Shown here: positions 1-64,000 of the stretch, piece after piece
How the letters are laid out: the number at the start of each line of letters is the position of its first letter
How positions within the stretch are numbered: position 1 is the stretch's first letter
Source of the DNA: Hormiphora californensis
Lineage: Eukaryota > Animalia > Ctenophora
Assembly: GCA_020137815.1 (NCBI GenBank)
Contig: CM035359.1
Coordinates: 3,658,001 to 3,722,000, forward strand
Direction of reading: 5' to 3'
DNA length: 64,000 nt
Notes under the pieces: generated by a model
Seen by the model: only the letters and a program-made list of their open reading frames with translations
Database searches by the model: none
Told to the model about the DNA's origin: nothing
Translations under genes and position numbers: made by a program

Positions 1-3000
1 TAAACTCTAGAAGGGGGTGTAGGATAATGGGGAGAGTAGGCCAACTGCCGTAAAAAGTTAAAGAGTTTGAGACTAGGGGGGAGAGTCAAGAGCTGCGAGA
101 TTTGGTTAACAGGGTATTGACTACTTGGGAACGGGATGACCATCCATTGTGAGCAAATTGGGAGAATAATAAAGGGAGATTTAGGGTTCATCCTGAGGAG
201 TTCAGCCGGGGAGGGAGGGCACCAAGTAGGCCATGATTGTTTGAGGGGGATTGGGCAAGCGCGGGGAAGGCCTTCCTGCAATTGCTCGGGGATGAGAGGG
301 GATTGATTAGACAGGGCGGGGTAGGTAGCCCAGAGTTGTATGAGCAGCTCTCACAACAATTAAATGAATCGTTGTGTTTTAGAAAATGAGAGGGGGGAAA
401 TTAGAAGATGAGAGGGGGAAATTAGAAAATGAGAGGGGGACATTAGAAACAGAGAGGAGGGGACATTAGGGTGTGAAAAAGTTGGAAATTTAATTTTTTG
501 TAAAGCTTAGGGGACATAAATTTGTTTTAAGATAAGGGGGCCTCCAACTCAGCAAATAAAATTAAACGCCAGCGCGATGTCAGACAAGCAAATAAAAGGG
601 GTAACAGGGGAAACTACACATCTAGAGAACAGAGCAGAGACAGAGCTATCTTGAGCTAAGGAGAGGAGAAATAAATTATTTGAGAGGAGGTTTTTTGAGA
701 GGAGTATTTTGATAGAAGTGATGATTATGTGAAGACATGATTATATTTTTCCAGTGCTACGTTATAGAGGTAACCAGATAGGGGAACGGGGTCGCTGGTG
801 GATCTGCCTCTCCCAGTCTTACAAGAAATTGGCACTGAACCTTATACCTTAGAAGACATGGCGGTGACGATCTTAAGCCGGTCGGTTGTTTTTGGCTTCG
901 GGGAGTGGTAGCATCTTTGCAGCTTCATAAAGGGTGTTCATTCAGGGGGAATCTTACAGTGGAAAGTGTGAAGTTCAGAGAAGCCTCAGGGGTCACTAGC
1001 CGACCGTAGTTTTTTCTTATCCTAAATGTGTTAGGGTAATTATTGGGGATCAGGCTGAAAGGTCCAAAATGGTTTGACGGCATTGGCGAGTTTGGGATCA
1101 TCAGGAAGTTTGGGATTCTTCCGTAGAGACCTTCAATAACCTGAGATGGCATATTTCAGGAGACGTCGACGAAAGGCAGAAACAGGGGTCATTGGGGTTA
1201 CACTGTCGGAGGGTTCCATCATGTAGTAGTTCATCGTGTTTGCAGGCTTCAGCGCGAATTAGTTTCAACGGCTGGCGAGGTCATCGAGATGTCAAGGGGG
1301 ATAGACGGGGATCTGGAAGATGGAAGAAATTAATACATGAAGGAGCGCACGAGGTTGGTCTTCATATGAAGGGGTCTTGGCGGACAAATTGACAATGGAC
1401 GTTTTCCGGAGCTAATGAGGATAGGGGATTTTAATAGAGGAGCGAACAAAAAGGCGTGTCAGGAAGGGGAAGAGTCGTGTTACGACGTTCCAGTCAATTA
1501 AAGAGGCCAACGCCAAGTTTTACCGTGGAAAAACGACCTTATGGGGATTGGCATATTGATCATCTCCAGGTTTTTTCAGAGGCCGCCGAGACAATGTTTT
1601 TGTTTCACCAATGTCTCGAAGTGGGGTAATAAAGGGGTAGTAGATGCTGCGCTATCAATTAGGGATCTCTAGAGTCTCGGGGAACTAGGGAGGTACCGTG
1701 AAGGAGGTGTAAGGGGAGTACCATGATGGTATCGGAGAGAAAGGTGGTGGAGGGGTATCAGGGTCCTCGGATAGTGCTGTAATTCTCGAACAGCGTGTAA
1801 AGCTCCTCCTCTTTTTTCATCAAGGGGCTGGAAGATAGAGGTGTATGTAGTAGAGATGTCCTCAGCCGGTGCAGCGACGATAAGGGTGTCAGTAGAGGCA
1901 GACGATGCCACAACAGGAGTAAGGGGACAGGAAGTGTCCATTGATTCCAGAGAAGACGTTGGGGTTGGAGGGATTTCTGGAGACACAAGTATCGGGGAAC
2001 TGGAGAAGTACCGTGGAGAGGTGTATGATAAATACGGGGAAGAATACACGAAGTAGCTCCGGGGGAGGCGGTGTAAGGTGAACATACGGTGGTCTAGTGG
2101 AGACAGATGATGGAGGTGTATGCGGGGAGAGAACCCGCAAATGGGGGTCAATTATTTAGAAAGCCTCAGGTTTGAGTTGCCCTGGGCCGAGTCATCAGTG
2201 TAGTAGGGTTATAAGATGAAGCTCGCAAATAAGGGGGAGGATTCGTCATTTCTGGTTAGTTCAGTCGAGAGAGCATCAAAGTAGTGCTCGTAGACAAGGG
2301 GATTCGGAGCTTTTGTAAGGGGTTAGAGTCGAAGTGTCTTCGGGGTGCATTGAGGTCACCACCTGTCTGATGGGGGTTTGAGGGAACGTGCCAATCAACG
2401 AACACTGCATGGAATTCCTTCTTCACTTCTTCTTCTTCATCGCTTATCGACCCACGACGAAGATCTGCGCAGTAATTCCTCCGAGCACATAATCATTTGT
2501 TATTAAAGCGTTATGGACTGCCGGCGTGCAAATTTGTGTGTTAGTGAGGTAGGAAACGGGGACTTTCGCGAATCAAACGCGACCAAAGCAATACATGATT
2601 CGCGAGTGATTGATTTATTTTGGGGAGAGCCAATTAAATGTTTTGGTGAGTTGTTAGAGACGAGGAAACCCAATCAATCTAAGGAGGGGTAGATATGATT
2701 GATTGAATTGAGTATACTAGGGGAGTTAGTTAATTTTTTGAGTTATTTGTTGAGTAGGTAAGAGAGCCAATCAATCTAAGGAGGGGTATATATGTAGGGC
2801 ACACGAGTTAGGTTCCTCGTGTTCCTACATTGTTTCTCTCTCAGAGTGACTGAGAGTGAGTCGGATGATAGGTATTTGATGATCTTATGATGGTTGAGAG
2901 TGAGTTAGGAGGATACAAATATTTAGGAATTCTTTAGGGGAGAATAGGCATTATTTATTTGTTACAATAGTTATGGAGAGATATTAGAAGAGGAGAATTT

Positions 3001-3977
3001 GGGTCAATGTTTGAGATGAGTAGGAATAGCTAGAAGCCGCGTACAGGGGATTGTGCGACGTGCCGAGAGGAGAAGCTGCCACGTAAGCCTAGGCTGTCGT
3101 GGATCGCGTGATCTGAGAAAGAGGTGACCTGAGAGCGAGGGAGGAGATGAGGGAGTTCTGTTTTGAGGGGATTAGAATATGTTGCTCGGGAGATGGTGGG
3201 GAAACCATCTCTCTTATATATTGGCTTTGCCCGAGTTTTGTGAGTCTCGTAGGGGGAGAAAGAGTTGTTTGAGGGAGTTGAGTTATTTGCAATATGTTGT
3301 ATTATCTATTGTATATATGATTGTAGTTAGGGGCACATTAGTTACAACCTTTTAACCGACCCATTTCAATTAGTACAACTCTACTCGGTGTTCCCCAATA
3401 TTCTCGAGGGGTTCTCTATATTATCTCTTCTTGCCACATTGGCAATTCTCACTCTAGGGGAACACTAGGTACCGGATCGGGGGAACTCCTACTGCCTAGT
3501 TTAGGGTACAAAGTGTCTCCAGCCTCACTTCTAGCCATATTGGCAACTCTCTATAAGTGGGGACACTTAGTATCGGCGATAGGAGCTTCACGTTTGGTTG
3601 GATCGCGGCCAGTCACAAATCCTAAGGATACTGATCGGTGCAAGGTTAGGGGTCTTGTACGCTGCTAGACCAGCAAGGTTTATTGGGCTGGAAACCCCAG
3701 TCCGTAGGTTGTCGAGCACGCTCAAGGGGAGGTCTAGTTACCCTTGTAGCGCCTAGCATTTTACAGTCCGTGCTGACGGCTCGGCTCACCCTACAAGTAC
3801 CTCGAGTCCGCTCCTCCCACCCCTGCCCATCCCCAACCCACCCCACCCCACCCCACCCCGTCCCACCCCAGTGCAGTACCTCGAGTCCGCTCAGATACTT
3901 GTTGATGTATACATAGTAGTAGGAATTTGGGGACCTCCTCCCCACCCCGCCCCATCCCCACCGCACCCCAGCTGTAC

Positions 3978-4137
3978 CTCTAGTCCGCTCAGATACTTGT
4001 TGATGTATACATAGCAGTAGGAATTTGGGGATCGTTGATAAATCACGACATCGTAAACCGTATACGTATCAATAAGGTGAATGTATAAATAGTTATCACC
4101 AGTGTCGCTAACAACGTAGTCTTCTGCACAGTAGATG
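3978..4137 (-). CDS. Internal exon, C-terminal half of an F-type lectin/discoidin-like (FTP, F5/8C) domain
   Basis: Acceptor ctctgcAG at 4139-4138, donor GT at 3977-3976. Translates IYCAEDYVVSDTGDNYLYIHLIDTYTVYDVVIYQRSPNSYCYVYINKYLSGLE, matching the FTP pattern DL..Y.V..V.IYNR....L.G.EV. Phase matches the exon at 4289-4404. Confidence 0.6.
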
Positions 4138-4288
4138 CTGCAGAGTAAACAGTATTTGAAATCTCTGTTTTTGTACCATAGTACAGTGGTACAGGGTACA
4201 CCACTAAATGTCGGTTGTTAAAATCACGCTATTTCGAAAACTAACTTCTTTTTCCGCAAACTAATGACACAGTAATTACAGTAATTAC

Positions 4289-4404
4289 CCTATATCTGTG
4301 TCTATCTCCCCGGATTTCTCCCCGTCCACAACCGAGTATGCTCTTCCTTGGACGTTTTGGGTTGACGAGGTAACGGGCCTGTATAGTGACACCTGATCTG
4401 CACC
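4289..4404 (-). CDS. Internal exon, N-terminal half of an F-type lectin/discoidin-like domain
   Basis: ctttAG acceptor and GTAATT donor at 4288. Translates ADQVSLYRPVTSSTQNVQGRAYSVVDGEKSGEIDTDIG, resembling the FTP start NVALGKPxxQSST...A..AVDG. Confidence 0.55.
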
Positions 4405-4582
4405 TAAAGAGGTAACGGGCCTGTATAGTGACACCTGATCTGCACCTAAAGAGGTAACGGGCCTGTATAGTGACACCTGATCTGCACCTAAAGAGGTAAC
4501 GGGCCTGTGTAGTGACACCTGATCTGCACCTAAAGAGGTAACGGGCCTGTATAGTGACACCTGATCTGCACCTAAAGAGGTA
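4367..4582. repeat. 42-bp tandem repeat, about 5 near-identical copies
   Basis: Unit GAGGTAACGGGCCTGTATAGTGACACCTGATCTGCACCTAAA starting at 4367, 4409, 4451, 4493, 4535. Confidence 0.97.
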
Positions 4583-4746
4583 GAACTACCAGGAAAATAG
4601 TATGGGGGGTTCAACCCTAAAAATTTCGATCGATGCCCACTTTTTTGGTAAATCGAAATTTTATTTTCGAAATTTTTCGAAAATCTTCGAAATTTTTCGA
4701 AATTTTTCGAAATTTTTTGAAATCTTCCGAAATTTTTCGAGGTTGA

Positions 4747-4948
4747 TAGGGATCCCTAAAAAAGTTCAGTATTTACACAGCGTTTACACCAGAGCGCTGT
4801 GATTGGCTGAAATTTCTGACGATGGAAAATTTAAGCCAATCACAGCGCAGATTTCAAAATTTTTCTTCCCACGCTACCGTGGGAAAAACTGAAATGGCTT
4901 AACTGGTGTAAACGCTGTGTAAATACTGAACTTTTTTAGGGATCCCTA
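4747..4948. mobile_element. MITE with ~45-bp TIRs, TA-flanked, inside (TTTTCGAAA)-rich repeats
   Basis: TAGGGATCCCTAAAAAAGTTCAGTATTTACACAGCGTTTACACCAG at the left and its reverse complement at 4904-4948. Internal GCGCTGTGATTGGCT...AGCCAATCACAGCGC hairpin. Confidence 0.8.
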
Positions 4949-5065
4949 TGGAAATCAAAATTTTCGAATTTTTTCGAAATTTTTCGAAACTTCGAAATTT
5001 TTCGAAACTAGAAAGCCCATTGTTAAGTCCTACTGCTGCAACAGCCCCCCCCACCCGTCTCTTAT

Positions 5066-5409
5066 TTGGTAACATAGACACCTGGCGCGACCGCGACCCC
5101 TGCACACGGGTCGCGCCAGGTGTCTATAGTCGAATTTTTTAATCAAGGGACAGGGGGCCGCGCATTTACAAAGTCTTTTTGCGCGTGCTAAATGTTTTCA
5201 CTCATATCTCCTCTTCCTGATAAGATAAAGACTCGATCTTGGTTGCGTTGAAAAGGTCTTAAAATTATCTTTCTAACGCTTCCGGGTTCAAGTCTTAAGA
5301 TTGCCAGGAACCTGATCTCGATTATCACGCGCAAATACAAAGCCGCGCGACCCCTCTGAACGCGCGGCCCCCTGTCCCTTGATTAAAAAATTCGACTATA
5401 TGTTACCAA
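5066..5409. mobile_element. Small palindromic MITE with a second TIR MITE (5125-5400) nested at a TA
   Basis: Outer arms TTGGTAACATAGACACCTGGCGCGACC...GGTCGCGCCAGGTGTCTA/TGTTACCAA. Inner TIR TATAGTCGAATTTTTTAATCAAGGG..GGGGGCCGCGC with its reverse complement ending at 5400. Confidence 0.8.
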
Positions 5410-6289
5410 GTCTCGTATATGTCTCTCTCCCCTCTTACTCTTCGTCTCTCCATGTCGGGGTAAAGATTACGGAGGTTGGTAGTGGTAGAGCGCTGGTGAT
5501 AAACATCAAGGGTAATCCCGCTGAATAACATGTAGAATCAGATGATAAAGATTCGTAGAATTGTAACTTTGTAGAGAATCAACGGGGTAGAAAGGCTTTG
5601 GCAATCATGGGGGCCCCAGCAGTAGATTCCAAAACACCACAGGAACAGTGAACACCACAGGAACACGCAACAAACAACCAACAACATGCATGTGCAGTAT
5701 CCCCCCAAAACTTCCTATACCCCTCCCAGGGCACCTCCTTGGTGATGCCATCACCTCTCAGCCCGCTTCGCGGGCTTCGTTTTCGCGCGCTACGCGCGCG
5801 AGTTGTAAGGGTGACTGCGTCACCAAGGCACCTCCTTGACAACCCCCCCCCCTATTTGCACGTGATGATACTCCATCATACTCATCATCACGACCTGCAC
5901 CCATTGGGTGCGCCTCAAGTAAGGGCGTTTTGATAACCCACCCTTCCGCTGTACCCATCTGCACGTGCAGTATCAACCAACCCGCCCCTAACGACGGTTG
6001 CTAGCGACATCTCCAAATTATAATAGAGATTGATGGTAAATCGAAATTTTTCGAAACTTTTCGAAACTTTTCGAAACTGATGGCAATTCGCAATTTTTGA
6101 AATTGTTGGTAAATCGAAACTTTTCGAAACTTGACGAAATTAATCGAAATTTTTCGAAATTTTTCGAAAATTGTTGACCTAAAAGTTTCGAAAAAATTCG
6201 AAAAATTTCGAAAAAAGTTCGATCGAGACCTGAGTTGGAAAAAGATAGATCGAGCGCCTAGAAGAGCTATCTATGCTAGCGCTAGCTAT

Positions 6290-6317
6290 AGAGTACGAGA
6301 GAGAGAGCAGAGAGGAG

Positions 6318-6359
<42 letters not shown>

Positions 6360-6363
6360 AAGA

Positions 6364-6449
<86 letters not shown>

Positions 6450-6672
6450 TAGAGGAGAGAAGAAGAGAGAGAGAGACGAGAGAGAGAGAGAGATAGTAGA
6501 AGAGGAGACTAGAGGAGAGCAGAGAGGATATATATCGAGAGAGAGTCGACGAGCGCAGAGCGCGAGAGACGATAGCTATCGTAGCCTAGAGATAGCTCTG
6601 CTATACTCTCTCCGATAGCTACTCTGCTCTCTCTCTCGCTCTAGCGTAGATGGATCTGCTCTCGTCTTCTCG

Positions 6673-6730
<58 letters not shown>

Positions 6731-6798
6731 AAAAATTTCGAAAAATTTCGATCGATACCCTGATTTTGGCAAATCTCTCTCTCTCTCTCTCTCTCTCT
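6290..6798. repeat. (GA)n/(CT)n microsatellite block
   Basis: Long degenerate GA run then CT runs; source of spurious ER-repeat ORFs. Confidence 0.95.
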
Positions 6799-8050
6799 TA
6801 GCAAATGGATCAAATGTTGACACACTATACATTGACATGAGCAAGGCTTATGATAAAGTCAGTCATAGACGACTATTAGAGAAACTAAGAGCTGCTGGAA
6901 TTGATGGCCAACTCTTAAACTGGATTGAACAATTCCTGACTGGGCGGACGCAAACAGTCATTGTTGAGGGTACTAAGTCTTACCCAACTGCTGTCCTCTC
7001 AGGTGTGCCCCAAGGCACAGTGCTAGCAAGCCTGTTATTCTTGGTTTATATGAATGATCTACCTGCGTTCATCAAACACTGTAAAGTTAAGATGTTTGTG
7101 GACGATGCAAAACTTCAGAAACCAATTAATACCCAAGAAGACCGTGATCTTCTCCTTGACGATCTCCATAATGTTAAAGAATGGGCAAATGTCAACCAAA
7201 TGGAGCTTAATGAGGAAAAATTCCAACTCCTACAACACGGTGCAAATGGAGAACTTAAACAGCCCTATGATACTGAAAACGGTATTAAAATCTCTGGAGA
7301 CGATACTGTCCGAGACTTGGGCGTACTGATTGATCCGGGTCTATCGTGGAAAGCTCACATAGCCGAGATCACTCGCAAAGCAAGCACCATGGCATCATGG
7401 ATCCTGAGAACTTTCAGGACCCGAGAAAAAGGCCACCTGCTACAGCTTTACAAAGCCTATGTACTGCCACATCTGGAGTACTGTTCGGCCCTGTGGTGCC
7501 CTTATGAGATTGGACAGATTGAGAAAATCGAAGCTGTGCAAAGATCATTCACCGCCCAAATACATGGGTGTAAGGAAATGGGCTATTGGGAAAGACTGGC
7601 TCACCTCGATCTCTACTCTCTCCAGAGACGACGAGAACGATTCAAAATTCTGGCTATATGGAAAATCCAGAATGGTTTAGTACCCAACCACTACAATATT
7701 GTGTTTCGTAACTCCCTGAGACATGGGCCAACGGCTGAGAGACCCATTGGCAAGTCTTCACGCAAAGGGGTGAACACAGCAATCTTTAATGGATTCACCT
7801 CCTCTGCCATAGGACTGTATAACTCGATACCATCACCGGTAAAGAATATGGAAACCTTTGAAGGAGCAAAATCCGCTCTAGATAAACATCTATCTAGAAT
7901 ACCTGACCAGCCCCCAACGAAGGGGTATCCCCGCCAGAATAATAACGGCATACTGGATTGGTCCAATGGCTCGTATACGAAATACAGTGACCAAGCGGAG
8001 TAACTTCTACTCTCCGCTGAACTCCTCCGAGGTACTACGAGGTAAGAGTA
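6799..8050 (+). mobile_element. 5'-truncated CR1/L2-group LINE, RT C-terminal part (ORF to 8003)
   Basis: VDTLYIDMSKAYDKVSH, SGVPQGTVLASLLFLVYMNDL, FVDD, RDLGV, PHLEYC..W.P, SLQRRRER and C-terminal LYNSIP motifs. Short GAGGTA-type repeats at the 3' end. Confidence 0.93.
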
Positions 8051-8246
8051 ATCTCTCTCGCTCGAGAGTAGAGCGGATCTCTGCAGATAGAGTAGAGCGA
8101 TTGAGAGAGAGAGCTCGAGATAGATAGAGCTCGTAGATAGATAGGAAGAGAGAGAGAGCGCAGCATCTCTCGTCTGAGAGAGAGCAGACGCTCTCTCTCT
8201 CTGCTCTCAGAGCTCTCTCTCTCGCATCTCGCTATTCTCTCTCTCT

Positions 8247-8314
<68 letters not shown>

Positions 8315-8393
8315 TGGGCGAACGGATCTTGATATGCTACTTCTCTGGTGTATCACCCGTCGTGTAACGATCATACCATGGTAACGATCATAC

Positions 8394-8456
8394 CTTGTGT
8401 ATAATTCAGCTGCACGTCTGTCCCTGTCTGTGTAGCGGAGGTGCAGGATGGCCATT
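8394..8456 (-). CDS. Short putative internal exon (phase 1-1) of the minus-strand gene
   Basis: ctttcAG acceptor, GTATGA donor, 63 bp open frame (E)WPSCTSATQTGTDVQLNYTQ, phase compatible with exon 8802-9065. Confidence 0.4.
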
Positions 8457-8518
8457 CTGAAAGATTATTGTGTCATTGGATTATTAACTCAACATAGTAA
8501 TGAGTTGCAATGTATAGT

Positions 8519-8797
8519 GGCACCCTAGTTGAAAACAGTTTGTAATGAGGCAATGGCACCCTAGTTGAAAACAGTTTGTAATGAGCTGCAATGGCACCCT
8601 AGTTGAAAACAGTTTGTAATGAGCTGCAATGGCACCCTAGTTGAAAACAGTTTGTAATGAGCTGCAATGGCACCCTAGTTGAAAACAGTTTGTAATGAGC
8701 TGCAATGGCACCCTAGTTGAAAACAGTTTGTAATGAGGCAATGGCACCCTAGTTGAAAACAGTTTTTAATGAGGCAATGGCACCCTAGTTGAAAACA
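8519..8797. repeat. 36-38-bp intronic minisatellite, about 7.5 copies
   Basis: Unit GGCACCCTAGTTGAAAACAGTTTGTAATGAG(CT)GCAAT repeated without spacers. Confidence 0.95.
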
Positions 8798-8801
8798 TTA
8801 C

Positions 8802-9065
8802 CAGTTTTAAAGTATCCGGCTGCGTTGGAAGTATAGTAACTTTCATATGCTACGTTGACTTTGTACACTTGGTCTAGTGTTGATACATCTAGCGAGACGA
8901 GTGATGTTTCACCACATGTCACTTCAACAGTAGTTTGGTAATACACCAGCGTCATTGACACAGCTGATGAATTGGTTATAGTACATGTCACTCCATCGTT
9001 TGTGACTCTACTGTTTGTGTTACTTGTATAATCATAACTTTTCAGTACAAAATTCGAGTACCCGT
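8802..9065 (-). CDS. Putative internal exon (264 bp, phase 1-1) of an extracellular beta-rich protein
   Basis: Inside ORF 8785-9120. ccattcAG acceptor and GTAATG donor. T/S/V/Y-rich with C..I....C spacing similar to exon 28278-28548. Confidence 0.5.
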
Positions 9066-9124
9066 CTGAATGGAGTGAAGAGGTTACAAAATAATACATC
9101 AGAGAGGTTACAATATACAATATG

Positions 9125-9379
9125 GCACCCCCCCAAAATATTATGGCTATTTTTTTTTTTTTTTTTCTTTTTTTTTTTCCCTAAACCCCCTTTTTTTCAT
9201 TTTTTTTTTTTCTCTCCCCTTTTTTTTTTCCCCTAAACCCCTGGGCTTTAATCTCCCCCCAAAAAAGGGGGGGCTCCCTTTTTTTTTTTTTCTCCCGGTT
9301 TTTTTTTTTCCCCTCTTTTTTTTTCTATCTCTTTTTTTAATTTTTAATTTTTTTGCCCGGGGGCCCCGAAACGGGGAAA

Positions 9380-9475
<96 letters not shown>

Positions 9476-12400
9476 ATATGACCTTGTTAAACCCGCCACA
9501 ATCCCAAAAAGGACGTTTATTGGGGTTTATCCCTAGTAAAAACCGCCTGGTACAATCAGCCCCGAGATTTTCCCAGGTAACTCAAGTAATATACCCAATG
9601 AAAATGCAACAATGAAAAATTTGTTACCCCCCAAACCAAATAAAATTAGCTGAATTTCACCTAGGAAAATTCATCAATATCCCCCCTATTAAAAAGGGGT
9701 TTGGTAAAGGCCCAAATGACTTTCAGTCTTTAATCATGCCGCAAAACCCATCCCTTGTGACCCATAAGGGGGGGCCCCCATTTAAAAAATTTTAGTTTAA
9801 AGGGGGCAGAAAAAAATTCCCCCCGGAAAAATCGCCCTACCAGCAGCCCCGACCTTGCCCTTTAAATCCTAGTGCATTTGATTGGTTTTGTTTATTACAA
9901 ATAAAAAAATTGCCACCCCAAAATGCATTTTCAAAGGGGCTTTTACCCCTCTTCACAGCTGTTTTAAATTGGCGTTTATACATGTCCACCCGGTTTGTGC
10001 CTAGGTTTAAATTTTTCCCTTTCTTTATTTCGAAAAAAAGGGTATGTTGGGGGATTTTTTAAAAAATCATTCGAGGGTTTTAAATTTATGGCCCCCCCCC
10101 AAGGGGGAAATTGGGGGGGGCCGGAAGAGGGCCCCAACCATTTTAGTTTTTAAAAAAATACAAAGAAAACGCATTAGGGTAAAAAATGTGGTCCCTTAAG
10201 TCGTTTTTCTTTTTTTTTTCCCCGGATTTAAAAAATTTTTGGCCGGTTTTCCCCACTAAAAATTAAAACGGTATTTCACTTTAATTTCCCCTAATTTTTT
10301 ATATTAAAAGGTTAAAAAAGGTGGTTAAAGAATTGCTAGTTTTAACTTTTCAAGACATGACTTTTCAATCAGGGGGGGGGTTGGGAAAAGTCTAAATAAA
10401 AGTAGCCATATCCCCCGGCGAAAAATTCCGGACATTTCCTTCAAAATTTTAAACTTTCTCCTCCTAAAAACTAATCGTTCGGTCCGTTAATAAGTGCAAT
10501 GTTAAAAAATCAAGGATCGAAAATGGGGTTAACTTCCTCCCATGTCTTCGTGGGTTTCCCATGGTGCCATTTAAAGTTTTGTTTCCTGGTCTTTCTGACT
10601 TCTTTTCCCGCAAACGAACGAGGGGGGGTTTTCTTTTTTAGATTCCCCCGAAAGGTTCCCGAATCAAAATTGGCACTCCAAATCCGCAGCCCCCAATGAG
10701 TATCCAAACAATTGAAAAACTACAAAAAAGAGGTAAAAAAAATAATTAATCTCAATAGGGAAAACTCCCCAAAAAATTGGCCCCCCTTTTTTCCCTTGGG
10801 TTTCCCGCTGATTGGAAACTTATTTCGGGAACGGGTAACGGGGAAAAGGGGGGGGGATAACTGGTTTTTCCTTAATTTAAAGCAAATTTTACTGAAAAAG
10901 GGTTGAAAATGGTAAGAAAAACGATATATGGTTTTATTAAGCAAATGAAAAAGGAAACTTTTAAACAACTACCCCGGGGAAGAATGGAATTTATTTTTTC
11001 AAAGGAACTCTTTAAACGATCGAAAGTATGTGTATTTGAGGGGGTTAACTTAAAACCCAAACTTCTTTGGGAAAAGGACAATTAATTCGTAAAAGGGTAC
11101 ATTGTTCCCTTAAAATTTTTTTTTACCTGTTCCGTTTGTTTTGGGGACTTCAGCCATAAAATCCAGTCTTCTTCTTCCCCTAAAAATTAGTAAAAACCCC
11201 CAACCCCCCCCTGTTTAGAAAAATGTCCAAAACGTTTTTGGAAAAAAAAATTTTAAATGGTCAAGGTTTCCTTTCTCCCTCCCCCTTAACTCTGCTAGGG
11301 GGAAATTTTAAAAAAAAATTTTCCCTTTCCCCAAATCTTCCTTTCTTCTTTAAAATTTTAAAATGAAATATGCTTGCCGTCTAAAAAATTTTCAAGTTCT
11401 ATTTCAAAAAAATTTTAAAAAAAAAATCTTCATTTGGAATTTTAAGGAAAAGGAAAATATAAGGTTTTTAAAAAAAAAACCCCCCTTTTGAAAAAACCAA
11501 ACGGGGAAAAGGAAACCTTTTCCCACAAATTTGGGTTTGAAGGGTTGGGGTTTTAAAAGGGAAAAAAAGAAAAATTAAACCCCTTTTTCAAAAAAAATTT
11601 TTTTTCCCCCCCGGTTGTTTAGAAAAGGAAATTTTTTTGGGAAACATGGTTTATTTATTTTTTTTTTTCCACCCTTTTTTTGGGGGGGGGGCCCCCCCAA
11701 AAAAAAGGGAAAATTCAAAAAAAAAGGAAAAATTTCCAATCCCCTTTTAAATTTTTTTTTAATTTTTTTTAAAAATTTTTTTTTAAAAAAACTTAAAGCG
11801 GGTATAAATTACCGGTTTCGCAAAAATTAGGAATAGCGTTTTAAATCGTTAAAGCCTTTAGCCCCTATTAATAGCGTAATTAAGAAAGCGCTTTAATTTA
11901 CCAAAAAAAAAGCCTTTTTTTGCGCTAATTAGCGCAAAAATTAGGTAAAAAAGCGTTTTAATAATTTAAGCGCTTTTTTTAGCGTTTTTTGGCAAAAAAA
12001 GAATGGGGGGAAAATTTTTCTAAAAAAAATTTTTAGCGCTTTTTTAAAAAAAGCGCTAATAGCGCTAATTAGCGCTAATTAGCGCATTTTCCAATTTAAA
12101 TTTTGCGAACCGCTTTTGCGCTATTTAATTTTCATAAAATATGGGAAACGCTAATTGGTAATTTATTAGGAAAAAACCGCTTTAAAAAAGCGCAAATAGC
12201 GCTTTTTTTCGAAATTGCGAAATTAGCGCTATTAGCGCTAATTAGCGCAAACGGTTTTTCAAATAAAATGCGCAAATTTAACGCTTATTGCGCTATTAAT
12301 AAAATAGTTAAAGTATAATTTGATAATAGGCTAATTCCCCTTTTAGCGCAAAATAAAGGGAAAAAAGCGCTAATTAGCGAAATTAGCGCTAATTAGCGCA

Positions 12401-15400
12401 ATAGCGCTATTTTAAAAAATGGGTAAAGCGCTATTCCTTTTAATTTTTTGTAATTTGATAATCGCAATTTAGCCCCCAATTACCCGTATTAATAAAGGAA
12501 AAGGGCCCTTAAACCCCGGAATTACGAAAACTGCCCCATTTGGAATTTAATGCGCAATACCCCTTTTGGCGTTTTAAAAAAAGGGGGTTTTTAAATTGTG
12601 AAAGCGCTAATTGCGCTTTTTTTTGGAAATGCGTTGCCAACGCGTTTTTTGCAGAAAAATTTGCGAAATTTAGCGAAATTCGAATTTGCCAAGGGGTTTT
12701 TCTAATATTTGCGCTAATGCGCTATTGCGCATAAAAAATGTTAAATATAAAAAAAAATGCCTAAACCAAGCGCTAATAATAAAAAAACCCCAAAGCCAAA
12801 CCCCTAAAGGAACTGGGTTTTTGAGTTTAATCCCCTAAAAGCCCCTTTAAAAAATGAAGGAAGTTGAAAACCCCCAAAGGGCCCAAAAAGCCTAAAATTT
12901 AGAGTCCCCCCTAACCCCGCACCGGGGGTTTTTTAAGCCCGGGCCCCCGGGACCCCCAACTCAGGAGGGGGCGAAGAGCTTTTTTTATTGGCTTAAACAA
13001 ATTGGCGCTTAAAATTGGCGTTTTTTTTTTGGCCCCGGGCTGGGGTGGCCCCCGGGTGGGGAATTTTTAGGGGCCCCAAAAAAATTTTTGGCGTTCAAAT
13101 GACGCCACCCCGAAAAATTCAAACCCCATTTTTTTTTCCCCCCAAAAATAAAAATTTCCAATTGGCCCCAATTTTTCAAAACCCCAGTTTGGGCCCCCGC
13201 CCGGGAAAAAAAACCCCAGAAGCCCAACCCCCCCCAAGCCCTTTTAAACCCCCAAAAGCCCCTGAGGCCCCAAAGAGCACCCCAGGGCCCCCCATGGCCG
13301 TTTTAATTTAAAAACCCCAAAAAGGGGGTTTCAAGGGGCCCCGTGGAAAAAAAAAAAAAGGGCCCTAATTAAACCCCCCGAGGAATTGGGGCCCAAAAAG
13401 GAATTTTAAATTTTTAACGTTAAAAAGGGCCCGGGGGGTTTTCGGGGGAAAGGAAAAAGGGAGCGGGTTTTTAAAAACCGCCTTTAAGCAATACCGTTCC
13501 GCAAATTACTTTGGCCCTTTGTTGGCGGGGAAATTTTATGTGCGAATTTGGGCCCAATTATGGGGCCCACCGTTCAAAAACCCAAACCGTTGGAAAAAAC
13601 TTGGGCCCCTTTCCCAAAAATGCGAGTGGGGGCAACGCCCGTTGGGCCCTAAAAAACGTTGGCGAATTTCATATTAAACCCCCTGCCCGAAAAAGCCGGG
13701 CGATCCGGGAAATTTAGATAAACCCGTGGCGAAACCCCTGGGGTTTTAAGGGGCCCCTTTTTCCCCATTAAAAATAAAATGCGAATTGGTTATTGGTAAT
13801 TGCAACCCGCGAATTTTCCGGGTTCCCCAATATAGGCCCCCGTTGCCCTAGGGGAATTTTTCAAAAATTTGCTTGGGGAGTAATGATGTTACCCTTTCTT
13901 TTTCCCTAAATTTTTGTACGTTGGGTTCCGAAAGTAACGTTTAAAGTAATTAGGGGTCGTTTTAAAATTACGAAAAATTCCCGCTATTAAAATTGGAAGG
14001 AAAAAGGTTTTTTATTCCCGTTTAACTTAGGTTTTTTACCCGCCCGACAGCGCTTTTCCCAAAAAACTTAATATTTGGGGGGGAAAGGCTAAAAATAGGG
14101 GTAAAAACCCGTAAATTAATTTTATTTGCAAAAGGAAAGTTGGGCCTTAAAAATCCCCTAAGGGTATTGTGGGGGAAGGCAAAAAAATTTTAAAAGGTAA
14201 TTAGCGCTTTTTAGCGTTTAATAAAAATTTTAACTTTAAATTTAAAAGTTAAAAGTTAATTTTAATTAACGTTTAGTTAAGTTAAGTTAATTAGCGCTAA
14301 TTAGGTTTTTTTAAAAAGGGGAAATAGCGCTATTAGCCTTTTAATTTTAGCGTTGAAGGAAAAAAATATACATATTTTTTTTGTAAAAAAATAGCGCTAA
14401 TTAGCGTTATTTAAAATTTTTGCCAAATTTAGGCTATTGCGTTTTTTAGCGCAAATGCGAAATTAGCGTATTTAAAATTTTAATAGCGCTAATAGCGTTT
14501 TATTAGCGTAAAATTCTTTTAATTTGTAAATTTAAAAATTAGGCAATTTTTTAAATGCGGTATTAGGCTTAAGATTTAACCAATTAGGGATTTAAAAATT
14601 TAATACGTAAAGCACAATTTAGGTTTAACGTAAAAAAAATTTTTGTTTTAAATTTGGCATTTCAAATTTTAGGAAACGCTTTTTTGGTTTTTTAGGCGGT
14701 GTTACTTTTTTAAATTTTAAACCAAAAATTTAAAGGCAAATTTTTTAATAAAATACCCAAATTTTAAGAAAGGGGCAAAAAGGGGTTAAAAATTTTTGCC
14801 CTAAGGTTTTTTAAAACCGTATGCCCAAATTTGGGAAAATTAGGGGTTCCAAATAGGGGGCCCCTTTTTTAAAATTTTAGGCCCGCTATTTTAAAGGGGT
14901 TTAAAAATTTTTAAAAAAAAAAATTTTTTCTAAATAGGCTAAAGTGCAAAAAGCGCAAAAATAGCGCTCCTAATTCCTTTTTTTGGCGCAAAATTTTCCC
15001 GAAAGCCCCCCCACAATGGTTTTTATAAAAAAAATTTTTTGCGCCAAATTTTTATTTCAACAAATCCAATAGCCAATTTCCAAATTTGCCCAACTTTGGT
15101 TTTCTTCGCCCGGTTTTTGGATTTTACCGAAAAAATTTACCAAGTCCCTCAAATACCAAATTTCCCCATACCCCCAACGTTTTTTTGTTGTTTTTGGTTC
15201 CCGAAACAAAAAAGTCCGCTTTTTCTCCCAATAAAAGGGAAAAAAAAGGTTGTTTGGGAAAGGAACAGAAAGGGAAATTTGAAAGGAAAGGGAAAAACTC
15301 TCTTTTCCCCTCTCTCTCTTTTTCTCTCTCTTTTCCCCCCCTTTCTCTTCCCCTTTTCTTTTTTCCTCTCTCTCCTCCCCACCTAAAATTTCCTCGCTTT

Positions 15401-18400
15401 AAAACCCCTTTCTAAAGTGAAATTGCTGCCAAAGTACTCCCAAAATTTCAAGTTCAATTTCAAAATTAAATTTAAAAAAATTTTTGCTTTTGAACTGAGA
15501 AAATATAGGGGATTTAAATTTGACTTTAAGGACTGTGAGTGTAATTTAAACTGGTTTGTTCAGTCACCCGTATTAAAGGGCAAGTGGGCGGGGGTGCAAA
15601 ATATTTGCACAGGGGCCCCCAAAACATTTTAGCCACGTTAACATCTCCCGCATAAATATAGCCAGTATGAACCCATCCCAAAAAGGAAGCGAGAGGGGCT
15701 AGATGATTTAAACAATGCCCCCCCCCCCTTTTTCCCCTTTTACGGGGGGGGCCCTCCGGTTCCCCCAAATTTCACCCCCAAACCCCCCGAGACGCCCCCC
15801 CGCAATCGACATCCGGTGGTAATCAAGTTCTTCAGCCCCAGTCACTAGTGCACTATTTACCCCAGGGGTGGCAAATCCCAAAAACCCCGGAAAAGCCTCC
15901 CATGGTCAACCACAAAGGCTCCAACCATCAAAGGCCCCAAAACTGTACCACTTCCCCAAACCCAAAACCAAACCAAAAATGATGGAAAAAAACAACAATA
16001 TTGTTGTTTGCAAATCTTTGCGGACAAAACGCAAAATTTAACGAAAAAATCAAGCAAGGTGAAATATAATTTGTTTGATTTTAGATAAAATACCCGCGGA
16101 TTGTCGCAAATAATTTTAATTTTGGGGTTGGGGACCTTTTAAAATATAACGCTTTTTCCCAAAATAGCTTTAGTATTTTAAATGGTCCCACCCCCCAAGT
16201 TAGAAAAAGTTCGTTTTTTTGGTATCAAGGTTGTTGATTTTGATTATGTTCCCAACGAGTTTTGCTTTCCCCCTTCGTTTTGTCCAATGAAGGCCCCGAA
16301 TACAGACTTGGCCCCCTTGGTGGGGATCAGTCAAAATGAAGGGGGGAAAACATCCCCAAATTTCCCCCCTCCCAAAATGCACCTCATCGCTGATAATGAG
16401 GATACCTCCCGGCAATGATGGGTTTTGAACAAAAAGGTGAACCGGTGCCCTTTTTAGTGATCCTCGAGGAAACCTATTCACAGATTTATAACTTCAAGAA
16501 TTCTGGGATGCCAAGACCAACATGATCTGCCCAGAGTCCGACTCCTACCAATTGTGGGGTATTAACAACATGAAGGGGTAGACAATGGAATCCTTAAGGA
16601 CACCCTTTGCAAAAAAATCGGGGCAGTTTGTCAGCGTATCCATGTAAAAAAACGGGGGTTAATAGTTTTTGCCAAGATTGGTATTTCTCCCAGCACTAAC
16701 CATGTTTTTTCGGTTGCAAGGGTTGGCGTTTGTCGGAACCCAAAAAAAATTTTCCAGTGACGAGTTGAAGGGGAAAGGGAATTTCAATAAACAATATAGA
16801 GCCATATGACTGGAAGAGGGGAATGGAGCATTTTGAAAGTCGTGGAAAAAAAATTTGTAGAAAATTGTGACTGCACTCGTGCTCGACGAGGTAATGCTAC
16901 GGCCGGCAGGGTTTGGGATTCTTGCAAACAAAAAAAGGGTATTTTTATATCCCCCCCAAAAACGTATGCGATGGGGTTAAACATTTTTTCGTAACAAAGA
17001 TGAGGCTTGTGTATATCACAGCGGGTTGCAATTTGTCACAGTCCAATTTTGAACCTTTACGAGGCCAAAAAGAATAATTATCCAAGAAAACATGTTGGTC
17101 ATCAGATTAACCAAAAATGTTATTGTCTGCAAACACTACCGTGAAAAGATGAACTGTTTTGGTGGTGAACCCAAATTTTCACCAGCAGCTCTCCCCTATT
17201 TTAAAAGTAATGGATTCCTAATACAGTCTCAAAGCGAAATTTTTGTGGCGATAATCGAAACAAGCAGTTTTTGCGATGAGGCCCTGATAAAAATGTGTCG
17301 AACACCGGGCTGGCAGTGTTCTTCACAAGCTCAGCGTGCGATGGTTTAAATTGGGGTGTGAGGGTGGGGAAGATGAAATAGGAAAGCATGTCTTTTTAGG
17401 CCGACGATTTTTCGGACCGAAAGACAGCCAGAAAAAAAAGGGTTCCCATTCAAATTTCCAAAGAGTGGATCGGAGATGGGATCGAGGGTGTGAAAAAAGG
17501 GATGGGAAAGAAAAAGAAGAAAGTGGTACACTAAGTGTGGCTGGAAATTACAGCTCAAACACTCAGTCCGTCATCTGCCCAGGGATGGGATATGTTAAAA
17601 AAAGTCCAGGCCCTCCTACGCTTTACTGCGATCTGATGTAGCCTGATGACAAAAATACTGTGAAAAATTCTCTCCCCATTCAAGGAAAAAAAACGATAAA
17701 CTGGGAGCAGAGGGTTTTTGGGCGATGAATTTTGGGTACAAAAAGAAAATATTGTATTTCTCCCGGGATCGAGCCTTTCCGGCCACATAGACCCTGATGG
17801 TGAAGGAATTTTTCATCGGCCCCCAAGGGGATTACACCATAAATATTTTATTGACTTTTCCAGTCAAAAATCAACAACGTGAAAAATATTTGGAGAGCGA
17901 GTCTACCCATCCTGACAGGGTCTGTAATGTTTCCTGCCCCCCGACCTCTTTTTGGAGGAGTGTGTGCCCCAAAACCCCTTCCCAAAAGGTTTTTTGCAAT
18001 TTTTTGACAACCGAACTAGAGTTGTACAAGGCCCAATGGGACATTTACAAACAATTTTTTTGGTTGTTCAAACCTCCGATGGTTACCAACCCCAAAATAT
18101 GTGACCCCGTGGACATTGCGGAGACAAAAGTGATGAGATAAGATGCGAGAATAACTTCAGGCAAAACGAAAAAGTTTTTTGCAAAGCTAGAAGGGGTTGG
18201 GGGTTTTGGGTTTTACGCCAAGACTTTTCTGATGAAAGCAACGAGACTGTACAACAAGTCAAGTTCCCCGAATTTTTTTTTGAAAGGTTCTGCAGGGTTT
18301 TCGGGGATTTAGCAGTGGGTTTGGGAAAATTTTTGTTTAGCCCCGGGGTTGATGGAATTTTTTAAACAGAAACCCAACCCCTGGTAGAACCCAAAAAATT

Positions 18401-21400
18401 TTTGTTTTTTGGTAATATCGTTCGGTGACTTTTTTAGGGTTTTTTTCTCCTCTTGGGGCTTCGGGGGGTTTTTTAAAAGAGCACCCGTGAATCCCAGTTC
18501 GGGATGGTGACAAAGCCTCTCCGTCCTTTGTGGGAAATTTTAAAAATTGGGTGCTCATTCCTCTACTTATGTCCGTTTTTTGTTTATAAGGAGAAAGGAT
18601 ATGAGTGCAAAAAAAATTTTTTTAAAGCTAATCGAACCAAATATCGGTAAAACTTGCCCCTCAACATTGCCAATTAAAGGGTTTGGCGAGTTTTTTGCAG
18701 TTGTTTCCCGGTTGTTTCCCCAGCTGGAAGATTTTTTTGTGAGAAGGGGGGTGTTGAAAACAACAAGTACTTTGTTGGCTCAATTTTAAAAAAGAAGCGC
18801 TTTAAAAATTGTTGGGTACTACGATCGGTTTTAGGCAGTTTCCGATGGTGGGGGGAGGGATTGGAAAACATTTCCCCTATCTGTTGGAGATATGTACAAC
18901 GATACCTTCCGAGAGTTTGGGGAGTCTGAGTTTTATGCAACCCGGGGATCGTCTCTTTAACTTCTTTTTCCCAAAAGATAATCCACAGATTGGACATAGG
19001 AGGTCCAGGTTTGCAATTGTTGTGTGTTTTGTGATTGCAATATGTATTTGGTAATCAAATTTTTACTTTAAAATCTAGTGAGGCGGCGGGAGGGGAAAAA
19101 AAACAAAAAATTACTGATGAAAAGGAAAAGGAAACTAAGAGAAAAATATCAGTTTTGAACCCCAGATATTTTCACGGGTTCCATTTAGATCGTTTGTGCC
19201 AAACACACTGAGTACTTTGACTTCTCTACTGACCCATTTCTTTCCATCTTCTTCTGCCCTGCAAAATCCCTCATCAACCCCTTCTGTTCTTTTCGATGTA
19301 TTTTGATTATTTTGGGGGTTTTAAAAAAAAATTTTAGTTCTCCTGGTGAAGGGTTCCCTTTTTTAAATCGAAATGAGGAGATAAAACGAGATTTAACCCT
19401 TTTCCCTCGATGAGTTTTTGTTTAACGGGACCATTGTTTTTTGGTTTCGTTGGGGTTAAATCGGCAGTTGGACTACATTTTTTCCCTTTTAAAGGAGTTT
19501 TGTTTCGAACGAAAATTTTGTTTTTTGTTGTTTTTTTTGGGTTGGCCCCTGCAAATTAAGGCCGGGGGGGGGTCGACGGGTTTTTTGGGGTGTTTTTTGA
19601 GGGGATACGTTATTGAAAACACTGGGCAAGGCGGGTCGATTTGAACAGACGATCGATGTTGCGCGCACGTTTTGGGCCAAAATTTGGGGGGTTTAACATT
19701 GGCCCATAAGGATGTTAAACCCCCATAAAACAGGATTGGGGGGGTCTAGAACTCCATCATTGTACCAAGGGTTCGTCTTGTCTTTATACCTTTTGAAAAA
19801 TTTATGTTGTTTCTCCAACACTTTTTGATTTTTTGGGGGGTTTCAAAATATGCGGGAAAAAACCCTTTTTGCCCTAATTTTTTTCTCTTTTTTGGGACAT
19901 CCCTCACTTCCCGAAATAAGGTAGGGCCAGACCTTGCGTTTGGATGTGTTTAAAAAGGGCCGTGTTCTTCAAAATTTTTTGTAGCGATTTTTTATTAAAG
20001 GCCCCCCTTCAAAAATTATGGGGTTTACATAAAATTTTCATGGAACCCCAAAAAAAGTTAACCCTATAATTTTTTAACGGGGCCTTAAAAAAATCGCACA
20101 CAAATTTGAAGAACCGGTCCAGAACAACATGCCAAACGGCAAGGTCGGAGTTTGCCCTTATTTTAGGAAGTGAGGCAGGAGTCCCAAAAAGAGCAAAATT
20201 AGAGGCAAAAAGGGGCTTTTTCGCATTTTTGTAAACCCCAAAAAACAAAAAAAGGGAGTTGGAGTAAAAAGCAAAAACTTTTCGGAAGTTGGGATCAAAA
20301 CAAGACGAAGCCTTGGACAATGAGGTGTTCTAGCCCCACCAATCCTGATTATAGGGTTTAAAATCCTTATAGGCAAATGTTAAACCCCCCCAAATTTGGC
20401 CAAAAAGGGGGCCCCCAAAAAAACGAGAGGAAGTGGCCCAGGCAAAGAACCCAAAAAAAAAAAAAAAACCCCCCGGGGGAAAAAGGGGAAAAAATGTTTG
20501 GTTGGGAAAAGTAGTTTTTTCTTTTCCCCCTTAAAGTTTAAAACTTTCTAAAAAACAAACCCCCAAAAAACCCCGGTTTGAAACCCCGCCTTTAATGAAG
20601 GGCGACACAAAAGTGGTTGGGGTGGGGGACTTCCGCGAAAAGTAAAATTTTTTCAATAAAAATTACTGGTTTTAAAGAACCCTTAAACGGTTTTTGGTTG
20701 AGAATCTAACAAGTAAAAAGGTTTAAGCATTTGGGGGGGTGGGGGTTGCTGTTTTGGGGCCCCCAAAATTTTTCCCAACCCCTTAATTGGGGGGCCGATA
20801 AAGGGGCTGAAAAAAGTTGAAAAAAAATTGAATCACAAAGATTTTTTTTTGGTGAAATCGACCCTTAAACGACCGTAAATGTTGTTTTTTTGGCCCCCCC
20901 CCCATTCTTCGTTTCCCCTTTATGGGGCGACCCGTTTCCCCAGTTTCCCCTTTGGCCTCCCCAATTTCCCCCCCAATTCCCCTTGGGGGGGAAAAGGAAT
21001 AAAGACTCAAAAAAGGGGGTCAAGGAAAAGATCCTTTAAAAGGACGACTCCCCTAAAAAAATTTTGTTGATTCACTTTTTCGGGGCGAAATCTTTTTGGG
21101 GATCCGCCTAGGGGGGCCCCCGAAAATCTTTGAAATAAAATTTCTCCCGCCAAATTTGGAAAAAGGGAAAAAAAGGGAAGAAAAACTCGAAATAACAAAA
21201 GAAAAACTCTTTTATTAAACCCTGCCCAATTTTAAAAAATCATTAAACCCCTTTTCTCAAAAAAATTTTGACTTGGATCCCCCGGGGCCGGGGGCCCAAA
21301 AACCAGTTTCCCTTTGTTAAGGAACCCAAATTGGGGCCCCCGGGGGCCCTTTTGGGGTAAAAAGGGATAAAACCCCGACCCAAAACCGGGGGGTTTTGAA

Positions 21401-24400
21401 TCTTTTTTTCATTTACACAACCCCTGAATAAAAACCTCCAAAACCCTTCTCATCAAACGGGCCGGGAAAAGCTTAGCCAACCCCCCCCACCGGGTGCCCC
21501 CCGGGGGGCCCTAAGAAGGAAAAAACCGTTTAGTTTACTGAACCTTTTTTAAAAATTTATTTAAGGGGCCCCCCAACGGGCCAAAAATGGTTGGGGGGTT
21601 TTGGATAAGACTTTTTAAAGGGGCCACCCCTTTGAACCCCTTTTTAAAATGCCCCATGGGAAAGCCCCAAAAACCCTAAGGCTACCAATCCAAAAAACTC
21701 CCCCCCCAACCCCCCCAAAGGGGGGTTTTTTCCCTTAACCCCCCCCATCCCCAAACCCCCCCACCAAACCCCCTTAAAAAAACCCCCCAACGCCTTAAAT
21801 TTTTTTTTTACCTCGCCCAAAAACCCTCTTTAAAAACCCCCCTTTCCCCCCCCTTTTTAACAAAAAAAATTCGGCCCAAAAAAACCCAAAAAGTTAAAAG
21901 GGGTTTTAAGGTGGTTTTAGACTTTTTGCCCTTTAAAATCCCACCCCATGGTTTTTTTATGGTTAAAAACTCCTCAGGAAAACCCCCAAAAAAAATTAAA
22001 GGCCAAAACTTCGGGAAAACCTTGGGGGGGCTTTAAAAAAAAAAGCTTTTTTTAAATGGGGACCAAAAGATTTTTTAAAATTTTTTTTAAGTAAAAATTT
22101 TCCCGGGGGTTTGGATTTGTTTTTTGGGGGCCAAAAGCCCCCAAAATTAAACCCCCAAAACCAAATTTCCCCCCCAATTTGGGGGGAAAATTTAAAAAAA
22201 AGGCTTTTTTTAAAATTAATTTTAAAGAAGGGACAAAGAATTAAAAATTTTTTAAAATGGTTTTTAAACAAAGGGGTTTTAGGTTTTAAAAAATTTAAGC
22301 CCCCCATCATTTTTTGGGGCTTTTTGATTGGGAGAACCTTAACATTGTTTTAAAAAAAAAAGATAAAAAAATGTGGGTTTTTTCAAAAATTCAAAAATTC
22401 AAAAGGGCACCCCGAAAAGAAAAAAGAAATATTTTTAAAAATTAAAAAGTGTTTTAAAAAAAAATTTTTCTTCCCCCTTTTTGGAAATTTGTCCAAAAAA
22501 AACTCCCACCATTTTCAAAAATACTCAGTTTAAAGGGGGGGGATTTAGGGAAAAAAAGCAAAAATTTAAAAGACCACTCCACAAAAAAAGTAAAAAGTGG
22601 AAATTTTATTTAAAAAATTTGGGCCCTTTTTTAAAATTTTTACAAACCCCAAACCTGGAGGAAAAAGTTTTGGTAAAATTTTTAAAAAAAAAAAACCCGG
22701 GCCCCAATTTTAAACCCATGGTCAAATTTTCCCAGGTTTATGAAAACTTTAAAAAGTTTAAAATTCAAAACAAAAGGTATGCCTTTTTTTGGGGGGGGGA
22801 AAATTTTAAGTTTTAAAGTAAAAACACCATCTGGAGTTGGGCCCATGTTAACCTAAAAATGTAATAAAATTATAAGTTAAATGTAGAAAAGTTAAAATTT
22901 TAAATGAAAAAGGGTTTGAAAAAATGACAATGTAAAAAATTTTAATAAAATTTTTTAATAAAAAATCAGGGGGATGAAAAAAAAGGGTCATTGGTTTGAT
23001 AAGGGGGGGGGATAAGGGTTTATGGATGTTTAAATGGGGAGTAAAGAAAAGGGAAAAAAGGGGAAAATGAAGGGAAAACCAATAAAAGGGGATTGAAAGG
23101 GGTTTAAAAATTGAAATTTTGATAAAATTTTAGAAAATTATAGATTTAATTTAAAGGGGTTTTAAAGGGGGAAACCCAAACGGGCCTTTTGGGGGAATAA
23201 AAATTTTATAATTTTTTCCCCCCTTTTTAAAAAGATTTTTTTTAAAAAAATTTTTTTAAAAATTTTTTTTTCCAAAATTTTAACCACCAAAAATTTCAAT
23301 TTTTGGTTCCGAAAAAGGTTAAAATTTTTTAAAACCAAAATCAAAAATTATTTTTATAATCCCAAAAATGCTTTTATGATACGAAAAAAGAACCCGGGGA
23401 ATTGGAAAAGCCAAGGGGGTTTTGCCCAATAAGGTGATCTGCCAGGGGTTACACTCAAAAGGGAGATAAGTTGTTGTAGGTTTTGATAATATAATAATTG
23501 AATAAGGTTAGGAAGGGGGATAAGGGTGAATAAAGGGCGTTAAAAAGTTCCCATCTTTTATTGCCAAATTTAAAAACGGGGACCTTGTTTAACAAAGTTT
23601 GGGTGTAATTTTATTTGAAATTTTTTAGAAAAAAAAGGGGTTGTTTAAAAAAAAGTTAGATTTTGCCTTTTAGGGTGTGGGGAAAAGGGGGGTTTGGGTT
23701 AATAGGGGGTTGAAAGTTTAAAAGAAAAAAGCAGCTAGAATAAAAGTAAAAAAATTTTGCAAAGTGAAACCAAATTAAAAACCTGAAAAAAAAGGTTTTT
23801 TAACATAGGGCTAAAAACGGCAGAATTGATTTTTTAAAAATTTTTCCAAATCCATTTTAATTAAACCTTAATGTTGGGTAGGAGAGAAATCTTATAATTA
23901 TTTAAACATTTTTTTTTTAAAAAATAATTTTTTTTCCAATTATGCCACCCTAAAAACCCAAAAGTTTTTGGCATTTTGACTGGGAAACAAATGGGCTATT
24001 CGTGGGGGCCTGAAGAAATTTAAAATGTAAAAATCCCCCTTATAATGACATTTCCCCCAAAAAAAAAAAAAACCGCCAAAATATTTTTTTGAACTGCATG
24101 CAAAATATCGATAAATTGGACGAATACGGGGGAATGTTTAGTATTAAAAAGAAGAAATTTAAAATTCTTTTAAAAAAAATAGTGAAATTTTATGGGTTGG
24201 ACATTTGGTTTTGCCCCAAATTTCGGTAGGCGTTGAAGTAAGGGGGAACAAACAACAACAAATAAATTAAAACCCCAAGGGGGGTTGACCCCGTTTTTTA
24301 AAAAACCCCAAAATAGGGAAAAAGTTAACCATTTTTTTACAATAACCCAAAAAAACAAAAAAACAGTATATTATGGGTTTTGGTCAAAATGGTTTGGGGG

Positions 24401-24600
24401 TAAATTTTAAAATTGTGTTATTAATTGATAATTGAAAAACCTTTTCATGGAAGGGGAAGGAAAGGGCCTTTTTAAAAAATAAAATTTCTCAAAAAATTTT
24501 CCGCGCTTTCCGCCCCCTCCCCAGTGAAAAAGGGGGGAATTTAAGGTTATTTTAGGGTTTTTAAGGGGTGTCGTCGAACGCTTTCCAAAACCTCACTTTA
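9125..24600. other. Homopolymer-inflated low-fidelity sequence block (probable assembly or base-calling artifact)
   Basis: Abrupt switch to pervasive A/T/G/C runs (including ~49 A followed by ~39 C at 9385-9473). ORFs are only K/F/G/P-rich. Normal complexity returns at ~24.6 kb. Confidence 0.85.
11830..12780. repeat. Degenerate array of (TAGCGCTAAT)n; a second array lies at ~14200-14520
   Basis: Repeated AGCGCTAATTAGCGC motifs, e.g. 12052-12085 and 12366-12410. Confidence 0.7.
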
Positions 24601-25486
24601 GGTCCTTAATTTGGTGTGAACCACGTGTATTACCGTACGTGAAGCCCCGGACCACCCCTCGTGTATAATGGGTGTAGACAACCAATGAGGGGATCGAAAT
24701 TAAATTGGACACTTGATAGTATTTCAATTACATGGAAATTTACACAGGCGTCAATTTGGTCACGTGTAGGGTTCACCAGCCAATAGTGATAGCGAGATAT
24801 CACACTACACCAGATTGGGGGTGAAGAAGAAGTTTGACTTCCATTTCTCAAGATTCAAGAAATTTCAAATCTTCAAAACTCTATGAACTATATAATTACT
24901 CTCTCTCTGGCAATGCATGTTATAGCGGTCAAAGAAAGACCTAATATTGATTGTTCATTATGAACAAACCTAAGCTAGTCACTGGCATCGACATTGTTAT
25001 TTCGGCCGGGTGAGATGAATTATAGGCTGCTAGATGAAGAGATAAACAGTGAAAGTATAGTAGTAGTTCACTGTTCATCTTGTCCTGCCAGTGACTTAAA
25101 CCCCATTATCAACTATAATAGAAGCCTATATATAAAGCGCATATAAAGCCTATATATGCTATAGCGCATGTTTAGAATGTTTTGCTTTCGAAATATTCGA
25201 TTATTCACATTTCAAACATGTAAAAGTGGAAGCATTGTGACCATTTTCGAAAACAATTCAGTATTCATAGTTACCGGCTCAGTTGCCATGTCAACCATAA
25301 AATCGGGGTTAGTTATGTAAACAAAGAGGGATTTGAAGAGGAATTTTCATCAGCCCATGCTTGAAGCATACAACTATAAAATCAAACACACCATCCGATC
25401 CCCATTAAGTCAAATCTAAACTTCCCACTAGCCTCCCTACTAAAATAGTCGATACAAGTGATGAGGTGCAGTCTCTATATAGGGGG

Positions 25487-25790
25487 AAGTAATTTTGATA
25501 TCTCCTTCTGGTGATCAACACACACACACGCCCTCTGTACAACAGTTTAATGGGGAATCTCACACATACACGGGCAGAACTCGGTTAAGGAGAGATTAAT
25601 TAGTATTCTGAATAATGAGTTCAGAGCAAGAATTAAATAGGGAAGAAAATCGAAAAATAGGGTTTGGTAGCTTAGTGGTTTATAGCTCCGAGCATGTCTC
25701 TCTGGAGGTCCCTGGTTCAATTCCCGGTCAAACCCAGTATTTTTCGATTTTCTTCCCTATTTAATTCTTGCTCTGAACTCATTATTCAGA
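25487..25790. mobile_element. tRNA-derived SINE-like element with inverted arrangement
   Basis: tRNA-like head 25660-25736 with A box TAGCTTAGTGG, B box GGTTCAATTCC and GGGTTTG/CAAACCC stem, flanked by ~53-bp inverted repeats. Body resembles the partial copy at 29036-29200. Confidence 0.6.
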
Positions 25791-26862
25791 GTCTCTATAT
25801 AGTTATATATATTTTGCTGACCAAGTTGCGTCTACCTCAAGATGTATTACACACTCCTTACATTTGAAATGGCTATCAATTGATGCATGACTAGTATTTC
25901 AGGCAGCCCAGGTACCTCATGTGGTGTCGATATTGACTATTGTACAGCATGCTCAATCGGAATCCCTAATTTTCCCTAATCGGAATCCCTAATTAGGGAT
26001 TACTAAGAACATAACAATTAATTGTTATTATCTTAGTAAAAACTTCTTACCCTCGGGTAGGGGCGCGCGATACAGAGTCTAGCTAGGCAAGTCGTATGAT
26101 TTCCCTCAATCCCTAGAGCCGGATAATTAAGAAAAGCAATTCTTTATTTCAGATCTGAAAGATGTGGAAAACTGGGATGAAACTGGGAAAAAGTTCCTAC
26201 GAGGAAGGGCCCCTTCAACAAACAGAGTAATGGTGATCACAAAAAGGGAAATGTAAATGGTTATAGCCGATAGGAAGAAGACCCGTACAAATTATAATAT
26301 GATTACATGGCTTATTATATTAGGTACAGCCAGGGAGTCTCTGCTTCACCCCCATATCAGTTTTCTTACCATATACCATACCAACGTTTCTCTTATGATC
26401 CCTGGCCCTCGGGGGTGAAATTAGTTTACTCCTACACGAGGGTCGAGGTGCCACTGTTTTGTTGCTAAACCCCACGGCTCTAGACAAGATACAGTCGACA
26501 AAAATCCGCATTATATGCAGGTGTACTGGGTAACAGAGCTGAAGGCAACTATAAAGTACCCCATACACAAACAAAATTGATCCCCCTGCGCAGTGGGGAT
26601 CGAATATAAATTTTGTTAGCTGCGTCGAAGAGCTTTCTTTCTCTTCCTAACAAGGAGCACACTGTAAAAATATAAAAGTATCCCTATCGACTATAATAAT
26701 TGGGGGAAAACAGTCGCGCCTAAACCTCGGGCTATTTTCCACTGAGACCTGAGATCTCAGTCGTGATTCAGACACGACTGTTAATACCCCCATTAGAGGC
26801 AAAGATTGAAAACATATTTAATCAAACGTTTAACTATCTCAGATTTCAACTTGACGAAACAC

Positions 26863-26932
26863 TTGGTGACATAGACACCGTGCGCGACCAAGTGAGCTCA
26901 ATCTTGGTCGCGCACGGTGTCTATGTCACCAA
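26863..26932. repeat. 70-bp palindromic mini-MITE, same family as 5066-5409 and 53638-53702
   Basis: TTGGTGACATAGACACCGTGCGCGACCAAG...CTTGGTCGCGCACGGTGTCTATGTCACCAA. Confidence 0.85.
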
Positions 26933-27651
26933 ACGAAACACTTGTTTGGTCAGCCAAAGCTCTGACCAGTGACCACAGCTGTTCAGTTCTTGTGTGCTCC
27001 GCATGCAGAAAGAAATGAGAATATAATGCTCTGACAGTAAAACAGTGAAATAACCTTGAGTACTAGCTGCCGGGTGAGACCCCTTTAACTCAACAAACTA
27101 TGGGGGGAGACACGCCGGAGTTCTAACCTCGCTCTTGAATGTCAATTATAATAAAATATATGTAATGGACTCAGCGATTCAAACCAAACCAAATATATGT
27201 AATGGTCAACACGTACTGCTTACCTGAAAACAAAAAGATATTTCTTTATAAAGGAGCTGTAATACTACACTTGCTAGATCAGTAGCTATAGCTGTATAAT
27301 GTTTGTTTATGGGGTGGAAATGGGCCTGGTTGTATGATGTTTACTGTAGCGATTACGAAACACATCCATCATACATCAAGTCCAAAACGTCTACCTTCTC
27401 GCCGGTCCACCCTGATTTCGACTAAATGACTGAGGACGCTGCGGTTTTTCGGGTTGGCAACCCGTCTGACTTTAATAACTTGCTACGAATCTCTCGGCAT
27501 CCTCAAATTTGGCGTCAGCGAATGCTGGCAAGCACCTTACTCCGGACAGCGAGGTTAGGGTGACCAGAGGACGGGAGGAGGGTAAAGCTGATTCAGGTGA
27601 TTCGGGGCCCTCCGACCTGATGGGAGTCTCGGATCTTAAATATATTTTTTA

Positions 27652-27707
27652 TATGCGCAGCATACAGACGGAAGAACTATAGTTCTTCCGTCTGTATGCT
27701 GCGCATA
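27652..27707. repeat. Perfect 56-bp palindrome
   Basis: TATGCGCAGCATACAGACGGAAGAACTATAGTTCTTCCGTCTGTATGCTGCGCATA. Confidence 0.95.
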
Positions 27708-27986
27708 CAGTGAACATGATACATAGAAGTATAACAGAACAGCTTACCTAAAACGAACAATAGAGTCTGGATACAAAGACTACACGACGGATGAAACTCT
27801 AACAGAAACCATCACTTGTACGTGGTAGCTAAAGGTCTATAAATCTAATAATGGTCGACTCGAGTTTCATACATCTGGGCCCCCGTAATCCGCTGTTCTG
27901 ATCAGATCAGAACGATGTGCCTGGTGAAACTCGAGTCGAGTTTCACTGTACCGGCATTAGACCCTTAGGCCAAAAACCCGCCCTAA

Positions 27987-28122
<136 letters not shown>

Positions 28123-28277
28123 TCTCATGAGATCTCGGATATATCTGGGTTACAATGTTACATTCGGTAGGTTGGGTTTATGAAGGGGTTGTAGTAGTGG
28201 TATGTTGTGAATATATCAGTAGGTATGTCTATTATACAATTGTAAAAAACTTAAAAGCACAACTTCAGCTCCATACC

Positions 28278-28916
28278 CGGTATTGTTGAGGTAAAGATCA
28301 TAACTTCTACTATTCTAATGATAATTCCGAGTGTAGTTTCAGAAGGGTCCTTGAAGTCATCGTACAGGAATACGGCAAGGGTCGGTTCCGAAGTGACAGG
28401 ACAAGGAACTGTGTAGGTCTGGTGTTCCAAGTCAAACACTAGACTGACAGAATTGATAGTACTACAGGTGGTATTGATGGATGATCCGATGAGAATCACT
28501 TGGGTACCGATTAGTCGCTTTAGAGACTTTTCGTCAACTCCTAGATACCTAGTGATTGAATAAGTTGCATTGGTAACTAATTGAAAACTGCTATGTAGCA
28601 CTATTAATATTATTATATACTAGAATTTCAAAAGAAAAATAAGATACAAAACCAATATGATATAATACAATTACTTGCTTATGATGACCACCTTCTCCAC
28701 GGTAGTCTCTCTAGAAAGAGTCAATTTCAGCCACTCCGGATTGCCATCAAGACTTGAGTGGTATGAAGTGGTAATGTCGCTATCCAGTACATTTTCAGGC
28801 ACAAGCGTGCTAGATTTCCAGGTTGTTACTGTCCTCGCGGTAGCCTTGCTCACAGCAACTTGAAGGGATTTACCATCGGAGGCTGACAGCAACAACAACA
28901 CAACCAGTATGAACAT
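28278..28916 (-). CDS. First two exons (28916-28675, 28548-~28278) of a secreted F-type lectin/F5-8C domain protein
   Basis: Signal peptide MFILVVLLLLSASDG, then PENVLDSDITTSYHS...PEWLKLTL...VEKVVIIS. GTAATT...cactAG intron joins in frame to YLGVDEKSLKRLIGTQV...TCSTI...YTVPC...IVEVMIF. Confidence 0.75.
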
Positions 28917-29218
28917 GGTGCTAAAAAGTAATAAGAGAATAACTACAAAAGTTCAGTAAAAGCCGTACTTTTCCAATTAATTTTTGCTCAGATCTCACTA
29001 ATGAATAATTAATTAACCTGTGTGTGTGTGATCACGTCTCTCTGAAGGTCCCTGGCTCAATTCCCGGACAAGCATAGTTTAAAAAATCTTTCAATTAATT
29101 TATCCTGCCTGTGCCTGTTTGTGATTTCCCCGTAGCCTATTGAACAAAGGGCGTGTCCTGTGTATCAGCAGCAGAAGGAGAAATTAAAATTACTTGAGAC
29201 TTCCTAATTTATTATATG

Positions 29219-29490
29219 ATTAGATGACTGGTTAAAATGGTCTATTACTTTTTAGTGCACGAGGCCGAAGGCCGAGTGTTCTAAATACAACAATAATGAA
29301 CCGAGACCGACAGGTCGAGGTAGATCCTTTTACTTAGCTGCCGAGCCTGCGAGGCACGCTAAGTGTAACTACTGAGCAAGCCTGCGAGCTCTGTAGTTGT
29401 ACTTTTGGGCCGAGCCTGCGAGGCCTAAAAGTGAAAGAATCTTTAACATTATTGTTGTGTAATAGAGCATGTAAAAGCAGTCATCTAATT
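29219..29490. mobile_element. Non-autonomous element with short terminal IR and internal GCCGAAGGC / GCCTGCGAGGC hairpins
   Basis: ATTAGATGACTG...CAGTCATCTAAT termini. Motifs GAGGCCGAAGGCCGAG and repeated CCGAGCCTGCGAGGC. Confidence 0.5.
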
Positions 29491-29570
29491 ATATTAGATG
29501 ATTTTGGAAACAAACTGAGTGAACGAGATAAAGATTGAGAGAGAGAGAGAGAGAGAGAGTGAGAGAGAGA

Positions 29571-29670
<100 letters not shown>

Positions 29671-30865
29671 GAGAGAAAGAGAGAAAGAGAATGTGTGTGA
29701 GAGAGAGATAGGGAAAGAGAGAATCGAAGGCAGAGAGGGAAAGCAGATGCAGGCCGCTCATTGGGGTGGTGCCATCACGTGACGATCACGTGACCTATAG
29801 TTACAGAGGGGAAGAAAAGATAAGGGTTAGGGCGTGTGTGACGATCACGTGACCTAGAAGAGTTGCAACATGTCGCAGAGGGAAAGAAAAGATAAGCGTG
29901 TGCTGTTGCGTGTGCAGTAGTTAGGGCGTGTGTACTGTGTAGTGACGTAATGTTCACACTGTGTGCGTGTGACTAGAAAGTGTTTAATTTTTCACATACC
30001 ACTGCAGCGGTATTTTACTTTATAATTACTAGTGTTTTTGCAGTGGTCTAAAATTTCACAGTACACTTTAACCACCGGAAACAGTGTACTGTGAAAATTT
30101 AGACGACCGGTCAAAATTGTCTAATAAAAAATAGCTTTGAAGTTTGCAGAAAAAAAGATAAAATTGTCCACGTTCATTGCTTAACAATTAAAAAACAACG
30201 AGCGTGGAAAAACACGCTTCGATCACTCGCTGACGTACGCACGTGTCGTGTAAGCTGTTCCAAATGGGAAACTCACAGCTCTAATCGCTCCAACTGCAGT
30301 AATTCTATTGATACCACGTGAAGCGTTGCGGCGCCACTTAACCGGCCTGTTGTAGCATTCCCCCACAGTAACAGACACCGCTTTAATTTCTCTAACAGTA
30401 GGCAGCTAAAAGCAGGCTGATGCAGGCAGACAGCTCAAAAACTATGGTAGGCAGACTCTACTGCACTAACGGACTCTAAACACAAGGAGGACTCTATACC
30501 TAACCCTAACCCCTAACCTCGAACCCAAATAAGGGCCCTAAACGAGTATATAGGGGCACGGCGAACTCTCGCTTCCGGCCTAAAGGGAAAAAACCTGGAG
30601 AAAACAGGCATTCGTGCAGTCATTGTCTATTATAACTGCCGCGTCCCCCCTTTCAACTCTGTCTGGCTGGAGAGGGGCGAGAATGGGAGATAAAGATGGG
30701 GTAGCTATCACATGAATACCTACAACAATGGGAGAAAATTATGACACCTTTGACATATAACTGATAACAGGGGGGGGAGTTTGGCGGCCAACATCGGCCT
30801 GAATATAATTATGCAGTATTTTCAAAAAATATTTTGTCCGGATCTGAGGGGGCTCCAAAATACTA

Positions 30866-31820
30866 CAGTCGGACCCCGATTTACCGGAATCCTCGGGGGA
30901 AGCCATTTTGCCCGGTAAATCGGGGTGCCCGGTATATCGGGGTAGAGCATATTTGACCCATAAATCCTACTTTTGTCCAAAATTCTATACCAAGACACCT
31001 CTAACTGTACAGTACACATTTATTAATGACAATATGATCATTGCTTCTGTCATTAGAAATAGAAAATTTAAAAAATTTAGAAACTTTTTCTAAGGTAAAC
31101 CACCCCGACCAAGTCCGAATCGTGTTTCGAATCGGTATACATCTTATCGCATGTCCTGCCGCTAATTAGACGGTTCGAAACGAACCGATACGTGATACCA
31201 TGCCGAATCTGGGCACCTTCAGCAGGGTCAGGAAGTATCAAAGTTTCAAAATAACTTTTTCTCTGAAAATTTACGGGGAGCATCGATCAAAGCATTGATA
31301 ATGATTCTGTAAAATTTTGCAAAAAAAAAGTTATGAAGTTTTTCTAAGGTATACCAGCCACGTTCGAATCGTGTTTCGAATCGGTGCATCTTATCACGTG
31401 CCCTGCCGCTAATTAGATGGTTCGAAACGAACTGATACGTGATACCATGCCGAATCTGGGCACCCTAAGCGGGGGGAGGAAGTATCAAAATTTCAAAATA
31501 ACTTTTTCTCTGAAAATTTACGGGGAGCATTGATCAAAGCATTGACAATGATTCTGTAAAATTTTGCAAAAAAAAGTTATGAAATTAAGGTATACCAGCC
31601 ACGTTCGAATCGTGTTTCGAATCGGTGCATCTTATCTTGTGTCCTGCCGCTAATTAGACGGTTCGAAACGAACCGATACGTGATCCCCATTAGACCTAGC
31701 GAATTGCAAATGCAAGTTTACCAACCGGCGAAAATTTTCCAAAAAAAATCGGGGGAAAGAAATCCTCCCGGTAAATCGGGGTTCCGGTAAATCGGGGCCC
31801 GGTAAATCGGGGTCCGACTG
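30866..31820. mobile_element. pogo/Tc1-mariner-type non-autonomous DNA transposon (~955 bp), TA TSD
   Basis: TIR CAGTCGGACCCCGATTTACCGG, TA on both sides, internal ~240-bp tandem units. Highly similar to 35571-36546. Confidence 0.9.
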
Positions 31821-31924
31821 TAATAGTAATAGCGACAATTCTTGCGTCGGCATTTGTGTAAGAATTAGACATTTTACATATTGTATGAGTCATGATACAA
31901 AGTAAAATAAGCAGCTTTTCGAGT

Positions 31925-32250
31925 TCAACGATCTCAGATTGTTTTACAAGATTGTGTATGGTATGATTAGCATCACTGTCCCTCAGTACATTCAACCGAT
32001 CAACCCCAGCACACTCAGGGCCACCCGTCAGAATAGTGACATTCGTGACGGTCGTGACAGAACGACTCTAGTTTTCATGTCTGCCTACAATACGAACATT
32101 CATAGGGCTCTTAGGACTAGCTTTTTCACCGGGTCACTGACTTGTGGAATAAGCTACCCTACCCTATCAGACAGAGTGAATCTTTGACTGAGTTTGTCCG
32201 TCTCACTAAGAAACACCTTATTGAATCCATTGTACCCAGTAACGATCTAT
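31925..32250 (+). mobile_element. 3' fragment of a CR1-group LINE ORF2 (frameshifted)
   Basis: DLRLFYKIVYG...PQYI...LRATRQ...RTSFF, then LWNKLP in a shifted frame. Homologous to the C-terminus of the ORF2 ending at 34027. Confidence 0.7.
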
Positions 32251-33268
32251 AGTACACTCTACACCTCCCCCTCCCCCATCCCTTCCCACTCTGTTCATGT
32301 TCACAGTCCGAGATATGAGGCTGCTCCACCCTCGGGATAGCCGCCAGTCCGCCAGGTATTTTCTACCCCCTCTCTTTAGTACTTCAATTTCCGTGACGAG
32401 GCTTTTGCAGTATTTTATAAGCCTTCTATCAGGTTTTCAGAGCCCCTTAGCTGCAGCAGACGCTGTGTGGGGTCCCTAGTGTGTACGGTTTTTATGTGTG
32501 TATTGAATTCCTTAACTTTGTATGTATACCTAAAATAGTTCTTCCCAGTAAAAAATGGACGCTGTGCGGGAGGGAGAGCGCTCTACCAATATAATTGCTG
32601 TATATGCTCTCCAAAAACATCCACCAACACCACCTTCTATTCCTCTTTTTGTTCTTTTTAAAGGTTGTAGGTACATCGTAGAACCATTTATTTAATTCTA
32701 ACTAATCGAATAATTTGATACAACAGTAGGAATTGACACAGGCCAGGTCTTGATTTTGATACTCGTCCGAATCATCGAGTAGAGAATCACGTATCATGAT
32801 ATCTAAGTTAACTGGGGCGAACGGGTTTGCTAGTGTTTTTCTAAATATAGAAAATTTATTCTTTTTACTAGGCTCACAGATCTGCTAACTGTTATAGCTT
32901 TGGAGATCTGCTGACTTTGGTTAGCTTGAGAACTACTGAGTACTGACTTTGGAATTTAGCTATATACGTTGACATGTTCCTTGTCTGTCAGCTCTCACAC
33001 CGGGCCGAAGGCCCGGTGCGAGCTTACGCGAGCCCGAAGGGCGAGCGTAAGCTCAAGTGCCGATAGACAGACTGCGTAGCATGGCAATATATACGTTTTG
33101 GTTTCATCAATATCTCGACCAAAACGCAGAGTTCACGTCATCTGACTAGAAACTGGCCTATTATATTTGACCGCCTGCTTAGTCTCAGAATTTATAAATC
33201 ACTGAATGCTTTATCATTTACCCGACAGTTTGTATTAATAATATTTAATTCATAATTAAAACCGTTAT

Positions 33269-33423
33269 TAAAGTCGGATTTTTTGAAGTTGTCACCCCCC
33301 TTTTCGTGCGCGGAATGTTTTTGCGCGTCACATCACATGTTAACGTGTGGTGTGCGCGTCAAAATTGATAAATTTCACATGCGCGGTCATTTGGGGGTGA
33401 CAACTTCAAAAAATCCGACTTTA
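33269..33423. mobile_element. MITE with ~30-bp TIRs
   Basis: TAAAGTCGGATTTTTTGAAGTTGTCACCCCC...GGGGGTGACAACTTCAAAAAATCCGACTTTA. Confidence 0.8.
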
Positions 33424-33445
33424 TTATTTTTAGGACTCCATTACG

Positions 33446-33576
33446 ATGATAAAAACTACTCACAGTACCCTCCTGAAGATTCTTTACTTGATCGTCTACA
33501 CGATGGTGGTCATGACTCTAGGGGCACTCTTTCTTTCACACCCTATCTCGGGACCGGTGAAAAAAACTATATGTTC
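33446..33576 (+). pseudogene. 5' part of a carbohydrate sulfotransferase CDS (type II membrane anchor), separated from the rest by the LINE
   Basis: MIKTTHSTLLKILYLIVYTMVVMTLGALFLSHPISGPVKKTICS. Joins in frame through the ATGTTC duplication to 40619 onward. Confidence 0.8.
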
Positions 33577-34026
33577 TCATGATTTGATTGATTTGATTTG
33601 GAAAAGGATAAAAATCGATATATTTATAAAGACAATATCCCGGTTGGCTCCTATTGACGGAGTGTCAATATAGACGGAGCGCTTACACCTCAAAATACTC
33701 TAAAAAATTCACACACAGACAGTTCTCACACACTACGGACAAACAGACTAATACAGTATATTTTTAATAGGATAAACAAAATCTAATATGGCTGCTATAG
33801 ATAATATATTGATTATTTCCCCCTCCCTAGCCAGCCCCCAAAAATTCTTGTTTGTAAATGTCTTGTAATTAATTTTGTGATTAGATTCGCGACTGTGCGA
33901 TTGCTTGTTGTATAGTTTCAACTCTTCAACACCACACCAAAGAAATAAATAATTTGAAGTCCATGAGATAGGAAAGATTGATCTAAAGTTTAGAAAGTAG
34001 GTGAAGTCAATAGCACAGCCGCGAAT

Positions 34027-37000
34027 TTACGAATTTGGAATATTATTCCAGAGGTAATCTTTGAGCTTGGCCACAAAGGCGTCATGAGAATCTAGGCATC
34101 GTAGTTCATGCGGAAGGTTATTCCATTCCACATGGATACGGTAAAAATAACTATGTTTAAAAGCGTCAATATTAGGGTTATGTGTGCAAATGATGTCTGT
34201 TTGGTCCCGGTTTGTCTGTTGTCTAGTTGTACGCCTGTCGTGTCTGTCAGGGATGTATTTGTGAAGGAACATTGGAAGTTTTAGGGATGAAGATCCGTAG
34301 AATATCTTATGAAACAGTTTTAAGTCATTATAAAGGAACCTTTCGGTAATAGGAAGAATCTTTCTTTGTTTAAGTTTACTGACATACGTTTTCCAATCAT
34401 AGCTGAGCTCCATTTCATTATTTATCCATTTTAATGCACGTTTTTGGAGCTTTTCGAACTTTTCAATACTAGAGGCTGAAACTGGTCGCCATATCTGGCT
34501 GCAGTGTTCAAACAACGAACTAACAAGACTGACATAAAGTGTTCTCCTCTTTAGAGGGGAATCAACCAGAGCACTAGTTCTCTTGACTAGGCCTAACCTC
34601 TGAGACGTTTTAGAAATTATCATGTTTTGGTGTTCTAGAGGCGATAATTTTCTATTGGTGATCACCCCCAGGTCAGTTTCATTTGTACATTGTTGAATCT
34701 CACTACTTCCTAAGTAATATTTTAGGTTAACAGGCTTATGCTTCAAGGTACATCTAAGAAGTTTACATTTATTAGGGTGGAACTTCATTTTATTTTTCAC
34801 ACTCCACTCAATCAATCTATCAATATCAGGCTGGAGACTATCATTTTCATTCTTAATCGTCCTCCAGATTTTTAGATCATCTGCATATAGCTTTATATTG
34901 GTTTCTCCTTCATCCCCAATGGCCTCAACTATATCATTTATAAATAGAACAAAAAGGAATGGACCGAGGATGGATCCTTGAGGGACTCCACTCTTAACAT
35001 TAGACCATTCCGAGAATTCACCATCTAATGCTACTCTCTGTCGACGTCCAGATAAGTACGCTTTAAGAAATTGCAACATTTTACCGTTTATGTTATACTG
35101 GACTTTAAGTTTTTCAAGTATGACATCGTGTGATACGCTGTCAAAAGCCTTTTGAAAATCAAAATATATAATATCTGTTTGCAAGTGTTGGTTTAAATTT
35201 ATTGCTAGCTCACAGTTAAACTCGATCAGTTGGGTCGTACATGACTTCAGTGGTACGAACCCATGCTGATGAGGTGTAACTTTCTCCAGACAAGCCCTAT
35301 ACAGGCGCTCTCTAACCAACTTTTCGAAGACCTTCATAATTAGACACGTAAGAGAAATCGGTCTATAATTCTCTACATTAGACTTATCTCCTTTTTTGTG
35401 GACTGGCACAACATTTGCATTTTTCCACTCAGTTGGAATAGACCCTTCATCAAAAACTTTGTTAAAAATTAATACTAGTGGATATGCCAATGATTTGTGA
35501 CATTTTTTCAAAACTATACCGTCTATATTATCTGGGCCAGTGGCCTTGGATGCATCTAATTTTCTTAATACAGTCGGACCCCGATTTACCGGGATCCTCG
35601 GGGGAAGCCATTTTGCCCGGTAAATCGGGGTGCCCGGTATATCGAGGTAGAGCATATTTGACCCATAAATCCTACTTTTGTCCAAAATTATATACCAAGA
35701 CACCTCTAACTGTATAGTATACATTTATTGATGACAATATGATCATTGCTTCTGTCATTAGAAATAGAAAATTTTAAAAATTCAAAAAAAATTGTAAAAA
35801 CTTTTTATAAGGTAAACCACCCCGACCGAGTCCGAATCGTGTTTCGAATCGGTGCATCTTATCGCATGTCCTGCCGCTAATTAGACGGTTCGAAACGAAC
35901 TGATACGTGATACCATGCCGAATCTGGGCATTTTAAGCGGGGTGAGGAAGTATCAAAGTTTCAAAATAACTTTTTCTCTGAAAATTTACGGGTAGCATCG
36001 ATCAAAGCATTGACAATGATTCTGTAAAATTTTGCAAAAAAAAGTTATGAAATTTTTCTAAGGTATACCAGCCACGTTCGAATCGTGTTTCGAATCGGTG
36101 CATCTTATCACGTGCCCTGCCGCTAATTAGACGGTTCGAAACGAACCGATAGGTGATACCATGCCGAATCTGGGCATCCTAAGCGGGGTGAGGAAGTATC
36201 AACATTTCAAAATATCTTTTTCTCTGAAAATTTACGGGGAGCATCGATCAAAGAATTGACAATGATTCTGTAAAATTTTGCAAAAAAAGTTATGAAATTT
36301 TTCTAAGGTATACCAGCCACGTTGGAATCGTGTTTTGAATCGGTGCATCTTATCACGTGTCCTGCCGCTAATTAGACGGTTCGAAACGAACCGATACGTG
36401 ATCCCCATTAGACCTAGCGAATTGCAAATGCAAGTTTACCAACCGGCCAAACTTCGAAAATTTTCCAAAAAAAATCGGGGGAAAGAAATCCTCCCGGTAA
36501 ATCGGGGTTCCGGTAAATCGGGGCCCGGTAAATCGGGGTCCGACTGTATATCTACAACTTCATCAAAGTGAAAAGTTTCGTTGTTAAAATCATTATCGTG
36601 GTTTCTATCAAAATCAATTGGTGTGCTATACGTACTGGCTTGTGTGAACTGTTTACAAAAAAAATCATTAAAGGGCCTAAAAACCCAACTTTTATTTAAT
36701 TATTTTGAACACTACATCGTAACAAGCATGCTATTGGAGTCCCAAAAAACATAGGTTCACGCCCCACCCGCCCAATGTGAGCCCAGGGGGAGCCCCTCAA
36801 GTTGGGGCCATTTGGGGTCCCCTTGTAAATGCGCTTGTACTCCTTGAAATGCTAACAATATGATCCTCTCTCAAATATAAAATTTAGGATAGAAACTATC
36901 CTTGTGTTTTAGTAGATTTCATAATCTTTCTCATCAATTATTATTTAAGCATATCAAAACTAGGAGAAAAATTACCAGAATACAGAGACAAGAAAGATTA

Positions 37001-39017
37001 TGTACTCACCTGAAACATAAGGCTAAATTTTACCCAAAACTTCAAATTTCAGAGAGGATCATATTGTTAGCATTTCAAGGAGTACAAGCGCGTTTACAAG
37101 GTGACCCCAACTGGCCCCAACTTGAGGGGCTCCCCCTGGGCTCACATTGGGCGGGTGGGGCGTGTACCTATGTTTTTTGGGACTCCAATAAATAAAATTT
37201 GGGTTTTTAGGCCCTTTAAACATTTTGCATTTTTGTTGACTACTTTTTTCAGAGTTATCCTCGTAATGAACTATATCAGGGACTCTAGTGCTGCTAGTTT
37301 TTGATTTCACATGTTTAAAAAACTTTTTGGAAATTGCAGCTGTAGAGGCAGACTCATCAATGGAGGAGAGTTCTAGAAAGTGTGTTTCTTTCTCCCTTGA
37401 CGCTTTTCTGTACTCTGCCTCCATACAAGTAAATACATTTTTTAGGGAAATATCATTTGGAAATTTCAGAGAACCTTTTCTAGAATTATCCATTGACCTT
37501 TTTAACTGTCTCAACTCATCATCGTACCAGGGTGGTTGAGATCCTATTTTTACATTAACTAATGGTACATGGTGTCTTAGGGTAATATCTAATTTTGATT
37601 TAAATTTCTGAAGAGATTGCTCGGCCCTGAGGTGTTTGAATTCCTTAGTCCAGTCATACCGAATCAGTCCCTCATTAATCGCATCCCAATCAGCTTTCTT
37701 GTAAGAAAACTTTTTAGCCGTCTTAAACTTGGGTCTTATCTTTTTGATTTGCACCTCACATTTAATAGTGAAGTGGTCAGATTTGACTAAACAATTTTCT
37801 TCTACCGATACATTGGAAAAACACGAACTATTATTTGTGAGAATTAGATCTAATACATTTCCATCCCTGTGTGTTGGTGCGTTTATTAACGAACTCATAC
37901 CCAGAGATGTAAAAAGGTGAGCAAAGCCTTCGTGTATACTATTGCTCGATACTGGGTCATCCCAATCTTTAACCGAACTTAGATTGAGATCCCCGATGAT
38001 AGCTAGGTTTTTATATTTTCTAGATAGGCGTGTGTAGTACCGCTCAGTTTCTTCAAGACAATCTGACCCCGAGTAGTCATACCTGTAGAATGTTGAGATA
38101 CATATCGGGGTCAGGTTTTTTGACTTGAGCAGTATGGTGACAATAGGCAGATTTACCTTGTCCTTTACCTGATCAACTTCAATACCCATGTTATTCTTAC
38201 ATAGAATCATAACTCCTCCCCCACCCTTTTTATCATACATTTCCATGTCCCTTTTAGTTCTATCTTTTCTGTATATTGTATAGAACTGATCGGACACTAA
38301 TTCCCCATCATTGACATGCTTGTTCAACCACGTTTCATTTAATACTACAATTTCTGGCTCATAAGTAAACAAGTATGCTCGGAGATCAGAGAGTTTAGAT
38401 ACTTGAAACTGGGGCTGATCACCACTAATTGATTGCATATTTATGAGACCATTAACGTTGCAGTACACCACACTGATTTTTGTTTTTGGTTCAGTAGGCC
38501 CAGGATTTACAATACTGGGCTGGTGGATAACAATAAGTGCTTTTGCTAGACTCGAAAGAAAGATTAATAGTACGACTAGTCGATACCTAACTATGATTTT
38601 GGAACAGGTGTTCCCTATTTTCCCCATACTTTTGAATATCACCAGGGTTAACACACAATTAGCATACCAAATGTAATGCTGGTTGATACTCTTACCGACT
38701 TCTTCTCGGCCTGTTTCCATACATAGTTCTCTACAGGACAGAGAGGAAGTACATCTGGAAATAGAGCCTAAAAGAATAAGTATTAGTATACTGTAACTTA
38801 GGTAGAGAATCAAATGAAATGGTGATATTGATGATGTTTGTCTGTACTGTCGGTCAAGGGTTTTGTTAGTAAACATTTTTCTTTTTCCACCCCTCCCCCC
38901 TGCAAACCTCCCAATAGTTTGTCTGTACTGTTCAGCACTTATCATTGTGGGGGTTTTGGATTTTGGTTTCGGCACTAAGGGTACACGGAGGGTCTGTTGG
39001 TTGGGGTAATAAAACAA
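34027..39017 (-). CDS. LINE ORF2 (hydrophobic leader, APE endonuclease, reverse transcriptase) interrupted by two MITEs
   Basis: APE: YCNVNGL, LNETWL, RKDR..GGGV, GDLNL, THRDGNVLDLILTN, SDH. RT: KATGPDNI, NYRPISLT, QHGF, DFQKAFDSVSH, SGVPQGSILGP, YADD, DLGV. Removing 36672-37219 and 35571-36548 leaves 3465 bp (1155 codons) with junctions KMFNDFFCK and VVDILRKLD. Confidence 0.93.
35571..36546. mobile_element. pogo/Tc1-mariner-type non-autonomous transposon (976 bp) in LINE ORF2
   Basis: TIR CAGTCGGACCCCGATTTACCGGG, TA TSD at 35569-70 and 36547-48. Confidence 0.92.
36672..37215. mobile_element. Kolobok-like MITE (544 bp, TTAA TSD) in LINE ORF2
   Basis: TTAA|AGGGCCTAAAAACCCAA...TTGGGTTTTTAGGCCCT|TTAA with long imperfect arms. 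RR..YY termini with TTAA fit Kolobok better than piggyBac (CC..GG). Confidence 0.8.
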
Positions 39018-39066
39018 CTTCTCCCCCCAAACATATTATATATTATCAATGCAGCAAAATCAGCAA

Positions 39067-40614
39067 TCAGCGTAAAACTTCGTTATAAATCAGGTCAGTT
39101 AAGACCGAGTAACCATATTTATTCAAATGCACACCATCCCTACAATAAAGTGATGAGTTGAAAAACAAATCACGCGTTAGGAAATCAGCCATCCAACTCA
39201 CAAAACTGCAATTCATGAGTTGGGACACACAATTTACAATTTTGTTGTACATGGTAACATTAGAGACCGTATATGAGAAGTCTCCTCTCAGGGGAAGGAC
39301 ATGTGTAATCACTATCTCCGGGTCCCCATACAACCGTCTAATCTGCCTCACTAGGTGGCATAGTGCCCCTTGGAGTCGGTTCTTCGTTGCGCTGTTCTCA
39401 CAGAAGTTCTTATCAAACCTAATATCGTTCGTACCATAGCAGATAACAACCTTCTCAAAGTGTGCCTCAGGGTGGCTCTGGTGGTACCTGGACAGCTCTT
39501 CAAACGCTGTAGTACCCTTCCATTTCGAATGGGGCTTCACAATCCTTGCACCCGACACAGAGATATTCTCAAGCCCCCGGATCTCAGGTACCCATTTGGA
39601 CAGGCTCGTGCCCAAGAGCAGAGTAGTGGGGCTCCTAGGGTTGACGGCATGTCTCAAAGAAGGGACCACTCCAGAAGGGGTAGGAAGTAGGGGTGGTCTA
39701 ACGGAGGGTACCGGCACGTTCGCCACTGGGGGAGGAGGAGGAGGAGGAGGAGGATCCGGTTGGTAACCATCCCCATTAGGAGGAGGAGGGGAATGCTGGA
39801 CTCCTATTGTTGCCCTCAATGGTGGGGAGGGCAGTCTCCGTGGGCTAGGTGGTGGTGGTGGTGGTGGTACCAGATCTGTTGAGGGGAGCTGTGGGGTTGC
39901 TCTTCTGAAGGACAGAGCATACCGCTTCTCAGTAGACTCGTTCTTGACCGCCCGGTGCTTCAGGACCTCCTGACATCCTGGGTGCATGACGTAGGCGGAA
40001 CCAGCAATCAGTTCCAGGGTGAGAGCTGGCGTGGTCCTTCCATCTGCTTTGTAGGGTAAGAAATCCACTTTACCCGGCGCTCCGACAGTTAACACAACAA
40101 TCGGGGAGGACTTATCCATCGTCACCTCAAAATCGTTGTGATAACCCACACCGACACCCGTGTCGTATCTTGTGACGAGACACGAATTTAGTCTCCATCC
40201 TTGCATAGTGTTCATAGTGTTCATGATCCGCTCTACAACGGGGAATTCCTCAAGGGCGACTGGGGTCAACTTATGTTCAGCGAGCTGTTGTCCCCGTTTA
40301 CTGAACCAACTATAGGGCATTCCTGTGGACGTTACCCAAGTGTTTTTCTCTGTCAAATCCATGACCTCACCATGTAGCAAGTTGAGGTCATCTTCGCCCA
40401 CATAATCCTCGACTACCTCCACATACCGGTTAGGATCCTCAGCTGTGGTGCAGTCTGGTACTCTTCTGGCTAATTCGACGTTGAGGTGTTCAACCAGTCT
40501 GTCTAGTTGGATGAGCTTAAGGTCGATGTCGTTATTGTTTATCAGTACCCCCTCACTTGCGATATTGGAGAATGGGATGGGGGACTTCGGACTGGGTGGG
40601 GGTAGTGTGGCCAT
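39067..40614 (-). CDS. LINE ORF1: AlkB-like 2OG-Fe(II) dioxygenase, Pro-rich linker, SGNH/GDSL esterase (probably 5'-truncated)
   Basis: AlkB: LNSCLVTRY, GYHND (HxD), PIVVLTVG, L..GSAYVM..GCQ..LKH, RYALSFR. SGNH: LLLGTSL, SVSGARI, YGTND, RDGVHLN..GY. Confidence 0.9.
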   Translation of the reverse strand: MATLPPPSPKSPIPFSNIASEGVLINNNDIDLKLIQLDRLVEHLNVELARRVPDCTTAEDPNRYVEVVEDYVGEDDLNLLHGEVMDLTEKNTWVTSTGMPYSWFSKRGQQLAEHKLTPVALEEFPVVERIMNTMNTMQGWRLNSCLVTRYDTGVGVGYHNDFEVTMDKSSPIVVLTVGAPGKVDFLPYKADGRTTPALTLELIAGSAYVMHPGCQEVLKHRAVKNESTEKRYALSFRRATPQLPSTDLVPPPPPPPSPRRLPSPPLRATIGVQHSPPPPNGDGYQPDPPPPPPPPPVANVPVPSVRPPLLPTPSGVVPSLRHAVNPRSPTTLLLGTSLSKWVPEIRGLENISVSGARIVKPHSKWKGTTAFEELSRYHQSHPEAHFEKVVICYGTNDIRFDKNFCENSATKNRLQGALCHLVRQIRRLYGDPEIVITHVLPLRGDFSYTVSNVTMYNKIVNCVSQLMNCSFVSWMADFLTRDLFFNSSLYCRDGVHLNKYGYSVLTDLIYNEVLR

Positions 40615-40618
40615 GTTC

Positions 40619-41759
40619 CGTGCTCTTAGTATGCCATACTAAAACACATTGGCTAATTCGAGGTCATAGACCTCAAATTAATTTGTTTAAAGTAGTGCCG
40701 AAAAGCTTGAAACATCAGTACAATGAAGCAGAACCTGAGTTCGAAGATATACAAAAAAGTTCTGTGTTAGAACCGACTAACCCCAGCGAAGTACCGCCTG
40801 AATCCGCCAAACAGTGTTCTACTGATCGTGAGATATTTATAGAATTAGTTGACAAGCGCAGAGAATTAGTCCAGGAGCGATGCAAGAGTCTGAAGCAATA
40901 CAGACAAGACTCCGTCCCAAGTGAAAAATGGTTTCTGGACAAGATAGGAAATCAGGGGATTGTTTATTGCCCCATTTTCAAAGCTGCCAGTTCTTTTACC
41001 GAGGCCCACTTTTGTCCGCCATACTTTAGTGCTAACATCTGTGCTGATATTGGGGCAAATAAGTGGAGAACGAAGGGATTCAACAAAAAGAATGCACCTC
41101 CGGGAACTCCTAAACTGTTAACCGTGCGAAACCCTTTCGATCGAGTTCTATCGGCGTATCGTGATAAAATCCAGGCTCTAGAACCGAACAACCCCTACAG
41201 AGATCCCATTTTTAATGAAATAGTTCGGCATCATAGATTTATATCCTTCGAAGATCGTAGCAGCAGGGAAAAATTATTAAACGAAGCCAAGGAGATGTCT
41301 AAAACAATCCCAAATGAGAGAGGTGTAAGTGTTTATGTGGAGGGAGCTACCAATCCTTATCTCAAGCCTATATCGGCAACTTTCCCAGAGTTCATCAAGA
41401 ACCTGCTAACAGATCACTGGCGGAACGAGCACTGGGCCGAGATGACTGAGCAGTGTGCGCCGTGTAAAATGGACTATGAATTTATCCTAAAAACAGAGGA
41501 TTACATGTGTGAGTTTCCCATGTTTTTGGATGTAATCGGAGCATCGGACATCAAAATTGATAACAAAAAGAAGTCAAATATCAACACTGCAAGGAAGGAC
41601 TCTCAGTATGCAGATGTGTTTGAATATTATGGACAGCTGCCTGATGATACCATTGATGCATTTGTGCAGTGGTTCAAAGATGACTGTTACTTATTTGATT
41701 ACGATTGTGAGAGGTTGGCTCGTAAAATTAAGGAGTGGAAGAGTAGAAACAAGCTCTAA
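40619..41759 (+). pseudogene. Catalytic part of a carbohydrate sulfotransferase (CHST8-14/Sulfotransfer_2 family), cut off from its start by the LINE
   Basis: 5'-PSB IVYCPIFKAASS, 3'-PB LTVRNPFDRVLSAYRDK, TFPEFI, NEHW...CAPC.MDYEFI.K.E, C-terminal D..LFDY. Confidence 0.88.
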
Positions 41760-41989
41760 AGTCCGTATCAAACCAATCGCATGTAACATCAATTTAATTA
41801 TTCTACACATATCATTATCATTGCATGCTGTAAATATAATCAAGCTTTATACAAAATATGAATTTTATAACCAAATTCGTGATTTTATCTGAAATGAAAG
41901 TGAGGTAGGAGATATCATGCACAGTGGGTAATTATGCCGCTTGATGGTCGTATAGCAAATATAAGAAAATCTACTGTGAAGGGCATCGA

Positions 41990-42625
41990 TAACCCTGGGC
42001 AATTACTGTCAATATCGGGAGAATCCAACAAGAGAGTAGATGACTTCAAATATCTTGGTAGCTGGGTAGCCAACTGTGCTCGTGATATACTAGGAAGGCA
42101 AAGGCTTGGGTGGCATGTCATAAGCTCAAAAAGATTTGGAACTCAAGCCTTAAGGACGAACTCAAGATCCGTTTGTTCGTGGCATGTGTTGAATCCGTCC
42201 TACTTTATGGCTGTGAGACATGGACACTCACCAAAGATCAGGAGCGTAGTCTAAATGGGACCTATACCCGCATGCTCAGGATTGCACTAAACAAGAACCA
42301 GTATCTCCTGAAAATGACAAATTGGGAACTCTATTATAGTGGCCTGCCAATTCTTAGTACCAAGATTGCTGAGTGGCGGCTTAGACACGCGGGCCATGCA
42401 CTTCGACACCCAGAACTAACTTTACACTCAGTGTTGTTATGGGAACCCTCTCATGGTAAAACTAAGAGAGGGAGACCTAAACTTACCTTCGTGGACACCA
42501 TACGAAGGGACACAGGAGTGAAAAGAATAGACGAGATAGCTTCAATGATGGCTGACCGAGACTTATGGCGAGAACTTACCTACCGTGTTCGAGAATACCA
42601 CTCGCCATAAGTCAAGTAAGTCAAG
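41990..42625 (+). mobile_element. 5'-truncated RTE-clade LINE fragment with a frameshift
   Basis: VDDFKYLGSWV, then KLKKIW...KIRLF.ACVESVLLYGCETWTL...RMLR, RL..AGH..R, RGRP. 3' tail TAAGTCAAGTAAGTCAAG. Confidence 0.9.
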
Positions 42626-42754
42626 ACCCTAGTCAGAATATAATACGTATTATTTTCAACAATACGTATTAAATACACGCGCAAATATGTATTTAATACG
42701 TATTAAATACGTATTATAAGCCGAAAATACAGAAAAGCCGCGCATTTAGCAAGT

Positions 42755-42895
42755 CCCTATTAAAATATAGTTCGACGCGACGCGACGCGCGATCGATGAA
42801 CGATCGATAAACGATCGATATCGATCGTTTATCGATCGTTTATCGATCGTTCATCGATCGCGCGTCGCGTCGCGTCGAACTATATTTTAGTAGGG
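42755..42895. repeat. ~140-bp near-perfect palindrome built from CGATCG/CGCGA units (MITE-like)
   Basis: CCCTATTAAAATATAGTTCGACGCGACGCG...CGCGTCGCGTCGAACTATATTTTAGTAGGG. Confidence 0.88.
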
Positions 42896-42984
42896 GTGCT
42901 ACCATCGCGAGCCGCACAACTTCCGACCCAATTTTAGGTCAAAAGCGCGTCACAGATACGACATACAGCCTCACCTTGCCACAT

Positions 42985-43431
42985 GTCCCAATACAGCTCT
43001 GCCACGAATTGCTACTGTGTTCCCCGCCTTCTAAAACAGGTCCCTGTCCCAATACAGCTCTGCCACGATTTGCTACTGTGTTCCCCCACCATCCAAAACA
43101 GGTCCCTGTCCCACTACAGCTCTGCCACGAATTGCTACTGTCTTCCCCCGCCTTCTAAAACAGGTCCCTGTCCCAGTACAGCTCTTCCACGAATTGCTAC
43201 TGTGTTCCCCGCCTTCTAAAACAGGTCCCTGTCCCAGTACAGCTCTGCCTGCCACGAATTGCTACTGTGTTCCCCCGCCTTCTAAAACAGGTCCCTGTTC
43301 CAATACAGCTCTGCCACGAATTGCTACTGTGTTCCTCCGTCTTCTAAAACAGGTCCCTGTCCCAGTACAGCTCTGCCACGAATTGCTACTGTCTTCCCCG
43401 CCTTCTAAAACAGGTCCCTGTCCCAATACAG
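42985..43431. repeat. ~61-65-bp minisatellite, about 7 copies
   Basis: Unit GTCCCA(A/G)TACAGCTCTGCCACGAATTGCTACTGTGTTCCCCGCCTTCTAAAACAGGTCCCT. Confidence 0.95.
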
Positions 43432-44477
43432 TCTTTCGAAAGACAGGTTTATCCCCGGCCACTCCCTCTGGTAATGTAAACTGAGTCCCCCTCCACACTC
43501 AACGTAACATTACTACCACCTGCAACCGCGGCACTCATCTCCAGGTTTGTAGTTGTAACAGTCTGTACTGTAGAGTTGGTTGCTACCATACTAGCAACCC
43601 CCTCTACTGTGGTCAGCGGTGCCATCCTTCGCTTGGGAGGCAGCCAACGCGTCGCCATTTACCTGGGGGATATACAGGGGTTACCATGGTGTTTCTAGTT
43701 CGGTTACCATGGTTACCATGGTGTTGGCTCATGTGCAGCGAGATGCTGACGCCATGAGCCAACATTTAATTATATTATACTAGTAGGCCCGTTCGCCCTA
43801 CGGGCGAATTTCGGGGAAATGGTAGCTGGATTAGGGAACGCTGACATCACCTGCACCATCCGTTCCTAGCCTATCTCTCACTTTCTCCCTACCCATGTTG
43901 TTGTACGCTCTGGGCTTCCTGACAATGTCAAGGTGCGAATTTAAGAGATCAATGTCATGGGGGTGCACTGCTGTTCCAGAAACTCATCACGTGAAAACTT
44001 GGCAGTTATGTAGCCGATTCGGAGATTTCTATTTTCGACTTGAGTAATCGCCCTTGGGCGACGTTGGGTAAAGCTATCCGTAGTCGTTTATTGTCTCGCT
44101 TGAACACTTTGGCGTAATCTGTCATATTCTCTAGCCTGCTCCCTGACAGCAGCAGATCTTCCGGACCCAGATGACCGTTGCCGAATAGCGCTTGGGGTTG
44201 AAGAGTTAGACATCAGGACAAAAGTAAAAGAATGCACGTGCAGAATTGAATTTCCCTTAGTACCCAAAACTGCAACTGGGAGTGAGGGTTCTAAGTTGCT
44301 CTAATAATTGCACGTGCAGGTGTAGTTGCTAGGTGATGTAGCACTGACAATTTGAATAGTAAGTAGTATGATTGTCGGCATGTAAGCACAATGTAAGTTG
44401 AGACACACGTGCGTTTGGTGCAGAGTGGTGTGAGCAAGAAACAGAGGGAGAGATAGAGAGAGAAAAGAGAGAGACAG

Positions 44478-44555
<78 letters not shown>

Positions 44556-44737
44556 TACCTTTGATTACCTTTGACAAGGTTTAGCTGAAGTAGCTTGGAA
44601 TCCACTTTAGTAATGGACCCGTTGGAATGTTCCTGCTGGTCTAATAGATAACAACAGGAACACTAGCAAACAAAGAAGGCAATTTAATGAAATAAATGAA
44701 AAGAAGAAACTTAAATGAATAGCACTCACAGTAAGTA

Positions 44738-44889
44738 CTACTGTGTCCCCGAGGAGACCTCCACCACCTCGCCTCCTTTGATCCTAAACGACTTCCCAGG
44801 GCTCCGCTCCTTCTCCTCTTTCAACTTTTTCACTAGGACCGCCCGAGCCGCTCTCTCCTCAGAAGTAAGGTCGGGAGAGATATAAACTC

Positions 44890-44891
<2 letters not shown>
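44738..44891 (-). mobile_element. Fragment resembling the C-terminus of a CR1/L2-type ORF1
   Basis: RVYISPDLTSEERAARAVLVKKLKEEKERSPGKSFRIKGGEVV, cut off by a CT microsatellite. Confidence 0.6.
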
Positions 44892-44978
<87 letters not shown>

Positions 44979-45003
44979 AGAGAGAGAGCGTCGCTCTCTC
45001 TCT

Positions 45004-45134
<131 letters not shown>

Positions 45135-45152
45135 CTTCCTCTCTCTAGAGAG

Positions 45153-45294
45153 ATTGAATAATGGTCGCCCACTCATAACGATAATCCATCCCTGTCTCAC
45201 TATCTATCTATCTTTCTTTTCTATAGAAAAGAAAGAGAGAGAGATAGTGAGACAGGGGTGGATTATCGTGATGAGTGGGCGACCATTATTCAAT
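45153..45294. repeat. Palindromic MITE with ~55-bp arms
   Basis: ATTGAATAATGGTCGCCCACTCAT...ATGAGTGGGCGACCATTATTCAAT. Confidence 0.85.
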
Positions 45295-45322
45295 GTACAA
45301 ATGTTGTCTCTTCTGATCTTAA

Positions 45323-46600
45323 GGGTACACCTCGGCAAAATTTTTGTCGAGTGCCCGCTTAGCTCTCCATATGGGGTTGTAGGGCATACCAAGCCGACCT
45401 CAAATATGCAATTTTAGCCCTTAACTCGAATTCATATTTTTGCTACAGCCCCTCAAAGTTTGACCCTAAAAACCGGTTTTTAAGGTCCCTAAATTTTATT
45501 TTTAGGGCTAGAAAGCTGAAAATTTAGGGATTCATAGAGGATACCAAGGTGTATAGCTCAAACAGAAATTTTTTGAAATGGAGCTCAATTTTTTGTCAGA
45601 GACTATTTTACTTTTTTTGACTTTGAGGCCATATTTGGACATGTTCCTATGGACCGTTAAGGCTAAAAATTGGATATCTGGTGCTCCTAACAATTGTCAA
45701 AGTAGCCACAAATTTTCAGGAGGTCCGAATTTGAAATGTGGCCTACAGGTTTCTTTTTGTAAAGCACATATTTTAGGAAAACTTAAAATGGCTATATCTC
45801 AAAAACGGTAGGTCCTAGCGATCTAATTTCGTGCTAAATCGATTCAGCGGGTCCGATTTTGGGGGGGTCGTCTCTTAGACATTTTGCTCTAAGTCTAACC
45901 GTTTTTTTAAAAATCGTATTTTAAGATTTGTACATGTTTAGCAGAAATAGGTAAGATTAGCTCTAGCTAGAAGCATTTCTGCTAAACATGTACAAACCTT
46001 AAAATACGATTTCTGAAAAAACGGTTAGACTTAGAGCAAATGTCTAAGAGACGACCCCCCCCAAAATCGGACCCGCTGAATCGATTTAGCACGAAATTAG
46101 ATCGCTAGGACCTACCGTTTTTGAGATATAGCCATTTTAAGTTTTCCTAAAATATGTGCTTTACAAAAAGAAACCTGTAGGCCACATTTCAAATTCGGAC
46201 CTCCTGAAAATTTGTGGCTACTTTGACAATTGTTAGGAGCACCAGATATCCAATTTTTAGCCTTAACGGTCCATAGGAACATGTCCAAATATGGCCTCAA
46301 AGTCAAAAAAAGTAAAATAGTCTCTGACAAAAAATTGAGCTCCATTTCAAAAAATTTCTGTTTGAGCTATACACCTTGGTATCCTCTATGAATCCCTAAA
46401 TTTTCAGCTTTCTAGCCCTAAAAATAAAATTTAGGGACCTTAAAAACCGGTTTTTAGGGTCAAACTTTGAGGGGCTGTAGCAAAAATATGAATTCGAGTT
46501 AAGGGCTAAAATTGCATATTTGAGGTCGGCTTGGTATGCCCTACAACCCCATATGGAGAGCTAAGCGGGCACTCGACAAAAATTTTGCCGAGGTGTACCC
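45323..46600. mobile_element. 1278-bp foldback/palindromic element with TTAA TSD (Kolobok-like)
   Basis: TTAA|GGGTACACCTCGGC...GCCGAGGTGTACCC|TTAA. Arms of ~625 bp nearly identical (same 77-aa ORF on both strands), ~27-bp spacer near 45960. Confidence 0.9.
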
Positions 46601-46820
46601 TTAATACCATGTATAGTCCTGAAAAGTCATTCCCAACCTGTCCCAGAATTGGAAAATGATTCTCAGAATCTCACAGCACTGGAAAGTGATTCTCAAAATG
46701 CCACAACACTGGAAGTGGAAATTGATTCCCAAAACCTCACCACACTTCCAAATTATCTACAGAATTTCACCACACTGAAAAATGATTCCCAGCCTCTGGA
46801 ACGTGGTTCCCACCCTGTAG

Positions 46821-48819
46821 TGGGCCGATCTGGACACCGTATGAGCTAGTAAGGGGTGACATTACCACCTTTCCACCGCTTGGAGAGGACCTGGAGCCAG
46901 TCTCATTGTACCTCATAGCCAGGCAGGGGAGCAGCAACATGGGCGACCAGGCTACCGGAATGCAGGAGTTAGCTAAAAAGCTTGCGGAGGAAGCACCGTT
47001 ACCATGGTTACTGGACTGGCAGGGTGGCAACTACAAGAGTGATGATTACTTGGTTCCAGAGGGAATTTTGGAGCTGTATCACCTCGCTAAAAGGTGGAAG
47101 AAGGTGTTTCCTGAGCTGTTTCCAGCTTACTACCCGACCCTGTATAACACGCGTGTAACCCCTGGTACCAGCCAGAGTGCTTCTTCCTTTCTGTCTGGAT
47201 TGTTCGAGGGAGAGGGGCCGTTATCCCCTGCCTCCACAATTGATAACATTTCATGGACGGGGTTCCAGCCCCTCTCCATACAGGACGATGAGGGGATTCT
47301 CTCAATATTCGAGGATTGTCCAGCCTACACCGACCAGAGGGACCTGTTTCAAGATGCGTTTGAGAGGTTCCATGCCACAGCACAGTACAGCTACAGGCTC
47401 AAACTGATGGTGCCGCTTAGCGAATCATTGGGATTCCAGGTGCGAGGAGAGGATGTTATAACGTTGTTTTCATTGTGCGCTTTCTCCCTCGTCTCACCCA
47501 GCGAGTCAAGCGAGGCGAAGTTCTGCGAGTTTTTCACGGCAGACATGTTGGAAATCCTCAATTTCATACTAGAACAGGAGCAGTATTTCTCTACTTATTC
47601 AGGGAACCCCATCGCAACCGAGCTGGCGTGTGTGCTGGTTGAGGATGTTGTTGAAAGCTTGCGGAGTGACACCCCTATAAACCTCAGGTTTACCCACTCT
47701 ATCCTCCCTCTCGTGGACTATCTGGGGCTGTATGAGGGTGTGGAGGGTGCCTGGTGGAATGAAGAGATGGGTCTACTGAATCTTAGTACAGTAGAGCCCT
47801 TTACAGCTAATGTGGCTTTCTTGTTGCTGAAGAATAAAACCAACGGCGAGGAGACAATCAAGGTTGGTCTATGTTTTTTTCGGTGTCTTTTTCTCTATGT
47901 CCAATAGGGGTTGCTAAGTTGAAAAATATCGCTTTCGAACATTATGTCTGGTATTCAGTTGGTAATTTTCTACTGATATTCGAAGTTTCAGCCCAAACGG
48001 TTGAGCCACTTTGAATCGCAATTAGCCACTTTTGTGCTGTCTGGCGCCGCGACCCATCTGAGCACACTGTCGCGTACTCAGATTAGGGTCTGGTGTCGTT
48101 TTTTCATAATATCGCGTTTTCAAAATTTCGCTGCTCATATTTTCGCAGCAAAACTTTTTCTTTTTTCAAAAAGTTTTTGCTACAGAACCTTTTCTGTTTT
48201 CTAAGAAGTTTTACTTTTAATAGAATCCCCAATCAAATTGGGGTCTGGCGCCGCCAGACAGCTTTTGTGACCCTTATTAATATTTTCGGTGAAAAATCGG
48301 GAAAAATCGAAAAAAAAATTTGAAATTTTAAAATTTCAAAACACGGAAATTAGTCCCTAGAACATCTCAATACACGTGCAAAACTTTAAAATTGTGTATT
48401 TTTAATTTTCAACTTAGCAACATTGTCCAATGGACATTGTCCATGCGTGTCTTTCTCTCTCTGTATCCATGCGTGTATTCAGTTGAGTCTTTAATTTAAT
48501 TTATGTCTATCCCGCTCTGTTTGAACCTACATTCCCAATGCCTCCCTTCCAGGTGTTTGCCAATGAACGCGAAGTGACTCTGAGAGGAGGGGGAAGGACT
48601 CTCTCTTCCTTAGAATCCCTCCTAAACACCTGCGACAGAGAGGAACTGTGCAGCCCAGAGGAGACAGAATCGCCCATAGACGAGGGGACAGTAACGGACT
48701 TGATAATTGCTGACACGGTGGTCCTAAACTCCAATGTGTTTTTGGGTATGATGGTAATGTGTTTTATTGCGGTTATACTGTCAGGGGTCATACTACTACT
48801 ACTACTACTACTACTCTGA
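46821..48819 (+). CDS. MINPP1/histidine acid phosphatase-like protein (exons ~46821-47862 and 48553-48819; upstream exons unresolved) with C-terminal hydrophobic anchor
   Basis: TPY...P....EPVSLYLIARQG (RHG position), L...G.LEL.HLAKRWKKVFPELF, SASSFLSGLF, LFSLCAF, FCEFFT, LRFTH, PFTANVAFLL. Splice IK|VFANER with GT at 47863 and ccAG at 48552. Confidence 0.75.
47906..48423. mobile_element. Intronic MITE, possibly hAT-type
   Basis: TIR GTTGCTAAGTTGAAAA/TTTTCAACTTAGCAAC; 8-mer TGTCCAAT on both flanks. Confidence 0.6.
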
Positions 48820-49829
48820 GTGCCTGGGCTTGCCTACGGCAAGCCCACATGGGACTGAGGGATATCATACGACTCTTACTGAAGTTAGCAGGTGCTGATT
48901 GATTTCGCAATCGCTTACTGGAGTAAGCGACAGGTGCTGACTGTTTTCCAAAATAACTCTTATTTTCTTGTAAGAGATATCAAGAGTAAGAGAATGGTGA
49001 TTCCATTCTCTTGTGTGGTAAGCGCCGCTACTTAGCGACGTATAAACTCTTAAAACTCTTAACTGACGGGGGATCACAGAATTTGGTCACGTGAAAGGTC
49101 ACGTGATAAGTCCTAGTGCACAGGGATAGCCTGTGACTGCGTACATGTGATCGATAACAGCCAATCAGAATGCAGCTAGTGAGTGAGAGAGAGCAAGATA
49201 GTAACGCGCGGCGCTCTGGCACGTGCGGTTTGGGCGCTGGCAGGCTTTTACATGTTGCAACATGTAAAAGCCTGCCAGCGCCCAAACCGCACGTGCCAAT
49301 GCGCCGCGCGAGATAATCTCTCTCAAGGGGGGCACCCTGTCTCTCACTTTCTCTCCCCAATTCTTTTCCCTGTTGCTCACTAAGAATAAGAGTTTTGAGA
49401 GAACACACAGCACTGTCGCTTAAAAGAGTTATGCTGTCTGTTTTCTCGATTGTCGCTAACTGCAGTAAGAGTTGTATGATTTCCCTCACTATCAAGGGAC
49501 AGGTTGGAAAAATCATGCCAAGTTCTTCATAACCTCCAAATTTCAAGTCTTTATCTTATCAGGAACCGGAGATATGCGCGTTTGAAATAACGTCAAAAAG
49601 ACCCCCCTGAGGGGGGAGACACACTGAGGTTGGTTGCGCGCGTTCAACTCTCAACTCTCGGCCTGGCCTTGTGCGGTAAGTTTTCGGCGACCTCCTTGAC
49701 CACTGGTTCGGCAAACCACCTGTTGTTCCCGAGCCGTCTCCCGAGCGAATGCGGAAATTGCCGAGCGACATTCTGATGAGGGCTGATGCGTGAACTTTTG
49801 TTTTGACCTCACATAATATCTACAGTATT

Positions 49830-53596
<3,767 letters not shown>

Positions 53597-54386
53597 GCAT
53601 TATGAAATATTAGTAAAGTCGGACCCCGGGATTTACCATGGTGACATTATTTTAGACACCTGGCGCGACCCCGCGCCAGGTGTCTAATGTCTATGCCACC
53701 AACGATTTACCAGGAGCACGAAGCCATTATGCCTGCCACCCGGTAAATCGAGGTAATTGTTTATTTTACGGATATCAGATATCTGTAATGGGAGTAATTA
53801 CTTTTCTCCCCGTAAATTGAGGTTCCGGTAAATCGAGGTTTCGGTCAATAGGCGGGTACTACGTAGTACTGCAGTAATTTATAGATTGTTTTGATTACTA
53901 AATTTCAGGAAATATCTTTTAACATGCAAAAACATACCCCTCAAGCGTATCAGTATTCCTGCCAAGAAAAAAAAGCGTTTTAAATTCAGTTGTTTGAAAG
54001 TTGAAATTTATAAATCTAAAAGTGGAGTCTTTTGAAATTAATAAAATAAATTACCCCACTTCTTCCGATGGCATCCGAGATTGAATTTTTAGATCCACAG
54101 TACAGTTTCTATCAAGTTTAGCACATGTCTCTGATACCTCACAATATCCAACTGCAGGGGCATGGTGTTGGGGTTATTATCATACATCTAACAAGAATCC
54201 CAACTTTTCAAAACACTAGCGCACCCATTGGGTGCACCTCAAGTAAGGGCTTTTTGGGCAGGTCGGTAGAACTTCGACAGAATTTAGGGTAGGTCTGAAT
54301 TTAGGGTAGGTCTGAATTTACATCCATGGAGTCAGAGAGAGGAAAGTTGATCTGGACCCCTTCTACCGTGATTCCCATATCCTTAT

Positions 54387-54499
54387 TTCTGACAGAAAAT
54401 ACGAGCACAAAATTCCATATAAAAATGTGTATGACGGACTGTAACAGTCCGTCATACACATTTTTATATGGAATTTTGTGCTCGTATTTTCTGTCAGAA
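54387..54499. repeat. 113-bp palindrome
   Basis: TTCTGACAGAAAATACGAGCACAAAATTCC...GGAATTTTGTGCTCGTATTTTCTGTCAGAA. Confidence 0.92.
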
Positions 54500-55036
54500 T
54501 CTGTATAACACACACGTGAATTTGAGCCGCGGCGCGGCGCATCTGCACGTGCGGGTTTTCAAGAGAGAGTGAGAGACAAACGTACAACGTTAATGTGCGT
54601 CTCTCTCTTTAATCTCGCACGTGAATTTAAGCCGCGGCGCGGCGCATCTGCACGTGCGGTTCTTCCAGATAGAAATTCCAAATAGAAATCCCAGATAGAA
54701 ATTCCAAATAAAAATGTGTATGACGCCGTGTTACGATTGAGAAGAGGATTTTCTTCAAAATCTGTCTACTAGGGTACAAGATCTATTATGGAAGTGCCCC
54801 TCAGTACCTTCAGGATCTAGTACGTGGAACATTATGAAAATATTGAGGTGCAAAAATCTACTCGTTCTACCGAATATCATATCCATATATGATTCTGTGT
54901 AGTACTGAGTACATGTAAATACTGTTTGATAAATGTTTGCCGCAAACTTTATGCAAAACTACATATTTCAAGAAAAAAAAGTCAAATAAGAAATAAGATA
55001 CAAGAATTGAGACATCAAAAAACAAAATATTGTCCT

Positions 55037-56217
55037 CTAAACTCCAGTCTGGCCAGTAGAACCCCGAGCAGAACCTCGAGTAGAAGCCCTTCCAGATACC
55101 AAACCTGCATCTCCCCCCTCCTCTATAACAACCGCAGCCCTCGACCTACTACTAAACCTACTACTCAGTTCACTGCTCAATCTAATTAACCTGGTCGAAA
55201 TCTTGACTCCTGTAGTACCACCCAACACGGACTTCATCCAAATCCGCATGGGCTGAGATCGATAGGACCAGGTAATCGTATTAGCTGCTGAATTTAACGG
55301 CACAGTAAGGACGGCGATAGCAAAGAATGGGTGGTTATAGAAATCCCCCCGATAATATGGACCAAAGAAATCCATCACAAAGTTATCTAACTTTGAGTTT
55401 GGCGAATGTAGATACGTACGGATTATAAAGGCGGTTGAAAAGACTGTAAAGGGCACATTAAGGACAATATAGATGATCGTTAGTATTATGATAGTTTGGG
55501 AGGCCTTCCTCCCAGACCCCCTGTTATTCGCACCGGTTGCTGTATTTCGTGTCATGGCCCAGACAGAGATGAAACAACTGATGGTCACGATGAAGAAGGG
55601 GACGTACATGGGGATAGTATCACGTAGCAGAGAGTTTCCTATTGTAGTTATTTCCTTGACCTCACTTGTAACATTCAGGTACAGCCAGGTGTGTAGAGGT
55701 AGTTGGCGGAGAACCAGAAGGGCAGGGTTTGGTAGAGGATCGTTAGAGTTGAATAGACACTGATGATTATCAGGATTGTTTTGATTCGTGGTGGTAGTGC
55801 AAATGGGTCTACAATCGCTCTAGTCCTGGTAACACTGAGTACTGCCATCAGGAACACAGATACCCGGACGACTGTATACCAAACCACACCGTGAAAGTTA
55901 CAAAATATCACACTTTCAAAACTCTCGGCATTCCGGTGAAGTAGGAGGCTGGCTGTGATTGGTATAAAGCTCACCAAAATAACCACATCCACCGCACAAA
56001 TTGCAAGGTAAAGTGTGTTTACAAGTCCCTTTCTGGCGTTTTTACCGCTCAAGAAGTATGTCAGCTGAGTCACGGCTACAGGGAGTCCTACAATTATTGT
56101 TAGTACAGATAGGATTGAGAGGGTGGTGTTGACGGGGTAGAGAGATGGTGGTGGCTCTCCTGGGGAATTGGTTAAAGGATGCCATACGTAGAACGTAACA
56201 GCATTATCATCTGACAT
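55037..56217 (-). pseudogene. Intronless class A (rhodopsin-like) GPCR with a frameshift near 55690
   Basis: TM1-4 in ORF 55675-56217 (LYLAICAVD, FCNFHGVVW, LSVTR). TM5-7 in ORF 55037-55609 (PFFIVTISC, YIVLNVP, LNSAAN). The frames differ within ECL2. Confidence 0.8.
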
Positions 56218-56322
56218 TTTGTCTTGCTCGACCCTCTTTCCGTGTCAAGGAGGGTTAGAACATAACAACTGCCATTATACCCTTATCTTCAGGAAATTAT
56301 GAGAGAGAATAGAGATAAAGAT

Positions 56323-59310
56323 GTATATATGAGGCATAAACTCTGGCCACTGGCACGTTATTTCAGATACCTTTCTCCCAGCGCGCCGCTGGGAGAAGGT
56401 AGCTGTAGTTTATCCGCCAGTGGCGGATAAACTGGTTTAAATCACGACGACGATCCTGAGGCGTAGCCGAGGGAGAGGCGGAGGGGTTTAAACCAATAAC
56501 GTGCCATTGGTCAGAGTTTATGGGTTATATACCCTGCTTTAGTTGTTTGTTTCAAGTATTACACACTAACAAGAGAGAGAACACTAATCAAAACACACAA
56601 AGAGAACTGAGAAACAGTCAAAAACATCTCTCAATTGAGTGTATTACGGTGGCAGATTCCGGCCAAGAGTTTTTTCAATCAAGTGAAATATTTTTGTTTG
56701 AAATTTTATAAAAATTTTATTTAAAAATAAAAATAAACATGTCGTTAAAATTATTGGCCGGAATCTGCCACGCGAGTGGCAGATCTCGGCCAAGATTCTT
56801 AAAAAAACCTTGGCCAGAATCTGCCACACACGTGGCAGATTCCGGCCAAAAAACTGAAACTTACTTATATCAAGGCGAAAACCGCTGTACCCGACTAATT
56901 TTGATACGCTGAATCACGTAAGCAACTTTTCCAATCCCTCAGAGGTCGGGAAAGTGTCCTAATTGAGCATAATAGGGTCTAATTGACCCGACTTACAACT
57001 TTTCACCTGGAAACGATAAACGCTTACGTGAAGGCACTTTTCCGACTAATTTTGATACGCTGAATCACGTTAACAACTTTTCCAAGTCCTCCGAGGTCGG
57101 GAAAATGCCTAATTGAGCAATTAAGGCCAATTAGACCCAATTATACTCAATTAGGGAAATTCCCGACCTCGGAGGGCTTGGAAAAGTTGCTTACGTGATT
57201 CAGCGTATCTAAATTAGTCGGAAAAGTGCCTTCACATAAGCGTCTATCGTTTGCAGGTGAAAAGTTGTAAGTTGGGTCAATTAGACCCTATTATGCTCAA
57301 TTAGGACACTTTCCCGACCTCTGCGGGATTGGAAAAGTTGCTTACGTGATTCAGAGTATCAAAATTAGTCGGGTACAGCGGTTTTCGCCTTGATATAAGT
57401 AAGTTTCAGTTTTTTGGCCGGAATCTGCCACGTGTGTGGCAGATTCTGGCCAAGGTTTTTTTAAGAATCTTGGCCGAGATCTGCCACTCGCGTGGCAGAT
57501 TCCGGCCAATAATTTTAACGACATGTTTATTTTTATTTTTAAATAAAATTTTTATAAAATTTCAAACAAAAATATTTCACTTGATTGAAAAAACTCTTGG
57601 CCGGAATCTGCCACCGTAGTGTATATTGTTTGGTAACAGTTACTAAGGAGAGAGAGAAAGAAATAACAAGATATGGGGCATGCCAGACATAACACAGAGG
57701 AATTGAGATAGTGAAACAAAAGGGGAGATAAAGAGAGAGAAATTGACGGAATGTGTTGTTTCTTTCTCTCCAATGCAGTGTGTAACTCTTGCAAACAGTG
57801 TTCCCTCTGTATTTCAGTAAGAACTGATCATTTACACACACTTTGAATGTAACATAGGAGTTAATAATAAACAGCCAGCCAGTGGGAAATAATCTGCCGC
57901 TGGACTGGCTGTATATTGAGAGCGCGCCAGTGGGACTTCTCGCCGCTGGCGGGTTATTTAAGTTAGCAGGGTATATATGAGGTATAAACTCTGTCCACTG
58001 GCACGTTATTTCAGATACCTTTCTCCCAGCGCGCCGCTGGGAGAAGGTATCTGTAGTTTATCCGCCAGTGGCGGATAAACTGGTTTAAATCACGACGACG
58101 ATCCCGAGGCGGAGCCGAGGGAGAGGCGGAGGGGTTTAAACCAATAACGTGCCATTGGTCAGAGTTTATAGGTTATATACCCTGCTTTAGTTGTTTGTTT
58201 CAAGTATTACACACTAACAAGAGAGAAAACACTAATCAAAACACACAAAGAGAACTGAGAAACAGTCAAAAACATCTCTCAATTGAGTGTATATTGTTTG
58301 GTAACAGTTACTAAGGAGAGAGAGAAAGAAATAACAAGATATGGGGCATGCCAGACATAACACAGAGGAATTGAGATAGTGAAACAAAAGGGGAGATAAA
58401 GAGAGAGAAATTGACGGAATGTGTTGTTTCTTTCTCTCCAATGCAGTGTGTAACTCTTGCAAACAGTGTTCCCTCTGTATTTCAGTAAGAACTGATCATT
58501 TACACACACTTTGAATGTAACATAGGAGTTAATAATAAACAGCCAGCCAGTGGGAAATAATCTGCCGCTGGACTGGCTGTATATTGAGAGCGCGCCAGTG
58601 GGACTTCTCGCCGCTGGCGGGTTATTTAAGTTAGCAGGGTATATATGAGGTATAAACTCTGTCCACTGGCACGTTATTTCAGATACCTTTCTCCCAGCGC
58701 GCCGCTGGGAGAAGGTATCTGTAGTTTATCCGCCAGTGGCGGATAAACTGGTTTAAATCACGACGACGATCCCGAGGCGGAGCCGAGGGAGAGGCGGAGG
58801 GGTTTAAACCAATAACGTGCCATTGGTCAGAGTTTATAGGTTATATACCCTGCTTTAGTTGTTTGTTTCAAGTATTACACACTAACAAGAGAGAAAACAC
58901 TAATCAAAACACACAAAGAGAACTGAGAAACAGTCAAAAACATCTCTCAATTGAGTGTATATTGTTTGGTAACAGTTACTAAGGAGAGAGAGAAAGAAAT
59001 AACAAGATATGGGGCATGCCAGACATAACACAGAGGAATTGAGATAGTGAAACAAAAGGGGAGATAAAGAGAGAGAAATTGACGGAATGTGTTGTTTCTT
59101 TCTCTCCAATGCAGTGTGTAACTCTTGCAAACAGTGTTCCCTCTGTATTTCAGTAAGAACTGATCATTTACACACACTTTGAATGTAACATAGGAGTTAA
59201 TAATAAACAGCCAGCCAGTGGGAAATAATCTGCCGCTGGACTGGCTGTATATTGAGAGCGCGCCAGTGGGACTTCTCGCCACTGGCGCATTATTTAACTT
59301 AGCAGGGTAT
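56323..59310. repeat. Three tandem copies of a 668-bp unit; copy 1 interrupted by a MITE
   Basis: TATATGAGG(T/C)ATAAACTCT recurs at ~56326, 57974 and 58642. Identical ORFs 58232-58462 and 58900-59130 lie 668 bp apart. Confidence 0.93.
56645..57618. mobile_element. 974-bp palindromic MITE with TAC..GTA termini and 6-bp TSD (IS3EU-like)
   Basis: GTGTAT|TACGGTGGCAGATTCCGGCC...GGCCGGAATCTGCCACCGTA|GTGTAT. The empty site TTGAGTGTATATTG is present in the two neighbouring tandem copies. Confidence 0.85.
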
Positions 59311-60632
59311 ATAGCTGAATAAACCACGAATTGGAGAACTAGATCTGGGGTAATAATCCAAAATGAGCTGCTGCTACAATTACCTCCTTAAATACAGTTT
59401 GACAAAATTAACACTAATTAACATTTATTGAACAGCTGATTTTCTTTGTTCATTAACAAAGAAAAAGACGGCACATTCCTCACGTAGCGCCTTCGTGTAT
59501 CCCCTGTCAGCTGCCAATGCTCTGATCATGCAGTTCTCGCACTCTATTTGAAAGAGATGAGAATGAGGCTAATGCTCTGACAGTATCCCTTTGTATCGGG
59601 TATCCTTGTATTGTTGCAACAGCACAAGGGTATCCTACTTCCCTTATTGTTGAACAATAGAAAAAAGGCCACGGGATATAAATAGGATACAAAAGCTGGT
59701 GCTACGTGACTATCTACGTGACAGCTACATGAGGAATATGTCGCCTGACTATTAATAGACCGTACATATCCGTACATATCCGTAATTACAAGCACTGATA
59801 TTTTTCGCTGTAGTTTCCTATTCCTTTTCATCAGTGCAATATTGTTGTTTTCTCCTCCCGCCGCCTCACTAGAACGCAACCAAAATCAATTCTTTATCTT
59901 ATCAGGAACAGGAGATATAAGCCAAAACGGATAGCACACGCAAATCAACTTTTTTAAATGCACGGCCCCCTGCCCCAGCTTGATTAAAACTTTACACGCT
60001 GTTAGATATACCGTTAATTTTCTATTTTGGGAGAAATTTATCTCCCGGTAAATTAATGATTAATTGAGGTATTAATTGGGTTCTCCATGTCAACATTTTA
60101 TAGATGTCTGCAATTCACCACAGTTAAAAATACGAATTTCCTCCTTTTAAAAGGGCAATGATCTGGATTGGAAATCACTTATATATCGACCACGGCTACA
60201 TCTGCATTGATCATTTATCTAGGAGAAATTATAGCGAGTTTCAAAAAGTTTTTTTTCCTAGATAAATGACCAATGCACAGCTATAAGCTGTTTGTGAGTT
60301 GTGGTCGAATATTTCCAATATATCTCATTTTGAGAACCGCTGCACAGAGCATTGGCCCGGCAGGTTACCAAGGTAGCCCCCAGCTCGATTCTATCACCAA
60401 GCTACCCAGATCATTATCTTCATGAAGATAATGATCTGCAGGTATTTGGGTGATAGGCAATAATTCCTCTGCAAACCACTTTTTCAGTATCTAAACCCTG
60501 AATGTTGTTGAATGCACCACTCCTTCCCCCATGGCACATAGCTGTTTTCATTTTCTACTTTTGAATTATATTTGTTTGGGCTTCCGTGATGAATACTTAA
60601 AGTTTCATACTCAACTCTTTTAGTTTCACGAT

Positions 60633-63600
60633 ATGTTGGTATTTGTTACACTTCTTATGGGAGTTATTGGATTTGCGAGTCTGTTGGAGGCCTCCGTGTC
60701 CAGTGGACAGTCCACAGCAAACCCAACATATAGCAGTAGCACATCAACCCCGCTGTACACAGAATCCCGAGATCCGGATAAGTGTGAACTAGTGGAGGTT
60801 GGTGGATATCTCCACGAACAGTGTACTACAACATACTACAAATGCCCACTATCAAGTTCTGTGTACAAGAAGGTGTACTCAAAGGGCAGTAATTGTTATT
60901 ACGTTGTATTCAGCGACTTGTGTCCATCTGATCCAGGGTTCTACCAGGTATGTGGGCACGATGGTTGTACTGGTTACAAGGAACTAGGTGGGACACCTTT
61001 ACTCTGTGGATCATACACCTGTCAATTTAAATATTCTAGTAGATTCAGTTATGCTGGCATATTCTACGAAACTAAATTTCGTTGCCACGACGGTGACTGT
61101 AAAAACACTGAACTGAACATGGTTGGATGCAGCAGTGTGGTAAACACAACATGTGATGGCAAATGTGATATACATCTATGTTCCGATGAATCACATTGTA
61201 ATGGTGTAAAATATGGTGTTCGGTGTGAGCGTCTAGGAGATTCTCATTTGCGGGATATCCCCCCAGGGTGGATCTGTGATGGAAATGAGAACTGTAAACA
61301 TGGCGAAGATGAGGTAGGATGTAATAACTGGACTGTTGCTGATCACACCACCTGTCAGCATAAACATATAGACAAGACCATACTGATCCAAGATAACATG
61401 AGATGTTTCCATCCCGAATGGTCCGCTTGTGTAAACAGGCAGGATCAGACAAACTGCAGCGATCCTGAAAGGGTTACTATGCAATGCTTGTCCCAGGGCT
61501 TTCCAACTACCATTTCCATTTGGGGTTATTGTCTTGGTTCCGGTGATCAACTTTGTGATGACAACTACAATAACGTGTGTGTGGAACAAGAACCCGGGTG
61601 CATCATTCACAAGGGGCAGCTGTGTGATGGACATCATGACTGCAAAAATGGAGGAGATGAAACTTGTAAAGATATAGCAGAAGTGACCTGCATCAGAAGA
61701 TTTCAATCTCCACACGTGGAGAAGAACGTCTCCCTTCTAATACCGTTAGAGTGGATCATGGACGGGCAAGAGGACTGCCTCGATGGAATGGATGAAGATG
61801 AGGGTAGGTGGAAGATATGCGGATCTGACTATTACGCCAGGTACCAAGAGAAAGGAACTGAATGTGAGGAAGTCCTTCTCTGTCCTTTGGAGAGAAACTA
61901 TATTGACTTGAATAAACTTTGTGATAGAATAAACACGTGCTCGTTTGAGGAAAAGCTGTGTATCGCAGCTCGGCAAACTGACACTGATGTTACAAGTCTG
62001 GTTGATAGTATTAACAATGGCAATGAATACTATATTCAGCATTGTTTTCCAAAAGGGGCTGAAGATCTGGAAAGGAAACTAGGAAAGTGCAATACAGTAG
62101 AACATACTGCTGGACTCGTCAAAACTGTTCTCAAGGTTGAAAACCCCATATTCGTAAGGATTCCTGATACTAAGGTCGATTGTTCCCATCTTTTTGGTGT
62201 GAACTATGTCTATGCAGCATGCAACAACATCTGTCTGAATGCCGAATGTTCCCTAAAGAAAGTACAGGGAGACACATGTATCAATAGAAAGGAGTCTACA
62301 GTAGTCAGAGCCCTGGCAGCGACTGACTTTCCTAGTACAGCAACACTGATAAAAACGGCACATATTCCCGGATTCTACGACAACAAAATATTCCCATGTG
62401 CTAACAAGAATTGTATGTCCTATCGGGATGTCTGCAACCTTAGGGACGACTGTGGTGATGGCTCTGATGAGGAAAACTGTTCAAATCAATTCCAGTGCAA
62501 AGACAGAGACCAATTGGGGCTCGTTGTTCTGTCTCAAGTTTGTGATGGTGTGGTGCACTGCCGTGATTTTTCCGACGAGTGCTTCGAAGGTTGCCGCTCT
62601 ACAAACAAGAATATCTTTGCGACCGAGTTTCTAAGATATGCAAGTCCGACTATGGGACTACTAGCCACATCATTGAACACTGTTTCACTGATTAAATCGG
62701 CGTGGGAGTTACGCCAACAAGATACGTACGCAATGTTCCTTAACAAATCAGCCATTGTTTTGATAAATCTTGGTGATCTGATGATCGGTGTTTATCTACT
62801 GCTGATATCCTACTTTGACTTCACCTACAACGCTGGTGACAACTACTGTCAAGACAAATACCAATGGTTTAGCTCCAGTGAGTGTTCCTTCCTTGGAGCT
62901 CTGAGCACAACTGGGTCGCAACTGTCACTCTTCGCAATGACAATGCTAAGCATGAGCAGAGTGGCAAACATAGGGAACCTATTCCAACGGGAATGCTCTA
63001 GCTTCAAATCTGCTACCAAGCTTGGGTTGCTGCTTGTCTCACCAGTTCTGGCAAGTATCCTGATTGCGGTTACACCTATATTGCCATCTACCGAGGACTA
63101 CTTTGTCAACGGGCTGTACTATCACAGATCACCGCTCTTTATTAGGCCCGCTACTAAGGTAAACCACTATTCGGCGTTTAAGGAGTACTTTGGAGGGCGG
63201 TTATGGTCGTGGAAGAATGCTGTATCCTCCTGGGCAGCTATCCGTTCAACAGTCATGGAAATGATCTCATCAGATAGAGGTAGGATCAATACAGTCGGAC
63301 CCCAATTTAACGTGCTGCTCGAGAGAAAAGCATTTTGCCCGGTAAATCTGGTTGCCCGGTAAATCGGGATCAATTAGTAAACACAGTAAATTTTATCCTC
63401 CCGATAAATCCGGGTTTCGGTAAATCAGGGTCCGATAGTAATTTCTGTTCGTGTATGCATAGTACACTATAAGTGTATTCTTTCAAGTGCTACTTGATCA
63501 AGTTCTAATTTTCTTTCAGGAATACCGTATAGAACAATCCATTTTTATGGTAATGACGGAGTTTGTATTTTTAAATACCTTGTCACCCGTGACGACCCGC

Positions 63601-64000
63601 AATGGGTATTTTCAACGTCCATCCTTCTGGTGAATGTCCTGTGTTTTATCTTCATCTTGGTTAGCTACGGATACATCAATTTTAAAACCCAGCAATCTAG
63701 CCGGAATGTAGGAGCTGCGATGGCTCGGCGAGGCACTAGGAGAGCTTTACAAGCAAAGATATCTGCAATAATCCTGACGGATTTTTTCTGCTGGGTTCCA
63801 TTGAGTATTGTTTCACTTCTTCATCTCACAGAAGCTGTGAATGCGTCAACTTGGTATCCCTTCTTCTCAATTCTCATAATCCCTATCAATTCGGTGATCA
63901 ATCCCTTGTTGTACGACTCAAATTTCTTCTTTGGTATTCTTTGTCTGCCAGCACGGGCTATACATTGGAGTGCACGAACACTAATCACGTCGATACATAA
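60633..64000 (+). CDS. LDL-receptor class A repeat-containing GPCR (exon 60633-63279, intron 63280-63519, exon 63520 to beyond window)
   Basis: Signal peptide, many LDLa motifs ([45 protein letters not shown]), 7[16 protein letters not shown]...CSFLGALST. Exon 2 in frame: [12 protein letters not shown]...[15 protein letters not shown]...[12 protein letters not shown]. Confidence 0.93.
63292..63438. mobile_element. Short CAGTCGGAC-family MITE in the GPCR intron
   Basis: TA|CAGTCGGACCCCAATTTAAC...GGTAAATCAGGGTCCGATAG|TA. Confidence 0.75.

Follow-up and report, generated by a model that had tools for sequence, protein, structure and literature searches.

An AlkB-type dioxygenase domain joined to an SGNH esterase in the ORF1 of LINE retrotransposons from probable comb-jelly hosts

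Introduction

What might a LINE retrotransposon gain from carrying, within its first open reading frame, a domain of the AlkB dioxygenase family next to an SGNH esterase? The question is raised by a LINE copy in 64,000 nt of Hormiphora californensis DNA (contig CM035359.1, positions 3,658,001 to 3,722,000; here called the window). The initial annotation, made from the letters alone, had proposed that ORF1 of this element is an AlkB-SGNH fusion and that the element brings its own demethylase into its ribonucleoprotein particle (RNP). Here, we delimit the copy, describe its relatives and the type of its AlkB domain, and weigh what that domain may do.

Results

A dead copy of a young LINE family

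The copy has the properties of an APE-type non-LTR retrotransposon: an ORF2 with endonuclease and reverse transcriptase (Exo_endo_phos and RVT_1 in Pfam), a simple-repeat 3' tail, a short target-site duplication (TSD) and dispersed copies, and a repeat search of the window found no long terminal repeats at its ends (Table 1). It is inserted in a host sulfotransferase gene, and its excision in silico restores a host ORF of 404 aa that starts with a hydrophobic segment and contains a Sulfotransfer_2 domain. An open host frame is by itself weak evidence for the junction, as 3261 excisions leave one, a 6-bp alternative ranking top; the depth edges decide. The 5-bp junction was chosen because depth is back to flank level at 33587 and the multi-copy contigs stop at 40683-40689. 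The annotation's "one TSD-bounded element" is right in that a direct repeat flanks the copy, but the duplication is only 5 bp long and identical to the repeat unit of the 3' tail. An exact search for repeats of at least 7 bp at the element ends gave chance repeats only and no convincing TSD. An 8-bp repeat (33687/40670) was rejected as TSD, since it sits within the multi-copy part.

Table 1. Features of the LINE copy and of the host gene that it interrupts. Positions are those of the window.
Feature	Position	Strand	Details and basis
ORF1, 515 aa: N-terminal helix, AlkB, Pro-rich linker, SGNH esterase	39067..40614	-	ORF list, Pfam, structure prediction
ORF1 N-terminal region	40441..40614	-	helix (residues 30-51) predicted with low confidence; 9 codons fewer than other copies
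AlkB domain, ALKBH2/3 type (profile and predicted fold)	39892..40440	-	residues 59-241; H159, D161, E163, H220, R231, R237; lid Y101/W103
Pro-rich linker	39631..39891	-	87 aa, 34 of them Pro; disorder predicted; relatives share a median of 14% identity
SGNH esterase	39070..39630	-	S337, G355, N396, D493, H496; related to ZfL2-1 ORF1 esterase 4C1B
ORF2, 5' part	37216..38945	-	two hydrophobic segments, degenerate 2A-like NPGP (38507), APE endonuclease
ORF2, short middle part between both inserts	36547..36667	-	
ORF2, 3' part	34027..35568	-	reverse transcriptase (YADD)
Whole LINE copy	33587..40680	-	5568 nt once both nested inserts are subtracted
Target-site duplication, element's 5' side, 5 bp	40681..40685	.	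equals the tail repeat unit; edge uncertain by a few bases
Target-site duplication, element's 3' side, 5 bp	33582..33586	.	equals the tail repeat unit
Short 5' UTR, 66 nt in this copy	40615..40680	-	junction analysis and contig ends
3' UTR	33587..34026	-	ends in a short (AAATC)n-type tail; sequence
Nested insert, 548 nt	36668..37215	.	terminal inverted repeats, TTAA flanks; no counterpart in other copies
Nested MITE-like insert, 978 nt	35569..36546	.	TA duplication; 94% copy at 30861-31822
Host sulfotransferase gene, 5' part	33446..33586	+	ATG and hydrophobic signal-anchor-like segment; excision analysis
Host sulfotransferase gene, 3' part	40686..41759	+	Sulfotransfer_2; Pfam

The window copy is dead, two small transposons having split its ORF2. 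The family to which it belongs is young and multi-copy, because contigs near-identical to the window were found, at several-fold the depth of the flanks. In four DNA runs, which come from two studies and no more than three samples, contigs pass directly from 35568 to 36547 and from 36667 to 37216, skipping the inserts, and show near-identical copies in the same organism that have neither of them; one such contig differs from the window at 7 of 1724 letters. Contig depth in run X1 was about 200-340 over the element, higher at its 3' end, and about 30 at flank positions, although depth does not equal copy number. The window copy also lacks 27 nt at 40506 that are present in contigs of two of the four runs and in the relative P0001. 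Folding of the 3' UTR was no better than that of shuffled sequences (z of -0.33), and Rfam gave no match.

As annotated, ORF1 precedes ORF2 on the same strand. ORF2, described earlier as an APE-RT frame, is split here by the two inserts; once they are skipped, it reads through 1160 codons without a stop. The reported spacing of 50 bp was not recovered: ORF1 ends 31 nt before the open frame and 121 nt before its first ATG (38945).

The shorter insert is palindromic, with 16-bp inverted ends beginning AG and TTAA flanks, and resembles what we take to be a Kolobok-type non-autonomous element. The longer one belongs, with 30861-31822, 53029-53114 and 63288-63366, to a high-copy MITE family with TA duplications and internal 246-nt repeats. 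Very high contig depth in the bins 40525-40825 and 33000-33601 suggests short high-copy repeats. The sulfotransferase gene, which the LINE insertion knocks out, is single-exon, and raised depth and many variant letters across it suggest paralogues. Pieces of other non-LTR retrotransposons lie at 6645-8003, 31918-32231 and 41904-42610 (an RT match, an RT tail and DUF6451, respectively). The window further contains a tandem repeat of about 52 nt (43000-43430), GA/CT microsatellites (44460-45150), a histidine phosphatase (46786-47907), a 7TM fragment (55037-55819) and a long LDLa-repeat ORF (60624-63362).

ORF1 joins AlkB and SGNH domains in a large family

Both domains of ORF1 scored above their Pfam cut-offs, 2OG-FeII_Oxy_2 with an E-value of 4.6e-14 (53.5 bits, cut-off 31.2) and Lipase_GDSL_2 with 2.9e-10 (41.4 bits, cut-off 32.9), and Pfam found no RRM in the protein. 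The fusion is thereby confirmed; moreover, the Fe(II) sites, the RxxxxxR motif, the Pro-rich linker and the SGNH blocks previously noted are all at the expected positions, with the codons of the iron and 2-oxoglutarate (2OG) ligands at 40140 (H159), 40134 (D161), 39957 (H220), 39924 (R231) and 39906 (R237).

Seven relatives that combine the two domains, at 30-82% identity, came from a word-based search. When 1.84 billion representatives were searched with a profile, 203 clusters (50% identity) matched at E-values up to 1e-30. Among the best 150 of these, 124 have both domains, always with AlkB first, 20 have AlkB alone and 6 SGNH alone; many of the single-domain proteins are short or cut. Pfam missed the AlkB domain of L002 and P0133, and our purpose-built profile found it in both. 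We counted ligands in 258 pooled proteins, 247 of whose domains cover the core, in a set with some redundancy and at least one row mis-binned by the automatic grouping. Of the 247 AlkB domains, 242 have an intact set of all five ligands (H, D, H, R, R). Among 66 full proteins, median identity was 33% for AlkB, 35% for SGNH and 14% for the linker. Judged from residue conservation, the AlkB domain is under long-term selection for catalysis, because its ligands stayed intact while the linker drifted to less than half its identity. The SGNH Ser, Gly, Asn, Asp and His are kept in 66, 66, 65, 60 and 66 of the same 66 proteins.

The relatives fall into three architectures. In group A, which includes the window element, a helix is followed by AlkB, the linker and SGNH. 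Group B proteins often have a PHD finger (matched by pattern in 33 of 90 and also found by Pfam) and a long helical region, with AlkB directly joined to SGNH, and their ORF2 has an N-terminal PHD-like finger. The group B esterase has DxxH in 83 of 90 proteins (GDS, in 90 of 90, is there by construction of the set), and the profiles of both groups match 4C1B, with E-values of 1.7e-8 and 2.6e-4. Group C has two AlkB domains, intact in 16 of 16 cases (eight proteins: P0078, P0080, P0082, P0086, P0094, P0095, P0098 and P0110), and includes KAL5265523.1 of Mnemiopsis, a fellow cluster member of which continues into APE and RT. A dimer prediction for ORF1 residues 26-248 of P0001 scored 0.07.

Eight of 11 metagenome loci consist of an AlkB-ORF1 followed by an APE-RT ORF2; two of the others stop soon after the start of ORF2 (one being a near-copy of another locus) and the third is an unrelated virus-like contig. 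Together with the 203 clusters, the 124 of 150 proteins that have both domains and the intact ligands, these loci show AlkB to be a stable module of LINE ORF1 under selection.

The AlkB domain is of the ALKBH2/3 type

The AlkB profile scored highest with ALKBH3 (87 bits) and ALKBH2 (77), followed by ALKBH8 (43) and E. coli AlkB (34); neither ALKBH5 nor FTO was among the 35 PDB matches at E-values up to 0.1. The model of the domain (pLDDT 97) has the double-stranded beta-helix fold and the nucleotide-recognition lid. Its best fold matches were ALKBH3 (Z 20.0, rmsd 2.3, 172 aligned) and ALKBH2 (Z 19.3), and the top ten were all of the AlkB family, which agrees with the ALKBH2-3-like reading of the annotation, as do the Tyr-x-aromatic of the lid and the acid at H+4. 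ALKBH6 (Z 18.1), FTO (17.9) and ALKBH5 (16.9) follow just 2-3 Z below. By profile and predicted fold taken together, the domain is of the ALKBH2/3 type and appears not to be ALKBH5/FTO-like.

Positions that would read the base are largely kept. The glutamate at H+4, which we equate with D135 of AlkB, is present in 239 of 247 domains and in 141 of 141 of group A, and it aligns with the ALKBH3 residue that was replaced by Cys for the active-site cross-link of structure 8JNK. D135 binds N6 of A as well as N4 of C, and m1A repair requires it (PMC11065319). The lid tyrosine is found in 125 of 141 group A domains and its partner is Trp, Phe or Tyr in 112. In the tandem proteins the H+4 Glu is kept in 10 of 16 domains only, which suggests that one copy may have changed substrate.

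The arginine 12 residues before the lid tyrosine is absent from the window copy; a nearby Arg is present in 21 of 114 group A domains and in 84 of 87 of group B. Residue H+3 of the window copy is Phe (as in 15 of 141 in group A), not Asp or Asn. The F1 hairpin is 7-12 or more residues shorter than in bacterial ALKBH2/3-like proteins and likewise short in the three RNA-virus AlkBs compared. This hairpin enables ALKBH2 to act on double strands, and its deletion from ALKBH2 or ALKBH3 kills demethylation, as reported in PMC2965238. The domain is not basic (19 K+R, 25 D+E); the loop after the distal His is mildly basic in group A (median +2), and in group B the loop that corresponds to RKK of ALKBH2 is acidic (median -3). 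Thus, the domain resembles the ALKBH2/3 subgroup, yet with its short F1 and, in group A, its mostly missing lid arginine we do not class it as an orthologue of ALKBH2 or of ALKBH3.

Two LINE lineages and their hosts

The ORF2s of groups A and C are 36-58% identical to each other and those of B 42-59%; between the two sets identity is 23-34% (partial alignments). The AlkB-SGNH module is, by these comparisons, on two distant LINE lineages, whose RTs are 23-32% alike. The RT motifs suggest what we presume to be a CR1-like element for group A and a Crack/Daphne-like element for group B, and the degenerate NPGP before APE fits elements of the CR1 group.

ORF2 of groups A and C starts with a leader of 120-180 residues with one to three strongly hydrophobic segments (38945-38496 in the window; also L002, L003, L004 and P0183). 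In five of six examined, the leader ends in P/S-S-x-x-N-P-G-P directly before APE; the motif, absent from L001, is 2A-like but degenerate, lacking the D-x-E of active 2A peptides. A putative membrane-anchored ORF2 leader thus adjoins, in one element, an ORF1 esterase of the lipid-binding type. A group B ORF2 (L006:2377-6231) has additional PHD fingers after the RT domain.

The family members with a named organism are all from ctenophores, two from Pleurobrachia bachei and one from Mnemiopsis leidyi, and Ctenophora is the commonest phylum recorded for the Atlas clusters. These are likely a large family of LINEs with comb-jelly hosts. A tree of 65 AlkB rows, 53 of them LINE domains, with eukaryotic ALKBH2/3 left out, gave a support of 99 to group B and of 94 to A and C combined; all LINE domains lay on one side with a support of 67.6, a value compatible with one capture of AlkB or with two. 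A sister relationship of LINE and viral AlkBs did not appear in this tree. With the same profile, pre-selected Bacteroidota AlkBs scored 107-110 bits and RNA-virus AlkBs 44-61. A pattern scan of prokaryote genomes for an AlkB-SGNH protein gave 14 stretches, none of them confirmed, and scans of viral contigs gave none in 5 and then 3 in 38, those three being single AlkB domains. The nearest non-LINE look-alikes in the Atlas are giant-virus and phage AlkB clusters, a lead only. L008, a gene-dense 30-kb contig that looks giant-virus-like, has two separate AlkB genes (1516-2235 and 6248-6853), whose products have an M-x-P-G-C-Q motif in common with group A.

Relation to known systems

ORF1 of the window resembles the type IV ORF1p of zebrafish ZfL2-1 (PDB 4C1A/4C1B), as presented in portions of PMC3905857 and PMC4120745, in its C-terminal SGNH esterase with intact catalytic residues, putatively helical N-terminus and lack of a Pfam RRM match, but it has an AlkB domain between the helix (predicted with low confidence) and the esterase. 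A coiled coil precedes the esterase in type IV proteins; in the window ORF1 the prediction for this part is the low-confidence helix at residues 30-51. Metcalfe and Casane place esterase ORF1s in vertebrate CR1/L2 groups only, within their set.

The closest printed precedent for the AlkB is, as far as passages of PMC9289625 describe it, a Ty3/Gypsy element of Phalaenopsis, also a retrotransposon with an AlkB-family enzyme whose ligands are intact. That enzyme, however, is encoded by a separate ORF of an LTR element in one orchid genus, derives from ALKBH5 and was shown to be an m6A eraser; the LINE AlkB, known from sequence, is fused into the ORF1p of non-LTR elements, is of ALKBH2/3 type and occurs in hundreds of divergent families on two RT lineages. 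Plant RNA virus AlkBs are of the same subgroup, have a short F1 and the N-S-C-L and H-x-D-x-E motifs, and are also part of a larger replicon protein, but sit in the replicase and are often inactivated, according to passages of PMC2553587; LINE domains almost never are. Human ALKBH3 and ALKBH2 and the bacterial ALKBH2/3-like AlkBs share the ligands, the lid aromatics and the H+4 acid and include the best profile and fold matches; the LINE domain differs from ALKBH3/ALKBH2 in its identity of about 22% (structural alignment), its shortened F1, the lid arginine mostly lost in group A and the fused esterase. TET/JBP enzymes of fungal DNA transposons are likewise 2OG-Fe(II) nucleic-acid dioxygenases kept by transposons, but of another enzyme family and another transposon class; the excerpts of that study report no TET-bearing retrotransposon (PMC12730594).

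Literature searches on AlkB/2OG domains in retrotransposons and on ctenophore elements yielded no AlkB in a LINE ORF1; ctenophore LINEs are probably deposited in Repbase, where such a domain may be annotated. Look-ups of main-text terms found neither AlkB nor oxygenase in PMC4120745, PMC13343379, PMC3708506, PMC3894237, PMC3905857, PMC6338049 and PMC6431247, and no AlkB in PMC12730594 or PMC3417536; 12 of 15 passages of PMC4738411 named no transposon-borne AlkB; and the supplements of PMC3905857 (readable files) and PMC4120745 named no oxygenase in any ORF1 type. The AlkB-bearing ORF1 class is real and conserved, and apparently undescribed.

Discussion

The explanation that we favor, and to which we give about an even chance, is that the ORF1 AlkB strips m1A and m3C from the element's single-stranded RNA within the RNP, letting reverse transcription read through. 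Both methylations prevent base pairing and stall reverse transcriptase. ORF1p would coat the RNA that encoded it, and the AlkB would oxidise N1-methyl-A and N3-methyl-C using Fe(II), 2OG and O2, the methyl groups having come from chemical alkylation or from host enzymes; we infer catalytic activity, RNA as the substrate and action in cis. The esterase may retain the lipid or membrane role proposed for ZfL2-1, and AlkB could supply the RNA-binding fold absent from esterase-type ORF1s, which have no folded RNA-binding domain in the account given in parts of PMC3905857.

The choice of m1A/m3C is favored because of the H+4 acid and the best profile and fold matches to ALKBH2/3, and RNA because F1 is short as in RNA-virus AlkBs and the plant-virus enzymes, which repair m1A/m3C, favor RNA, as stated in sections of PMC2553587. 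A selected function is suggested by a module kept in two RT lineages and duplicated with both AlkBs intact. Against the m1A/m3C-RNA reading, deletion of F1 abolishes demethylation by ALKBH2/3, so the substrate may have changed where F1 is short; most of group A has lost the lid arginine; and the domain is not basic. The fold alone would be a poor guide to subtype, with ALKBH6, FTO and ALKBH5 so close below. We also counted against it that one in 20 sequencing runs containing the stretch is recorded as RNA (share 0.07). As most LINEs are mobile without AlkB, the benefit must be conditional. For the demethylase of the initial annotation, removal of m1A/m3C is thus the best inference from an ALKBH2/3-type sequence, and its other part, m6A unmarking or escape from silencing, is less supported.

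The latter possibility deserves a fuller account. AlkB could be a counter-defence eraser of a host silencing mark, m6A on RNA or 5mC/6mA on DNA, and a lineage-wide, long-kept module would suit an arms race. The m6A demethylase encoded by orchid Gypsy elements is active (passages of PMC9289625), fungal DNA transposons carry TET/JBP (excerpts of PMC12730594), and weak 5mC oxidation by ALKBH2/3 is mentioned in part of PMC11065319. But the orchid enzyme derives from ALKBH5 and the LINE AlkB apparently does not, neither ALKBH5 nor FTO being listed among the 35 PDB matches; an acidic residue such as that kept at H+4 disfavours m6A, according to the same portion of PMC11065319; and the AlkB elements are still CpG-poor (observed/expected 0.40-0.62, against 0.60-0.77 in host genes and another RT of the window, a weak test). 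We consider this role unlikely. Unlikely, too, is that AlkB repairs DNA, either single-stranded cDNA or the target site opened during target-primed reverse transcription. The lesions would include 3mC, a side product of DNA methyltransferases. ALKBH2 works on DNA and ALKBH3 accepts single-stranded DNA too (passages of PMC11065319), the PHD fingers common in group B point to chromatin, and the group A loop after the distal His is mildly basic; set against this are the shortened F1 finger, used on duplex DNA, the acidic group B counterpart of the RKK loop, and a host whose own ALKBH2, if it possesses one, would cover DNA.

Alternatively, the group A enzyme may have changed its substrate, hydroxylating a protein, a lipid or an unusual base, perhaps together with the esterase and with RNA as the scaffold. 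The lid arginine missing from most of the group, the short F1, the H+3 Phe of the window copy, the neutral to acidic surface and the invariable order of AlkB before SGNH in all 124 proteins having both would fit such a change, and group A's retention of the base-reading positions (lid Tyr, its aromatic partner and H+4 Glu) speaks against it; we hold it to be improbable. That AlkB is a passenger or a one-off chimera without a role for the element is hardly credible: the window copy is dead and single-domain proteins exist among the best matches, but 203 clusters less than 50% identical to each other, the nearly complete set of intact ligands and eight loci with a linked APE-RT rule it out.

With plant viruses and orchid Gypsy elements as the earlier cases, these LINEs are the third kind of RNA-based replicon to have recruited AlkB independently. 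A second ORF1 enzyme, of known chemistry and intact in hundreds of families, makes it possible to test directly if retrotransposition is limited by RNA methylation, as damage or as marks; the LINE ORF1 esterase is dispensable in cell assays, as described in part of PMC13343379. Compact, divergent AlkBs may also find use in clearing RT-blocking marks before sequencing. In its boldest form, which we regard as doubtful, the proposal is that comb-jelly LINEs of two lineages have an undescribed class of ORF1, the AlkB-esterase, duplicated in some, that strips an m1A/m3C mark deliberately placed by the host on transposon RNA against reverse transcription. If true, it would mean that host and transposon compete over RNA methylation in the earliest-branching animals, an arms race for which a genetic handle is at hand.
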